NCBI GenBank assembly: GCA_008632985.1
Contig: QPGO01000099.1
Location: 227,679-291,678 of the forward strand
Source: Psammoneis japonica
Taxonomy: Eukaryota
Length of the DNA stretch: 64,000 nucleotides
Direction of reading: 5' to 3'
Shown in pieces: positions 1-64,000 of this stretch. The position numbers and the translations under genes were made by a program. The notes beneath the pieces were generated by a model that saw only the letters and a list, made by a program, of their open reading frames with translations, had not been told where the DNA came from and made no database searches. Each line of letters begins with the position of its first letter. Positions within the stretch are counted from its first letter, which is position 1.

Positions 1-403
1 GAGACCAAGTGAAAGAGAAGGCAAAATACTGCTCAGTTGGGCGTTTAAAAAAATGAAGATACGGGGTTACAAACCAACAAACAACTCGCACCTGATTTGG
101 TTTTTACCTTGTGTTGATGCTGTCGATTATCGGGACTGTGGCTAAAGAAGACGTAATTTCAAAGGAACACATGGATTCAGAAGAGGGTTACGAGTAACAT
201 GCCATAAGTTTGACGACAATTGAAGTGGTGTCAGTGGCGCAATCAGCTGCGAACCATCGACCGCCGCCATGCCGAATGCCGAAAGATTGAAAAAAAATGT
301 TGAGTGTCGGCATGAATTTTGTGTACCAGATTTGCACGTACCTTTCTACGCTGTACAAAAAAAAAATTCATTTCATACGTTGTTGCTTGGGTGTTCCGTC
401 GAG

Positions 404-629
404 GACGTCATCGTTGTTTAACAATTTAACGGCGTAACAAACCTCCCCTATTTTTTTTAACGGCGTAACAAACCTCCCCGATTTTTTTTAACGGTGTAAC
501 AACGGCTTTTAATCAATATTTTAATGCTGGATAAAGCATTATGACACCAAAGGAAAAGCCGTTGTTACACCGTTAAACCCAATAGGGCAGGTTTGTTACG
601 CCGTTAAATTGTGTAACAACGATGACGTC
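404..629. repeat. ~226-bp fold-back (long inverted repeat) with internal tandem sub-repeats; MITE-like or origin-like
   Basis: Left arm GACGTCATCGTTGTT-TAACAATTTAACGGCGTAACAAACCT.. is the reverse complement of the right arm ..AGGTTTGTTACGCCGTTAAATTGTGTAACAACGATGACGTC. The TTAACGG(C/T)GTAACAA unit occurs 3x on the left and 2x inverted on the right. A central mini-hairpin TAATGCT-GGATAA-AGCATTA lies at 522-541. Confidence 0.85.
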
Positions 630-1148
630 ACTTATTTAAGCACAACATGACGACGACTCCTCATCGCCGCCGCTTCCCAAACGCGCATCACTCGCACTTC
701 GCACTTGCTTTTTCCCACCCGAGAGCCGAAATGAGGGGCGAGAGGAGATGGATTGCTCCCATCTTGTCACTTTGCTACCATGGTGCATGAGCATTGCCAT
801 GGTCGTTGATGATAATTCGACTAGCAAACTAGCTGACTCCTATCGCTGCTCGACTTGCCGCCGACAACTTACCCCACACGGCAATGCAAGCTGATTTAGT
901 GCTAGACTATTTGCAAAAGAACGGTTGTTTTGCTGTGTGAACAAAGTCATTTTGAGTCGTTTCGTGCATCAACCATTTTTAATTACTTTCCTCGTTTGTC
1001 TTTTCATCTCTTTCAGGCGTTGGTTTACAGGGTCGACTGCAAAGAGTACCAGCAAACTAATTTGCCTTCTTGAACGTGATTTGCATTTGCCTCTTGGTGT
1101 GACATGGATCAAAATTTCAAAATTCAAATTTCGGTGATACTCCGACCA

Positions 1149-1220
1149 CTCACAACTCGATTTTGAAACACCCCGAAGTCATCTTGGGGTTTCAAAATTT
1201 TTGAAACAATCCAGTTGTGG
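1149..1220. repeat. Imperfect palindrome/hairpin upstream of the orphan ORF
   Basis: TTTTGAAAC(A)CCCC...GGGGTTTCAAAA at 1161-1197, flanked by CACAACTCGATT / AATCCAGTTGTG arms. Confidence 0.6.
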
Positions 1221-1483
1221 GCGTCGCGACATCACTCTCACAATCCAAAGACGAGACCGCGTTCGTACGAAAACCATCTAAAGAAGTGTCCATCAACCTC
1301 CTGTCGTTCCATCCGCTTTCAACGGTAAGCCCTTGGATATTACGATTGCCCATGGCGTTCTATTCACACCATTGAATAATTCTCACCTGCTTTGTTGTTG
1401 CTTCTGCCAATGGAATAATTTGATGCACTCACTTTCGGCGTCGTGATATCGCTCTCTGATGTCGCTCTCTAGATCCAAAGACG

Positions 1484-2524
1484 ATGCAGTCCCCGTACAA
1501 GACGCCAAATCGGAGGAGCTCTCCAGCCCCCGGCACCCGCTCCGTGAAACGCCGTCGTCTTAATGTGCTGGACCAGGTGATTCTGAGTCCTGTGGTTGGA
1601 CTGGTTGCTGATGGACCCCGCCCAGATATCAACTCTCTGGACAGTGATAATGAGAAGGTCTTTAGCGTTCTGAAGAAACCAGACATTGATTGCGACTTGT
1701 TGGGTGTTCACCGCAAAGATGTCATCACGCTCGACAAGTTCACGGATGACTACGAACCCTCTCTCAACGCCAGTATCGCGCAAAACCTGAAAAGGTACGA
1801 GTCGGCCATGAAGGCAGAAGGCGTGGCCCGCGGCTACAACAATGCCTGCAAGAACAATGTCTCGTGCATCCGCCGTGAATGGCAAGAATTTGAGGCAGAG
1901 GCTGAGGCCAAACACCGAGATTTCGAAGCCAAACACGAGGCTGCCATGTTGGAGCAGACCGGGTGGCAAGCGTACGAAACTAAATCGTGCATTGTGGCAG
2001 CTGCCGCAACTCAGAAGCGAGCCGAGATTGAGACATACAAGGAGAATCTACGTGCGATGGCAACCTTAGACCCAGAATCGAAACAGTGTGCCTTCATGTC
2101 CAACGAGGAGCTCCAAGCCCATACGGGCGTCTCAAGTGTTGCCGAGATCGAGAAGATGCCTTTTCGCACCGTCAATGGTGATATGATTGAGTTGAAGAAC
2201 TATGGTATTGAAGCTAGTGAAGCGTGTAGCGACTTCCAGTTTACCGTTGGACAGTACCAAGGAATGAAAATCCGATATGCCATATCCTTGGGATTCCCTC
2301 TAGCTGAGGTTCTAGATACATTCGGCTTGAAGGATACGTTGGCGGCGGCGTCGGGGCTTTTCGGCCAAGACAAGGCGAAGGAGCTTCTCGAGGAAGCGTC
2401 CCATGACATGCTTGTAGACACCTCTCGTCCTCCGAGTTCCGATACTGCTGAAATCCAGCGCATGGAACGTCAGATTCAAGCCATTCAGGCGAAAATGGAT
2501 GCCCTGAAAGGCAAAGCCAAGTAA
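1484..2524 (+). CDS. Hypothetical 346-aa protein with basic NLS-like N-terminus and coiled-coil segments
   Basis: Long ORF with coding-like composition, KRRR near the N-terminus and heptad-like stretches (EFEAEAEAKH.., IQRMERQIQAIQAKMDALK). Probable 5'UTR intron GTAAG(1325)..TAG(1472). No family recognised. Confidence 0.7.
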   Translation: MQSPYKTPNRRSSPAPGTRSVKRRRLNVLDQVILSPVVGLVADGPRPDINSLDSDNEKVFSVLKKPDIDCDLLGVHRKDVITLDKFTDDYEPSLNASIAQNLKRYESAMKAEGVARGYNNACKNNVSCIRREWQEFEAEAEAKHRDFEAKHEAAMLEQTGWQAYETKSCIVAAAATQKRAEIETYKENLRAMATLDPESKQCAFMSNEELQAHTGVSSVAEIEKMPFRTVNGDMIELKNYGIEASEACSDFQFTVGQYQGMKIRYAISLGFPLAEVLDTFGLKDTLAAASGLFGQDKAKELLEEASHDMLVDTSRPPSSDTAEIQRMERQIQAIQAKMDALKGKAK

Positions 2525-3285
2525 TTGGGAGTTTGGGCTGTTTAGCAGGTCGCCGCAACCCTCAATTTCATGCTGTTTCACGCATGCCTTAGTTCTAAAT
2601 AATACATTCTCTAGTAGTGATGTGTTCCGTGTCGTCTTGTACATGTTGCAATTTACTTTTATTGATACGAACGGTAGCATTGCATCTCGAGTAATTGTAC
2701 TTCCACCCGAGGCAAGGTCAAGTAGGCGATCCACTCGCATAAAGGAGTTGATAACCAACGAATTGCGACCACGAATCCAACAACGGCACAGCACTCTCGC
2801 AAACCAAGAAATGTCGAAGGGTCGTCGTTCCTGCACTGCTCAGCATGCGTTTCGTAACCATTAAATAAACCTCTATCACACAGGTATGCTTTGCTGTTGA
2901 TGATGGCGTTGCTCTCGACAATTTCAATGGTGGCGATGTAGACTCTAGAGTCCATCAAATGCACTTTGTGTTCCAAAATCATACCCTTGTAATCTGCTTA
3001 ACTTGGATCCAAGTGCGGGGCGACATTGGAACCGACGTCATATTCGTCATTGAGAGGCTGCAAGTCAATACTAAAAAAGAGAGAAAACACAAATAATAAT
3101 TCCACAGCAAGATCATCCTCATTGTCTCGTTTTCTTTTTTGTCACCGAGGCTCCAAACGTCTTACACATGGCTGGCAACTAGATTCGCACTTAGCAATAC
3201 AGGTACAATTGACTTCATTTATATCAAGCATGTTTCTGGCTTTGACCAAAGCAACCTGTAGTGTTTCTTCTTGCCACATAGAGTA

Positions 3286-4539
3286 TCAACGCCTTGTAGC
3301 TACAAGCGCGCCATTGGAATCCACCACTGTAAATTGGTCCAACCACGTGTTTACAACTTCATACGTCAAAAACATAATAGCCGAATTGGGCACCACCTTC
3401 ATGAGATGTACGCCCATCCCGCCATACAAGCCAGCCCGTCCTTCTTCTTTTGCAATCAGCCCAATGGTTTGCCACATGCCATGATATTTGAAAATGCCGT
3501 CTCGGGCTTGTTCTCGGAGTCGCGTTCGTGCCACCTCGTGTGGATATGTCGCAATGGACGCCACACACTTGGCGGCCGCGGCACTCCCAAAGTACATCCA
3601 CTCTGGTAGTTTGTCCGTCGGTGGCAATCCCTTTTTCGCACGAACATTGTTTGTCCGTTCCAACATGCGTGTTTTGAATTGTTCATAAAGAATAAATTGA
3701 ATTGATCCCTCAATACATCCCCAATAACTCGCAAAGATGCCCTTGTAAAATCCGGCAATACCCTCTTCACGAAAAATGGTTCCAATCGCATCCCGATACC
3801 CGCATAGGCCTTTTGTCCCGCCGCCGAGTCGGCCAAGAGTTGCATTCGCGTCCGTACCAACCAAATGGGATTGGTGAGTGTGTTTCCCGCAATGCCGCCG
3901 ACAATCCCGCCACGAGCGCATTGCCCGGAGAGCCTTCGGGCAGGACGTGCCCAGCGCTCGTTTGCATCGTTGATAGCAATAAAAGTAGGCCGATCGGGAA
4001 GGAATGATTCCAATCAATGTCGGTGGGAGTCCCCGAAAGAAACCCGCAACTCCATCTTGTTTGAGAATACGTTGCGCAATGGTAATGGGATGACCACGTG
4101 CGGCTGCCAATTCACCCTGAGATGTTAGCGACGATTGCAATTGTGTTTTGACAACTTCGAGGGGATTGGTAATTGTTGCAGCAACCGTACCAGCGACACC
4201 ACCGGATAATAAACTGTTGTTGTTGTATTGAAAGACTATGTAAGTGTTTTTGACTGTAACAACATATTCATATATCAAAGATACTGCTACTTACTCGAAA
4301 GCCTTCATTTGTGCGGCAGACATGGTCTTGGTTGCAACAGACGCTCCTCCTCGAGGTCTGTTTTTTGATAGCGTTGCCCTTTTCGGTTTTGAGGGAGTAC
4401 ATTGATTGCTGGATTTATTTTGTGGTTGATTCTTTGATAGACCGACTGCTAGCCGTGGAAATGGCACAGCACCACTTGTTGAAAATACACGTAGCAGTCC
4501 GCAGAACAAAAACAACAGGAATCTTTGTGAATTTGACAT
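3286..4539 (-). CDS. Mitochondrial carrier family (SLC25) protein, Rim2/SLC25A33/36-like, with hydrophobic N-terminal extension
   Basis: Three carrier signatures: PLEVVKTQLQ, PIWLVRTRMQ, PHEVARTRLR. Intron 4214-4294 (GTAAG..CAG) joins KAFD-LLSGGVAG. Several 1-bp frameshifts at ~3800-3960 split repeat 2 across three frames. Confidence 0.9.
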
Positions 4540-5087
4540 TTTTTTCTTCTACCTCTCTCGATTAAAAAATTCTTAAGCGACTGTAATTTTTGGTTGATCG
4601 ACTATCAATAGCACACAACGAAACAGATTGCAGGGTTTTGTGATGCAGAGAATGCAATCAACACATCAGCCATCAAGTTGAATGGATGTCAAGGCGGTGA
4701 AACGAAAATTGATGTGAGTGCTGAAGAAATGATGGGTGATGGGCGCGATGACGTATGTCAGGCAGACAGACGGCGTCCGACCGTTAAATTTGATGTCATC
4801 TCTCCTTAACAAGCCCAATGTCCGATGACCGATTTCTACGAAAGAGACTGGTATTGTTTCTACGTAAGTTCAACCGGAATCCTTGCCGGCATTTTTCTTG
4901 GACAGCGCATCATTCTGCACACCCCTGGACGATCGCAGCGGCGTTTGCGAGGGCATTGTCGCTGTACTGTTATTGTAAGGATGCCAGTTCACAAGTCAAG
5001 GTGAAGTGTAACTCCCTAGGGTCCGAGAATCCACTTGCAAGTATAATCAACGTCTGTTTTTTCACTGAGAAAATCGGGGCGGCAAAC

Positions 5088-8023
5088 ATGGCCTCTGAAC
5101 AACAGGACGACGGAAATCTTCCGGTTTCAGCCAAGAGTGACGACGTTTTATCCGAAGATGAGCTTGGAATTGAACATGACAACATTAAAGACGATAAATC
5201 GAGACATCGGGAGAGTAAGCGAACGAAAAAACAAAAATCAAAACGCAAGAAGTCTTCGAGAACCAAGAAGGAGAAGTCAAGCACGTCGCCAAATCATGCT
5301 AGAAGTACTAAACGAGACGACACAGAAAAAGAAGCTGACAAACGTAGCAACGGTACTACTGCCGCTGCTGCTGATATTCCTCTTTCTCCAGCAGATGACA
5401 GTGATTGGGTCCCGGGAGAAGAGTGGAAAATCATGAGTGATCCTGATGATGACGAGGAAGCAGACAAACGGGGGACCCGATCCTCCTCGTCGTCTCCAGA
5501 AAAGCGATCGGCAAAGAGTGCGTCTCTACCAAAACAAAAAAAATCAAAGCAAAAGTCAAAATTACCTCGTGCTTCTGAAAAGCCCCCACGACACAACAGC
5601 AGCAGTGGCTCTAGACGAGCCAGTCAGTCCGAAGAGGCTGCCATTCGAGCCATCATGGCAGAAAAGCACCCATGGCGAAAACAACGCCGACGTCCTTCGA
5701 CGGGTGAAGATCCATTAAACTCGCCCCTTTCCAGTTTGGAGTCGGATCAGAATTATCGTCCCAAATTTAGCTCCTTACAGATATCGACATCGTCACAAGA
5801 AGACGAACAACACGACGACCAAGGCGGAGAGGAGGCCGATGCATCCTCGGTTGGAACGTCGTCGGGCTCTTCTTCCTCATCATCATTCGACGTTTCAGAA
5901 GACTTTGACGATGATTTGGATAGTGTATTGGATGAGCCAGGAGACGATTATGCGCCGGAAGAAGCCTTTCAAACCCGACTCGCTGCCTTCCCGTTGAGCT
6001 TTGTTCATCCCAACTCCATGTCCAGTCCGTACTTGGACCCGACCCTGGTCGACGAACTGACACGGACCGACGCAAACCGTTTTGCTCTAGAACACCGAAT
6101 CTTGTTAAGGTCCATTTTGCAATTGCTCACGGAACGCGACCATGTCGGAATTGAGGCGGATGTGAATGATCCAGACAACACCGTCAAGAAGGGTCCACTC
6201 CTCAAGTTTTCTCACGGCGGCGTCACGGGACGGCCCAATTGGAAAATAAAGTACGTTGAACTACGGCGCGGAAGCTTTTCCTATTTTGAAGACAATACGA
6301 GAAACTTGGAAACGCCGGGACGAAAGATTATACCGTTACGCTCCAACATGTGTACGTGTTCCGCCGTCAATGAATGCAATGTCAAGGGGGCGTATGGATA
6401 TGTGTTTGAGCTGGAGGTACAAGACGGACCAAAGCGACTTTGGATGGTGAATTCCGAAGAGGAACGGCAAGGCTGGATCCAAGCGATTCGCGGTGCCTTT
6501 ATTGGAGGTGAAATTGACACTTCTCCTCAACTCATGGATATGACTCCTCATCAAGGCGCAATAGACAAATATATGATGGTCGAGAACGAATTGGGTTCTG
6601 CAGAAACACACGGGTCCTATCATCATTACTTGTCTGCTCTTTTTGAAAATCGCTACGGATACCAGTGCCGTGGGTTCGAAACATTTAGAATTAGAAGACG
6701 AGGATGGGAGTCATCCACATCATCGTCACCACCACCGAGCTTCCAGTAGCGCGTTGCTTTCAACGCCAATGGCATCACTTGTCAAATCACGCGTCACGGT
6801 CCTTTGGAAACGGCTGGGACAAGAATCTGTATCCATTAATGGGCACTTGCTCAAAGACAATAGTTCGCACGGAACAGAACGAATTATTGGTGCGCTGACT
6901 CGATGCATTCTTGAGTATGATCGAATGTCTTCGGCCAAGGGAACAATGTCAGAGTTGCAGGCTATTGTTCATGCACGAAATGTCTTTATGATTTACTACA
7001 AAAGTAGATCTAGAGACGAGGCATATTATGCTGTGGACAGCCTCTGTCGGAATAGAAGGCTTGTGGCTTGTTTGCCCAACGTTTCGGAGCATACAAACCC
7101 TCCATTGCACATCCAAGTGTACAGTGCAGTAGAAGAAGCAACGTTGGGTGAGGAAGAAAAACATGGCTGGGTCACAACGAGAAGTAGAGCGCCAATGAGG
7201 TGGAAGAATCGCTACTGTATTGTTTCAGAGGGCGTTCTCTACTACTATGAAGATTGTTCCCCGACACCGAGAGGACTTCGCGGACAAGTTGTTTTGGTAG
7301 GCGCAACCATGGACCAGATTTCCATCGAACAAGATAACAATCTTTTTGTTTTGAAAATTGTATCCAGTGACGCTGCGACAGAACGTCAGCTATGCTTCCG
7401 CAACGAACGAGACATGACTATGTGGAAGGAAGCGATCGACCGGCAAATTACTGCATGTATGCAGAATGGGTCGTTGAGGACCATTGCGTCCCCCAAAACG
7501 CCACGGCAACGAAAGAAAGGACCAAAAGTGAAGAGCCGCATCATCAAGGGTGCGTCAGAAATGATTCTCTCCAAGATCCCTCAGAAGCTCCCCTCATTTG
7601 ACGAGAATCCCGATCCTGCGGAAGTTGGAAACGCTGCGTCGACGAACGGCAGAAGCGAAGGCGCTGTTGCAAAATGTGAACCTACAGTGCAGGTTGTAGT
7701 TGAGTCGTCCCGTTACTACAAGATTGTATCGTCTGCTTCACCCACAACTAAAACGAATGACAGCATTTTGGCGTAAGTGTGTCTTGTAGCTCATACACTC
7801 TGTCGGATCTAATCGCTCTAATCCGGTGCGCTATTTGTCATTTTATGTTCATCTTCGGCACCACAGAATGGTTCGAGCGAATTACATGCATACCTTTGTA
7901 CTATCGGGTGGACCACAGGGCCAACTTTCGAAGGGTGATGAGCTCGTGGAGATGGAATTTCTTGATGGGGGCGTGGACGAGGAGACATTTGACGTGAGGT
8001 TTCCACGCGCAGTCGGCGCTTGA
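5088..8023 (+). CDS. Protein with two PH domains and a long disordered K/S/D-rich N-terminus
   Basis: PH1: KKGPLLK..NWKIKYVELRRGSFSYFE..SEEERQGWIQAI. PH2: KHGWVTT..RWKNRYCIVSEGVLYYY..RDMTMWKEAI. Frameshift at ~6645. Intron 7773-7866 leads to a terminal exon ending at 8023. Confidence 0.8.
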
Positions 8024-8211
8024 AGCCCTTATCGCTCGTATTGTACAGCTTCTCTTCTTCGAAAACATTGTAGAGTGCTGATGACATCTGTCAGCTGCAA
8101 GAATGAGAACTGAGAATGTAGATTCGGTGTTGTTTCCTAGTAGAGCGTTGTTTTTGTAGGCGATTCCTTCTTGCTATATACACGTCAGGAATAAACTCCC
8201 TGCTGTGAACA

Positions 8212-8399
8212 TCCACATGTGGACTAAAAAGCGATGAGGGCTGGAGTGGCAGAGACTGTCAGCGTGCCAGACGAGCTCGACATGTTCCGTCTCACCCACC
8301 GTGCCCTTCTTTCATGAAGTCCCTTCTGTTTGAACAACCACATGTGGACTAAGAAGCAATGATAGGGCTGGAGTGGCAGAGACTGTCGGCGTGCCAGAC
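8212..8399 (+). repeat. ~60-bp direct repeat pair in a small TA-poor patch
   Basis: CCACATGTGGACTAA(A/G)AAGC(G/A)ATGA..GGGCTGGAGTGGCAGAGACTGTC(A/G)GCGTGCCAGAC at ~8213 and ~8338. Confidence 0.8.
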
Positions 8400-8633
8400 T
8401 TGCAGAGAAATCATGCATTTAAGAGGAATTGTGCCTCCAAAGACTGCCTTCCCCCAGCAGAGATCCAGAGAGAGTGAAACCTGCTTGCAAATTGTGTTTC
8501 GACCAACTACGCCCGGTAGTCTATTTGATCGTCTCGCATCTCGCATTGCGTCCCCATCATTTTTCGGATTTAGTGTAGTGCAGCAACGAGTCAATGGGGT
8601 CCAAATAGTGTGTTGAGCTGATTGCTAGAGAGA

Positions 8634-11600
8634 CTACTTTAAAAATGAAAATACATGTGCCGTTCCCGATTCATGATTCGGTGCACCAACCACGACTACT
8701 GTTCCGTTTTCTGACAAGGAAACAGAGCTCCCAAAATAGGTGTACGAAGTGTCACCAGTCAATGCTCCTTCCTCAATCCATTTCATAGTGTTTGTGTCGT
8801 ACTGAAAGATTATAACTTGTCCAGCTCTCAATAGTCCATCGTCACTGTCGTGCCGACGACCTCCTATCGCCAAAACGTTTCCATTCCCGCTCAAAGATAA
8901 CGAAATATCGAGATCTTCATCTGATTGCGGTGGTGATAAGGTTTGTCCAAGTTGCGACCAAGCTGACGTTACACGGTCATAGGCATACACTCTAACGTTA
9001 TCTTTTGAGTTTTGTGTAGGTGAGGTAGCTCCCACAGCCAAAACCAAGCCACTTTTATCAAGCGAAACGACTCTGCCAAAATTTTCGAATGGCTCTCCAT
9101 TGATAGGGCCACCTTTTGGTCCCAGGTTGATGTTTCGGGATTGTAATCATACACTGTAACCTGACCAGCAAGGAAATTCATGCGATACGCTCCAACAGCA
9201 ACAGTTTCGCCTGAGCTGCTCAAGGAAACTGATGTGCCAAAACTCGATCTTGATTCACCAATCAGCCTCGGCCCAAGTGGGTTCCAAGTAGACATGTCAT
9301 GGTCGTATTGAAACAAACGAACCGATACAGCACCACTCGCTCCAACGGCTAGAATATCTCCATTAGCCGATAAAGATAGGGATACGCCGAAAAAATGCCT
9401 ATCCCCTTCTCCAACAATGTCACTACCAAGTTGAACCCAAACATCCGTTGCCTTCTTATATTCATACACTCGAACGCTTCCTGCATAGGAGCCGCCAATA
9501 GCGTTCCACTTTACTCCAGCAGCCAGGATGGTGCCATCGCCATTTAATGAGACATGGTCGCCAAAATTTTCTCCAATGGTTTGTCCGAGTAATCGTTGAC
9601 CCATCGGTGTCCACGACTGCGTTGATTCGTTCAGTCTAAAAATAGATATATACCCTGGTTTAGTTGGTTCACCTGTGCCAAGTACGTATTGCGTTGCTCC
9701 TACCGCAATATCATTCCATCTCTTGAAATAGAAACAGATCCTCCAAAGCTATCACCTACATCATTACCAGTAACTTCTTCGCCGAGTTTTAGCCATTTTG
9801 AAGTAACTGTTCCAGGTCCAGTAGAAGGATACAGGGTGAATACAAATGCAGATCCCGCACGCGGTATTCCATTGGGCGCTCTTTCATTTGCACCGATCGC
9901 AACCGCACTTCCGTCTTGTGACAATGACACGGAATATCCGAGATGTTCCGGCTGGCGGTTGGCGTTTTCTCCTTTCAGAAGTTCGCCTACTTGAGCCCAT
10001 TCCTTTGTATTTTCATTGTATTGAAATATTCCAACCTCACCTTGACCCGAATTGGCAGAATTGCTTCCTAGAGCAACGACCCTTCCATTCCCACTTAAAG
10101 ACACAGATATATCCCCATTGCGTTGCTCTTGAATACGACGAATTATTTGACCTTGTGGATTCCACATCGAAGTATTACTGTCGTAGGCAAAAACTAGAAC
10201 ATGCTCGGAGAGATTCCAGACTTCACCCACGGCCAGAACGAAACCACTGTCATCAAGACAGACATGCCCAAACTGACCATCAGCAACTACACTAATGATT
10301 GGTAAACCCATTGGCGACCAGTCTGCTGCCGTTGAGTTGTACTGGTACATTGAACTTCTGTAGGAGAAGCTCGAATGGCCATCACTCTTCCTGAGCTACT
10401 CAAGGATACGGAACTACCAAATGAGTCCCTCGTCATCGTGCCACTTAGTTTTTGCCCATGCTTTACCCACGAAGAGGTACGTTGGCTGTATCGAAATGTA
10501 TGAACAGTTCCAACGTCTCTCCCTCCATTCAAGGTGTCGTCGCCACTTGCTCCAATCGCAATAAAGTCTCCATTATCCGAGAGAGAAATGGATGCTCCGA
10601 ACCAATCTCCGTTCAAATAACCATCCAAATCGTTGCCATATTTGACCCAAAAGTCACTGGCGGTATTGTATTTGTAGACGCGGACATGTCCACGGTGACT
10701 CCCAGTATGTCCCGCGCCAACTGCTAGTATCGTACCGTCGCCGTTTAATGACACAGCCGAACCAAAGCTGAAGAAGCCGTCTTGCCTTTCATGCAATTCT
10801 TGACCCAGTCGGCTCCATGATTGGGTTGACTCGTCAAATCTAAGCACCAACACATATCCAGTGCCCCCATTTATCTGGTTTGCTCCAACCGCCATGACAC
10901 TTGCGTTGCGTGATAGGAGATTGACGTGCCCAACCAATCGAGCCTTTGTTCGCCATTAAGTGTTTGACCAAGCTGAATCCATGGACCATCTGGTAATAGA
11001 GGAATTGGAGTTGGAGCAGAAGTACCCTCCGGAATATTGTTGGAGCCCGTCGTATCCGAGCTGCTGTTGCTACTTGTCGTTATGGCGACTGTGACTCCCA
11101 CAGCAATGGCAATCGCTACCAGCACTCCGACAGCAACACAAATATGGATCTTCCTCTTACTCATACTACTTTCCTTGTCTATCTCAGCCTGAACAGTAGG
11201 AATTTCAGTGGGTGATGACTGAAGGCGTTCGTTTTCAGCCCGGAGATACTTGATTTCTTCCTCCATGTCCAGTGGCTGTGCAAGCTGAGCTTGCGGAAGC
11301 GCTCGAGGATGTGGTGAATTGGTGGGAACGACTTGTTCTTGAACAGAGACACGTGATTCTTCTTCGTCGCCTCCTTGGGTTAGTGTCGTGCCAAATGCTG
11401 AAAACGATCCGTTTGACACGTCTCTTACTTCGGGCTGAACATGAATATCGCCCATCGCTCTCGCTACAGTTTTTCTTTTGATGACTGTTTCACAAGTCGA
11501 TGCATCTTCTTCCTTCGCTTCGACGAATTCTTGATTCCTTCTTTGCCCTTGCCTCTTGAATGCAGCCTTCTCACAGGTGTTTTTGTTGGGAAACTTTTGT

Positions 11601-11710
11601 GATGCCGCCTCGGCTCCCTGGGAACTACGCCGTTCGTCATGATGTTCTTCTTGGATTCTGCTAGCAAAATATGCAGGCTTCTTCACTGACTGCTTTGCGA
11701 TGCTATACAT
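8634..11710 (-). CDS. Type II membrane protein with many FG-GAP-like beta-propeller repeats (frameshifted in this assembly)
   Basis: Start MYSIAKQS, TM helix IHICVAVGVLVAIAIAVGVTVAI, then repeated FGSxVSLSxxGxxLAVGA...W.QLGQ motifs over five consecutive ORFs (10871-11734, 10287-10937, 9700-10350, 8969-9604, 8634-9047). Confidence 0.85.
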
Positions 11711-12133
11711 GATGGTTTGGAAAACGGTGCTCACTGCTGCGAATTCATAACATGTAAAGAGAATTATGATATACTGTATGATGAATGAGGAACGAGGATG
11801 CGGTATGCGCCAGCTGGCTGCGGAAGCAGGAAGCAGGAAGCATGAAGTGAACGTGATCGCGGATAGAAATGCCGATGACGACTGCAGAAGATTGTAGAAG
11901 ATCTTTTGAATTCTGACACGGAGAGAGAATCTCTGCTTTCATGATGTGGTTCATAAAGATGACGTCAACATACGGTTGCCCACTGCAGTTTTACGAGGGC
12001 TACCGTTACGATACCGGTAGGATGGTTTGGACGGGAGTTTCAGATTTCAGATCGAAATCTACAATCTACCCGCACAACACTCTGTCAAATCAATCTTCGA
12101 AACCTTACTGCTATATTTTCCCTCCAAGCAACT

Positions 12134-14133
12134 ATGTATGGCATCGCAAAACAATCGGAAAAGAAGCGATATGCCGGCCGTCGCAGAGTCGAAGAAGAAG
12201 AAGAAGAAGTGCTGCAACCGCGCACTTCAAGCGGACACAGGGAATCACAGAATAGCGTTAATACAGGGGATAGCAAAAACAGGATAGAACGAAGAAAGAA
12301 AGATAAACTCGCGGAAGAACAGGTTGAGGAAATAGTCTTGAATGATCAAGATGAATCAGTATGTGCTGCACCTAATATCAGGAGCAAGGCGAAGAAGAAA
12401 AGGTATCCGCAGCATGCTATCGAAGAAGAGCATCACGATGAAGAAAATAACGTCGAAGAGGTAGCGTCCCCGCTTGCTGGTGCTTATGCTGTCAATGGAG
12501 AAGTGGTGGTGCGGCGAACCGGTGAAGATGACGCTCTAACTATCATGCCCGAAGAGATGATGGAGAGTGTCCAATCACCTCCGTTGTCGCGGCCTTCACC
12601 ACATCGTGGTGATTCTAGTGTTCTTCATGTTCAGTCGGAGCTTGTGAAACCGGTGGATGACATGAAGGCAGAAATTAACTATCTACAAGCAGAAAACGAA
12701 CGCCTTCAGTCATCACCACCGGATATGCCTGTTGTGGAAGCTGAGGTTGCACAGGAAAAGACGATCAATAAGAAGGGACTTTTCATTTGTATTGCTCTCG
12801 GAGTAATGGTATTGGCCGGTGTTGTCGTGGCAGTGACAGTATCTCTGTCGAACTCTGGTAGCAACAGTTCCAGTGAAACCCAAAGCCGAGCGGAATCGCC
12901 GACTAGTGCTCCGGAATCGCCGAGTAGTGCTCCAACCATTGCTACGACCATAAGTCCCACCGGTGTTCCTTGGCTACAAATCGGTGAAAAGGTGAATGGA
13001 AAAGTCGAGGGAGATGAGTTTGGAAGATCTGTCGCATTATCGAGTGATGGCATGGTCATGGTGGTCGGTACTAGGACGGACAGTACTCCGAGCTATGTTT
13101 CGGTGCTCAGATTCGATGAATCAACCCGGTTATGGATGCTGCAGCAAGATCTGTCCATCGGGACAGATGTTGGCTCTGTGTCGATTAACAGTGACGGCAG
13201 CGTCCTTGCTGTTGGATCGATTTCTGGTGACACCGGCGGAGTCTTGGCAGGTCTTGCTCAAGCATATGAACGCGATACGGAAACGGATCGTTGGGTCCAG
13301 CGTGGAAATGATATTATCGGAGAAAGGGAACGAGACTATTTTGGACAATCCATATCTTTGTCTGGTGCTGGCGACGTGCTTGCTGTAGGAGCATCACCGA
13401 ATATCAGCAACAATAACTCAAGCCTGGAAGCGTTCGTATCTTCAAATATAACCTTGACTCGTCGTCGTGGGAGCAGCTTGGGCAGACGCTAACTGGTCTC
13501 GGGTCAAACGATCGTTTCGGGCAGTCCGTATCCCTGAGTAAGTCAGGGAATATCATTGCTGTTGGAGCTTGGGGTACATTCTCCAGTGGTAGGGATGCTG
13601 GTCGAGTCACCATCTATCAGTTTTCTCCGTCGTTGTCTGAATGGGCTCCAATGGGTTCTCCAATCGATGGTGAGCGAGATGAGGGTAGGTTTGGACTTTC
13701 TCTTTCCTTAGATGACAGCGGATTTATTGTAGCAGTTGGTGAGGTTTTGCGCGACTTTTATGAGCGTGTGACGATTTTTGCTTTTGACAGTGCCACTTCG
13801 GCATGGGGTCAACGTGGACAACCTATTTTGGTTCGAGAACAAGGTTCCCGCAATGGCATCTCCGTGTCGTTAAGCGGAAATGGCGCTATTGTTGCTGTCG
13901 GAAGTGGTCACGGTGGAGGTCGAGGTCAAGTAGCAGTATTTCAATATGAAGCAGAGGCCCCTCAGTGGAATCAGCTGGGTGAAGTTATTTTAGGTGACGC
14001 CATTTCATTAGAGTCATTTGGAAATTCTGTTGCCTTGTCCGCCGATGGAAGAGTTGTTGCTGTTGGCGATGAAGAAAGTGATCCTGGTGGAATGAAAAAT
14101 GCCGGTTCGGTTTACGCATTCACCCGGCAATAA
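12134..14133 (+). CDS. Shorter paralogous type II membrane FG-GAP beta-propeller protein
   Basis: Start MYGIAKQS, shared motif EINYLQAENERLQSSP, TM LFICIALGVMVLAGVVVAV and FGxSVALSxDG repeats. Frameshift at ~13420. Confidence 0.85.
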
Positions 14134-14399
14134 CAAATCATTTATGCATGCGTTCTAGCAATACCCTTGATTGACTCTACAATGGTTCATTCCGTACAGT
14201 TCAACGGTCAAATTAGTAGACCGTCGATTTTGTTAGCTCTCGTTTAGACACCAAGCAAGACTAAAGAATAGCCAGGCACCGGTCCGGCTCTTATTTGCCT
14301 TTAATAATTGTATCTTAGGGTCAAGTCTTGCAAAAAGAAGCGAAGGAAACAGTCGAAATGCCTGCCAACAACTTCAGCGTAATTTTTCAGAAACTTTAA

Positions 14400-15600
14400 G
14401 ATGACTGCCTTATCGTTGACGAAGCAGAGCAAGGGGATGAATGCGATGCAAGATGACAACTTCTGTTGAAGGTCAACTCTCCAGGCTGTCTGCCACTAGA
14501 AGGAAAGTTGGTCCACATTTTCATTGTGAAGTGTTTGCTTGCTTGATGGCACAATTCATCGTCCCACTGGCTCTTTTCTGCCAGCCACGCCAGGGTTGTG
14601 TTGCTGACGTTTTCCATCTGCATGACACTGTTCGATGAACAATTGTCTGCCACCTGGGCAGGCTCCAACAGAGAAGGCATGCTGGCATTGTTGTGTGTCA
14701 TTTGTGTCAACATGGGAAAGGTTTCTTTGTTGCAAAGATTTGGTGTTCCAGCCCAATCCATAGATTCCTGCAAGAGGGGGACACACGTGCGTGCATTTCT
14801 TTCACATCAAACTTGCTTCCAGAGCTGCCATTTCCAGTTTGTGCTCCTGTGAAAAAGATTCTTTAACTCTCTTTTATCCTGACAGGCTTTCAGCCAGCTT
14901 CGGGGGCATCTTTGGAAGCCTTGAACCACGTCAGGTCGCCGGCACGTTTGGGGGTTTCCTGGTGCAATTTGTGCAAAAAAGAAAACATGCAGGATCTGTC
15001 CAGCATTTCCAAATGCCCCAATTGCTCTGATTGAAAGATCATTTTAGCACAAATGCTGTGCAACTTTCTCGGACAGTCTCATTTCCAAAAACGTTTCCCA
15101 GGCTGGTTGCCACATTTGTTCGCCCCATGGCCAAAGTGTCACAAAAGCAAGGACGAGCTTGCATGCACAATTTGACAGACAAACACAGCAGTCTTCTTTT
15201 GTTCTCTCTGCCAGAGACCAAGCATCTCCTTTCTGCTTGACAGAACACTGGGCGCCCACGATCATTGTCGCCTGGTCTGCGTCTTTCCAGGTTTGCAAAA
15301 CAGAGCAACGGCGCAAAACCCAAGCACTTCAGACATCATGGCAAAGGAGGCACCCCACACCAAAGTCACCTGAGCTCCCCCTGTCTTGCCCATGAAGGCA
15401 GCAAATGATGCGCCAGGTGTCCCGCCCAAATGACGAGCCATTGCAGGCAATCAAGCAAATGAGGTTCAAGGAAGAACACAGACGAACAAACCATCAAACA
15501 GCACCAACACATGCATGACCCACACAATTGTGCTCTTCTTCCAGCTCCAAGCAACAGTTGTGTTTGCTCCCATTGATGCAAGGTGGCCCCGGATGTGGCT
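14400..15600. other. TpA/CpG-depleted block 1 (hypermutated relic of unknown origin)
   Basis: By eye TA dinucleotides are nearly absent and TG/CA abundant. Six-frame ORFs are Cys/His/Trp-rich and Tyr-free. The block ends abruptly at TACCCTCTCTAGCTAG (15601). Confidence 0.8.
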
Positions 15601-15874
15601 TACCCTCTCTAGCTAGTTGGCCTTCAGAAATGGGCGCCGAATGACTGTGTGGTTGTGTCTCTGCCAGTCTTCCGTGGATCGTACAGCCAGCAGGCTCTTC
15701 GTGAAGATCGATCTATCGCTGCTCAGGCCATTTTTGTGTCACCTCAGCCACGTCATGACACGTCATGACACGTCACGAATCCTCAATCTTTTCTTCTCAT
15801 TTCCTGCTTGCCCACTTTTCACTTCCGACCTCATTCTTGGAACAACAAAATCGCAGAAAGACATTATTTGCACC

Positions 15875-16528
15875 ATGTCACCCTGGAATCGTCTAGACGA
15901 CTTTGACAATGATGACATGTCATCCTTATCAAGTACCGAAAGTAGCAGTACTATCCCGAAAACAAGAAAATCGGTTCGTTTCTCGAAAGATACACCCACC
16001 GTTGTTCATGTCGAAAAGTGCGCTGACAAACACAAGCATCAGTGCTTTTACACGGGCAACGAATATCTATCGATATCGCATGAGTGTCGTGAACTAATTC
16101 AAGATGCTAAAGAGAACAAAATTTCGGATGATTCTTTACTCCGCGGTTTGGAAAAGATCATGAGCGCCGAACGAAATGCAAACCAACGAGCCATAGTTGG
16201 AGCGGTAGTAATGGCGCAAGACAATCGAAGTCCTGCGATGCTGTCGTCCATGTATAGAATTGTTTCGACACGAGCTCGACAAGAAGCGCTTAGCGTGGCT
16301 GCTCAAGATGCCGAATTGTGTCGACAAGAACAACAAGACGAATCAGAGACGAATAATTTGGTGGACTTTTCTCAAAAGAATGCCTACAAGATTCACCCTA
16401 CTAAAGAACGGGAGTCAAAACGCAAGTCTGCGAAAAGCAAGACGAAAAAGAAGAGAAGAAGTTTCCTTTCGCGAATTGGCAAACCTCGTGTGATGAATGT
16501 CGAATCGGCGTCGGCGTGCGTCATGTGA
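15875..16528 (+). CDS. Diatom-type hypothetical protein (KSVRFS...FYT.NEY..I..EC...LRGLE family)
   Basis: Motifs shared with 16895-17668 and 62005-62646; ATG in CACCATG context. Confidence 0.75.
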   Translation: MSPWNRLDDFDNDDMSSLSSTESSSTIPKTRKSVRFSKDTPTVVHVEKCADKHKHQCFYTGNEYLSISHECRELIQDAKENKISDDSLLRGLEKIMSAERNANQRAIVGAVVMAQDNRSPAMLSSMYRIVSTRARQEALSVAAQDAELCRQEQQDESETNNLVDFSQKNAYKIHPTKERESKRKSAKSKTKKKRRSFLSRIGKPRVMNVESASACVM

Positions 16529-16894
16529 GAACTATGGTGCATTGTACATATTTGAATTATTTTCTATAGAACACAATCATACGTATAACTTATAACACAA
16601 GCCGTTCCCTCACAAGCATTAAGGACAAGACGAGATCAAACTTAACTTACTTGGATACTGAAGCTGACGACCCCGAGCCCCGAGAGCGCAGGGAGACAGG
16701 CGACTGGCCGACGTTATTTGCGCGAATTCCGAATTCCCGCCAAATTTGAAAATTCAGTCCCGCACTTCAAAAGGCGACGTCAGCCAAAAGCCAAAGCGCG
16801 ATCTTTTGCTCACAAATCTCATTCTTTCGACACTTCTTGCTCGCCGAAACCACCACATCTTGCGTTCTCGCTCTTTTTATGTTTGTAATCGACC

Positions 16895-17668
16895 ATGTCA
16901 CCCCTAATTCGTCTATGTAGCTCTCAGGATATCAGTGATGATAACTCGTCAACCATATCCAGTTTTGGTAGTGGCAACGTCATAAAAACTACACCGAGCA
17001 CAAGAAAGAAATCGGTTCGATTTTCAAAAGCCGACACAATGCGCATCATTAACAAGTACACAGATACAGAAAGGAAAGAGTCTTTTTACACACAGAATGA
17101 GTATCGAACCATATCTCAGGAATGCTATAAAATTGTTGAGCGCACTGTTCAAAAAGAACCGTCGAGTGCTACCACTCCTCGAGATCACGAGTATGACGAC
17201 GACGACTCGTCGTCACTCCGTGGCTTGGAACGGTTTCTAAGTAACGAGAGAATCCATTGGCAACGCGCCATTGTGGTGGCAGTTGTCAAGGCCCAAGATA
17301 ATCGTCATCCAACGACATTGGCATCACTTTATCGAATTGCAACTACAAAGGCAAGGCATCAAGCACGAGAGGTTGCCGCCATGGATGCCGAGGAGTGTCT
17401 AAAGGTTCAAATACAAGAATTTGTTAGAGCATCTCTACAAGAAAATGACAAACGGAAAGCGACAATGCAATCTCATCCCTTTCTACTACTTCAAGACAAG
17501 AGCAATAATGACGAACCAAGAAAGGACATGGATGAGCCATTATCTCTCGCTAAAGAGACGGCGGAACCTGGCCTCACATCAACTCCGGCTTACACTGAAC
17601 ATTCCGGCCATGGTGAGAATACCAATCCGCCAATGAGTGTCAAATCTGCCGTATTGTGTGCCATGTGA
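16895..17668 (+). CDS. Tandem paralogue of 15875-16528
   Basis: TRKKSVRFSK, FYTQNEY, LRGLE, AQDNRHP and C-terminal MSVKSA..CAM all match the upstream gene. Confidence 0.8.
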   Translation: MSPLIRLCSSQDISDDNSSTISSFGSGNVIKTTPSTRKKSVRFSKADTMRIINKYTDTERKESFYTQNEYRTISQECYKIVERTVQKEPSSATTPRDHEYDDDDSSSLRGLERFLSNERIHWQRAIVVAVVKAQDNRHPTTLASLYRIATTKARHQAREVAAMDAEECLKVQIQEFVRASLQENDKRKATMQSHPFLLLQDKSNNDEPRKDMDEPLSLAKETAEPGLTSTPAYTEHSGHGENTNPPMSVKSAVLCAM

Positions 17669-18689
17669 ATGGATATACAAAACAGCACTGGGGCAGGGTT
17701 GATGAACAAGATTTAGCTACTAAGTAGGGCACAATTTCACATTGCTTACGGAGTCAATTAAAATGTAATTATCGGCACAGCAACTGAATCTTTATACTGA
17801 TGAATTGAAGACCGATGCCGCACAGTAGCTCAAAAACAGACAACATGGTGGGTCGATGCTATTTTGCTCCTCGAGTGGCATTCGTGACTCGATTTTCGCG
17901 CGACATTCGGAGAGTTATTGACACTCGTGACTCAATGCAAAACGCGAAAAATCCAAAATTCTGCATCCGAAATCCGAATAAGCGGCTACTTCACTTCCAT
18001 GCAAGACTCCACTTTCTCTCTCTCTCTCTCTGCCTTGAACGAGCAAACCAACGCCTACATGCGACAACGACGGTTTTAATGTGCTTCCCTCTCTTTCCAA
18101 GCTTGGAAAAAAAAATCCGGAAAGTCTGCGCCGTCGATCGTCTTCGCATAGTGAATTGTGAATTGGCACGTACTGTCACGTGCCGGAGGGCGGGTCGCAA
18201 AAACGCTTCTTGGGTCGTCGTTGAAGTCGTCATGACCTTTTCCCTCTCGAGAGCTTCCTAAGAGCTGTGAACACAAATATGGTTTCAGGAAGCAGAAAGC
18301 TACAAGCGTAGACAAGAACAGAGCATCTCTCCTCCCGACGAATAAAGCGGGTGCTGCGTCTCGTGTCGTGATGGGGAAAAAGCAGAGCCGCCTGTGACGA
18401 AGAACTGGCAAGTCATTATACTTTCCCCGAGCTTAGCTGATGCTTAGCCTGCTTTTGCTTACCCCATATTACTACAATTGCAATCCATGCTTGTGGGACA
18501 ACTTCTTGTGGGGTTATATTCTGCGAAGAAAGCTGGAAACTTGTTCTAATGTTGTTGGCACTCATGCTTGAATAGGGTGAGCGCCAAGCGTACAGCTAAG
18601 CACCTTCTACTGTGAATTCAATCCCTACTATTGCAAGTCTAGAGAGAGGAACAATACAAGAGAAAATGGGACAGCTATGTATCTCGACA

Positions 18690-19394
18690 TTAGGGAGTCT
18701 CCTCACCAGAGTCGTCCCCAAAAGCCGTCGCTGCTCCACTGAACTTCTTACGACGCTCTGCCTTCTTGAGTTTCTGTTTCTGATCGTAGTGGAAGTATCC
18801 AATGTAACCGACAGCGAACAAGAAGGCGAGGAGACCAAGAACAAAACCAGCTGTTGCAAGCCCCTTCCACTCGTCATCTTTGTCGCTAGGAACGTAGTTC
18901 GTGACAAAATCAGCAGTTCCGTGATCACACGTATCATCCACAAGGGACTGCATCCTCATGGAGGCCCTCTCGAAGGAATCGTCGGCTCTCCCTTCGACTC
19001 CAGTCGCGGTGCAGCTCTTGGAAACACAGTCCATCACGTTCATGTAGAGAAACATGATGTTAGTATTTGGACAGTCGGTGGTTGCATTGAGCATAATGGT
19101 TTGCCCTCCGGCAGCGTCGCAAGCGTCTTTAAAGGCGCTTGATGAGTCCAAAGACTCGTAGTTGATATTACAAAACCCTTCGCCGTCGAAGCAGCTCGCA
19201 CCACGGTTCACTTCTGCCTTGAGCATATCATAGGCTTCCTCAAGATCGGAGTTCTTGGAGTACATGGATTTTGTGTCGTCCAGGCATTTTTGCGTCACCG
19301 CCAAGCCACGATGAAAGACCGACAACCCCGCAGAGGCAGTGGCAGCAACCGACGAGAGGACGAGGATGGCCGCAGGGACATTCATTTTCGACAT
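18690..19394 (-). CDS. Type I membrane protein with signal peptide and Cys-rich ectodomain
   Basis: Signal peptide (AAILVLSSVAATASA), 8 Cys, TM GLATAGFVLGLLAFLFAVGYIGYF and a basic cytosolic tail. Confidence 0.8.
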   Translation of the reverse strand: MSKMNVPAAILVLSSVAATASAGLSVFHRGLAVTQKCLDDTKSMYSKNSDLEEAYDMLKAEVNRGASCFDGEGFCNINYESLDSSSAFKDACDAAGGQTIMLNATTDCPNTNIMFLYMNVMDCVSKSCTATGVEGRADDSFERASMRMQSLVDDTCDHGTADFVTNYVPSDKDDEWKGLATAGFVLGLLAFLFAVGYIGYFHYDQKQKLKKAERRKKFSGAATAFGDDSGEETP

Positions 19395-20196
19395 CTTTCT
19401 CGCGGATCTTTTCAGGTCTTCTCTTCTTCTCTTTTCAGTTTTTTAACTACATCCACACAGATGTGTACGCACCTCGTACTCCCAGTACTACAGTGTTGGT
19501 AAAGTCCATTGCAAAAAATGGCGGGAAAAAATGAGGCAGACGCGCAAAACGTCGAATCTTTGATGGGAAGATTCGGTGCTGTCTTGTGCTCCTTGCGATC
19601 TTTTGTTGAAAATACTTTATATTCAGCCTCGCATACTATGTTTTAGTGATATTGCGTCGGAAAGCCGCATCAGGGGGGGCACACCAAATGCGATACTCGA
19701 CGGAAACGCAGCGGTATGACGCGGAAGATTCGACAGATTTGACACATCAAGGAGGCTCCTCGCCACTTTTTGCAAGAGAAAATCATTTGGGCTGGTTTGC
19801 GACTGTCGATCACAATAAGAAAGCGGAGACGAAGTGCTGAGAGATTCAGAGAAGATGCAAAGAGATTCCAGTGCTGGAAACATAGCAAAGATATCGTGAC
19901 ACCCGTGTACTGAACATACAGTGTCTTAGATGATGGATCTATTCGCAACAGGTGTCAAGAGTATCCTGTCAACAGCTGCTGCATTCGAAACTCACCCTTA
20001 CATTACGTAGAGCCTCTACTTGGTACTGATGAAAGTTCCGGTGAATCTCTAGAACGGAAGCGGCATAAAAAGTGCGTCGAGAGATTCATGGAAGATGCTA
20101 CAAGCTGTCGCCACCATTTTCAGTTCACGGCTTCCTCAAAAACTCCCGGCACGAAAAGATACGGCTGATCTCAGAAATCTTTTTTTGGTCGTAACC

Positions 20197-23076
20197 ATGG
20201 TTCGATTTACCTCTTTCGTGCAAGTGTTGTTCGTGGCAAGCGCAGCCATGGTAGCTGGCGAAGACTTGGGAAAGGTAAGAGACATGGAAATTCGGGAGGG
20301 ATCGTGGGCGATTTGCAGTGCCCCTCGTCCCTCGCTCTTTGTTCTGATGAATTCTGTTGCAGATAAACTCCCTCGTAGAGAAAGCCACCACTCGTTTCCT
20401 ACAACTCAGTGGACTCCAAGGCGCCACATGCATGGATCCTGGGTTTGACTCCAGCATCGATGAAAACTTCGGGAAAATTATGTCGACCATTGTGAATGCG
20501 GACGGCTTGACCGAGGGCATTGCGCAGTACGAGGAAATTGGGGTGACGGTGGGGTCCACCACTGCATTGATCCCAGAAGCGGCTGATGCGGCCGTGTCGG
20601 GCGCAACCATCGAGGATGGCATGAGCGGTGATATTGTAAGTCGAGCGCTCTAGAACGAGAAGTGCTGTAACTTGAACAGAGACCGTGTAACTCACCACAG
20701 TCCACTGTTTGCGCTCTTCAACTCAGGACTTTCCCCACGGCAAACTCAAGCCCATTGCTACGGTCGGCGAGCGTAGCATCTGCGGTGAAACTTACGGAGA
20801 GAAGATTGTTGGGCATCCTGATGGTTGTGGCGCGTATCTTGTCGACGACAGTGCCCTTCGTGTCATTGTCCAGAGCGAAGGATACGGGCCTATTCGAGGT
20901 TTTGAATCGTAAGTGCACAAAGTCTCAAAATGTGCTGCTAGATGAATCCATTCTTTCGGCAGCATCTGAACTCATAGACAACACTCTCCCATCCCTCAAA
21001 ACAGGTGCACGTTTCCCGCCAATGACGGAACCGCGCATTTTGGAGGCTCACACATTCAGTTTGTGGACTGCAACCGCGAAGACTTTGCCACATTTATGGC
21101 GATGAACGAACCTGCCTCCTCGATGGTGATTGGGTTTGGTGAGATGATTGAGAAGGCGTACAACCTCAAGGGCGAGCCAGTTGGCCCTCGCAACGGCAAG
21201 AACGAGACTGCCATGGGAGCGCACTACGGAAACACTGATGAAAAGGGCGTTTACGTGGCCAAGGAAATGGCAGCCGAGGGTGATTGGTTCTTTCAATCCC
21301 TTTGCTCGGCCCACTTGGAACAGAAACACCAGGTAAGTGCAAAATTCATTGAGCCATGACGCCGCTCATGCACAGGGCTCACTCTTTATTGGCAAACGAC
21401 CATTCTCCAGTGGGGAGAAGGCATTGGAATGGAAGATAACATCTTTATCACCAACGAAGAATGGATGGCATACGATGTCACGAAAGAGTTCGTCGGTCTT
21501 TCGGTGAGCATTGTCACTGCACATGATCATCCTCTCTTTACATTGGAACGAAAGACTCTGACGCGTTCCGCTTCTTTTCATGCTTTTCATGCTGTCGCTT
21601 GCGACAGACCCACGTTCTTGACATTGCCACCAAGAGCTTGTACGCCGTTGGTGTCTTTACCAACGGCGGATTCGAAAAGAGTGTCGAGATCAACTCCAAG
21701 AATCCGGGCTATGTTATGTGTGCAGTTTCAGGGTGCAATGGTGCATACGACGACAAGGACATTATTCCCCAAGTCCTCCTAGACAAGAGAAACGAGGAGT
21801 ACGGTCCCCGTCCCGACGGCAAGAACTGCACGTGGCCAAAGGACATTGTGCCGCACCGCATCTATGTGGGCCTCAAGGGCAAACTGGAAGACGGCAGCGA
21901 CGCTCCGGAGGACGATTTCTTGGCCCGTAACGGTTTCAAGCATGGACAGCTCTATGGCTTTGCCATCAACATGACGGAATCGGGTCCCACCGGCGGTGTC
22001 TTTCGGGACGAATGGCACAAGAACGCCACCAATGGCGACAGCGTAACTGGCAAGTGGATTGCCCAGCCCTGGCGTTGGAATGGAGAGGTCCGCAACTTTC
22101 AGCACGATGGAGCTTGGGACTGCCAGCATGTGCCGCCAGGCGGTGAGGCTGGAGGTGAGCTCGAGGGCTTCCTCTGGTGGAACTCCAATGGATACGATGC
22201 GAAGGGCTGCAAGACGGAGCACTTGTCTCCTGACCCTAGGGCTGGGAACACAGCCTTTGTCCAAGGTAGCACATGTAAGTGGAAGCACTTGAATCTTCAG
22301 TGTCCTTTGCAAATGATTTTGTTCCTCATTTTTGATTTACTTCTTTTGTTGTAGGTGGCTACTTTGGGCATGCCTACGTGCAAGATGTGGACACGGTTCT
22401 GGCAGCTGCCAATGGCGGTTTCCCCGATTCGTTTGATGGTTCTTACCATGTCTACCAGGGAGAGACAGACATTACCGCCCAGATCGAATTGGGTGGCAAG
22501 GGTCAACACACGCAAGGCCGCGATGCGACGCGCAACTGGGACAGCACCGACGGCGAGGGCAAGGTGACCTTTGAAGACATTGACGGTCTCGAAGTGTTGG
22601 AGGCAGCAGATGGAAATCTGTACGTGGTGCTTCAGGAAGACTCCGGCAGCAAGCTCGGAGAGCGCATGTTCATCAGTGGTCCATTGGAACACGAGTCGGA
22701 CGGAAATGACTTGACCTATTACCTGGTGGCCGTATCGGGTGGAGCGGAGAATTCCCGTCAAGTTGCCGGAGTGGGAATTCCTGCAGGATCCATGTGCTTT
22801 GATGGAGAAAAGTTCGAGTCGGATGCCAATGAGTTCTCTGGAGTGTTCGACCTGTCCGGTCTACTTGTCAAGGACGAGCTTGGAAACTTTGCCATGACGG
22901 CCGCTGACGACGGGGCCTCCAAGCGTCTCTATGACTCTCAGGTGGCCATCAATGACAAGTACGTCCTTCTGATTCTTCAGGCCAAGAATATGAAATGTGG
23001 CCTCGTCGAGACCTTCCAGGCCGATCGCGGTGGACAGTGGCTTTTGTATCAGCCGGATCTTCCAATCAGTACTTAG
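20197..23076 (+). CDS. Secreted atypical alkaline phosphatase (PhoA-aty-like, diatom/dinoflagellate type), multi-exon
   Basis: Signal peptide MVRFTSFVQVLFVASAAMVAG. Motifs DFPHGKLKPIATVGE, PDG.GAY, QSEGYGP, FQSLCSAHL, FITNEEW, GGFEK, KTEH, TFEDIDGLE, QEDSG. Introns at approx. 20275-20362, 20636-20700, 20909-21004, 21333-21410, 21504-21607 and 22275-22354. Family assignment is from recall, not a search. Confidence 0.75.
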
Positions 23077-26000
23077 CATTACATGTAAATACCGTATGTT
23101 AGCACTGTAGCCCATGTGTGATGTATAATGAATGTCCTAAAACCAACACTGTCTTCTTATTTGCGTGTAATGTATTCCGTACCTACGTCAATGAACTACG
23201 ATGACTATCCACATACGGTTTCCCCGGAAGCAGGGCCGGTCCCGTTTCTTAGCTTTCCCAGAGAGTTTTTTTGGGATTTTGGAGCGAATTGGATACTGGA
23301 GGCAACGTTGATAGGTGGTCAACAATCCACTTGAGACAGGTAAAACCGCAAGTAGCAAGCACGAACCATGGCGCTGTTTCAACGTAGGGCAAACGCTGCT
23401 TGCGAAGGCTCTAAAACAAAGGATATGAACCTCTTTGACGCTAAAGTCGAGCTGGAGTCAATTGGTTTCCAGACCGTCTGGTCAGAGAAGAACAGGTTGG
23501 TGGGCTCATATTCCGAGTTTCGATGGGAAGAATTGCTGGTCGTCGACACCCTCGTCTTTGTAGAGGAGATGTCGAACAGTTGAGTAGCGAGACTCTTCCA
23601 GAACTGGTTCACCGTAACACTACGTACCGCTGGTGGCCACCGGTCGGGTGTTGTCGCAGAACCGAGACACTCCTTGTCTATTATTCTCGGGAACCCATAA
23701 CAGCAGATACGGCTTGCTACATTGCTCAGTATAAGAAACGAAGCTTCACTAGTCTCACACTTATTGCTGCACAAGATTCAACCTTTACGTCCCACCGGCT
23801 CTCAAAAAAGCATGTCCCAACGTTTGGCTGCGCTATGTTACCTAGAATTCGCTATCTCTCTGGCAGGTTGACGGGCTTGCGAGAAGACGCTCCTTCGCAA
23901 CGAAAGCTGTTCATCCTCATAATGGTCAGCGTTTGTGCCGCATTGCTCGAGGATCCGAGCCTTGCTTTCAAGGCTTTTGTGTATTTGTTATTGTTCATGT
24001 TCCCTGCAAGTGCAATCTGTCCACATGTCCACTTCACTAGGTGCAACAGACGATTCCGGACCAACGATAGCATCAGCACTTTCGTTGTTTAGGAACGATG
24101 GCGAACAAATAGTAGCAGCAAGTCACTGGCTGGTTTAAGTTATTCTAATCTTTTATCAAGCACTGGCCATTTGTTCGAGAGCTTGCGAGTGGCATTTCCG
24201 ATGAACGCGACCACTCTCCATGAGAGTCTTGTCTTCTGTTTTTGACGTGATGAAAAATTGCCTGGGCGGCTGTCTCCAGCCTCGCAGATGGGCAACAAAC
24301 GATCCATTCACAGCAGCGCCAACACCCAAGATTGAAGTCACAAGGCATGCAGTGGAAGCAGCCTGCCAGCTGGAGTGCAAAACGGTTTGATCCATTTCAT
24401 CCTCCGTGGCTTCCTCCAGATCACAAAAATTGAATCCTTCAACTGGAGTTCCCAGAGTGTCTTTTTCATCCAGCTGCTTCTTTGCCTGTTTCTTCACAAA
24501 CTTGATCACATCTTCATCATTGCCTTCCTGAGCACAGACATCACCTGATGATTTTCCACTGTGTCTTTGCAATCCATCATTGGATCTGAGAGTCCACCAA
24601 AGTGACCTGCAAGATTGTCAACTGCCACAAGAGAATCCAGACATTTCACAAACTCGAGGCACTCACCTGAGCTTTTCTGGGTTGTGGGATGATGAATGGT
24701 GCAAACATCCAGCCCCACAATGTCTTGCTGATGAGACACAAGGCACAAGGCTCCTCCACCACAAGTTCTTGGCATTTTTCTTCACCTCACTTCAGAAATG
24801 GATCACAATCATGAAATCTTGCAACTTCATCATTGCTTGCATGAATTTCTAAAGAAAGGGAAATTGCAGCCAAGAGTGCAGAGCGTGTGGCTCACTGCAG
24901 TCAATCACAAAGAACAAAGCATGCACCATGATGACTCCAAAGCAAGTGGTTTGGACATGGACTTAAAACACACAGAGATGGAATGATGCAGAGTCCTGGA
25001 AGCCACAAGCCAGGGCAAGCAAAGACCAGTGCAACAATGTCATCTTTGTTGGTGGTTGATGAGAAAGATTGTTGATTCCCTGGAACAAAACATGTCAAGA
25101 GAAATGATGACATCGGTGGCTGAACACAGCTCATTTTGGAAGCTGGGTGTTTTTTTCTGAAGTGCATCCATCAAAGACCAACAACCACATCTGTGGTTGT
25201 TGCCACATCGTGGGCATGACCAACCAACAAAGAACAAGACTTCATCATGATGCTCACAACAGAGCTGCAGCTTGCATTTGGAAGATTCATCATGCCAGCA
25301 CAGGCTCTGAAATTTTGAAAAAATTCCACATCACCTGGCCCCATTGCAGCATTGTGCAGCTGTTGGCACATGTGGATGAAACCTGCCAGCAGGTCCCAGC
25401 CAAGAACACATGCCAGTTGTGCTTGAAGGCCAAAGAGCTCACAACTGTGCAAATTCCATGTGTTTCTGGTGCAGATGCAGAGCCCAATGCCAGGCTCTGC
25501 TGCTCTGCTCTCAATTTGCTCACAATTCTGACAGTTGGCTCAAAGAAGCACAACGCCAAAAGAAAGTGCAAGTGTTGCTTGTGTTTCCATTTGCAATGAC
25601 ACACTTGCTCTGCCATCTCCATGGGGGTGCACAGCAATGGACTCAACAAACAAAGCTCAGCAATGGCATCTCCCTCCACAGGCAAAGCCAAGGAGCCACA
25701 GTGCTGTCTTCTGGTCAGAACAAGTCTCTGCCATTGCCTGCAAACATGTGGACAGCCCACAGAAATCACAGATCTGGGCAGTTGCTTTTGAATGTTCTTG
25801 GAGAGAGGTGTCAAAGATTGCCTCATTTTTGACTTTGTTTGCTGCTCAGCCTGGCACCACAAGCTGGGTCCATCTGGCTGTGGCTGTTGACAAGAACCTC
25901 TCCTTGTGCAAGTGTGCAGGCAATGCATCATGGCTGAGAGATGGCCCACAATGCCATCTCCTCTGTGGCTGTTAACTTTGTGTCCCTTGGAGGTTAGAGT

Positions 26001-26499
26001 CAAAAACCTCTTTCTTCAACTGGGCTGAAGAGCATGTCAATCTTGCAATTTGTGATGCAAAACTGGTGCAGGATCTCTTTCATGCACTCTGCTGGTTTGG
26101 GAGGAGCCTGCTGGCACATGTCCAACAATCAGTCTCAAACACTGTCAGCTGCAAGAAAAGAGGTGGGGAACTCATGTGCTGCTTGGCATGTGGCTGCAAA
26201 ACCCAGTGCAATGAGCAGCTGCCATTCCTGCTGCACCCACCACAAGCCACATGTCAGTCAGTCATGATGTGGTGGATGGCAGAAAATTGTTGCTTGGAGA
26301 ACTTTTGTGCCATTGTGTGACTCCTGTTGCACCTGCTGCCACCCTCTGCAAACACTGCTGCCGTGCTCTGCTGCTCATGTCAAGATGGCATCATTTGGCA
26401 GAGGAGTGAGGGCCACCCAGTGCACCCAGCGGGCAATGTGGAAGGTCTGCAAGCCCTGAAAAGAAACAGAAACAACAGCTCTGCAGATGAGCTTTTCAC

Positions 26500-28350
26500 C
26501 TTGCTTCTGTGCAGAGCAAACCAAAATGCAGTGTTTTCAAAGCAAAAGAGAAGCTTTCCAGCCAGTGTTGGCAGCAAGAGCTCCAAGCATCAACTCCACA
26601 GAAGCCTCGCGTCAAAGCACGTGAAAGTGTGAGGGATGATTTTCAGTCACAGCTCTGTGACTGATGCAACCCTCTGCTTGCAACCCCAAAAAATGTTGGG
26701 AACTTTGCATCAGCATGACATCAGTTGGCTGGAAATGCATTTTGGCAAAAAAATGGGGGGTTTGTGATGTGGCATTGTGGCCCACAGCTGCCCAGGGCAG
26801 GAGAGGCCATTGGAAAGCTTGAAGGCAGCATGGCACCCAGCATTTTTGACAAAGCACATGAGATGGAAGGGGCTGAAAATTTGTTTGGTTGTGGTCTCTG
26901 TAATTTGTTGCTTCCAGCACACTGCTGGCTGATCTTGACGCAGCCACACCTTGTTGCTGTGCTGTGCTGAGCATCTGAAACAAGTTGCAGTGCATTGGGA
27001 CCCAAGCTGGACAAGTTTGGAGCCCCAACACTCACACCAAAATCAGATGCCCCCCACATCAAAATGTTTTTGGCACTTGGAGTCATGTGAATGAGCTGCT
27101 GGCGCTTGGAGTTTTGTGAATGAGCTGCTGTTTGGACCACCCGTTGAAGAACGGAGTCAGCAAGAGAAAGTGCTGATCACACAACATTGCTGCCCCCACA
27201 ACATTGTGCCTGTTGAACAGAGACAAAAACACCGGTGTTCTCCAAGGCACATCAGAGTGCAAACCACAGTGATGCAGAGCACCTTTCTCACAGCAATGTT
27301 TTTGTCTGTTGCAGTGCAAAATTCCATTGTTTCAAACCTTGACAGTTGTGCAGCTGGCAAACACATGTCAACTGTGACAGATGAACATTTCATGCTGTGG
27401 GACTCCCTGTTTTTCACCATGAAACAGGGACACGTTTTCCCTGTGAGAGTGCCCACCCTCCATCCCCACAAAACTTGCAAGTTAAAATCATTTGCATTGT
27501 GCCATGAACATTCCATTTTGTTGTTTGCATTTAAATCAAATGATGCTGACAGAGACAACACCCCAAAGTTTGCAGCAGCAGTTGCAGCTCACTTTCTTGG
27601 AGTGCCACTGCTGGCAGCCACTTTGTTCATTGCCAAAAAAGTGCAGAGAACATGTTGTGAGAGTGCAACACAGATGAGCCAACACTGCCAACAGGAACAG
27701 CAACATGGGCTCACCAGTGAATCCGGTGCCGCTGATTCTAGAGCAGGCCAGTTTGTGGCAGGAGCTGCTGTTCCATTGTTTGAATTGCCACTGCTCTGTT
27801 CCACCCCATTCATTGCCAAAAAGAGCAGAACATGTTGTGAGAGCACAACACAGATGATCCAACATGCTGCAACCCACAGGAACGGCAACATGGACTCACC
27901 AGTGCATCCAATGCCGCTGATTCTGGAGCTGGCAAGTTTGCAGCAGAAGTGCAGTTGCTCTGATGTCAACCACATGTGTTGATGAAAGGGACTTGCTTCT
28001 TCCATCAGCCACTCAAGCATCATTTCACAAGCACAGTGTGCTGAGCTGCACCATGTCTTTCCACTCCACCAGCACAGCAAAAGCACAAAGGCATTTCTTT
28101 TGAACCAGGCTGGAAAACAAGTGCTGCTTGGCAATGACATTTCAACATTCCACATTTGCTGCAGGAGAATGTTTGCAAAGCTGCAAATGGTTTTGACAAA
28201 AGCAAACAAGTCTGTGCTCAAATCTGTCATTGTGAGGAGCTGCAAAGTGCTGGCAGCAGGAGTTGGCTGCAGCAGCCAATCCTGTTTGGATTTTGGCCCT
28301 TGCACAGCAAAATGTTTCCTCCTGCCAACCAAGAACAGACACAAGCCTCA
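26500..28350 (+). pseudogene. Hypermutated SF2 DEAH helicase relic (divergent copy E)
   Basis: IFDKAHEMEGAENLFGCGLC (~26845) aligns with IFDEAHQMEG/AGSLFGYSIY in other copies; also GPKLDKFGAPT and motif V-like IVRSCKVLAAGV. Confidence 0.65.
27600..27940 (+). repeat. Tandem duplication with ~185-bp period
   Basis: TGCCACTGCT..TTCATTGCCAAAAA..AGAACATGTTGTGAGAG..ACAGATGA..CTCACCAGTG..GCCGCTGATTCT.GAGC occurs at ~27603 and again at ~27786. Confidence 0.8.
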
Positions 28351-28536
28351 CAGAAGAATGACGCAACCAACACAGACTGTGGTTGTGGGCCTCTCTTCAC
28401 TGCACCAGCAGCCACTGTCTGCTGGCTGGCCCAGAGCATGCATCAGCGCACGTGCGGCACACACTTCTGCTGTGAGCACTTTGTGCATCAAGCGGATGTC
28501 CAGAATCATCAATCGACATTGGCTGGCATCAGTGTG

Positions 28537-28746
28537 GGGGAAGTCTCCAGCCAGCTGCGGGCTGAAGAAGAATCTTGCATGGAAAGTGCACTGAAAGAGT
28601 CTGTTGATCTGTGTGTCAGGGGGGTTTGGTTGACACTGGACAGACTCGATGTCTTTTGCACACACACAAATTGTGCCAGCAAAACCCCCAAAAATGCACT
28701 GACGAGCAGACTTTTTTCAGCCAGCAGCTGGCTGGAGACTTCTCCC
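28537..28746. repeat. ~210-bp element bounded by ~40-bp inverted repeats (MITE-like)
   Basis: GGGGAAGTCTCCAGCCAGCTGCGGGCTGAAGAAGAATCT versus AGACTTTTTTCAGCCAGCAGCTGGCTGGAGACTTCTCCC. Confidence 0.65.
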
Positions 28747-29189
28747 AAGTGGGCCCTCTCTGCACACGACATCACAGCAGGTGGAAAAAGCTGCTGCTTT
28801 CTGATGCTTGCTCAACATGATGAGGGGCTCTTGTTTTCTTTTGGCGCTTCTGTCTGTGTTGCAGTTCTTTGCTTCTTTGCAATTTCACCCAATGTTGAGA
28901 GTGGTGCAACAATGTCCCAGAGAATGTTTTCAACTTGTGGATGTGTTGAATGACACAGTTGCTGAACATCTCATTGAACCATTTGTCCCAGGTGCTCAAC
29001 AAAGACATGCATCAAAGATCTGTGTGGACATGAATGTTCTCTCTCCCGCAAACAAACACCACAAAAATCAGGGCCATCACAGAACTGATGTGCATGAGAG
29101 GAGGACATCACCAATGAAGCATTCTGCCTTGTTGCTGAAACAAAACAATGGCTGTCAAGATTGGGGCAGTTGTCATGACAACATTGCTG

Positions 29190-31020
29190 ACTTGATCCCA
29201 CATCATTGTGAAAGAAACAATGCAAGAGCCAATGTCCAACTTCTTCTGGGTTGAAGCAAAACTTTGCTTGCTCTGGAGATGATTGCAAGATTGACTCAGG
29301 AAGGAGCAGGTCCCAATCAATCAAGAGTTCTGTCTGCAGTTTGTGTGACACTGAAACCAACTTTGGCTGAACTTCTTGCTGACACTCCGCACGCGTGCAT
29401 TCCTCAACTTTGACTGCTGTCTCTTCCCAACAGCAACTCCTTGTTGGCACACACAGTCTCCAAAACAAATCACAGTTTCAGGGCCCAAGCTTGACAAGTG
29501 TGGCACACAAACATTCTTGACAAAAAGTGGAGCAAGTGCCACTTGTTGCCTCATGGGCATTCAAAGCTTTGTCAATGAAGAGTTTTTTGGGCGTTCATTG
29601 AACATGGATGCCAGGAGAAAGCATGGAGCAAAACATTGCGGCTCCAATGACACTGTGTGTTTTGGATGGGAACAAACTCTGTGCCGCAATGGGCGACAAT
29701 GTCAACAATGAAGGGGGCACCTTTCCAACTTTTGCCATCCAGCATCTTTCCATGGAGCTTGTAAGCTGAGCACAAGCTTTTGCAGATTCAGCCAGAATTC
29801 TGTTGAAGGAGGCATTTCTGTGTTTGCTGTTTGTGGTGGTCAAAGATGTTTCCACAAAATGCAAACAGCATCTGCAAACACTGGCAACAGGTGTCAAAGG
29901 TGGGATGGGAGTTGGTGGTGATTGTGGATCCTGTCCAAAGCTCCGTTCTTGCACGTCAAATGATCGGGGACATCAGCCGGAAAGCATTTGGCAAGCTGCG
30001 TGGCTGCACTCTTGTTCATGTTCCTGTCAATGGGGACAATGGATTGTCAGAGGATGCTTGCAGATGCAAACTGTTTGCTCTTGTTTTTGAGGCCATGGTT
30101 GTCAGGATGTCTTGTTTGTGATTGAAGAAAGCAGCAGATCGGAAGGCCTTTGAAAGACACAGAGCTCCCTTTCTCATGTGCTTGAGTCATCCAGGCTTCC
30201 TGTTCCATGTCATTTCAAATGAAGAATGACACAATGAACCTTGTCATTTGACAATGCAAAGACAAGAGTGCCCGGGATTGCATGTGTGATGTGCTCTTGG
30301 TGTGTGCAGGCCACAAAAGTCACTGCAATGTCACCAAACATCACAAAGAGAGTGGGGGACACTTGGACATTGGCTGCAAACACAATGATCAGTGAAAAAA
30401 TGTGGGAGGCCAGGCATTTTTTGTGAACATGAGCTTGAGAAGGCTGGCGTCAAGTGGAACATTTGTGATGACAATTGGAGTCATGATCACAGCCTGCTCT
30501 TGGCACACTTGGTCAGGGAAGGCAATTGCGAGAATGTTCCTTTTTGGCATGCTGAGGGGATGACTTTGCTCCAGGAAAATGGTTGGAATGTCAATGACAA
30601 GATTGTGAGCTTGGCAAGCTTGACATTTTTAGAGAAGAAAGACTCAAGGTGGCTGGAGTGGAGTTGGACGTGTTTGAAGCCAATGGGAGACAATGTGTTT
30701 TTTCTTCTCAAACAATTCAAGAAACAGAGCAGCCATTGTAGGGTGCCAAAGGCTCACAAGGAGAATAGGATGAATGACATGACAGCTAAAAAACAAGGGA
30801 AGCTGGACACTTCTTGACAGAAACGACTGGAAAAGGCTGGAGTTGAGTGGGGGACATTTGCGCTGAACGATGGGAGACAATGTTTTCTCTTCTCAAACAA
30901 TTTGCGGCACATGAGGAAAGTTGTAAAGTGCCTTGCACTCATGTTGAAAATGGAAAGAAACTTGGAAGATGGTTGGAAAATCAAAAGAAAACATTGAAGG
31001 CAGGAAAGTTGGAGAGAACA
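29190..31020 (+). pseudogene. Hypermutated SF2 helicase with helicase-associated (HA) repeats (copy A)
   Basis: LFPTATP (motif III), DPVQSSVLARQMIG (motif VI) and HA repeats such as RWETMFSLLKQFAAHEESCKVPCTHVENGKKLGRWLENQK. Collinear with 54720-56890. Confidence 0.85.
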
Positions 31021-31684
31021 GCCACGCGAGTCGTCTGCTGGATCTTTGCGTTGTTTTCTCCGAAAGGCAGCATCTGCAATGCTGGAATCTGCTTGGTCTC
31101 ATTGGTGCTTCTGTTTTTTAAAGAATGAAAGGACTGACTGAAATTTATGAAGCGAGACAGTGTCCACTCCAGCTGAAGCAGAGCTTGAGAGGAGGTGGAA
31201 AACATTGTTCGACAGACCAGAGCACAGAGAGGGCAGTGGCCACAGAAAACACAGAACCAACTCCAAACTTCATCCTTGAACATTCAACTCACATGCATCG
31301 GCTTGGCTAGCCCAGCTGTGTAGCCTGACATGCGTGTTTTAGCCCTGAATGACAACATCTCCGATGCAGCAAACAGAGCAGGGCCTGTGGACAGTCCATG
31401 GCACTGTCAAGCAGTGCAAATCAGCCACGCGGTGGTGTGAACATGGGGTCCGTCCGTCTCTTCTGTTTGATTGGAATCACTCGACTGCATTGAGAAAACT
31501 CGTTGAGCTTCTTTTCGTTTCGGCGTAGTACAATTCTACGTGTTGGTAACAAATCTACGTAGAATCTACGCATGGATCGATCGGCCTCTTTTTAGGTGTG
31601 CGGTAAAACAGCGGCAGCGTGACCATTGCGTTGTTTGTTGTGTCATTCCACAGCAAAACAAAAGAACAGAACAACAACGATACC

Positions 31685-34838
<3,154 letters not shown>

Positions 34839-35750
34839 GCGTGTGCAACAAGAGAGGCGTGAGGTTTTGTAGTGCGGGATTAGCTGTTGTGTAGTTTACA
34901 TTTGGAATATTAGCGCAAGACGATTCTATTGGGACTCTTGTTTTGATTGTATTGGATAGTAGGATCTAGCTACTAATACAGAGTGTATACCAACAAGGTC
35001 ATCCTCTTCGAGCGCAACGCAGTTCGTTCTCACTTTTTCTTCGGCACAGCAAGTACTCCTACTAGTATGAAGGATGAACCGGATCTTCTAACGCCACCAC
35101 CCAACTCAGATGTTTGCGATCGTCGTCTTAGCGAGCGGCCCGATCCGATGCTCTGCCAATTTTAAATCATTACATGGTTGGCAGAGTCCCACCACCGGGC
35201 GAGACCAAATCCTTGGCTCCGCAGTCGTTGTGGCAAGGCGCATGGGAAATGGCTTTGGCAACCATTTTCAATGACATGATCGGTATAGACGTTGTCAACA
35301 GTCCAAAAGGATCCTTTTGCGCACACACGGTGAAAGATCGAGGGGCAATTCATATATTGAATAAAAATGTCATTTGATCGCATAAATAAACACGTGGAAT
35401 GTGTTCACTTATCTTATTACGTGGCTAAAGAAAACAAGAGCTAAATCGCTATCACTTCCAAACCTCCCTCCGACCTCATCACAACATCGGCTGAAAACAA
35501 ACACCAAAACCGCCGTTGTTCTGCAGTCCCGGCAATATTGAATATTGTAAATGGTGACTACACCATCTTCGCCTCTCTCGGGCGACACGATCGATACGGG
35601 CGGTTTTTGTTTGAGGTGCGTTTCTCGTAGATTTCTACGTGTCTGGTACTTGACGTCGATGCTTCCTCTCGTTTGATACATCAAGTTTTGCTCTCGATTC
35701 TCTCACAATCTTTTCTTTGACGAGGAAAGTAGCACAGTAAAGTCATCACC

Positions 35751-36690
35751 ATGATTGCTTCAATCAAGAACCTTGCTGTCATCTCCCTTGGCATTGCTGC
35801 CGGTGCCATGAGCGCTGGTCCCTTTGCCCGCCCGCTTTCGCTTTCGGCCGTTTTGACGCGACGGCGCAAGGTGTGTCGATTGCCTCGAAAGCAAGTCAAG
35901 ACATCCTTCGTATTGCTTTGTCTGCCAAAACGATCTTTACGACGACCGAAAGCCATGACGACTCCTTCATCCGCCTCCAAAACATTCTCAGCAACACCAC
36001 GCCCACAAGCATGCCCATCGAAGCTCTAATCCGGTCGAGCATTCATTGTGTGTATTTTGACCACAAGGACTACGACTCCACCCTTCTTCACAACGCCATT
36101 CGAAACTGCACACCTACGGATGACATGTCAGTTGAGGCTCTGAAAGAATCGAGCTCTGTCTGCCACTCCTTCGACCTTTCCTTCGAGCATGAAATCGAGT
36201 TGTCCGGCCGTTTCCAACAAATCCTTCAAGAGACCACGCTTACCGAGATTTTTCATGAAACCACGTCGAGGTTGCACACTATCTTTCATGGCTCCTCTTT
36301 CATCAATACCAAGACTGTCCGTGAAACCGTTTCGAGCTTACACCAGATCGCCCATGACTCGTTGAAGACCATCATCAAAAAGGCACGAATTCAGGCTCGC
36401 ATTTTGAAAGAATACAAGACGATGCCGTTTCTTTGGTGGTCGAGAGTTCAAAATCAATGAATAGCTTTATCACACTTGTTCAAACTCAGGCTCGTAATTT
36501 GCATGAAAAATATGAGACGATGCCATTTCGGAAGCCAAAATTGTTTTACCAGAACATTGGTGGACGAGAGTTCAAGACTCGTGGAGGAGCTTTGTTTCTG
36601 GATGCGAGTACGCGTAAGCACGATCTCAAGAGTCGGGGACGTTCCTTGTGTCCCGATCCGAATCGTACGGTGAACTGGGTTAGTTGTTAG
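35751..36690 (+). pseudogene. Frameshifted copy of orphan ORF-X (intact copy at 53052-53990)
   Basis: Near-identical peptide split over ORFs 35751-36029, 35873-36460 and 36433-36690. Confidence 0.8.
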
Positions 36691-36889
36691 ACGTGTGCGA
36701 GTACGACAAGAGAGGGGTGATGTTTTGTAGTGCGGGGTTAGCTGTCGTGTAGTTCTTATTTGGAGTATTAGCGCAAGACGAATTTATCGAGATTTTTATT
36801 TTGATTGTATTGGATAGTAGGATCTAGATACTAGTACAGAGTGTAGGGCTATAATAACAAGGTCACCTTCGAGCGCCACGTAGTCGAAG

Positions 36890-39200
36890 TTATTCGGCTG
36901 CCTTTTTTTTTCTTATGACGAGTCGTACAGCACTTAAACCTTTGATTCCCACTGAGCGGCTTTTTTACATCCCAAACGACACCAACATCCACCAGTCATT
37001 CTTGCCAAGAAGTGCCCAGTCTCCCATTCTTTTTAGCTCACTGTTGCGTGCCTCTCCATCCTCTCTGTGACACGAGTAGGGAACATTGCAACGCTCCTCC
37101 CTTCAAAAATCGGAAGTGAATATAAAAACATGGACTCCCATTGACTTACCGGTATGCACGTATTCCACTCGACACCAAGCTCCTCAAGCCGTCCTTGCCG
37201 AGAAGTGGTCAGTTTCCCGTTTCCTTTTACTGATAGTTGCTGGTCCAGCCCACTTCCTAGATTCTTTCCGTCCTCGATGTGACTCCTTGAAACACCAATA
37301 GGAAGATAATTTCCCGTTGATCCTACAACACGTCCCACACAACGCCAGCATCCTCAAGGCGTTGTTCTCGGACGCTGTCGACTCTCCCATAGTCTTTAGT
37401 CGATCGTTGAGCATCTAGACAAGCGCCTACTTTCTTTCATCCTCTTTGTACGTCCTCGGGTTATTGCAATTGCTCTTCGCGGCGTTTGTGAACCAAGAGC
37501 AAATCGTACATGCGACCCCATTGATCCTCCAACATGTCCCACACGACTCAAGCCTTCTTGAGTCGCTCCAGCAGAGAAATATTGAGCCTTTCGTCTTTCG
37601 TACGGACCCGCTGAATCCTTGAAGGGATTATGATGGACATTACAATAACCTTGGCCAGTGTAAATCGAAAGCAAAACATACATGCGATCCAAAGAACTCT
37701 TGCCCAAGCAGTCCCGGATGGCGCGTTTCATTTTTTCATTCTGGAGGCATGAAGGACTCCAACACACGAGAAGGGAGCTCGGTGTCCAGCAAAGTCTCCC
37801 TATTCTCTCGCTTTTGTCAATTATAACCAAGAAACCCTTGCACAATGCAGCCAACTGTGGCCTCTAAAGCAAGCGTAAATATTCATATCCATCATTGCCC
37901 TCTGAAAAGTCATCGTCAGCAGCTACGCGGTACCAAACAGGAAGGTAACTGCGCTCTTTGCCAGCGGCTTCCCGGCTTATACACGTCCAATCATTTGACG
38001 TGTAAGAACAGAGCTTCGGAAGGGATCACCCGTTTGCCCCCAAACTCCCAATCCGCCTCGTCGACGCCGCTGTCGCCAGTACATTGCAACTGGCAGTGAA
38101 AGATTTCGATGCAAACCTCGCTTCTTGTAGAACACATTCCCGTTTTAATGTGGACAACATGTTGGGACTACCACACGCAGCAAACGTAGATATGTTGTCT
38201 TTCAACAACGTTCCAGCCGAGTTCTCAAGGCCTATTCTCGAGCATTGGTAGAGAGGAATGACTCGGCACGGGTCGCGTTTATGGCAAAAGGTAGCAAGAT
38301 GTCTTTGAAGGACTGGAGGAAATAACAGGTTGAAGGTGCGTGCCCATTGATTCGTTTCGATCCAAGACGCACAGTGTAATGGGGACTGTAACTTTTGCTT
38401 GCTCCAAACTACCTTGCAGCGTTCGTCGTTCGATGCACTGTCGAAATAAATCCATCGGAAAAGCTCCTGACGCCCAAAAGGCAATGAGCGGTCTCTGTTC
38501 GGCGGCAAGAGTGTTTGAGCACCGTACTTGTCAAGCTTGGAAGCCAAAAACGGCGATTTGTTTCGGAGACTGGGTATACAGACGAGGAGTTGGCGATAGG
38601 AAATCAATCAGAAGTAGTGAATCGTAGAGCCGTAGATACTGTATCCAAATAGCCTCCGTGCTCCTTCCATCTGGTGTGCTTCATCAAAATGCCAAAGGAA
38701 ATGCTGCCTTCAATTGCTTCAAAAGCCCCCCAACCCGTGGAAGCGAGTTGTAAGTGCAGCAAATCAAACGTAGCTTACCCTCATCAGACGAGAGAAATGC
38801 TTCAATCTCGTCAAATGCTATTGTGCAAGCCTTAGTATGGCTTGTCTGGCTGGCTACAATCAATCAAAGATGAGGAATGTCGGCAACCAGTCCAGAAGTC
38901 CAGGGCTTGATCCACCAAGATCAGTTTTGGTGTTATGCAAATTAAAGATTGAGCTCTTGATCAATTGGGACCTACTCCTTCTCGCTCGTGCTAACCACGA
39001 AAATGTTTCCAAGGTCTAGAACTTTTTACCCATCTCGTGAAAGCTTGGACATTTGCTCTGCAGAAGTGATTTTCTTCTTTCGAGAAACGAGTGATCAATC
39101 CAGATGGATTCGGATTGCCCCGTTTCCTTCACTTGACGTTCTCGTACCTCCTTCGCAATGCTGTATGATGGACTTTATTATTTCATAGTGACGAAAAACG
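36890..39200 (-). pseudogene. SF2 DEAH helicase + HA repeats, disrupted (copy B)
   Basis: Reverse strand TTTGATGAAGCACACCAGATGGAAGGA = FDEAHQMEG (~38662-38688), LVDQALD, QMIGRV and HA repeats RLEELGVEWN..QWESMF. Many stops and frameshifts. Confidence 0.85.
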
Positions 39201-40306
39201 TCTATCGTGATCTTGGTAGCCGTCCCGACTCATGAGTGACGGGCTAGTTCTAGAAGCATCACTTTCTCTTATGTGTGCAACTTTCGGAATTTGAAGTTCT
39301 GAACTCCCAAGCATCATCATACACCCGGACTTTCTTTTTTCGTAAGAATTTCTGAAAGACACTCACGTTGATCCTCTATTTGCTCTGCAGCGCTTGTCGT
39401 CCCAGCTTTTTGGTCTAAGATTTTGTCAATAAATACTTCTAATGTAGCTGATTTCAGGTGAAAACATCATGCTCTGTTCATTGGTAAGCCAAATCAGACA
39501 ACGCAGCCGCAATAAACACTCCCGACTCCCGAAACGCCATGGTGAATGAACCGCCATGTCGAGCGTCGCGCGCGTACGTCGCGTCATTGAGTCCGTCTGT
39601 CCACCCCCCGCTCCGTCTGTCCTTCACCTCAACACCGTACAGTACAGCAAGGAGCATTCAGCATGTGAGCATGGCGCACCATGATGATTCTTCGCAAGAA
39701 TCGCGACTCCACGAACTGCACTGTGTTTTACAGAATGGGGGTGTTCTAGAGATTTGATTTATCTAGGATGGGAGGTAGGGTGAGAGATTGAGCCAATGAT
39801 CAGTGACTTTGCGAGCGAAACTTGAAACCGAACAACCGAGTCATCCATGACTGGTTCGCGGTTTCTTCAACAATCACTGCAACTGCGCTTGCGCAAGAGC
39901 ATTTATGGAACTTGGGAAAGACTGCCATGGTAGTTAAGAAAATGTGATTGTTGTGGACAAAGAGGTGGCGGGTTTAGGAGAAAAGGAGAAGATTGATCTT
40001 GTCCTTCCCGCAAGCCACGAGTAGTCGCGGATCGCGGAGTGAAACGATGAATGAATCAAGCTCGTTATTTTTTTCGTCTGCAATCTTCCTGAGAGTGTCA
40101 CTCTGCTGGCATAATCGGATACATCCACAATCGTGGTGCAAACGCTGAGTGGATACAAGTACAAAAGAAGCCTCATACAGGTTCGTGTCTTCTTTACGAA
40201 AGCAGCAATTTCGTCGCTTTGACTATCTCCTGGTGAATCTAAATAAGTTTGTCTCTCTCTTTCATCCCCGAACAGTTCCAAGAGTCTCTATATTAATTCA
40301 AAAAAG

Positions 40307-43300
40307 ATGATTCGCAAGGTTGCAACGATGCTCGCCCTTGCTCTGATCGGCGCAACGAGCGCCCAACCTTCGCTGCTGCGGTGCTCATTTTCGAAGGATG
40401 ACTGTCCGAGGTCAAAGTGCGGCAGTTGCTCCACGATTGGCTGTGAAAATGTTGGATGCTGTGGCATGATCATTCGATTGTCGCAGTCAGCGGACTTCAC
40501 AAATATATATATTGCGGCGGCGTTCTTACTCTCTCGCTTCAATTGCTATTCTTCTCTTTCTGTTGTTAGTATCTTCAAGCTGTTTGGGATCATCAATCTT
40601 GGCAAAGAATGACGTCTCTTGCTTCCCTGGTCCTTTTTCTTTCAAAAGTAGGGAGAATTGTCGTGATGCCACCATCTCCGCTGGGGGAACTGTCACATGC
40701 GGTAGGGCTGCGCTTTGCGTTTCTGATGCTTCTTTTTCGAACAATGTGCCCTTTCTGACACACTCCGTTTCTGCTTCCTTCCCTTGCTGACTAGGCCATT
40801 TTAGCTGCCTTCATTCCACAATCTCGGCAAGAAAAGTTGACTGTCTTGGTGGAAGAAGCGGAAGCTGTATTGATGCGAAAATTACAGCTGATGAGGTACA
40901 TTGCCTCCCCTGTAGAGGTAAATTGCATGCGTGAGGACCTGAATGATATGGATGGCATTACGGTTGCTCACGTTTGCTCCTGTCGTTTTTCCAGGCTGTT
41001 GTCGTGGAGCCATTATCAAGGCGGACAACATCAGTTGCTTTGGATATAGTAAGTATTGCTTACCCGTCGCTTCTTTCTCTATGAATCGCGGGTCACTCAC
41101 AATTCTCGTGCGTCAAATGGTTCTTGCTCCAGGAGGCTGCGAAGGTGCCAAAATCTCCAAGGCGACCATGGTGAATTGCAGTAAGCCCGGTAAGTGCAAA
41201 TTACGGTTGCGAGTGATTTGGCTTGTCGTTGCTAGAAAGTGCAGTAGTCTGATCAATGCTTTGTTGTGTAGGTTTATCCAATTCTTGCGTGGATTCGGAA
41301 ATCAATGCAACCCAGGTCGACTGCCATGGTACGTTCAGAATAGTCTTCGTTGTGTCTCTATGTCTACGTGACGCAGACCATTATCTATACTCATCATCCT
41401 ATGCTTTGCGCTTATTCACCATCTCAGTTTCTGCAAGCTGTAAAGGTGCCTCCATAAGGGCAATGGCTGATATCGATTGCCAAAGTACGTCACTTTTCTC
41501 GAACTCCTCTTTGATCCTCAAAAGATTGTCAAATTTTCTCATCCTCGTTCAATCATGCGCAACTGGGGCTTCCAGGCAGTGATAGTTGCAGAGATGCCGC
41601 ACTTTTTGTATCAGCCCACGTCAACTGTAGCGGGGTCACGAGTTGCTCCAACGCCACAATCACAGCATCCGATGGTGTTGATTGCGTCGGTTCAAGTGCG
41701 TGCCAGCATTCCGATATCACGACAACAAAGAATCTAAGTTGTACTGGTCCTTCTAATACTTGCCACAATGCTACGCTCAGGGCAGCAAAAGTGGATTGTG
41801 CGGGTAAGGTTATTGAGTTTGAGCACAAGTGCAAAAGCATCGCTGATTTGACTTACGATTTTGTTTGTGTAAATAATTGATTTACTGAAGCAAATTGCTA
41901 CGGCGCCGAAATCGACGCCAATGAAGTCAATTGCTCTGGCACGTGTTCCAAAGCAACGATCACAGCTGATGAAGTCGACTGCTCTGGTACGCTTGAACTT
42001 GATATGATTGCTTGTCGTCAATTGCATGTCTCTCAGAGTTATTTATGTTGTGCGCGTTGAAGGTGATTGTCGTGGCGCCAAGATCAAATCGAGAAAAAGC
42101 AAAATTGAGTGCTCAGGTAAAACAAAATACGTTTGATTCTCTCTTCCTATCACATTTTCTTATTGTTCGAACACAATTATTCTCTCTATTAGACCTCTGG
42201 AGCTGTAAGGATGCCGAAATTAACGCAGACATTGTGGATTGCACGGGTACGTTTCATATGACCGTGTAAGTGCATTTCTCGCTTTTGGCGATCGTTTAAC
42301 CCGATTCATATTTCCACCCTTTTCAGGTCAAAATAGCTGTTACAACGCGAGTATCACAGCTCGATGCATAGGATGCAAAAAGGATGCTCGAGCGTGCACC
42401 GAATGCAACGCCAGGAATGGTGGGGGTTGTATCGAATACAGCTCCGACGAAACAATCGATGATGTGTGTCCAAAGGTCGAGCCGAAATGCGATCTTCAAC
42501 CTAAGTGCAAAAGCACGGCTCTTGCTATTGGTGGGAGTGGATCGGCAGCCGTTTCTGCATCTGATATTTTCGACGGAACGCTTTACGACTGCGGCAACGT
42601 GTCGCTCTCGGCAACCCCTCGCTCATTTACGTGTGACAATGTCGGGAACAATCTTGTGACACTTACGGCTGAGAGTCAGAGTGGCCAGTCAAGCTCGTGC
42701 GAGGCGACAGTCGCTGTTCAAGATGTCACGCGTCCTCGTGTATGGTGCACTTTGAAATCCATTAACCCTCGCCCTGGTAAATATTCCGTCATATTCGGAG
42801 CAACTGATAACTGTGGTGTTCAGTCTACCAATGCTATTATCACAGCTGGAGGGAAGGTCCGAAAGGTCCAAGCCGGCAGTAAGGTCTTCCTTGAAGAGAG
42901 CAAGAATGATAGGTGCCTGTTCAGGAAGAAGCCCAACGGTGATCTTAAGATCAAATGCGCAGGAAAAGTGGAATTGAAGGTTGTCGCTAGGGACACGGCC
43001 AACAACCGTCGCAGTTGCACCTCTGTTGTCATGCCTTCGACCAAATCCCTAGGACCCGTCCCCACCATGGCTCCAACCGCTCCCACCGACGTGGTTCTTG
43101 CCGCGGTCCGAGAGGCCATTGCCCAACAACCCTCAATCGCCTCGAGTCTCGACACGCTTCCGGATTTGGCGTCGGACTATGAAGGCATTTCCGACAATAC
43201 CGACTTTCCTCCCAATGCCCGAGCCATGTCGTGGCTCTTGTATCAAGATCCGATGCAACCCGGTCCGGGCAATCCTGAACTCGTGACGCGGTACGCGGCT

Positions 43301-43879
43301 GCCACACTTTACTACTCGACGGGCGGTCCGACGACTTGGACCAATCGAGGTTTGTGGCTCGAGGGCGATTCCATTTGTGATTGGAACGGGTTGTTTTGTG
43401 ACGTCTTTACGGGTCACAGAAAGGAAATTTCGCTGCGCAGCAACAATTTGGGAGGACAATTGCCCAATGAACTGGCACTGTTTCAAGACATGGAAGCCTT
43501 GGATGTGCGGCGCAATGCCATTACCGGTCCGCTTCCGGGACTAGCGTTGAGTGAGCTTCCGCGTTTGACAATTCTCTATGTGGACAATAACCAATTTACC
43601 GGAAGCATTCCCAGTATCTTGGGAGAACGAAATTTGTGTACGTGAATATCGATTGTTATTTCTGTGTTTGTTTAATAGTTGTGGTTTGCGCAGTACTGAC
43701 TTTTTCTTCTTGTTGTTTCTCTCGTTTTAGCCATTTTCTTTTCCCAAAACAACAACTTTACGAGAAGCTTTTTCCCATACACCTTTTGTGGAGATGACGG
43801 TTTGAACTTGAAGCAAGCGGGATTATCCTGCAGGGTGACGATTTGTTTCTGCTGCAAACGCGAGTTGCACTGCTTTTGA
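40307..43879 (+). CDS. Secreted multi-domain protein: micro-exon-encoded Cys repeats + HYR/Ig-like region + LRR domain
   Basis: Signal peptide MIRKVATMLALALIGATSA; ~16 C-xx-A-x-I-x-A-xx-V-x-C repeats on small exons; FTCDNVGNNLVTLTA..CEATVAVQD.T.P; diatom-type LRR cap RYAAATLYYSTGG..W..WL....C.WNGL.C followed by NNLGGQLPNEL repeats; terminal exon 43731-43879 ending C..CC....CF. Confidence 0.8.
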
Positions 43880-44040
43880 ATGCCTGGGGAAAGATGTTGT
43901 GTGAGAAATTTGTCCCACAAGAATTAAACGTGATCTTTGTGTTTTGCATGTTGGTTTGACGGAATGACTTGAATAAATTTTAAGAAAGAAATGTTGCTCT
44001 TGAACATGAGAGAATGAAGTTAAAGGTGTAGTTTTTAGGC

Positions 44041-44240
44041 ACGTCTATCAGCTACCGGTAGTAGAGAGGTTTTGGGAGATGTCCTCTACTCTCTAGCTCT
44101 ACTCTAGCTCTAGAGAGACTATGTGTACGTGTCTATCAGCTACCGGTAGTAGAGAGGTTTCTGGGAGGTGTCCTCTACTCTCTACTAGTGGCTAGCTCTA
44201 CTCTACTAGCTCTATTAGAGACTATGTGTGCTGTACGTGT
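44041..44240 (+). repeat. Two ~90-110-bp tandem units rich in CTCTA/CTAG with an internal hairpin
   Basis: GTCTATCAGCTACCGGTAGTAGAGAGGTTT..GGGAG.TGTCCTCTACTCTCTA..TAGAGA(GA)CTATGTGT occurs twice. Confidence 0.9.
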
Positions 44241-45600
44241 CTGTGCTTTTGACGCCTTCTGGACATTGGGCCTGGAGTGCATCGTTCGTGTCCCTTGCGG
44301 AGAAACTCTCCAACATGCCGATTGTTTTAAAAGCTCAAACATCGATGAGAGTGGCAGGAGTGTGTTGGAACAGCAGGAATGATGGGCAATTCAGGAAAAC
44401 CCAGGCACATCACAAGAAAGAAGAAATTGTGAACACTGACGTGGAAGACTGGGTGACTGTTTTTGTTTCTGACTTATCATTGCTGATCTCTCTCAACTCT
44501 CAGTTCATCTCATTCTTTGGAGCAAATTGTTTGGCATGTGTGATTTTGTGAGTGGCATCACCAGACACCCGGCACCTGCTCCACCGTCAGTTTAAATTTT
44601 GTTTGGGGGGGGGCAGCACAAGCAGCCAAGGCAAGTGTGACAAGGACACAGGAAGTTTTGCAAGATTTTCTTTTGACGGCATTGACTCACACTGGTGGTT
44701 CAACAGCTCCATGCTGCTGTGTGTGAAAATTGACCCCCCACATTTTCAGCCAAATGCTCCCATGTTGACAGACAAAAAGAATTCAAACACAAGGTTGTTG
44801 ACACCTTTGAAGGTCGTGGGTGGAGGTCAACATCAGTTGCAAGAAGCCAGGTGCTGAAATTTAGTTTTCTCACACTTGCCCATGCAGCGAAGGTGCCTTT
44901 TGAAAAGCCAGCTCCATTTTTAAAATTTGTGCGCCATCAGCTGTGCCTGCCTGTTGCACACTTGTGCAAGACATTGGCAGCACAAAGGGCAGTTGAACAA
45001 CAATGCTCATCTCTTGGGAATTTCAGGCTCCAACAGGGGTCAAAGTCTGCCCAATTCTTCCAACAATTTTGAGTGGAGCGGGTCATGCAGGACTCAAATC
45101 TCGCGTGACTTGGGGCATGACAAAGGGAAATTGACCCTTTCTCAACACCAAAGTGGATGATGACATCACCACAACACAAAACCTTGGTCTCATGCTCTTC
45201 AAACCAATGTCTTGTGTGAGTGCAACAGGCGTGCATTGTTCCCAGCACATCAGGTCGTGTTGTTTGAGGGTGGAAGTGGCTTTTTGCAGAGCACCTTCAT
45301 TGCACGTAAAAGCACAAGGGATGAATTTTAGTGACAGCTCTGCATCTGATGCAACTGTCTGCTTGTGACCCCATGAGTTGTCGGGAACTTTGCATTTGCA
45401 ATGTGCGTTGTTGGGCACACATGTGTGTGTGTTGACATTGTTCCGTTTCAATCGCACGTCAACAGTGGGTTTGTGCAAAGGACAGATCAGTCACACAGAA
45501 TTGATCGGATGTCGGAAATTGCAAGTGCGATTGCATGACGATGTTGACATCTTGGGTGTCAATGGCAATCGCATCCGGACAACTGTTGTCACGAACATGT
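44240..45600. other. TpA/CpG-depleted block 3
   Basis: Same composition as blocks 1 and 2; begins immediately after the TA-rich tandem repeat. Confidence 0.8.
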
Positions 45601-45927
45601 CGAATAACCCACTGATTTCTATTGTTCGTAGGACCTGCGGGAAGTCACCCCTGAGCGAAAGTCTCTGAGGAAATGGCACCCCTGAGTTGTAATAAAAACA
45701 TTTATGTTTGAATAAATCATAACTTTTTATAAAAGGATATTCGGGCTTAGATACATCGCATGTGATGTCTCCACTGCTGGCTCAGAACCTTTTGCTTTTC
45801 AATTTTTTCAACGAAACGATCCAGTGTGATTGCGACGATGACACCTCTAGCTAGAGGGAGCGACATATTGCGACTTGCAACTGCATATCTATATCATCGT
45901 TTTGGAGTACTTTAGACGTTGGTTATC

Positions 45928-47593
45928 ATGGTGGAATCAGATTGCGAATCTTGCGGGTGGATAGGTAAGAAAAGACAGTGTGTGCTCTCGATGAGGAAAA
46001 GAGACGCTACTACACATGACTTATGCCCATTCATGCTGATTTCTGCCGTTGCTTATGTTCAGCGGCAATTCTCTCCATCATTGCCTTTGGTTCGTTTGGT
46101 GCTCCAATCAAAAGTGACGCTGCCAACAGTGTGGATATCGACCCGTTGGTGTTTCAGAGCTACAAGACATTTATGTGTTTCGTGACGTCTTGGATTGTTC
46201 TATTCTTTGGTAAGAGAGTATGATGCGTGTTTCGCTCTGTAAAAGCCATCATGGCCTCTAAATCTAACTGTCGAATGCCCCCGTTTCGTAGGTCAAGAAT
46301 TCACATTTACACCGTGGGGAATTGTATCGGGACTTTTCTGGGTACCTGGAGGAGTTGCAACAGTTTATGCAGTGAGAACTGCTGGCCTAGCAATTGCGAT
46401 TGGAATTGGTTCTAGCTTTATCGTACTGGTACGTTGGCAATGTGGCAAATGCTTTTGGCAAATAACGGTACTCGTTTCAGCCATCAGATCTTACCTTGCA
46501 CGATACTCTTTAGGTTTCTTTTATTTGGGGGATATTCATCTTTGATGAAACTGTGCGATCCAGATTTGGAGCTTGTGTTGCGGTGTCGCTCATGATGACT
46601 GGTCTGTGGGGAATGAGTTATTACTCGTCACCCGAGACAAACGACAGCTTGCAAATGATTGGTACAGACGTGAATGCTCAAGTCACAGCTGGCACTTCTT
46701 TAGGGTACCAGGGCGTCGTCGATCACGACGAGAACGATGAACAGGAAAGTGCAGATTCTGCGGAGGAGTTGTCAAGCGAGAACAACAATACCGAGGCAGT
46801 GTCTTACCCAATGGAGTTGGGTCGTTCCGAAACTAGTGATGAGTCTACGCAGCCACCAAGGGTCCATATTGTTGCTAGTCCGACTGATAAGGTTCACATA
46901 TGCGGCTTTTCTGTAACTCGTCGCAAGTTGGGGATCGCGGCTGCTGTGTTCAACCGCGTGTGGGGAGGGAGCATCATGGTGCCCATGCAATGGTCTGGGT
47001 ACGTTACGGTGGTTGCTAGAGAGTCGCTTGAAACGGAATGCACTTTTGCTTATTCTTTGCACGTTTGTCACTTTCAATTACGCCAGAGATGATGCAAAGG
47101 GGATTGGTTACGTGATTAGTTTTTCGATTGGTGCTTCCATCATTACGCTGATACTCTGGTTGCTACGTTTTCTCTTTCACTTTTGCCGGACTCGAAGTAC
47201 AAAGCGGGCATTGCATGCATTGCCTTCTCTTCACATTCGAGTCATGTGGTTGGCTGGAGGTTTGTCGGGGACATTATGGAGCATTGGTAATTTCTTTTCG
47301 ATGATCTCGGTGGAATATCTCGGTGAAGGTGTTGGGTACAGTGTCGTCCAAACAGCCATGCTTGTTAGTGGTCTCTGGGGTATATTCTACTTTCGTGAGG
47401 TCGTGGGGACAGCTACGATTGGTAAATGGTTCGCGAGTGCGTTTTTGACGATTTGCGGTGAGTGCCACTAATCGGTCAGAGTTCCGAATGTTGCCAGGCG
47501 TACTAACCCAATGTCCTTGCGTTGACGCCCTTGTGACCGATAGGTATTTTGCTTCTAAGCTACGAGCATCACAAGCCTTCCACATCTGATTAA
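45928..47593 (+). CDS. TMEM144-like (DMT superfamily) transporter, multi-exon
   Basis: AFGSFGAPIK..DPLVFQSYK, FTPWGIVSGLFW, AGLAIAIGIGS and AGGLSGTLWSIGN..LGEGVGY..QTAMLVSGLWGIFYFRE; about five short introns. Confidence 0.85.
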
Positions 47594-48822
47594 TGTGCAT
47601 TGCTACTTCTCTAGAGGTGGGGATCAATCGAATCACAGCCACCTTTGATCTACCCCTTTTGATTGTCATGACCACGTTACTCCTTCAACCCACAGCTGCC
47701 GTTCTACCTTCCCGTCTTTGTTTCTTCCTAGAGTTATCCATATGCACCAAGTTAAACCGTTCGTAACACCCGTCGTTCCGTGTTGGCCCGTAATTATTCG
47801 GAACGGCACACCAGCTTTGAAAGCTTGCAACAGTCGCCGCCGGTTGATTCGTGAGCGACCCATTATAGTTTGGCTACCTTTAATATTCCCGATGCTAGCA
47901 CTAACAACATGGCCGGGAGAGGTTGAGGAGGCATTATTGATGACTCGATGAAAAACATCTTCGCAGCTAGAGGAGTGAGCAAGATATTATGAAGGAAAAG
48001 TTTGCAATATATTGTGCAAGACGTTACCGGTAGCTCTTTTGAGTTTTCTTGCAGAAAATAAGAGTATGAAGAATTTCTTGGGATATGGGCTTTGCACTGC
48101 AGAGCGGCATCGCTTGGATTAGGTATGCCGCCATTGTGTGCTCCCCTACTTTTCCTGAATCACCATAGCCTTTCGTGCAACTGGGAGCGGAAGAAGAAAG
48201 CAATATACTTTGTCTCTCGTTTGTCTGCACCTTTCTCGTGTGATTTGCCAATGTTTTGTTGGCATTTGTTTTTGGCGCAGGAGCTCTTGTTTCTTCTTTT
48301 TGTCGCGACTCGCCAAATCAGACTCGATGTGATTCGCAAACTGCACCGTGGCACTTGTCTCACATTTTCCATGATGAGGACATGATGGTGGAAGCTGCCA
48401 CATGTGGACAATCCGGAGTCGTCATTTGGCACCGCTGGATCGCCCGCTCCAAACATGGGAGTGCGATGCCGATTTGAACAAACGACAAAAGAACGAGCGA
48501 CTGGCATGAAGTGTTGTGCGGAGTTGCAGCCTGCTGTCATCCTAACTTCGATCAGTGTCAAGTCCAGCAAGAGAGATGAGCAGTGGAAACAAACGTCATG
48601 CATCCTGAATCGCAACCTTGCACCCATTCTTTTGAGTCCCGCGAGATCCGCGACCCGCATGGAATTCAGCCTTGACTTGAGACACGCCACGCCGCGCCCT
48701 TGCGCGACCCACTCAAAGTACGTCCGCCCATCATTGATGACGACCGCTCCTCTCAGCTCGCACCATGACACACGACACACCACATTAACATGCATGCAAC
48801 CTCTTCCTAAAGTAACATAAGA

Positions 48823-49821
48823 ATGGGTTCAACACTTGCGTCTTCTTCTGCTTATATGGCATCATCAGTTCCACGTTCTATTGAAAAGGTAGTACCTTGT
48901 ACGCCAGGAACGGTGAATCGACTGATTGGAACGGTGGATATCGACGGCAAGGGCACGACGCATGATGCGCTCGCCGACTGCGATCCGTGCATGCTCTTGG
49001 ATCAAGGCACCATTACCAAGAACAACATGCCTCCCTTTGGTGCACATCCTCATCGTGGTCATTCCGTCGTGACAGTTCTTATGCAAGGATCCATGACGAG
49101 TTGGGATTCCTTTACAAACAGCAAAACCACAATTACGGGTCCTTCTGCGTATTGGGTGAATGCAGGATCGGGCGTCTTTCACGATGAAGTAACAGTCATT
49201 GAGGATGAATCCGATCCAAAGCAACACGTGTCACTATTTCAGTTGTGGGTTGGAGTGAAGGAAGTAGATCGTCAGAAACAAGCCACCCTGAGTTGGGCCA
49301 AGGATTTGCCTGTACAGAAACTCATGGAGGAGGACGGTCAAGAGATTGGAAACATTATTTATTATGTGGGCGGAACTACCACGGAACTCGATATTCCTAG
49401 ACCACTGACTGTGGCACAAGTTTGTCAACAGGCTGGAACCACCTATAAGTTTCCAATTCCCTCCGATCATACAGGCTTCATTGTAAATCTGAGTGGAGCG
49501 CCAAATGTCGATTCCAAATCCAAGCCAGCGTCGTTTGGCGGAACGACACCTACGAAACTCAATGACGTGTTGGTATTGAGTAAGGACGGTAATCACATTG
49601 AGATTGTATCCGACACGAATCATCCTACGGATTATCTAGTTTGTGTCGGAGAACCCCATGGCGAGCCTTGGAGTAAAAAGCTCGTGGCCAACGGAGCTGT
49701 TATTGCCAAGTCTCCTGAAGAGGCTCAAGAGATTGCAGCCAAGGTGGAAGAAATGTCCAAGCGAGGCAAGGAGACTGGAGACTTTTCTCCCTTTGGGATG
49801 AAACCAATGGCAAAAGAATAA
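48823..49821 (+). CDS. Pirin family cupin protein
   Basis: DPCMLLD, FGAHPHRGHSVVT, WVNAGSGVFHDE, FQLWV and GEPHGEP. Confidence 0.92.
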   Translation: MGSTLASSSAYMASSVPRSIEKVVPCTPGTVNRLIGTVDIDGKGTTHDALADCDPCMLLDQGTITKNNMPPFGAHPHRGHSVVTVLMQGSMTSWDSFTNSKTTITGPSAYWVNAGSGVFHDEVTVIEDESDPKQHVSLFQLWVGVKEVDRQKQATLSWAKDLPVQKLMEEDGQEIGNIIYYVGGTTTELDIPRPLTVAQVCQQAGTTYKFPIPSDHTGFIVNLSGAPNVDSKSKPASFGGTTPTKLNDVLVLSKDGNHIEIVSDTNHPTDYLVCVGEPHGEPWSKKLVANGAVIAKSPEEAQEIAAKVEEMSKRGKETGDFSPFGMKPMAKE

Positions 49822-49925
49822 GTTGATGTCGCGATATACTCTAAATGTTTCATTCGTTCATATGAAAACAACAACACACCATTGTTGGAAATCTACAATA
49901 CACTCAAACTATATTACCACTACGA

Positions 49926-50809
49926 TTACTCATACAAAGACAGAAACACAAAGCGAGGAATGCAGTCTGAATTTCCTGAAATTTCAGCCCTACCAATAAC
50001 GGAAAGCTCGTTCGTACTGGGCTTGAAGCGGACCGTCACGGTGTATCCAAGATGAAGTTCCAAGCCCTCGCGAGAAAAGTGATGCTTCAGACTCTCTTTA
50101 TCCGATGACGAGATTCCAAAAATCTTCTTTGAGGCACACTCTTTTGTATAAAAGGCTCCCCTTTTACAAAAGGTTTCAAGCTTAACGTCGTATGGACGAC
50201 CTACAAGAGCTGCAAAGGTTTGGGGTTGGACACCGGGAACATCAATGCGCCAATTCTTTATTGGTGCTCCGGATGCTTCAAAGCCCAACTGCTTCCTTGC
50301 TGCTTTCAACAAGCAGGCTCGAAACCCTTTCATTGCCTTGGTGTCTGGGGCAACGGTGACGTGCTGCTGCTTGGCTGTCATGAGTTTGGCATGTGCTTCC
50401 TTTTCCTTCAGTCGCGTCTTGGCCTCTCGTTTGTAACGGGCTTGCAGCTTCTCCCTCAATCCTGAACGACCGTGTTTACGCAAAGCGGCACCAAGCAAAT
50501 GGCCACGGTTATAATACTTGACGGGTGGACCGATACCAATACCGCCTCCGCCCTCCGACTCGTACTGCAAGTGGGATAAATCTTGAGGAGTAAGAAAGTA
50601 CTCCTTCTTGCCTCAGTAGTAGGAATCCATTCCTCGCTATTCTCATTGACCAAAGAGGTCAACAAGTCGTGTGGAACATAAATTTCGTCTTGGGTTGATT
50701 TGGGTTTTCTTGCGTTGGTCTTTGGCGAGCGAGATGCGGGTTGCTTCGTCTTCTTCCTCGCTGCCCTCTCGCCAGCTTTGACACTTGCAAAGGCACTCTT
50801 GCTTGACAT
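49926..50809 (-). CDS. XPA C-terminal-like domain protein (frameshift at ~50610)
   Basis: WIPTTEA..EYFLTPQDL..GGGIGIGPPVKYY..A.LRKHG; paralogue of 57372-58151. Confidence 0.65.
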
Positions 50810-51479
50810 GATTAGACCGAGTTAGACTTCTACCGTATGATGCCTTGAGTTCTTCTGCTATTAGCAGACCGTGCAAAGAAGGTTGGTTGTGCGATCGATT
50901 GTTGGCGAAAGTTGTGGTGAAAACTTTTGTCAAACGACTACTTTTTCGAGTTTTTCGGAGGACTCTCTCTCTCTAGACCTAGCTAGACCTACTAGCGATT
51001 GTTTTCCGGGTGCCCCTCGGAAACAAGATTGACGAGTCACGCACGAGTGAGTCACGCACATTCGTGACTGAAACCAACAAGCACATACCGAACGAAAGTT
51101 GATTTGAATCGGATTTTATTGTATTGGTAATGATTGCGGACCACTTTGAAGTTCGTTGCGTGGTCTCTCGCTTTTCATCTCTCTGCCATTATGAATCACC
51201 CTACTCCAGCTCTATTCTCAGTTCTACTTTGGCTGCAAATGAGTGACTCTTTACCTTTTAACCGGCACGATTTGGCTTAGCCAAAGAGCAGAGAATATGT
51301 TTTCCACCGATCTTAGCTACCGGGAACTTGATGCATTCAAATGACACACTCAGGGGGGGAGCACCGGCACCCCGAAAGCCAACCGCTAGACTGCTTACTG
51401 CTTTTCTACTCTCAACATTCTACTGGTACGTCACTCATGAGTCAAGACGGCTACCACGATCGCGATGGTCGTCACGATG

Positions 51480-52880
51480 ATATAACAGAGTCCATCATAC
51501 AGCACTATGAAGGAGGACAGAGTATTTCAACTGGAGGAAACGGGGACAAGTCAAATCGAATTCCAGGAGAGATCTCTCGTTTCTCAAGAGAAGAAACTCA
51601 TTATTTCCGCAGACCAAACGTCGAGCTTCCGCCGGGATGAGGTGAAAAGTCGTATGCCTTGGAAAGCTTTTGCTGTTAGAACGAGAAGGAGTAGGTCCCA
51701 ACCAAGGAAGAGTTCAATCTATAATGTGCGTAACACTGAAACTAATCGTGGTGGATCAAGTCCCGGACTTCTTGAATGGTTCTGGACTGGTTGTTGACAT
51801 TCCTCCCTCGAGATTGATTGAAGCCAGCCAGACAAGCCGTAGCTTACACAGCATCATGGTGAGAATGAAGCATTGGTCTGGTTCCTGAGTTGCGCAGAGA
51901 TAACTTGTTTGTGATTGACGAGAGGATAGGGATGCCTTTGGCCGGCACCGAGTTTCCTTCTCGTGTGTTGGAGACCTTTCCGCTTCCAGAATCCATTTCA
52001 TTTGCAATGAAGAATGAAATAATGGAACGCACCGTCCAGGAATGCTCGGACAAGAAACTTTGGGATCGCATGTGAGATTTGCTTTCAGTTTACACAGGCC
52101 GAGAAGGTAATTGCAATGTTCCTTATGATGACGTCAAGGATTTCGTGAATGTAAATATGGTCGACAAATCAGCGGGTCCGTACGAAGGACGAAAGGCTCA
52201 ATATTTCTCGGCAGGAGCGACTCAAGGAGGCTGGAGTCGTGTGGGACATGTCGGAGGATCAATGGGGTCGCATGTACGATTTGCTCTTGGTCACAAACGC
52301 CTTGAAGAGCATTGCAATATCCCGAAGATGCACAAAGAAGAAGAAAGAAACTAGGCACTTGGCTGGATACTCAACAATCGGCTAAAAAGTATGGGAGACT
52401 GGACCGCGTCCGAGAAAAACGACTTGAGGATGCTGGCATTGTGTGGGGCGTGTTGTAGTATCAACGGGAAATTATCTTCCTATTGGTGTTTCAAGGAGTC
52501 GCATCGAGCACGGAAAGAATCTAGGAAGTGGGCTGGACCAGCAACTATCAGTAAAAGGAAACGGGAAAATGACCACTTCTCGGCAAGGACGGCTTGAGGA
52601 GCTTGGTGTCGAGTGGAATACGTGCATACCGGTAGGTCAATGGGGTTCCATGTTTTTGTATTCAATTCGATTTTTGAAGGGAGGAGCGTTGCAATGTTCC
52701 CTACTCGTGTCTCAGAGAGGATGGAGAGGTATTGGGAGTTGGTTGAAATCGCAACGGCGAGTAAAAAGAATGGGAGACTGGGCACTTCTCGGCAATAACG
52801 ACTGGTGGATATTAGTGTCGTTTGGGGGTCAAAGGTTTAAGTACTGTACGACTCGTCATCAGAAAATAGCAGCCGAATGA
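51480..52880 (+). pseudogene. Internally deleted helicase + HA repeats (copy C)
   Basis: NVELPPG*GEK (degenerate Walker A) and LKLIVVDQ, then a jump to HA repeats (GREGNCNVP, RLEELGVEWN). Confidence 0.8.
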
Positions 52881-53051
52881 CATTCAACTGCGTGGCGCTC
52901 GAAGTTGACCTTGTTATACACTCTGCATTACTAGCAGCTAGATCCTACTATCCAATATACAACCTCTTGCGCTAATACTCCAAATAAAACTATACGACAG
53001 CTAATCCCGCGCTACAAAGCCACACCCCTCTCGTGTCGTACTCGTACACGA

Positions 53052-53990
53052 CTAACAACTAACCCAATTCACCGTATGATTTGGATCGGGGCACAAGGAA
53101 CGTCCCCGACTCTTGAGATCGTGCTTACCCGTACTCGCACCCGGAAAAGCTCCTCCACGAGTTTTGAACTCTCGTCCACCAATGTTCGGGAAAAACAATT
53201 TTGGCTTTCGAAATGGCATCGTCGCATATTTTTCATGCAAATTACGAGCCTGAGTTTGAACAAGTGTTATAAAGCTATTCGTTGATTCTTGAACTCTCGT
53301 CCACCAAGGAAATGGCATCGTCTTGTATTCTTTCAAAATGCGAACCTGAATTCGTGCCTTTTTGATGATGGTCTTCAACGAGTCATGGGCGATCTGGTGT
53401 AAGCTCGAAACGGTTTCACGGACAGTCTTGGTATTGATGAAAGAGGAGCCATGAAAGATAGTGTGCAACCTCGACGTGGTTTCATGAAAAATCTCGGTAA
53501 GCGTGGTCTCTTGAAGGATTTGTTGGAAACGGCCGGACAACTCGATTTCATGCTCGAAGGAAAGGTCGAAGGAGTGGCAGACAGAGCTCGATTCTTTCAG
53601 AGCCTCAACTGACATGTCATCCGTAGGTGTGCAGTTTCGAATGGCGTTGTGAAGAAGGGTGGAGTCGTAGTCCTTGTGGTCAAAATACACGCAATGAATG
53701 CTCGACCGGATTAGAGCTTCGATGGGCATGCTTGTGGGCGTGGTGTTGCTGAGAATGTTTTGGAGGCGGATGAAGGAGTCGTCATGGCTTTCGATCGTCG
53801 TAAAGATCGTTTTGGCAGACAAAGCAATACGAAGGATGTCTTGACTTGCTTTCGAGGCAATCGACACACCTTGCGCCGTCGCGTCAACAACGGCCGAAAG
53901 CGAAAGCGGGCGGGCAAAGGGACCAGCGCTCATGGCACCGGCAGCAATGCCAAGGGAGATGACAGCAAGGTTCTTGATTGAAGCAATCAT
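53052..53990 (-). CDS. Orphan ORF-X, 312 aa, with signal-peptide-like N-terminus
   Basis: Uninterrupted ORF starting MIASIKNLAVISLGIAAGAMSA; duplicated at 35751. No family recognised. Confidence 0.65.
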   Translation of the reverse strand: MIASIKNLAVISLGIAAGAMSAGPFARPLSLSAVVDATAQGVSIASKASQDILRIALSAKTIFTTIESHDDSFIRLQNILSNTTPTSMPIEALIRSSIHCVYFDHKDYDSTLLHNAIRNCTPTDDMSVEALKESSSVCHSFDLSFEHEIELSGRFQQILQETTLTEIFHETTSRLHTIFHGSSFINTKTVRETVSSLHQIAHDSLKTIIKKARIQVRILKEYKTMPFPWWTRVQESTNSFITLVQTQARNLHEKYATMPFRKPKLFFPNIGGREFKTRGGAFPGASTGKHDLKSRGRSLCPDPNHTVNWVSC

Positions 53991-54719
53991 GGTGATGACT
54001 TTACTATGCTACTTTCCTCGTCAAAGAAAAGATTGTGAGAGAATCGAGAGCAAAAATTGAGGCATCCATCGAGAGGAAGCATCGACGTCAAGTACCAGAC
54101 ACGTAGAAATCTACGAGAAACGCACCTCAAACAAAAACCGCCCGTATCGATCGTGTCGCCCGAGAGAGGCAGAGATGGTGTAGTCACCATTTACAATATT
54201 CAATATTGGGCTGGATATGAGGTATGATTCTCATGAAATGAACCGGGACTGCAGAACAACGGCGAGTTTTGGTGTTTGTTTTCAGCCGATGTTGTGATGA
54301 GGTCGGAGGGAGATTGGAAGTGATAGCGATTTAGCTCTTGTTTTCTTTAGCCACGTAATAAGATAAGTGACCGTATTCCACTTGTCAATTTATTATGCGA
54401 TCAAATGACATTTTTGCTCAATTTATGAATTGCCCCTCTAACCGGCGCTTCTTTCCCATACTGATTTATTTCGCGGCTTTGTCTGATTTGGCTCGCAACT
54501 CTGCAACCGCTGCAACCGCAATGAGCAGCGAGCATGTTTTCACCTGAAATCAACGCATCAGAAGCATTTATTGACTAAGTCATAGACCAAGCTGAGACGA
54601 GCACTGCAGCTTGAGAATAGAGAACTTCAAATTCCGAAAGTTGCGCAAATAAAGAGAAAGTGCCGCTCCCGGAACTATGGCAGTACGTCACTCCTCATGA
54701 GTCAGGAGCCCAACATACG

Positions 54720-56890
54720 TTAATCTAAGGAGGCAAGAGTATGTCAAGTGGAGGAAACGGGGAGAATTCAAATCGATTCCGGAAGGGATCACTCGTTTCT
54801 CGATAGAAGAAAATCATTTCCGCAGAGCTCACCGGGATGAGGTAAAATGTTGTAGGGGCCCTAGGTCTTGGAGACGCTTTCGTGGTTTGCACGAGAAGGA
54901 GTGGGTCCCCATTGATCAAGAGCTCATTCTCTAATTTGCATAACACCGAAACTGATCTTGGCGGATCAAGCCCTGGACTTCTGGACTGGTTGTGCTGACA
55001 TTCCTCATTGGAGATTAATTGTTTCCAGCCAGATAAGCCATACTGATAGGTTTGTACAACAGCATTATTTGACGAAATTGAAGCATTTCTCCCTTCTGAT
55101 GAGAGTAAGCTACGTTTTCACTTGCTGCACTTACAACTCGCTACCACGGGTGGAGAGGCTTTTGAAGCGATTCGTTTCCTTTTGCATTTTTTATGAAGCA
55201 CAGCAGATGGAAGGTGCGGGGAGTCTATTTGGATACAGTATCTACGGCTCTATCGATTCACTACTTCTGATTGATTTCCTATCGCTAACTCCTCGTCTGT
55301 ACACCCAGTCTCCGAAACAAATCGCCGTTTTTGGGTTCCAAGCTTGACAAGTACGGTGTGCAAACACTATTGCCGAAACGGGAAGTGGAGACCGCTCATT
55401 GCCTCTTGGGCGTTAGGAGCTATGTCGGTGAAGTGATATTTGGACTGTGCTTTGAACGACGGACGTTGCAAGATAGTGTGGAGTAAAACATTACAGTCCC
55501 CATTACGCCATGTGTTGTGGATCAAGGCGAGATCAGTGAGCATGTATCTACCGATTCCAGCCAGCTCTCCAAAGATACCTTGCTACCTTATGCAATCCAA
55601 GCGGCTTTCTAAGTTGAATGTTAGCCGTGCTGTATCGTTCCTCTCTACCACAGTTCGAGCACGGGCTTTTGCGGACTCGACTGGAACGGCAAATTGAAGG
55701 ACGGCATTTCTACCTTTGATATATGATATGTGGTGTTCCCAAAATGTCGGCAGTGAAACGGGAACAGGTACTACCCCAGAAGCAAAAGGTTTGCGTCGAA
55801 CTCAACCATTGCCAATTGCAAGGTATTGGCGGAAGGTGTCGACGAGGTGGATTGGTATTTGGTGACAATAGCTGATCCTGTCCGACGCTCGGTTCTGGCA
55901 CCACAAATGCTTGGACGTGTAAGCCGGAAAGGTCCTGGTGATGAACGAGGTTACGTTCTTGTTCCCGCAACCATTGCTGCTGATTCTGAGTTAGCAGAGG
56001 GTAAGGATAGCTTTGAAATATTTTTACTTGCTTTGGAGGCCATGGTTGGTCTAGATCCTGAGTTACGCGCAAGGATGTCTTGTTTGTGATTAGGTAAGAA
56101 GAGTGACAAGTCAATGCCTTTGATGGACACCGCGTTTCCTTCTCGTGTGTTGGCAATGGTAATGACCTCAACATGCACGAAGAAAATGTGATTAATTTTT
56201 GGGAATATGGTTGAGAAATCAGCGGGTCCGCAAGATAAGGACGGAAGGCTGTATACTTTTCGGCAGGAGCGACTCATGGAGGCTGGCGTCGTGTGGGACA
56301 TGTTAGAGGATCAATGGGGTCGCATATACGATTTGCTCTTGGTTTACGATCACCATGAAGAGCATTGCAATATCCCGACGACGCACAAAGAGGATGGAAT
56401 GAATCTAGCCATTTGGTTGGATACTCAACGATTGGCTGAGAAGAATGGGCGACGGGAAAACGTCCGAGAAAAACGACTTCAGGAAGCTTGTATTGTATGG
56501 GACGTGTTGGAGGATTTCAATTCAGCGAAGAAGAGGGAAATTGCGATGTTCCAAGGAGGCACAGCGAGGGTGGAAAGAACCTGGGACGTTGGTTGAGCAA
56601 GAAACGATCAGTAAAACAAAACTGAAAACTGACACTTGTCGACGAAAGTAACTGGGGGAGCTTTGTGCTGTGTGGGATGCATTCGCAGATCATTGGGAGG
56701 TTATTTTGCCTCTCCTTATTCAGTTTGGGTAACGCGTTGGACCTATTAATGCCGTCCCTTAGCAACACATTGAAGAAGGCGTGAAATCAGGAAAATGGTC
56801 GCGACAATCGAAGAAAAAGGAGGTGCTAAGTGGCAGTCACCTCTAGAGTGATTGGAAGAGGTTGGGGTTGCTTGGGTCATTTTCCGTAGG
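54720..56890 (+). pseudogene. SF2 helicase + HA repeats, disrupted (copy D)
   Basis: ADQALD, CTYNSL, IFYEAQQMEG, FLSLTPRLY, DPVRRSVLAPQMLGRVSRK..GYVLVP and HA repeat HEEHCNIPTTHKEDGMNLAIWLDTQR. Confidence 0.88.
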
Positions 56891-57029
56891 TGAGTGACTA
56901 CCTGTAGCATTTATGCTCAAGGCCATTACTTTATAACATAAGCAATCAAAAGGCATTGGCTGCGGTATTATGCACGTCTATTCTTTGAACACTATTATCT
57001 TTTAGCCATACAGATAACGATGGAGCAAG

Positions 57030-57578
57030 AAACCTACAATCATGTAGGTGCTTACTACGTAATGTTCATGCCAAGAAACACATTGTCCACCTTTACCATG
57101 CAATCTTAGCCTATCCAGTGATGCATAATGCATTGGCACGGGAATTGAAGCGAATCGTGACGGCATCTCCAATACGTTGAGCCACGCCTATTCTCGAGCA
57201 AAGTACAGTACCACGTCAAAGCATCCTCAGACGAGGTTCCAAACAACTTCTAGGCGCTGAAACTTTTGGAAAAATAAGCTCCGTTCTTGCAAAAGGTCTC
57301 GAGTTGAACCCTACAATCATGTACGTGATTACTACGTAATGTTTATGGAAAGAAAGAGTATTGTCGAACCTTTACCACGCAATCTCGGCCCATCCAGTGA
57401 TGGATAGTTCATCGGCACAGGGCTTGAAGCGAAGGGTGACGGTTTCTCCAATACGTTGAGCCACGCCTTCTCGAGAAAAGAACCGCGTCAAAGCCTCCTC
57501 AGAAGAAGTTCCAAACAACTTCTCGGTGCTGTAACTTTCGGAATAATAAGCTCCTTTCTTGCAAAAGGTCTCGAGTTG
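57030..57578. repeat. Tandem duplication (~275 bp) of the 3' end and 3'UTR of the XPA-C-like gene
   Basis: CCTACAATCATGTA..TTACTACGTAATGTT..TCTCCAATACGTTGAGCCACGCC..TCTTGCAAAAGGTCTCGAGTTG at 57030-57307 and 57308-57578. Confidence 0.9.
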
Positions 57579-58151
57579 CTCGTCCGAGGGGCGTCCCATC
57601 AAGGCAGCAAAGGTCTCGGCTTGCACCGCAGGGACTTCGACACGCCAGTTCTTGGGAGCTCCCGACATTTCAAATCCCATACGCTTCTTTGTCATCTTCA
57701 AAAGAGAAGCCCGAAGCTTCTTGATGCCCTGAGTATCGGGAGCATCCGTAGCGTGCTGTTTCTTGGCTTTTTCGAGTTTGGCTCGTGCTTCTGCTTCCTT
57801 TTGGGCTTTCTTGGTTTCTCGCTTATGACGATTTTGTAGTTTCTTTTCGAGTCCCATACGGCCATGTTTCTGTAATGCTTCTTGAATAAGATCGTCCCTG
57901 CTGTAGAGCTTCATTGGAGGACCGCATCCAATACCGCCACCAATCGACTGGTGGAGCAATACAGACAGGTCCTGAGCGTTCAGAAAGTACTCCTTTTTGG
58001 CCTCAGCCGAAGAAATCCAGGTTTCGTCATTATCTTCAATCAACCGATCTACGAAAGTACGGCGAGCTTCAGGGACTTTCTGAGAGTCACGAGTCGACGA
58101 CGTCGCGCTTTCGTTGTTGCTTACGTCCTGAAGAGCGTCCCGGTCTGACAT
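57372..58151 (-). CDS. XPA C-terminal-like domain protein, 259 aa
   Basis: WISSAEAKKEYFLNAQDL...PPMKLYSRDDLIQEALQKHG..LEKKLQNR resembles the XPA DNA-binding subdomain (ITKTEAK..YLL...DL...MKLY); no zinc finger seen. Confidence 0.7.
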   Translation of the reverse strand: MSDRDALQDVSNNESATSSTRDSQKVPEARRTFVDRLIEDNDETWISSAEAKKEYFLNAQDLSVLLHQSIGGGIGCGPPMKLYSRDDLIQEALQKHGRMGLEKKLQNRHKRETKKAQKEAEARAKLEKAKKQHATDAPDTQGIKKLRASLLKMTKKRMGFEMSGAPKNWRVEVPAVQAETFAALMGRPSDEQLETFCKKGAYYSESYSTEKLFGTSSEEALTRFFSREGVAQRIGETVTLRFKPCADELSITGWAEIAW

Positions 58152-58369
58152 GGCTTGACAAAATAAGAGCTATGCGGCTAAGAATAGAGAGTAAGGAGAA
58201 AAGGTATGTCTTATGAGATGAAGTGATTCTGTTTTTGACATCGTGTCGATCTTCGCTCGCACCGCTTCTCGTTTCGCGTCCAATTTTTTTGGCGCGACCC
58301 GGCTGTTAGTTGGAGCGAAGGCCAGAACTGTAGGAACGGCTGACGGGCTGACGTATTCTGGCTACATTA

Positions 58370-61300
58370 CATGCAGCACATTCTCATTCAACCGGACATC
58401 ATCCTGTGAAAGAGGTGCAGCAGGCTGGGTGTCGGAGGGCTTAAAAATGAGGGGAATGCCCATCATGCACGCTCCACTGTCACAATGGTAAAAGCAAAAT
58501 TCCTGGCAATGCAACACCACTTTCTGAAAAACAAGAGCACTGTTCTTTGTGGTGTTGGAACACATGTGTTGGGAAAAGCAACACAGGGGCTGGGATGGCC
58601 GCCTGTCTCTGTTGCAGCAAATGTGAGCAATGCACATGACCCAGCAGTCTCTGTTTCTGACTCTTTTTCTTTTCTGGAGCAATGCTTTCCAGAGTGCAAT
58701 CTGACAGGCAAAGTGAGAAAGGTGTTTTGTTGTGCTGCATGCCAAAAAAAGCTGACATGCTCACTCAAGACTCGCCGCAGACATGGCGTGCTCCAGAGCT
58801 CCAGGTGATGTGCAGAGGCACATGATCCCCATTGCTGGCCCATTTTTGCATTTGGCACAATGAGCTCCTTCAATTTTGATTTTTTCCAACATCGAAGGCC
58901 AAGTGTGCATGAAACTTTTGTTTTTTATGTGCGCCCACCTTTCTTTTTTCGAAACTGTCAAAACAGAAGGAGTTTGTTGTGCTGAGCACAAATTTCACCA
59001 AGTGTTGTCACATTCTGCATGAAAAAATGCTCTCTGTGCACATGCATTTTTTCTTTTCTTTTTTTGGCTCATTTTTGTGGTCTGCATCAACTCAACTGTG
59101 ACGTCCGAACATGCCCTGTTTTTCCACAGACACCAAACACAACATTTTTTGGAGTGCACCACAAAATCAGGATGTCCTCTCATCTGTCTCATCCACCAGC
59201 CTCCTTTGTGCACATTTTGCTGATGCCTCCAATGCACCATGGTTAAGAAGAGGAAGCAAAAGTCAGCTGGCCATCACAACAAGTCAGGAGCTGGCAACAA
59301 CAAAAACAAAAAGTGTCATTGTGATGGGTTGTCCTTTCTCCTTTCCAAGAAAACCTGCCCTTTCCCAAGTCAATGCTGAAGGAGCAGCTGCCACTCCCTT
59401 CCACCTCACCTTTGACAATGCCTCTGTTGCTCCTTCCACATCTTTTGCAGACTGCTGGTGCTGGGACAATCTGACGATGTCCAGGACAGATGACAATCAT
59501 GCACAGGAGAAGAAAGAAAGTGAGCAAAGGAGAGATTGTTGGATCTTGACAATGCATCTGTGCCAGTCTGTCCAATGCAACTTGGGCATGGCTTTGACAA
59601 CAGAGGACAGTCCATGACTGGGGCAAATGCAGCCATCATTGCATGGAACAATGTGATGAAATGGCCCTGCGAAACAAAAAGCTTTGGGGTCTCGAGCATC
59701 AGGCAGGCATGGATGTTGGCGGAAAGCACTGCCAACTTGGCAGGAAGTTTGAGGGACCAAGCACCAACATCTGCAGGTGGCTTGCCTGAAGGCACCATGA
59801 CAGACACAGCAGATTTGACATGCAATGTGATGTCATCCACAGGATCCATCCTGGCATCAAAATGGTGGGTGCATCTTCAACATGACAATTTTCATTCTTC
59901 CTGGCAGAGTCTTGGCAACAAGAGCTGCATCTTGAACCACAGATGCAACAGACACATCAGAACCTCCATGAGGAAGATTGCTCTTCAAGAATGCATTGTT
60001 CATGACTTGCTCGCACTGCTTTGGACCAGGAAACAAGCAGCTGAGAGGCCTTGGCAAGACTTCAGGGGTGAACCCTGCAGCAGGGTTTCTTGTCTGGTTG
60101 ATTTGCTTGTTGACAAAAGCACTTCTGTCACTTTCAGAGAAACTGGCAGTTGGATCCAGTGAAACCAATGCTCCTCAAATCAAGAATTTGGAAGGCTCAA
60201 CAGTTTGCAACCAGATGTGCTCAAACCATTGCCATTTCTTTTGGCACGGTTTTGCAGTCAGGCAGTGCTGGCCTGCTCCAGTTGTTGTGTGCTCCCACAG
60301 CATGTTGTGTGTGTCCCACATGCTGGCACACAAACTGAAGTTTTTGTGCTCAGTCTGAGCACTGCTGACAAATGGGGAAAAAAAGATGCTTCTTGCAAGG
60401 CTTGGCTGATGTCACATGAGATGGCAATGGGAGGGGGAAGGCAGCAGCAGCTGGGCACAGTCTGCTGGCCTGTTCAAGCTCCCAGGTGTCAAAAAAAGGG
60501 GGCATGATCTGTTGCTGGCCCATTTTTGCATTTGACGCAATGAACTCCTTCAATCTCAATTTTTCAAAATTGAAAGGTGAGTGCACACACACAACTTTTA
60601 TTTTTTTGTGTGCAATCACCTTTCCATTTTTGAAAGAATCAAAATTGAGCAGTTCATTGTGCCTGCAATGTTTGGCTGGCATCTCATGTGATGGATTGCG
60701 GATGACCTGGGGATCCACACAACAGGCCTGCTGCAATGCAGCACATGTGCACAGCTGACAATCTTCTCATGGGATGACAACATTTGCTCTTTTGAGCAGC
60801 AATGTTGGAAACCACAAGCCATGCACATTTGAGAGCAACACATTTTTTTGTTGATTTTTGATGTTGCTGCAACATTTGCACTGGACAGCCAATCTCTTGT
60901 TCCTCTGATTGTCTCAACAAAGCAACTGTGCAAAACTTGGGACAAACCAGTTTGTGACAGCTCTCCCAGCTGGGAGCTGCTTTCCTCTCTCTGGCAGCCC
61001 CAAAGCTGTGGAAAGAGTTTTTTTTTCATCAACCCTGCAAAGCCAAGAAGTCTCATCTGACCTTCTCTCTGACACCACACCTCTGGCCCAGAGCAGCTTC
61101 TTGGCACAGAGGCCATCTGCTGTGCACACCCCAAAGGGTGTGTTGTTCATCATCCCAGAAATGCACCCTTCTCTGAAGATGCAATGACGCTGCTGTTGGC
61201 TGCTGCCATCCACTTGCAGTGGCTGCATTGTGGGGCCAATGTGCCAGCCATCACCCGCTCAAGCCTGAGTTTGGTGGCAATCCCTTGGGCCACTGGTTTC

Positions 61301-61600
61301 TCAATTTAGCTGTCTCCTTGGTTTTCATTGTTGTCTCACTGTGCTCTTCAGCACAGTCAATGTCCAATTTGTCCTTCATTTGGGGTGCAATGAGACAAAA
61401 CTTCATCAACTGCGTGTTTGACAACCTCTTCTTGTGGACATGTGAACAAGAGCTTTCACAGGTGCAACAGGTGCCTCTAATGGATTAAAATGCCATTCAG
61501 CCATTCGAAACTCAAGGAGTTGAACAGGTTGATTTATCTCCTTTTTCGCAGATCTTGAGTTTTGAATGCGACCAGTGAGGTCGGATGATTGCCGGACGTG
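58370..61600. other. TpA/CpG-depleted block 4 with an internal ~120-bp diverged direct repeat
   Basis: TA nearly absent. TTGCTGGCCCATTTTTGCATTTG..CAATGA.CTCCTTCAAT.. occurs at ~58832 and ~60512. Confidence 0.85.
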
Positions 61601-62004
61601 CCTTTTCACAGCAGGGTAGGTGAAATGAGCGATGGGCGACGGATAGCGTAGTACCTTCTCCCTAGCTAATAGCTAGCTAGAGTATAGAGAGAGAGGGAGA
61701 GAGGGCACTCTAAAGGTGATCGTATAACTCAAAAGAACAGGGAATTGGATTTGTTTACGCCGCATCTACGATAGAATAGTCATGACCACGACGGTTACTG
61801 TGTGGAATGATGGTTTCGAGACACTCATTTCTCAAAGGTCGGCGTTTCACTTTCAAACTGATGTTTATAGCTTAGTCGTACACGTGGCGAGGCTAACTGT
61901 GCAAAAGGCCTTGAGTTCTCTTGAGAGCAGAGAAGCCTCCCGTTTTGTGATTTTGTGGTAAAGCGGTGAAAATAGCCATGCCTGATGCTATAGCTCCCAG
62001 TGCT

Positions 62005-62646
62005 TTAGTCATCAATGTCAAGCCATCGTGGGCGAAGTTGACCATGCGGTTCTGAAGCTGCACCACAACTGCTTTGTAATGTGAAAGAGTATTGTGGCAG
62101 TACCCCTTGTGTTTCCGAAATCAAAGTTGTGCAAGACAAACCGAGTGACTCTGGATGTAGCCAATCGTCGTCATCCTCCTCTTCATTCGACAGGGGGACA
62201 TTATACAAGCATTCTTCGGAAGCTCTGGCAGCAATTTCATCAACCGCCGCCAACTGTTTGGCAATGGCTTTAGAATTCTTGGAAATTACCATGGAAGCTA
62301 GCATTAACTCTGCCGGATCGTGAATACCTTGCTTTCGTTGGCTCTCTTGCTCATCCAACACAAATCGAATAGCTACCTTTCGTGTCTCTGAACCGCTGTA
62401 GTGAATAAATCTCTCTAACCCACGTATACAGAAGCTGTTGTAGTCCAGTGTATTCTCTCGTGCGCTCTGTATAATGTCTCGGCATTCCTGGTGGAAGAAC
62501 GCGTAATCTTGACGAGAATAGCACGTCCTGATGATATCTTCCGGCGTTTTCCTGTCGACAATGTGTGTCTCGTAGGGACCGTCCGCAAATCGAACAACCT
62601 TGTACGAAGGACCGTCGGATAAGAAATCTATCTGTCTTGGAGGCAT
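62005..62646 (-). CDS. Diatom-type hypothetical protein (VRF..Y...DY....EC...IRGLE family)
   Basis: KVVRFAD, CYSRQDYAFFHQEC, CIRGLE, VLDEQESQR and A..LAAVDE; distant relative of the genes at 15875 and 16895. Confidence 0.75.
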   Translation of the reverse strand: MPPRQIDFLSDGPSYKVVRFADGPYETHIVDRKTPEDIIRTCYSRQDYAFFHQECRDIIQSARENTLDYNSFCIRGLERFIHYSGSETRKVAIRFVLDEQESQRKQGIHDPAELMLASMVISKNSKAIAKQLAAVDEIAARASEECLYNVPLSNEEEDDDDWLHPESLGLSCTTLISETQGVLPQYSFTLQSSCGAASEPHGQLRPRWLDIDD

Positions 62647-63489
62647 GCTTTGATAGAAATGGAAAGGCTTTGGGATAATGGCGAGTCGATTCTGCCGTTG
62701 GGTGACAATTATGGTGTTGTGATGGTTAGTTGTGTGCTCGATGCTCGACATAAGTACTCGTAAGCGTTTCCCGTTTCCCGGGTCTTTTGAAATTTTGCTG
62801 TTCGCGGGCGTGTCCGTTGGAGACTCCGTTTTGCATACCACTTGTCCTCATACTCGTATGATATATTTTTCTGATTGCGGATGGTCGCGACTCCAAACAA
62901 GACTGACAACGCGTTTTTTGTTCGCGGTTAGGGTTAGGGTTGAGAGCGAAATGCACTCGCAATAGACTAACTCAACCATGCGGCATGAGGAATAGGAAAT
63001 CTTGCTCCACGAAGCGGAGGCCCTCGCATCATTGCAATCGATTGAAGTGTTTGTACAATTCGTGATAGAGTGCAGCGGTGCGTACGAAGGATGGGATTAG
63101 AGCTGGGGCTTATCGACTTGAAAGAGTGGGTTCTTGGATATGGAGACAGCAAAACGAAATAATTGCAAGAGCCATTATGTGTAGACCGTTAAAGTAGTAA
63201 GGGGATAGGCATTGTTAATGGTTTGAATGGCTTCCACTCTGCTACCAGCGGCGCCAGAAAGGCGGATTCAGCCTAGCCAGCATGGGTGCGAAATGCTCGG
63301 TCTCTACTCCTAGCTAGAGAGTAGATGTGACGCAACATTCAAACACGCAACACGCACTTCGACGCGCGCAGTGCAGAGCGATTGCCTATTCTATCATCGA
63401 CGGTCGATGATCGACGATGATTATTCTGACGTGACAGTCGTTAGCCCTGCAATCGAATACTCGTAAACGAGACTGATTCTGTTCGAATA

Positions 63490-64000
63490 ATGGCTGTTAT
63501 GTGGCGCTTGTTGCGTCTTTTTGGTCGCGGATCATTACTTCTTCTCGCAAGCCACTGCTGTGTTGCCCATGGGCTCGCTCCTCCCCAGATTTCTGTCAGG
63601 AAAGCTTCCTCCATGCTAGATGTAATGAAGCTTGCGGATTTACGTTACGATGAATGGATTTCAGGCAAGTTTGACACGAGCCGCGATGCGTTTCGGGCAG
63701 CGACCGCTGAACTCGTTGAGGAACGAAAAGCTGATGCTACGGTGTTTCTGGCTGAGCTGGGAAGGGTAACCGTGGGTGCTGCTGAACTCAGTGCATTGGA
63801 GCTACAAGGGGCCCTAGCATCAAAAAACTTGGCGCTCTATGTAACGGATGTCGTGACGGCTCAAGAGCATCGTCGCAAAGGCGTTGCTCGAGCCCTTATG
63901 GATGCCATGGAGAAAAATGCCAGTCAGCAAGGTGTGAAGTACTTGCTTTTGCACGTGGAGGATACAAACGTCGCGGCGCAGCGCTTTTACGAAAAGGCCG
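63490..64000 (+). CDS. GNAT-family acetyltransferase, truncated by the window end
   Basis: Open frame MAVMWRLLRLF.. containing LYVTDVVTAQEHRRKGVARALM (acetyl-CoA motif A) and LHVEDTNVAAQRFYEK (motif B). Confidence 0.9.
   Translation, partial: MAVMWRLLRLFGRGSLLLLASHCCVAHGLAPPQISVRKASSMLDVMKLADLRYDEWISGKFDTSRDAFRAATAELVEERKADATVFLAELGRVTVGAAELSALELQGALASKNLALYVTDVVTAQEHRRKGVARALMDAMEKNASQQGVKYLLLHVEDTNVAAQRFYEKA

Follow-up and report, generated by a model that had tools for sequence, protein, structure and literature searches.

The window analysed here, a 64,000-nt stretch of DNA most likely from a diatom, harbours four islands in which the dinucleotides TA and CG have been almost erased (at approximately 14.4-15.6k, 24.15-31.5k, 44.3-45.6k and 58.4-61.6k), and which together make up 19% of its length (Table 1). 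The longest of them, the main island, lies beside a CDC48/p97 gene of normal composition. It contains two dispersed high-copy repeats and one copy, A, of a gene family with a helicase-associated (HA) domain, whose copies B, C and D elsewhere in the window are unmutated.

Table 1. Islands, repeats and genes in the window
Feature	Position	Strand	Basis or remarks
Main TA/CG-erased island (core 24320-31296)	24154..31526		TA-defined limits, segmentation, counts
Small island, segments 14447-14850 and 14949-15584	14447..15601		TA o/e 0.08 and 0.03; CG o/e 0.26 and 0.37
Small island with internal inverted repeat 44784-44978 / 45203-45398	44328..45605		TA o/e 0.08; CG o/e 0.25
Second large island	58448..61600		5 TA, 21 CG, 341 TG and 348 CA in 3,026 bp
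Dispersed high-copy repeat in main island	27121..28071		Summed word depth 1,430-3,190, about 62 in flank
Second high-copy repeat in main island	28389..29022		Word depth 2,070-3,200
HA family copy A, hypermutated paralogue	29147..31125	+	Homologous with B, C and D
HA family copy B, unmutated, direction reference	51440..53000	+	Homology
HA family copy C, unmutated	36950..39070	-	Young inverted duplication with 51.4-56.5k, arms of up to 599 nt at 99%
HA family copy D, unmutated, direction reference	54860..56900	+	HA domain 56192-56596, E 1.4e-9
CDC48/p97 gene beside main island	32067..34838	+	Pfam; best named relative 87%, Bacillariaceae sp. MAG

Contents of the islands

The HA domain of copy A is still recognisable at 30847-31125 (Pfam PF03457, E 2.4e-12). 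The dispersed repeats reach 20-50 times the word depth of the flank; the first holds a 183-bp tandem duplication (27567-27772 / 27750-27956) and the second a palindrome at 28535-28747. The second large island contains palindromic stretches as well as a direct repeat of 156 nt (58828-58983 / 60508-60663). Some repeats are common to several islands: positions 14936-15051 of one small island match 28705-28587 of the main island, and a 95-nt repeat is found both at 45302-45396 in the other small island and at 26617-26711. At 85% likeness, the segments 24.15-26.5k and 28.07-28.39k occur as single copies, though older copies may have drifted past this limit. Pfam searches of the 92 island ORFs revealed no transposon or viral protein domain, reverse transcriptase included, and no relatives of the islands were found in viral contigs. 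We read the islands as intergenic stretches that carry repeat remnants, further sequence with no recognised source and a single dead member of a gene family of the host.

Composition and edges

In sliding 1-kb windows between 24.5k and 30.5k, TA o/e is 0.00-0.04, CG o/e 0.05-0.24 and TG and CA are each at 1.7-2.1, and the flanking 1-kb windows have TA at 0.4-0.8 and CG at 0.8-1.3. An earlier note on this DNA had described four blocks lacking TA and CG within normal flanks, and the other three blocks that it named indeed show the same pattern. Over the islands, TA o/e amounts to 0.02-0.08, CG o/e to 0.12-0.37 and TG/CA to 1.6-2.1, and outside them TA and CG stand at 0.58 and 1.01. Two-state segmentation scored on pyrimidine-purine steps returned 14447-14850, 14949-15584, 24320-31296, 44346-45439 and 58448-61472, in sum 12,141 of the 64,000 bases. 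The main island core (6,978 bp) contains 16 TA, 62 CG, 789 TG and 804 CA, so that TA and CG represent 78 of its 1,671 pyrimidine-purine steps (4.7%); their share in the 51,859 bases outside the islands is 40.2% (binomial log10 P = -251). Its TA o/e is 0.03, with CA/TG at 1.8-1.9, and the longest run without TA extends over 2,023 bp (27739-29762). As the GC content (0.475 in the island and 0.478 outside) and the purine/pyrimidine skeleton (pyrimidine-purine step fraction of 0.2395 versus 0.2407 elsewhere) are the same as outside, the change is confined to transitions at TA and CG. When all TA and CG of the flank were turned into TG/CA in a simulation, the result matched the 16 dinucleotide values of the island (r = 0.974).

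Island edges are sharp to within 100-200 bp, and the TA-defined limits of the main island fall near the 24150-31450 proposed earlier, in line with the description of the phenomenon as regional and sharply bounded. At three of the eight island edges, the erasure of TA reaches 200 bp farther outward than that of CpG; TA is gone there while CpG counts remain normal, at 10-12 per 200 bp. TA is also erased more fully, with residual levels of approximately 6% of those in the flank versus 16% for CG.

Direction, context and strand of the changes

Changes in copy A were polarised on 20 TA and 35 CG sites against a consensus of its paralogues, which is not a true outgroup. None of the ancestral TA was kept (0/20; seven became TG and six CA), and CG was kept at 2/35 sites, 22 having become CA or TG; the remaining dinucleotides are 42-69% kept. 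The unmutated controls B, C and D kept TA at 9/10, 9/10 and 8/19 sites, and CG at 17/21, 15/16 and 16/25, respectively. Polarised A>G changes affect 16/40 sites at TpA versus 54/300 at the other three contexts, with ApA the lowest of the four (16/112). C>T changes are found at 28/73 CpG sites and are not raised away from CpG (33/251), and TC has become CC at one of 35 polarised TC sites. AA and TT are not depleted, with o/e values of 1.24 and 1.29 in the islands versus 1.16 and 1.15 outside. The codon comparison on which the earlier note had based its reading, between positions 29448-29503 of copy A and 55300-55356 of copy D, is correct by alignment, and part of that reading holds: on both strands, A:T->G:C transitions removed TpA, with TG and CA arising in about equal numbers; CpG was lost via G:C->A:T transitions; and the spectrum is the opposite of that of fungal RIP, with TpA destroyed and CpA/TpG created.

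Comparisons with other copies point the same way. At 27537, 27551, 27790, 27833 and 30176, other genomic copies have TA or CG where the island copy has CA or TG. Over 986 aligned bp, seven mutated repeat pairs differ by 38 double swaps of CA<->TG, versus one over 985 bp for six unmutated pairs, and their transition:transversion counts are 200:79 and 70:66, respectively. The islands are strand-symmetrical (TG:CA of 789:804, 341:348 and 123:123), and strand runs tests gave z values of -1.7 to +1.6, like the controls. These data show that nearly all TpA and CpG were turned in place to TpG/CpA by transitions, in each copy independently and on both strands equally.

Validity of the island sequence

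The island was compared with the contigs of a public run (X1), which may share its sample with the assembly. Over 23000-25263 they show no differences and match the flank in word depth; elsewhere in the island, they show 1-6 differences per 0.5-1.5 kb at a flank-like word depth of 62-72. As these contigs reproduce the island, its sequence is not peculiar to this assembly. Among the single-contig differences listed inside the island, 9/14 are CpG<->TpG/CpA changes, in both directions, and the CpG part of the loss looks recent.

Discussion

We favour an explanation in which two processes affect one chromatin domain, decay of 5-methylcytosine (5mC) at CpG and hypermutation at TpA, and give it a probability of about 0.55. 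The CpG loss would represent ordinary 5mC decay in isolated, heavily CG-methylated islands such as those reported for diatom genomes. As for the TpA loss, it would result from the same kind of TpA-restricted A:T->G:C hypermutation as that of silent viral inserts in the alga Bigelowiella natans. Decay driven by 5mC leaves other contexts unaffected; CpG behaves in this manner in the islands, but TpA is lost as well, so such decay alone leaves the finding uncovered. It is we who infer the joining of the two halves. The erasure of TA beyond CpG at three of the eight edges fits two processes, and also one process with unequal rates. As candidate enzyme for the TpA half we prefer a TadA/ADAT2-type adenine deaminase that acts on DNA and might be recruited to silent chromatin; the natural target of these enzymes is an A that follows U (U33-A34 of tRNA). 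The outcome would be DNA lacking the stops TAA and TAG, Tyr codons, elements of TATA-like type and any CpG open to methylation, and thus permanently inactivated. The islands would then be the footprint of targeted mutation of DNA that is presumably silenced.

Other explanations differ in how much of the pattern they can accommodate. Methylated motifs are a known cause of systematic long-read errors, and modified bases might have been miscalled in islands whose real sequence has TA and CG. This is extremely improbable, as the X1 contigs reproduce the island at flank-like depth; in that run, further copies of the island repeats do carry TA and CG at some sites, so it is not blind to them, and copy A differs from its paralogues by many further changes. 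The idea that the islands lacked TA and CG from the start, being foreign or selected sequence such as DNA of a donor avoiding these words, has a chance close to negligible: phages do show local word avoidance, but copy A is paralogous to host genes whose other copies have TA or CG at the same sites, copies of one repeat differ through CA<->TG swaps, and the purine/pyrimidine skeleton and GC content match those of the host. The earlier note had called the islands RIP-like. A true system of this kind would use homology to recognise duplicated DNA, for instance ahead of meiosis, and would mutate it afterwards, the trigger in RIP being a duplication of a few hundred bp at approximately 80% identity or more. 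The islands do hold dispersed repeats as well as one member of a multi-copy gene family, and DNMT4 enzymes, related to fungal RID, are widespread in diatoms (PMC9998398). However, inverted duplicates of 599 nt (99%), 320 nt (98%) and 365 nt (91%) in the window keep normal TA and CG, and the fact that near-identical young duplicates nearby are untouched argues against repeat induction. Parts of the main island are single-copy, with the proviso on drifted old copies given above, as is the reported hypermutation target in B. natans, and the chemistry is reversed, RIP turning CpA into TpA. We thus regard repeat induction as highly improbable.

A by-product of repair, only marginally more probable and still very unlikely, would link the two losses differently: T:G mismatches generated by 5mC deamination would elicit long-patch, error-prone resynthesis by a Pol eta-like polymerase, which would mutate nearby A:T pairs. 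TA loss and CpG loss do coincide, and the TA-free rim extending approximately 200 bp past the CpG-poor core at three of the eight edges is roughly the length of a repair patch. In phase-2 somatic hypermutation, the work of Pol eta with its WA hotspots, A:T mutations are similarly secondary to cytosine deamination and TA is a hotspot, as here, but AA is an equal hotspot. The islands lack this WA signature in both their AA/TT content and their polarised changes at ApA, although, TA being saturated, even a tenfold lower rate at AA should be visible. That AA is untouched speaks against Pol eta, one of the candidates of the earlier note, for which TA loss with or without AA loss was the proposed check. 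Editing of RNA by an ADAR-type enzyme, fixed by retrotransposition, does not fit the pattern. ADAR hyper-editing of repeat-derived double-stranded RNA produces A>G changes with a 5' U preference, as in the islands, but its entry into the genome requires reverse transcription and would mark one strand in runs; TG and CA are balanced (789:804), the runs test gave z = -1.6 for the main island, and none of the 92 ORFs has a reverse transcriptase domain. A single enzyme, a deaminase recruited to the islands with activity on both A and C in DNA, might convert TpA and CpG alike. Both losses occur in the same islands with nearly equal edges and end in TG/CA, and ADAT2 of amphioxus and trypanosomes is reported to act on A and C in DNA (cited in bioRxiv 10.64898/2026.01.13.699255). 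We nevertheless deem it unlikely, given the edges at which CpG is normal and TA gone, the fuller erasure of TA, the near absence of C>T changes reported for B. natans and the fact that methylated DNA loses CpG without a special enzyme. A little less probable again is that the mutated base is T. In silenced repeats, oxidation of the TpA thymine by a TET/JBP-type dioxygenase would give 5hmU or 5-formyluracil, which would pair with G and yield T>C; as TA is self-complementary, the sequence footprint would be identical. 5-Formyluracil mispairs with G, but 5hmU itself is weakly mutagenic. A dinoflagellate TET/JBP enzyme makes 5hmU that marks and silences transposons, and in C. cohnii the thymine of TA and TC is preferentially replaced (PMC11572971). 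TC>CC changes are not in excess in copy A, and none of the literature considered here reports 5hmU in diatoms.

Returning to the two-process explanation, it is tempting to speculate that diatoms and chlorarachniophytes, and possibly all SAR, share a dedicated DNA-editing defence guided by chromatin state, which turns every TpA and, with methylation, every CpG into TpG/CpA. This proposal is tentative, and we regard it as possible rather than probable. If true, such a defence would permanently disarm silenced DNA, and its rewriting would take away the stops TAA and TAG, Tyr codons, signals of the TATA-like and AATAAA-like kinds, and sites of methylation. The TA sites that survive (TTAA 9/32) may then reveal an extended preference of the enzyme, for TAY over TAA.

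Comparison with known systems

Fungal RIP resembles the islands in its dense, context-dependent transitions on both strands, its sharp boundaries and the destruction of coding capacity. Fungal RIP depends on an enzyme of the RID/DNMT4 type. It converts CpA to TpA and leaves the DNA AT-rich (PMC2621366), whereas in the islands TpA is destroyed, CpA/TpG is created, GC is unchanged and near-identical duplicates are spared. Closer to the CpG half is the decay of 5mC in diatom transposon islands with CG methylation (PMC9998398), which are likewise isolated in an otherwise normal genome and show CpG->TpG/CpA changes and polymorphic CpG. This decay does not touch TpA, and methylation of the islands described here is presumed.

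The earlier note knew of no described pathway with such a spectrum, a statement that has become outdated: a 2026 preprint describes the TpA half in B. natans, where it affects integrated DNA of giant viruses and virophages (Mettrop et al., bioRxiv 10.64898/2026.01.13.699255). There, TpA-restricted hypermutation of silent viral inserts was followed in real time, with a de novo rate approximately 1000-fold above background in mutation-accumulation lines; 230 of 231 hypermutations were A:T->G:C and one was G:C>A:T. That genome has 124 clusters of TpA-poor, CpA+TpG-rich windows, defined by a Rho of at most 0.43 for TpA and of at least 1.52 for CpA+TpG in at least three consecutive 1-kb windows. 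By these thresholds, seven consecutive non-overlapping windows of the main island (24001-31000; TA 0.00-0.15, TG/CA 1.57-2.09) and three of the second large island (58501-61500; TA 0.00-0.06, TG/CA 1.76-1.94) qualify. Both systems turn TpA into TpG and CpA on both strands, in bounded regions and without dependence on copy number. They differ in host, most likely a diatom (stramenopile) here and a chlorarachniophyte (rhizarian) there; apparently in target, integrated viral DNA in B. natans versus islands with one host-gene-family copy and no viral or transposon domain found; and in extent, erasure being nearly complete here (TA o/e 0.03, versus 0.45 for a B. natans viral insert). The rate was measured in B. 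natans, whereas the islands are known from their sequence footprint. CpG is also erased here, and since C>T is not raised away from CpG, this departure from the B. natans spectrum is CpG-specific; the parts of the preprint's text considered here make no mention of CpG. Our literature searches found no report of a TpA process in a diatom. The TA-only footprint has so far been reported in one unrelated alga, and the combined erasure of TA and CG extends this recently described process.

Islands nearly devoid of TA and CG

Segmentation of the window by the identity of its pyrimidine-purine steps (TA, CG, TG and CA) yielded five island segments, listed in the table below. They comprise 12,141 of the 64,000 bases and recover the same four blocks that the earlier note had named from the sequence alone. 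As that note had anticipated, observed/expected (o/e) ratios of TA and CG in sliding windows were far lower in the blocks than in the flanks, and those of TG and CA were higher. Over 24.5-30.5k, 1-kb windows gave o/e values of 0.00-0.04 for TA, 0.05-0.24 for CG and 1.7-2.1 for TG and for CA, as against 0.4-0.8 for TA and 0.8-1.3 for CG in the DNA adjoining the main island, with no shift in GC content between island and flanks. The main segment (6,978 bp) contains 16 TA, 62 CG, 789 TG and 804 CA. TA and CG thus represent 78 of its 1,671 pyrimidine-purine steps (4.7%), compared with 40.2% across the remaining 51,859 bases (log10 of the binomial P, -251). Over runs of 100 consecutive steps, their share has a median of 0.05 inside the islands and a minimum of 0.22 outside. 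The longest stretch of the main island without TA measures 2,023 bp, and the island borders are crossed within 100-200 bp. Every island falls between ORFs: the left TA edge at 24154 comes after an ORF end at 24092, and at 15601 an island stops short of an ORF start at 15617.

A separate region, 20500-23000, has a GC content of 0.52-0.54, TA o/e of 0.37-0.44 and TG/CA of about 1.25-1.3. It harbours two long ORFs without Pfam match (21527-22354 and 22336-23076), and its composition could reflect codon bias or a mild, old loss of TA.

Coordinates of the islands, their rims and the constituent or related copies in the window
Feature	Coordinates	Strand	Remarks
Island segment	14447-14850		pyrimidine-purine step segmentation
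Island segment	14949-15584		pyrimidine-purine step segmentation
Island segment	24320-31296		pyrimidine-purine step segmentation
Island segment	44346-45439		pyrimidine-purine step segmentation
Island segment	58448-61472		pyrimidine-purine step segmentation
TA-free rim	24154-24354		normal CpG, ~200 bp wide
TA-free rim	31326-31526		normal CpG, ~200 bp wide
TA-free rim	45405-45605		normal CpG, ~200 bp wide
Single-copy part of main island	24.15-26.5k		at 85% likeness
Single-copy part of main island	28.07-28.39k		at 85% likeness
Dispersed repeat, main island	27.12-28.07k		summed depth 1,430-3,200 vs about 62 (both repeats)
Dispersed repeat, main island	28.39-29.02k		as for the preceding repeat
Copy A, diverged HA-domain family member	29.15-31.1k		in main island
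HA-family copy B	51.4-53.0k		normal composition
HA-family copy C	39.07-36.95k	minus	normal composition
HA-family copy D	54.9-56.9k		normal composition

Authenticity of the island sequence

One rival explanation is an artefact, and this was addressed by comparing the window with contigs of a public sequencing run, X1. In this comparison, which is not fully independent since X1 and the assembly may derive from one sample, X1 contained 82% of the words sampled from 23000-32500. A single X1 contig spans the left edge (23000-25263) with no difference from the window, and other contigs show 6 (25265-26747), 3 (26727-27338), 1 (27911-28721) and 3 (28862-29327) differences, at a word depth (62-72) equal to that of the flank. 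Furthermore, at sites where the island repeats of the window have CA or TG, X1 shows TA or CG in further copies. As both words appear in those copies, the chemistry of X1 does read TA and CG in such DNA. The island sequence is real.

Direction of change

Pyrimidine-purine steps represent 0.2395 of the dinucleotides in the main island and 0.2407 outside. The purine/pyrimidine skeleton is therefore intact, and transitions at these steps suffice. When all TA and CG of the flanks were converted in silico to TG/CA, the resulting TG/CA values (1.93/1.95) were close to those observed (1.80/1.83), with r = 0.974 between converted flanks and island over the 16 dinucleotides.

The hypermutated paralogue in the main island, copy A, was polarised against its unmutated paralogues at sites covered by two or more of B, C and D and identical in all the copies present. 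Relative to this consensus, which is not a true outgroup and offers small numbers of sites (20 TA, 35 CG), copy A has kept none of 20 ancestral TA (7 became TG and 6 CA) and 2 of 35 CG (14 became CA and 8 TG), while the remaining dinucleotides are 42-69% kept. Per site, A>G changes amount to 16/40 at TpA, as against 16/112 after A, 17/93 after C and 21/95 after G; C>T changes amount to 28/73 at CpG and to 12/94, 12/80 and 9/77 elsewhere. In control runs of the same pipeline, B, C and D kept TA at 9/10, 9/10 and 8/19 sites and CG at 17/21, 15/16 and 16/25 sites, respectively. Among the rows listed (40 of 264) for other genomic copies, CA or TG of the window corresponds in most copies to TA (27537) or CG (27551, 27790, 27833 and 30176). 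Most copies also have TG at two further sites: 27467-8, which reads CA in the window, and 27740, where TA survives in the window.

Seven pairs of island repeats (986 aligned bp) display 38 CA<->TG double swaps and a transition:transversion ratio of 200:79, compared with a single swap and 70:66 in six unmutated pairs (985 bp). Such a swap denotes one ancestral TA or CG hit on opposite strands in two copies, and the mutations therefore post-date the separation of the copies and arose in place. Erasure of TA and CG is thus real, confined to the islands, in place and strand-symmetric, and it proceeds through transitions.

TA and CG losses differ in extent

TA is the more fully erased dinucleotide, with about 6% remaining relative to the flanks compared with 16% for CG. 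At three of the eight edges (24154, 31526 and 45605), TA loss extends beyond CpG loss: the first 200 bp of the TA-free zone retain 10-12 CpG, where 11.5 per 200 bp is normal and 1.8 is the deep-island value. At the other five edges, TA and CpG drop together. These two kinds of edges bear on another rival explanation, a single deaminase acting on both A and C. Among the single-contig differences between the window and X1 listed inside the island, 9 of 14 are CpG<->TpG/CpA, in both directions, and 1.15 kb of the left flank has none; CpG loss looks recent.

The 32 surviving island TA have a skewed context. The base 3' of the A, strand-symmetrised, is A in 36 of 64 cases (expected 14, P = 2.5e-9), C in 6 (expected 18.4) and T in 7 (expected 17.5), and TTAA represents 9 of the 32, compared with 3.6% of TA outside. 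TAY may be targeted well and TAA poorly. Alternatively, the survivors may be new TA generated from TCA>TTA, a reading touched by the somewhat raised C>T rate after T in copy A (26/92). Survivors such as that at 27739 are mostly TTAA, TTAG, TTAT and GTAA, and on the top strand none has a 3' C. As for the 123 surviving CpG, TCG/CGA is less frequent (51 of 246 strand-symmetrised neighbours vs 31.8% outside) and GCG/CGC more frequent (72 of 246 vs 21.1%), a mild context effect of CpG decay.

Gene setting and island anatomy

Genes in the window code for a mitochondrial carrier, PH-domain and FG-GAP proteins, CDC48, a pirin and an LRR protein, and long uninterrupted frames hold most of them. Among named relatives, a Bacillariaceae sp. 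MAG protein comes closest to CDC48 (87%), with other named stramenopiles at 76-80%, and Bacillariophyta is the commonest phylum in the Atlas clusters of the ORFs with HA (helicase-associated) domains. On these grounds the genome is most likely that of a diatom, and not of Bigelowiella. There are no Rfam matches or tRNAs in the window, and a single, trivial tandem repeat was detected besides.

The main island is a composite of single-copy, dispersed-repeat and gene-family-copy parts. Its dispersed repeats contain a 183-bp tandem duplication and a palindrome, short repeats are common to it and the small islands, and the HA domain of copy A is still detectable (30847-31125, E 2.4e-12). A foreign origin of the islands is a rival that the in-place changes and this host-family copy speak against. 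Apart from sub-threshold noise, Pfam searches of 92 island ORFs (75 aa or longer) recognised the HA domain alone, and neither transposon nor viral domains. A protein search with the 295-aa ORF from the high-copy repeat scored 8,000 candidates, none of them a relative at E <= 0.001, and two island ORFs searched against viral contigs likewise had no relative. Terminal direct or inverted repeats at the island ends did not exceed shuffled controls.

The islands lack TAA and TAG, and stop-to-stop frames 100 or more codons long number 29 in 24100-31500 and 17 in 58300-61700, counted over the six frames of both strands; Tyr is absent from each of ten translated island frames. With each reading frame open for hundreds of codons in a fifth of the window, gene finders and repeat classifiers are misled, and false genes are possible.

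Possible mechanisms

We propose that the islands represent silent, CG-methylated chromatin, in which CpG would be lost through deamination of 5mC and TpA through the same process as in the alga Bigelowiella natans. Isolated islands with heavy CG methylation are reported for diatom genomes (Hoguin et al., PMC9998398). For the TpA step, we favour a putative adenine deaminase of the TadA/ADAT2 type. In the anticodon loop, such enzymes naturally act on an A that follows a U, and the early DNA editors derived from TadA preferred TAC, a preference that would fit the reading of the survivors in which TAY is a better target than TAA. Both strands are equally affected, with TG:CA ratios of 789:804, 341:348, 123:123 and 104:134 in the islands. 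Editing of RNA or single-stranded DNA would leave strand-coherent tracts, unlike what is seen: runs tests detected none in the islands (z -1.7 to +1.6), which resemble seven control stretches (z -2.3 to +0.3). A thymine-directed process at TA, such as oxidation to 5hmU or to 5-formyl-U that mispairs with G, would leave the same footprint as an adenine-directed one because TA is its own complement. In dinoflagellates, 5hmU produced by a TET/JBP enzyme is reported to mark and silence transposons, and in C. cohnii thymine is replaced preferentially in TA and TC (PMC11572971).

Repair-coupled synthesis had been put forward in the earlier note as a Pol-eta candidate with WA hotspots, which would affect AA as well as TA. 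This pattern is absent, since AA/TT are not depleted (o/e 1.24/1.29 in the islands vs 1.16/1.15 outside) and, among the four contexts in copy A, A>G changes are least frequent at ApA (16/112). The repeat-induced, RIP-like reading of that note fares no better. RID-related DNMT4 enzymes of unknown function are widespread in diatoms (Hoguin et al., PMC9998398), but homology-triggered RIP would have to spare the inverted duplication 35.4-39.2k / 51.4-56.5k, whose arms (599 nt at 99%, 320 nt at 98% and 365 nt at 91%) have normal TA and CG. As near-identical inverted duplicates keep both dinucleotides, repetition alone is not the trigger. This segmental duplication (35382-39194 / 51469-56515) is young and bears HA-domain gene copies; a 318-aa ORF (53052-54008, minus strand) and its partner (35741-36460, plus strand) have no Pfam match.

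Occurrence elsewhere and relation to known systems

Of 80 metagenome loci that carry CDC48, 29 reach 4 kb or more, and in these no 1-kb window combines TA <= 0.25 with TG/CA >= 1.5. The first 600 bases of one contig, L003, whose CDC48 is 90% identical and lies 3 kb away downstream, contain 11 TA, 14 CG, 56 TG and 60 CA. This partial depletion (25 of 141 steps) may represent the border of such an island in a diatom relative, but it is no evidence for one, because comparable minima occur inside coding regions of other loci.

Nuclear A:T->G:C hypermutation opposes the usual mutation bias, and our literature search found it recorded in a single preprint on one alga. That a second lineage, both distant and ecologically dominant, shows the saturated end-state argues for a long-standing or recurrent process and against the oddity of one strain. 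Island-bearing genomes offer a comparative handle on the enzyme, through shared deaminase or dioxygenase genes, and the TpA process would be tied to CG-methylated islands, which are open to genetic manipulation in model diatoms. For base editing, a natural enzyme that targets TA, at its A or its T, in double-stranded chromatin would be of interest as well.

In mutation-accumulation lines of B. natans, 231 of 302 nuclear substitutions fell in integrated giant-virus and virophage regions, and 230 of these 231 hit TpA, through A>G or T>C changes, at a rate about 1000-fold over background and in some lines only (Mettrop et al., bioRxiv 10.64898/2026.01.13.699255). The same genome has 124 clusters of TpA-poor, CpA+TpG-rich windows enriched in reverse-transcriptase and DDE domains, and the authors proposed an ADAT2-like adenine deaminase (bioRxiv 10.64898/2026.01.13.699255). 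Full-text searches returned this preprint as the sole description of a TA-loss spectrum and no report of TpA loss in diatoms. The earlier note, which knew of no described genome-defence pathway with this spectrum, is thus outdated for the TpA half. In the available text of the preprint, the word CpG is absent and extended context is not discussed. For its TpA half, the pattern falls within a kind first described this year, for a rhizarian. One new element is the host, most likely a diatom. Also new are the near-complete saturation, the skewed context of the surviving TA and targets among which a pseudogene of a host family, but no virus or transposon, is recognisable. Finally, in contrast to the hypermutation at TpA described in the available text on B. 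natans, CpG erasure in these islands is co-located with that of TpA.

What the first reader, a model, noticed from the sequence alone, without database searches (positions are those of the whole stretch)
40570..42370. Array of symmetric phase-1 micro-exons, each encoding one Cys-bounded ~18-aa repeat, in a secreted LRR protein
Seen: AG/GT-bounded exons 40995-41048 (54 nt, CCRGAIIKADNISCFG), 41133-41189 (57, GCEGAKISKATMVNCS), 41272-41328 (57, SCVDSEINATQVDCHG), 41428-41484 (57, SCKGASIRAMADIDCQ), 42063-42116 (54, DCRGAKIKSRKSKIECS) and 42193-42246 (54, SCKDAEINADIVDCT). Further exons carry 2-4 fused units (~40575, ~40795, ~41575, ~41891), giving ~16 repeats of C-xx-A-x-I-x-A-xx-V-x-C. The six single-repeat exons are multiples of 3 with phase-1 junctions, so each can be skipped in frame. 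This density is unusual for intron-poor diatom genes and is invisible in the ORF track. Inference: a disulphide-stapled beta-solenoid whose length or surface could be varied by exon skipping or shuffling, reminiscent of schistosome micro-exon genes.
Basis: partly seen in the sequence, partly recalled or inferred. Interest (0 to 1): 0.75.

Follow-up and report, generated by a model that had tools for sequence, protein, structure and literature searches.

The report
One-coil-per-exon diatom solenoid gene
This is an intact diatom gene for a secreted protein whose long cysteine-rich rod is encoded largely one turn per small exon, an unusual gene layout for an intron-poor alga that most likely records ancient exon duplication, not a proven way of making protein variants.

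Summary
All six single-repeat exons sit at the stated coordinates, with AG/GT borders and phase-1 junctions. They belong to a 13-exon gene (40307-43879, +) that splices into a stop-free 841-codon frame. All 12 introns are phase 1 and 76-109 nt long.

The product has a signal-peptide-like start and 17 Cys-bounded units of 16-26 aa, followed by an HYR-like Ig region and LRRs. It has no membrane segment. A four-unit exon folds with high confidence (pLDDT 94) into a beta-solenoid. The repeat has relatives in foraminiferal and diatom transcriptomes and borders on Pfam DUF7640.

The spliced product aligns through 10 of 11 junctions with those relatives. Units and introns are old: third-codon identity is 36% and the introns show no similarity to each other.

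The best reading is ancient tandem duplication of a one-coil exon together with its intron, followed by partial intron loss. Exon skipping is possible in frame but could not be tested, because no RNA run was listed. The likeness to schistosome micro-exon genes is formal only.

The parts
40307..40460 (+). Exon 1. It holds the ATG, a signal-peptide-like leader (MIRKVATMLALALIGATSA) and a Cys-rich N-terminal stretch. The donor is uncertain: 40461 GTGGCA, or 40443 GTGAAA.
   Evidence: Both donors keep the frame (841 or 835 codons), and neither fits the GTA[AC]G form of the other donors.
40570..40701 (+). Exon 2, 132 nt, phase 1-1, repeat units 1-2.
40795..40917 (+). Exon 3, 123 nt, phase 1-1, units 3-4.
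   Evidence: The foreign-only profile gives E 1.1e-4.
40995..41048 (+). Exon 4, 54 nt, phase 1-1, unit 5.
41133..41189 (+). Exon 5, 57 nt, phase 1-1, unit 6.
41272..41328 (+). Exon 6, 57 nt, phase 1-1, unit 7.
41428..41484 (+). Exon 7, 57 nt, phase 1-1, unit 8.
41576..41803 (+). Exon 8, 228 nt, phase 1-1, units 9-12 fused. This is the piece used for searches and folding.
   Evidence: Pfam DUF7640 gives E 0.0047 and 17.6 bits, below the cut-off. phmmer finds 29 relatives. The AlphaFold2 model has pLDDT 94.4.
41891..41986 (+). Exon 9, 96 nt, phase 1-1, units 13-14.
42063..42116 (+). Exon 10, 54 nt, phase 1-1, unit 15.
42193..42246 (+). Exon 11, 54 nt, phase 1-1, unit 16.
42327..43637 (+). Exon 12, 1311 nt, phase 1-1. 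It holds unit 17, a Cys-rich stretch, an HYR-like Ig region, a Pro/Thr-rich linker, an LRR N-terminal-like region and LRRs.
   Evidence: Pfam LRR_1 gives 26.6 bits against a cut-off of 20.6; HYR gives 14.1 against 21.7. The best database hits carry HYR or LRR families.
43731..43879 (+). Exon 13: the last LRR-like stretch, a Cys-rich C-terminal tail and the stop codon TGA.

Best explanation
This is a real, intact 13-exon diatom gene that is probably spliced in one constitutive way. It encodes a secreted protein of about 841 aa.

The parts, in order, are: a signal peptide; a rod of 17 stacked coils, each a 16-26-aa unit with two cysteines (C-x2-A-x-I-x-A-x2-V-x-C, then a C-x-G turn); an HYR-like Ig region; a linker; and a short LRR domain.

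The coils form a beta-solenoid, and the exons follow the coils. Ten inter-unit introns lie in the turn between coils, six of them exactly two residues after the closing cysteine, where the uninterrupted junctions mostly have a Gly. All are phase 1.

The layout is best explained by ancient tandem duplication of a one-coil exon together with its phase-1 intron. Later intron loss fused 2-4 coils into exons 2, 3, 8 and 9.

By analogy with other solenoid-plus-LRR surface proteins, the product most likely acts outside the cell as a rigid stalk or adhesive rod that presents Ig-like and LRR binding modules.

Shown: the gene model's internal consistency, the repeat's relatives, and the predicted fold. 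Inferred: the splicing itself, the disulphides, the history and the function.
For: Gene model: 12 GT..AG introns of 76-109 nt, all phase 1, giving a stop-free frame of 841 codons. Ten of the 12 introns shift the frame or carry stops if kept. Eight of 12 donors are GTA[AC]G.

Repeat: 17 units, found only at 40581-42385 on the + strand in the six-frame 64 kb, and never in an intron.

Independent support from relatives:
- A profile of 14 foreign proteins ranks the eight exon-bearing pieces first.
- phmmer with exon 8 against 1.84 billion representatives gives 29 proteins at E<=1e-3, the best at 1.1e-10.
- Of 20 clusters looked up, 10 are foraminiferal transcriptome proteins, 2 are diatom (Tryblionella, Attheya) and 8 name no organism.
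- Of 14 relatives scanned with Pfam, 9 match DUF7640 at E<=0.01 and 3 of them pass the cut-off.
- The spliced N-terminus aligns with these relatives through 10 of 11 junction residues, without gaps at several of them.

Fold: AlphaFold2 on exon 8 with a 15-row alignment gives pLDDT 94.4 and pTM 0.81, with two strands per unit. The top VIA-align rows are beta-solenoids: MinC C-domain Z 6.7, FHA secretion domain 5.8, MpAFP 5.4, bactofilin 4.7.

Age: units share 52% of nucleotides and 36% of third positions, adjacent units are like non-adjacent ones (0.52 vs 0.53), and intron pairs score at the shuffled level.

Intron positions: six of the ten inter-unit introns sit at +2 after the closing Cys, and five of the six intron-free unit junctions have Gly at that spot (read). 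G19 and G38 are invariant and G57 nearly so in the family alignment.

Secretion: a hydrophobic leader, no later hydrophobic window, 65 Cys and 12 N-x-S/T sequons.
Against: - No transcript evidence: no RNA run was listed, so every junction is a prediction.
- No orthologous genomic locus could be fetched, so the age and common origin of the introns rest on this one gene.
- The exon 1 donor is non-consensus and ambiguous.
- No near-identical predicted protein exists in the searched collections; the best identity is 37-45%.
- Exon 8 alone is below Pfam's DUF7640 cut-off (17.6 vs 28.1 bits).
- The structural Z-scores (<=6.7) are below the level the tool itself calls typical for a best chance row (7-8). 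They show the class of fold, not a relative. Foldseek found nothing at E<=0.001.
- One of the 29 phmmer hits (P0080) is an unrelated bacterial Ig/cadherin repeat protein, so E-values near 1e-6 for this repeat query can be inflated.
- The function is by analogy only.
Confidence: 0.65

Rival explanations
1. Diversification by splicing. The one-coil exons are skipped or combined in frame, so the cell makes solenoids of different lengths or surfaces from one gene, as schistosome micro-exon genes do.
For: All 11 internal exons are symmetric 1-1 and multiples of 3, so any of them can be left out in frame. Each small exon is one coil of a solenoid, and the break lies in the inter-coil turn, so losing one exon should leave a foldable rod (inference). 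Exon skipping has been reported for over a thousand P. tricornutum genes (PMC5859163, passages).
Against: There are no RNA data. Most donors are close to consensus and the introns are short (76-109 nt). From general knowledge of splicing, not tested here, short introns favour intron-by-intron recognition, where retention is commoner than skipping. The units are anciently diverged with no sign of recent exon gain, loss or exchange. Symmetry is a by-product of duplication in any case, so it does not by itself point to skipping.
Confidence: 0.1
2. Parallel intron gain. The repeat array was once uninterrupted, and introns were later inserted independently at the same favoured spot in many units: the G-starting codon in the C-x-G turn.
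For: By my reading of the exon ends, eight of the eleven split codons of introns 2-12 begin with G. Five of the 11 junction residues listed (introns 1-11) are Gly. Four of the ten inter-unit introns are not at the +2 spot but at +1, +4, +4 and +5. The four multi-unit exons have no introns at equivalent junctions.
Against: The introns share no sequence, so no recent introner-like burst is visible. Exon ends do not show a clear MAG|G protosplice pattern (read by eye). Ten independent insertions into one gene of an intron-poor genome, all in one phase, is less economical than copying one intron along with its exon.
Confidence: 0.15
3. The gene is not functional: a decaying or silent copy whose open frame is a leftover.
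For: There is no transcript evidence, no matching predicted protein in the collections, and mutated repeat blocks lie nearby.
Against: An 841-codon frame stays open across 12 introns with intact splice signals. All cysteine positions of 17 old, diverged units are kept. TA content is at host-gene level, unlike the mutated blocks (TA o/e 0.51-0.55 against 0.01-0.29).
Confidence: 0.05

Closest known systems
Pfam DUF7640 (PF24646) and the unnamed Cys-repeat proteins of foraminiferal and diatom transcriptomes (P0076, P0078, P0087, P0095, P0110 and others)
   Same: They share the same roughly 19-aa unit, with two cysteines and a C-x-G turn (alignment A1: nine invariant columns, namely C4, C17, G19, C23, C36, G38, C42, C55 and C62). 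phmmer E-values go down to 1.1e-10. The relatives also have signal-peptide-like starts.
   Different: Exon 8 alone is below the Pfam cut-off. The long foraminiferal proteins end in another Cys-rich module and a hydrophobic tail (by eye). None of the 14 relatives scanned, out of 29 hits, carries LRR or HYR families. Their gene structures are unknown, and no paper in the searched library mentions DUF7640.
Schistosome micro-exon genes (MEGs)
   Same: Both encode secreted products, with tandem symmetric exons whose lengths are multiples of three, so exons can be dropped in frame (PMC3961193, passages).
   Different: MEG exons are described as 6-36 bp (PMC3961193), or 3-81 bp with long introns up to 5 kb (abstract of bioRxiv 10.1101/2023.06.21.545858). 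Their variation through exon skipping has been observed. Here the exons are 54-228 nt, the introns are 76-109 nt, each exon is a structural repeat, and no isoform has been seen. There is no sequence relationship.
Repeat-per-exon genes built by tandem exon duplication, such as fibrillar collagen genes traced to an 18-residue primordial unit
   Same: A unit of about 18 residues (54 nt) is multiplied in tandem. Some exons hold several fused units. The product is a rod-like extracellular protein (abstract of PMC4450265; the '54-bp exon' detail is recalled).
   Different: The fold differs (triple helix against beta-solenoid). Collagen exons start with complete codons (recalled), whereas all junctions here are phase 1. 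The lineage differs too: animals against a diatom.
Beta-solenoid surface proteins and rods (FHA/HMW1-type secretion domains, MpAFP, bactofilin, MinC C-domain)
   Same: The predicted architecture is stacked coils of about 18-19 residues (Z 4.7-6.7, rmsd 2.1-2.8 A over 62-70 residues).
   Different: There is no sequence similarity (profile search of PDB sequences: 0 hits at E<=1). None of these is known to me to have two cysteines per coil in this pattern. The Z-scores are in the range the tool calls common.

Membership tests
Pfam DUF7640 (PF24646) | Score at or above the family's gathering cut-off (28.1 bits). | tested here: inconclusive
   Exon 8 alone (4 of 17 units) scores 17.6 bits, E 0.0047. 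The spliced protein could not be submitted. Three relatives of exon 8 pass: P0078 at 28.5 bits, P0095 at 37.7 and P0090 at 28.4.
Schistosome-type micro-exon gene | Most of the coding sequence is made of symmetric exons of 6-36 bp. | tested here: not met
   The exons are symmetric, but they are 54-57 nt (six exons) and 96-228 nt (four exons). A 1311-nt exon holds over half of the coding sequence. The definition is from PMC3961193.
Schistosome-type micro-exon gene | Protein variants made by exon skipping. | not testable with these tools
   No RNA run was listed.
Extracellular LRR protein | LRR profile match above the cut-off, together with a secretory leader. | tested here: met
   LRR_1 scores 26.6 bits against a cut-off of 20.6, and LRR_8 and LRR_4 match weakly. 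The leader was read by eye, and no hydrophobic 19-residue window exceeds 1.6 anywhere in the protein (highest 1.39, at the leader). No signal-peptide predictor was available.
HYR domain (PF02494) | Score at or above the gathering cut-off (21.7 bits). | tested here: not met
   The score is 14.1 bits, E 0.061. However, the best database hits to exon 12 are HYR-bearing bacterial proteins, at 34-38% identity over about a quarter of the query. I therefore call the region 'HYR-like Ig'.
Beta-solenoid fold | Stacked coils of parallel strands with a fixed repeat length. | tested here: met
   This is a prediction only: pLDDT 94.4, with strands at 8-11/15-17, 27-30/33-37, 46-49/52-56 and 66-68/71-74. 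The top structural rows are solenoids.
Class 1-1 shuffled modules of animal extracellular proteins | Symmetric phase 1-1 exons that each encode an autonomously folding domain. | tested here: not met
   Phase 1-1 is met for 11 of 11 internal exons. But one exon is a single coil of a solenoid, not a domain that could fold alone (inference).

The most novel reading that the evidence does not exclude
The one-coil exons are used combinatorially. By skipping symmetric exons, the diatom would secrete a graded series of solenoid rods of different lengths or surfaces, each carrying the same LRR head. That would be a micro-exon-gene-like diversification system in a photosynthetic protist, perhaps for mate, surface or microbe recognition. 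A lesser novel reading is that the repeat is an undescribed disulphide-rich solenoid family shared by diatoms and foraminifera.
Probability: 0.1. Interest if true: 0.75.

Novelty: new variant of a known kind. Interest (0 to 1): 0.36.

Why it matters
First, the gene shows how standard ORF- or prokaryote-style reading misses a whole protein domain in a diatom. The 17-coil rod lies in exons of 18-76 codons, and no predicted protein in the searched collections contains it.

Second, it is a clean example, in an intron-poor lineage, of exons that follow structural repeats. All twelve introns are phase 1, which makes it useful for work on how introns are kept or lost.

Third, it ties an uncharacterised Cys-rich repeat (bordering on DUF7640), otherwise seen mostly in foraminiferal transcriptomes, to a confident solenoid model and to an LRR/Ig context. 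That context suggests an extracellular binding or adhesion role.

If exon skipping were found, it would be a new way for a microalga to vary a surface protein.

Tried and rejected
RNA and genome data:
- RNA evidence: no RNA holder was listed, so read laying could not be used.
- Whole genome: none is held, so paralogues and genome-wide intron statistics could not be obtained.
- Metagenome scan with exon 12: 2 loci, each matching only residues 65-130 at 38% identity. I took these for HYR-type relatives and did not follow them up.

Sequence searches:
- Word-index search with exon 8 found nothing. With alignment A1 it found one protein, P0111, a Cys-repeat protein of unknown source.
- ESM Atlas: the best scores were 0.86-0.88, below the level the tool calls more than a lead. 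The clusters are unnamed and foraminifera are the commonest taxon.

Structure searches:
- Foldseek against PDB: no match at E<=0.001.
- Profile search of PDB sequences: 0 hits.

Repeats at the DNA level:
- Tandem Repeats Finder sees no array in the gene.
- Intron pairs score like shuffled sequences, which rules out a recent introner-type burst.

In-frame intron retention: introns 4 and 6 are multiples of three and free of stops. By my own rough estimate, about one such intron in twelve is expected by chance, so I gave this no weight.

Ice-binding idea: a few ice-binding solenoids appear among the structural rows (Z 3.6-5.4). Only 5 of 17 units have [TS]-I-[TS] on the strand (read), so there is no regular Thr ladder. 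I dropped the idea.

Literature: 'DUF7640' gave 0 papers. 'diatom' plus 'microexon' gave 1 paper, which is unrelated. A search on diatom, beta-helix, cysteine-rich and secreted listed nothing on this repeat (listing and abstract openings only).

Earlier notes of this scan: none for this locus, sequence or theme.
Full report
**Observation.** I read 39800-45600 and translated the six stated exons in all frames. Each has the stated length and is preceded by a pyrimidine-rich tract ending in AG. Each is followed by GTAAGT, GTACGT or GTAAAA, and each gives the stated peptide in the frame that borrows one base from the exon before (phase 1).

I extended this to a full model, which has 13 exons on the + strand:
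- E1 40307-40460
- E2 40570-40701
- E3 40795-40917
- E4 40995-41048
- E5 41133-41189
- E6 41272-41328
- E7 41428-41484
- E8 41576-41803
- E9 41891-41986
- E10 42063-42116
- E11 42193-42246
- E12 42327-43637
- E13 43731-43879

Joined, they give 2526 nt and 841 codons with no internal stop. All 12 introns are GT..AG, 76-109 nt long and phase 1, and all 11 internal exons are multiples of three. Only the first donor is doubtful: GTGGCA at 40461 or GTGAAA at 40443, and both keep the frame. If retained, 10 of the 12 introns would shift the frame or introduce stops. Introns 4 and 6 would not.

If phases were independent and about a third of introns were phase 1, twelve of twelve would be expected about twice in a million. 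That is my own arithmetic. The introns are probably not independent, as discussed under history below.

**The repeat.** The spliced product has 17 units at residues 56-376, each C-x(11-13)-C followed by a turn of 3-12 residues. The consensus is C-x-x-A-x-I-x-A-x-x-V-x-C. A profile of the units hits only 40581-42385 on the + strand in the six-frame translation of the whole window, and never inside an intron.

That test is circular, so I built a second profile from 14 foreign proteins alone. Its eight best hits in the 64 kb are exactly the ORF pieces that carry the proposed exons. The E-values are 1.4e-17 for E8, 1.1e-4 for E3, 6.7e-4 for E9, 0.0033 for E6-E7, 0.048 for E2, 0.085 for E10, 0.21 for E11 and 0.49 for E4-E5. 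The best background hit is 0.73. The single-unit exons are individually weak, as expected for 18 residues.

**Relatives.** phmmer with E8 (75 aa) against 1.84 billion representative proteins found 29 at E<=0.001, the best at 1.1e-10 and 37% identity. I looked up 20 of them:
- 10 belong to foraminiferal transcriptomes (Rosalina, Bolivina, Ammonia, Elphidium).
- 2 belong to diatoms (Tryblionella compressa, Attheya sp.).

Their sequences show the same C-x-G-x-x-S-C-x-x-A-x-I...V-x-C rhythm. Of 14 scanned with Pfam, 9 match DUF7640 at E<=0.01 and 3 pass its cut-off. One hit, P0080, is an unrelated bacterial Ig/cadherin repeat protein and so a false hit, which is a warning about repeat-inflated E-values. 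None of the 14 has LRR or HYR. E8 itself matches DUF7640 at E 0.0047, below the cut-off.

The spliced N-terminus, computed in a script, aligns with these relatives through 10 of 11 junction residues. The alignment runs without gaps at, for example, junctions 193 and 212. The splice model therefore yields turn lengths that match proteins derived from transcripts of other organisms. No papers mention DUF7640 in the searched library.

**Fold.** AlphaFold2 on E8 with the 15-row alignment A1 gave mean pLDDT 94.4 and pTM 0.81, with two strands per unit. Foldseek found nothing at E<=0.001. VIA-align against 48,161 chains put beta-solenoids on top:
- MinC C-domain, Z 6.7
- FHA secretion domain, Z 5.8
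- MpAFP, Z 5.4
- HxuA, Z 5.2
- bactofilin, Z 4.7
- left-handed beta-helix acyltransferases, Z 4.1-4.7

These Z-scores show the class of fold, not kinship. The disulphide 'staples' remain inference, because I had no coordinates.

**The rest of the protein.** The start (MIRKVATMLALALIGATSA) looks like a signal peptide, and no 19-residue window anywhere in the protein has Kyte-Doolittle hydropathy above 1.6; the highest, 1.39, is at this leader. There are 65 cysteines and 12 N-x-S/T sequons, 9 of them in the repeat region.

E12 carries LRR_1 above its cut-off and weak Invasin_D3, HYR and InlK_D3 matches. Its best database hits are bacterial HYR-domain proteins and LRR proteins, including one from the diatom Seminavis robusta. 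E13 completes the LRR region and ends in a Cys-rich tail. 'Secreted LRR protein' is therefore right.

LRR receptor-like genes change expression, and some evolve fast, during sexual reproduction in the diatom Pseudo-nitzschia multistriata (PMC5485032, passages). That gives context for a recognition role but no evidence for this gene.

**How unusual is the gene structure?** Earlier notes of this scan call the genome a diatom. In this window the three conserved genes I could recognise each have all their domains in one uninterrupted ORF: CDC48 (923 codons), a mitochondrial carrier (334) and pirin (336). P. tricornutum has 0.7 introns per gene and 53% intron-less genes (PMC5859163, passages). Twelve introns in a 2.5-kb coding sequence is thus an outlier. 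I could not measure this genome's own average, because no genome is held.

**History.**
- Units share 52% of nucleotides, 41% of residues and only 36% of third positions.
- Adjacent units are no more alike than distant ones.
- Introns share no detectable similarity, and Tandem Repeats Finder sees nothing.
- Six of the ten inter-unit introns sit exactly two residues after the closing Cys. Five of the six intron-free unit junctions have Gly at that spot, and the matching Gly columns G19 and G38 are invariant in the family alignment.

I read this as an old duplication of a one-coil exon with its phase-1 intron, followed by intron loss that fused units in E2, E3, E8 and E9. Independent intron gain at a favoured site is the main rival. 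Only orthologous loci can decide between the two.

**The diversification idea.** In-frame skipping is possible for every internal exon, and a solenoid should tolerate the loss of a coil. However, symmetry follows automatically from duplication, the splice sites are ordinary, the introns are short, and I have no RNA. Schistosome micro-exon genes are described with 6-36-bp exons and observed exon skipping (PMC3961193, passages). A preprint abstract gives 3-81 bp and introns up to 5 kb. The likeness is formal. A closer parallel for the origin is the repeat-per-exon design of fibrillar collagen genes, traced to an 18-residue primordial unit (abstract of PMC4450265).

**Verdict.** The structural inference is supported as a prediction. 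The diversification idea is untested and, for now, unsupported. It is an interesting but not extraordinary gene: a new domain combination and an unusual exon layout for a little-known repeat family.

Noticed in passing
window 24001-31000, about 44300-46000, and 58001-62000: These blocks are almost free of TpA and poor in CpG, with an excess of TG/CA. TA observed/expected is 0.01-0.09 at 24-30 kb, 0.14-0.24 at 58-62 kb and 0.41 at 44-46 kb, against 0.5-0.7 in genes. This matches the TpA-erasing hypermutation of repeats that earlier notes of this scan describe for the same genome. The solenoid gene itself is at host level (0.51-0.55).
   Followed up: partly
window 44040-44230: Just downstream of the gene, a stretch of about 90 nt (beginning GTCTATCAGCTACCGGTAGTAGAGAGG) occurs twice in tandem, with short CTCTAG-type repeats inside. 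Its nature is unknown.
   Followed up: no
window 42521-42840 (exon 12, residues about 65-170): The closest relatives of the Ig-like region of this diatom protein are HYR-domain proteins from bacteria, for example one named Marixanthomonas spongiae, at 34-38% identity. Two metagenome loci match the same residues. Possible bacterial ancestry of this module was not examined.
   Followed up: no
window 8634-14133, both strands: A cluster of ORF pieces carries FG-GAP_2 repeats on both strands (five pieces with matches at E 3e-6 to 8.6e-15). They may be two divergently arranged FG-GAP genes with introns or frame breaks.
   Followed up: no
P0076-P0104 (relatives of exon 8): The long foraminiferal relatives repeat a two-part plan. 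Each has a Cys-repeat array followed by a conserved module of the type ICRSGS.C...C..NGC, and they end in a hydrophobic tail. They look like membrane-anchored surface proteins that form a sizeable uncharacterised family.
   Followed up: partly
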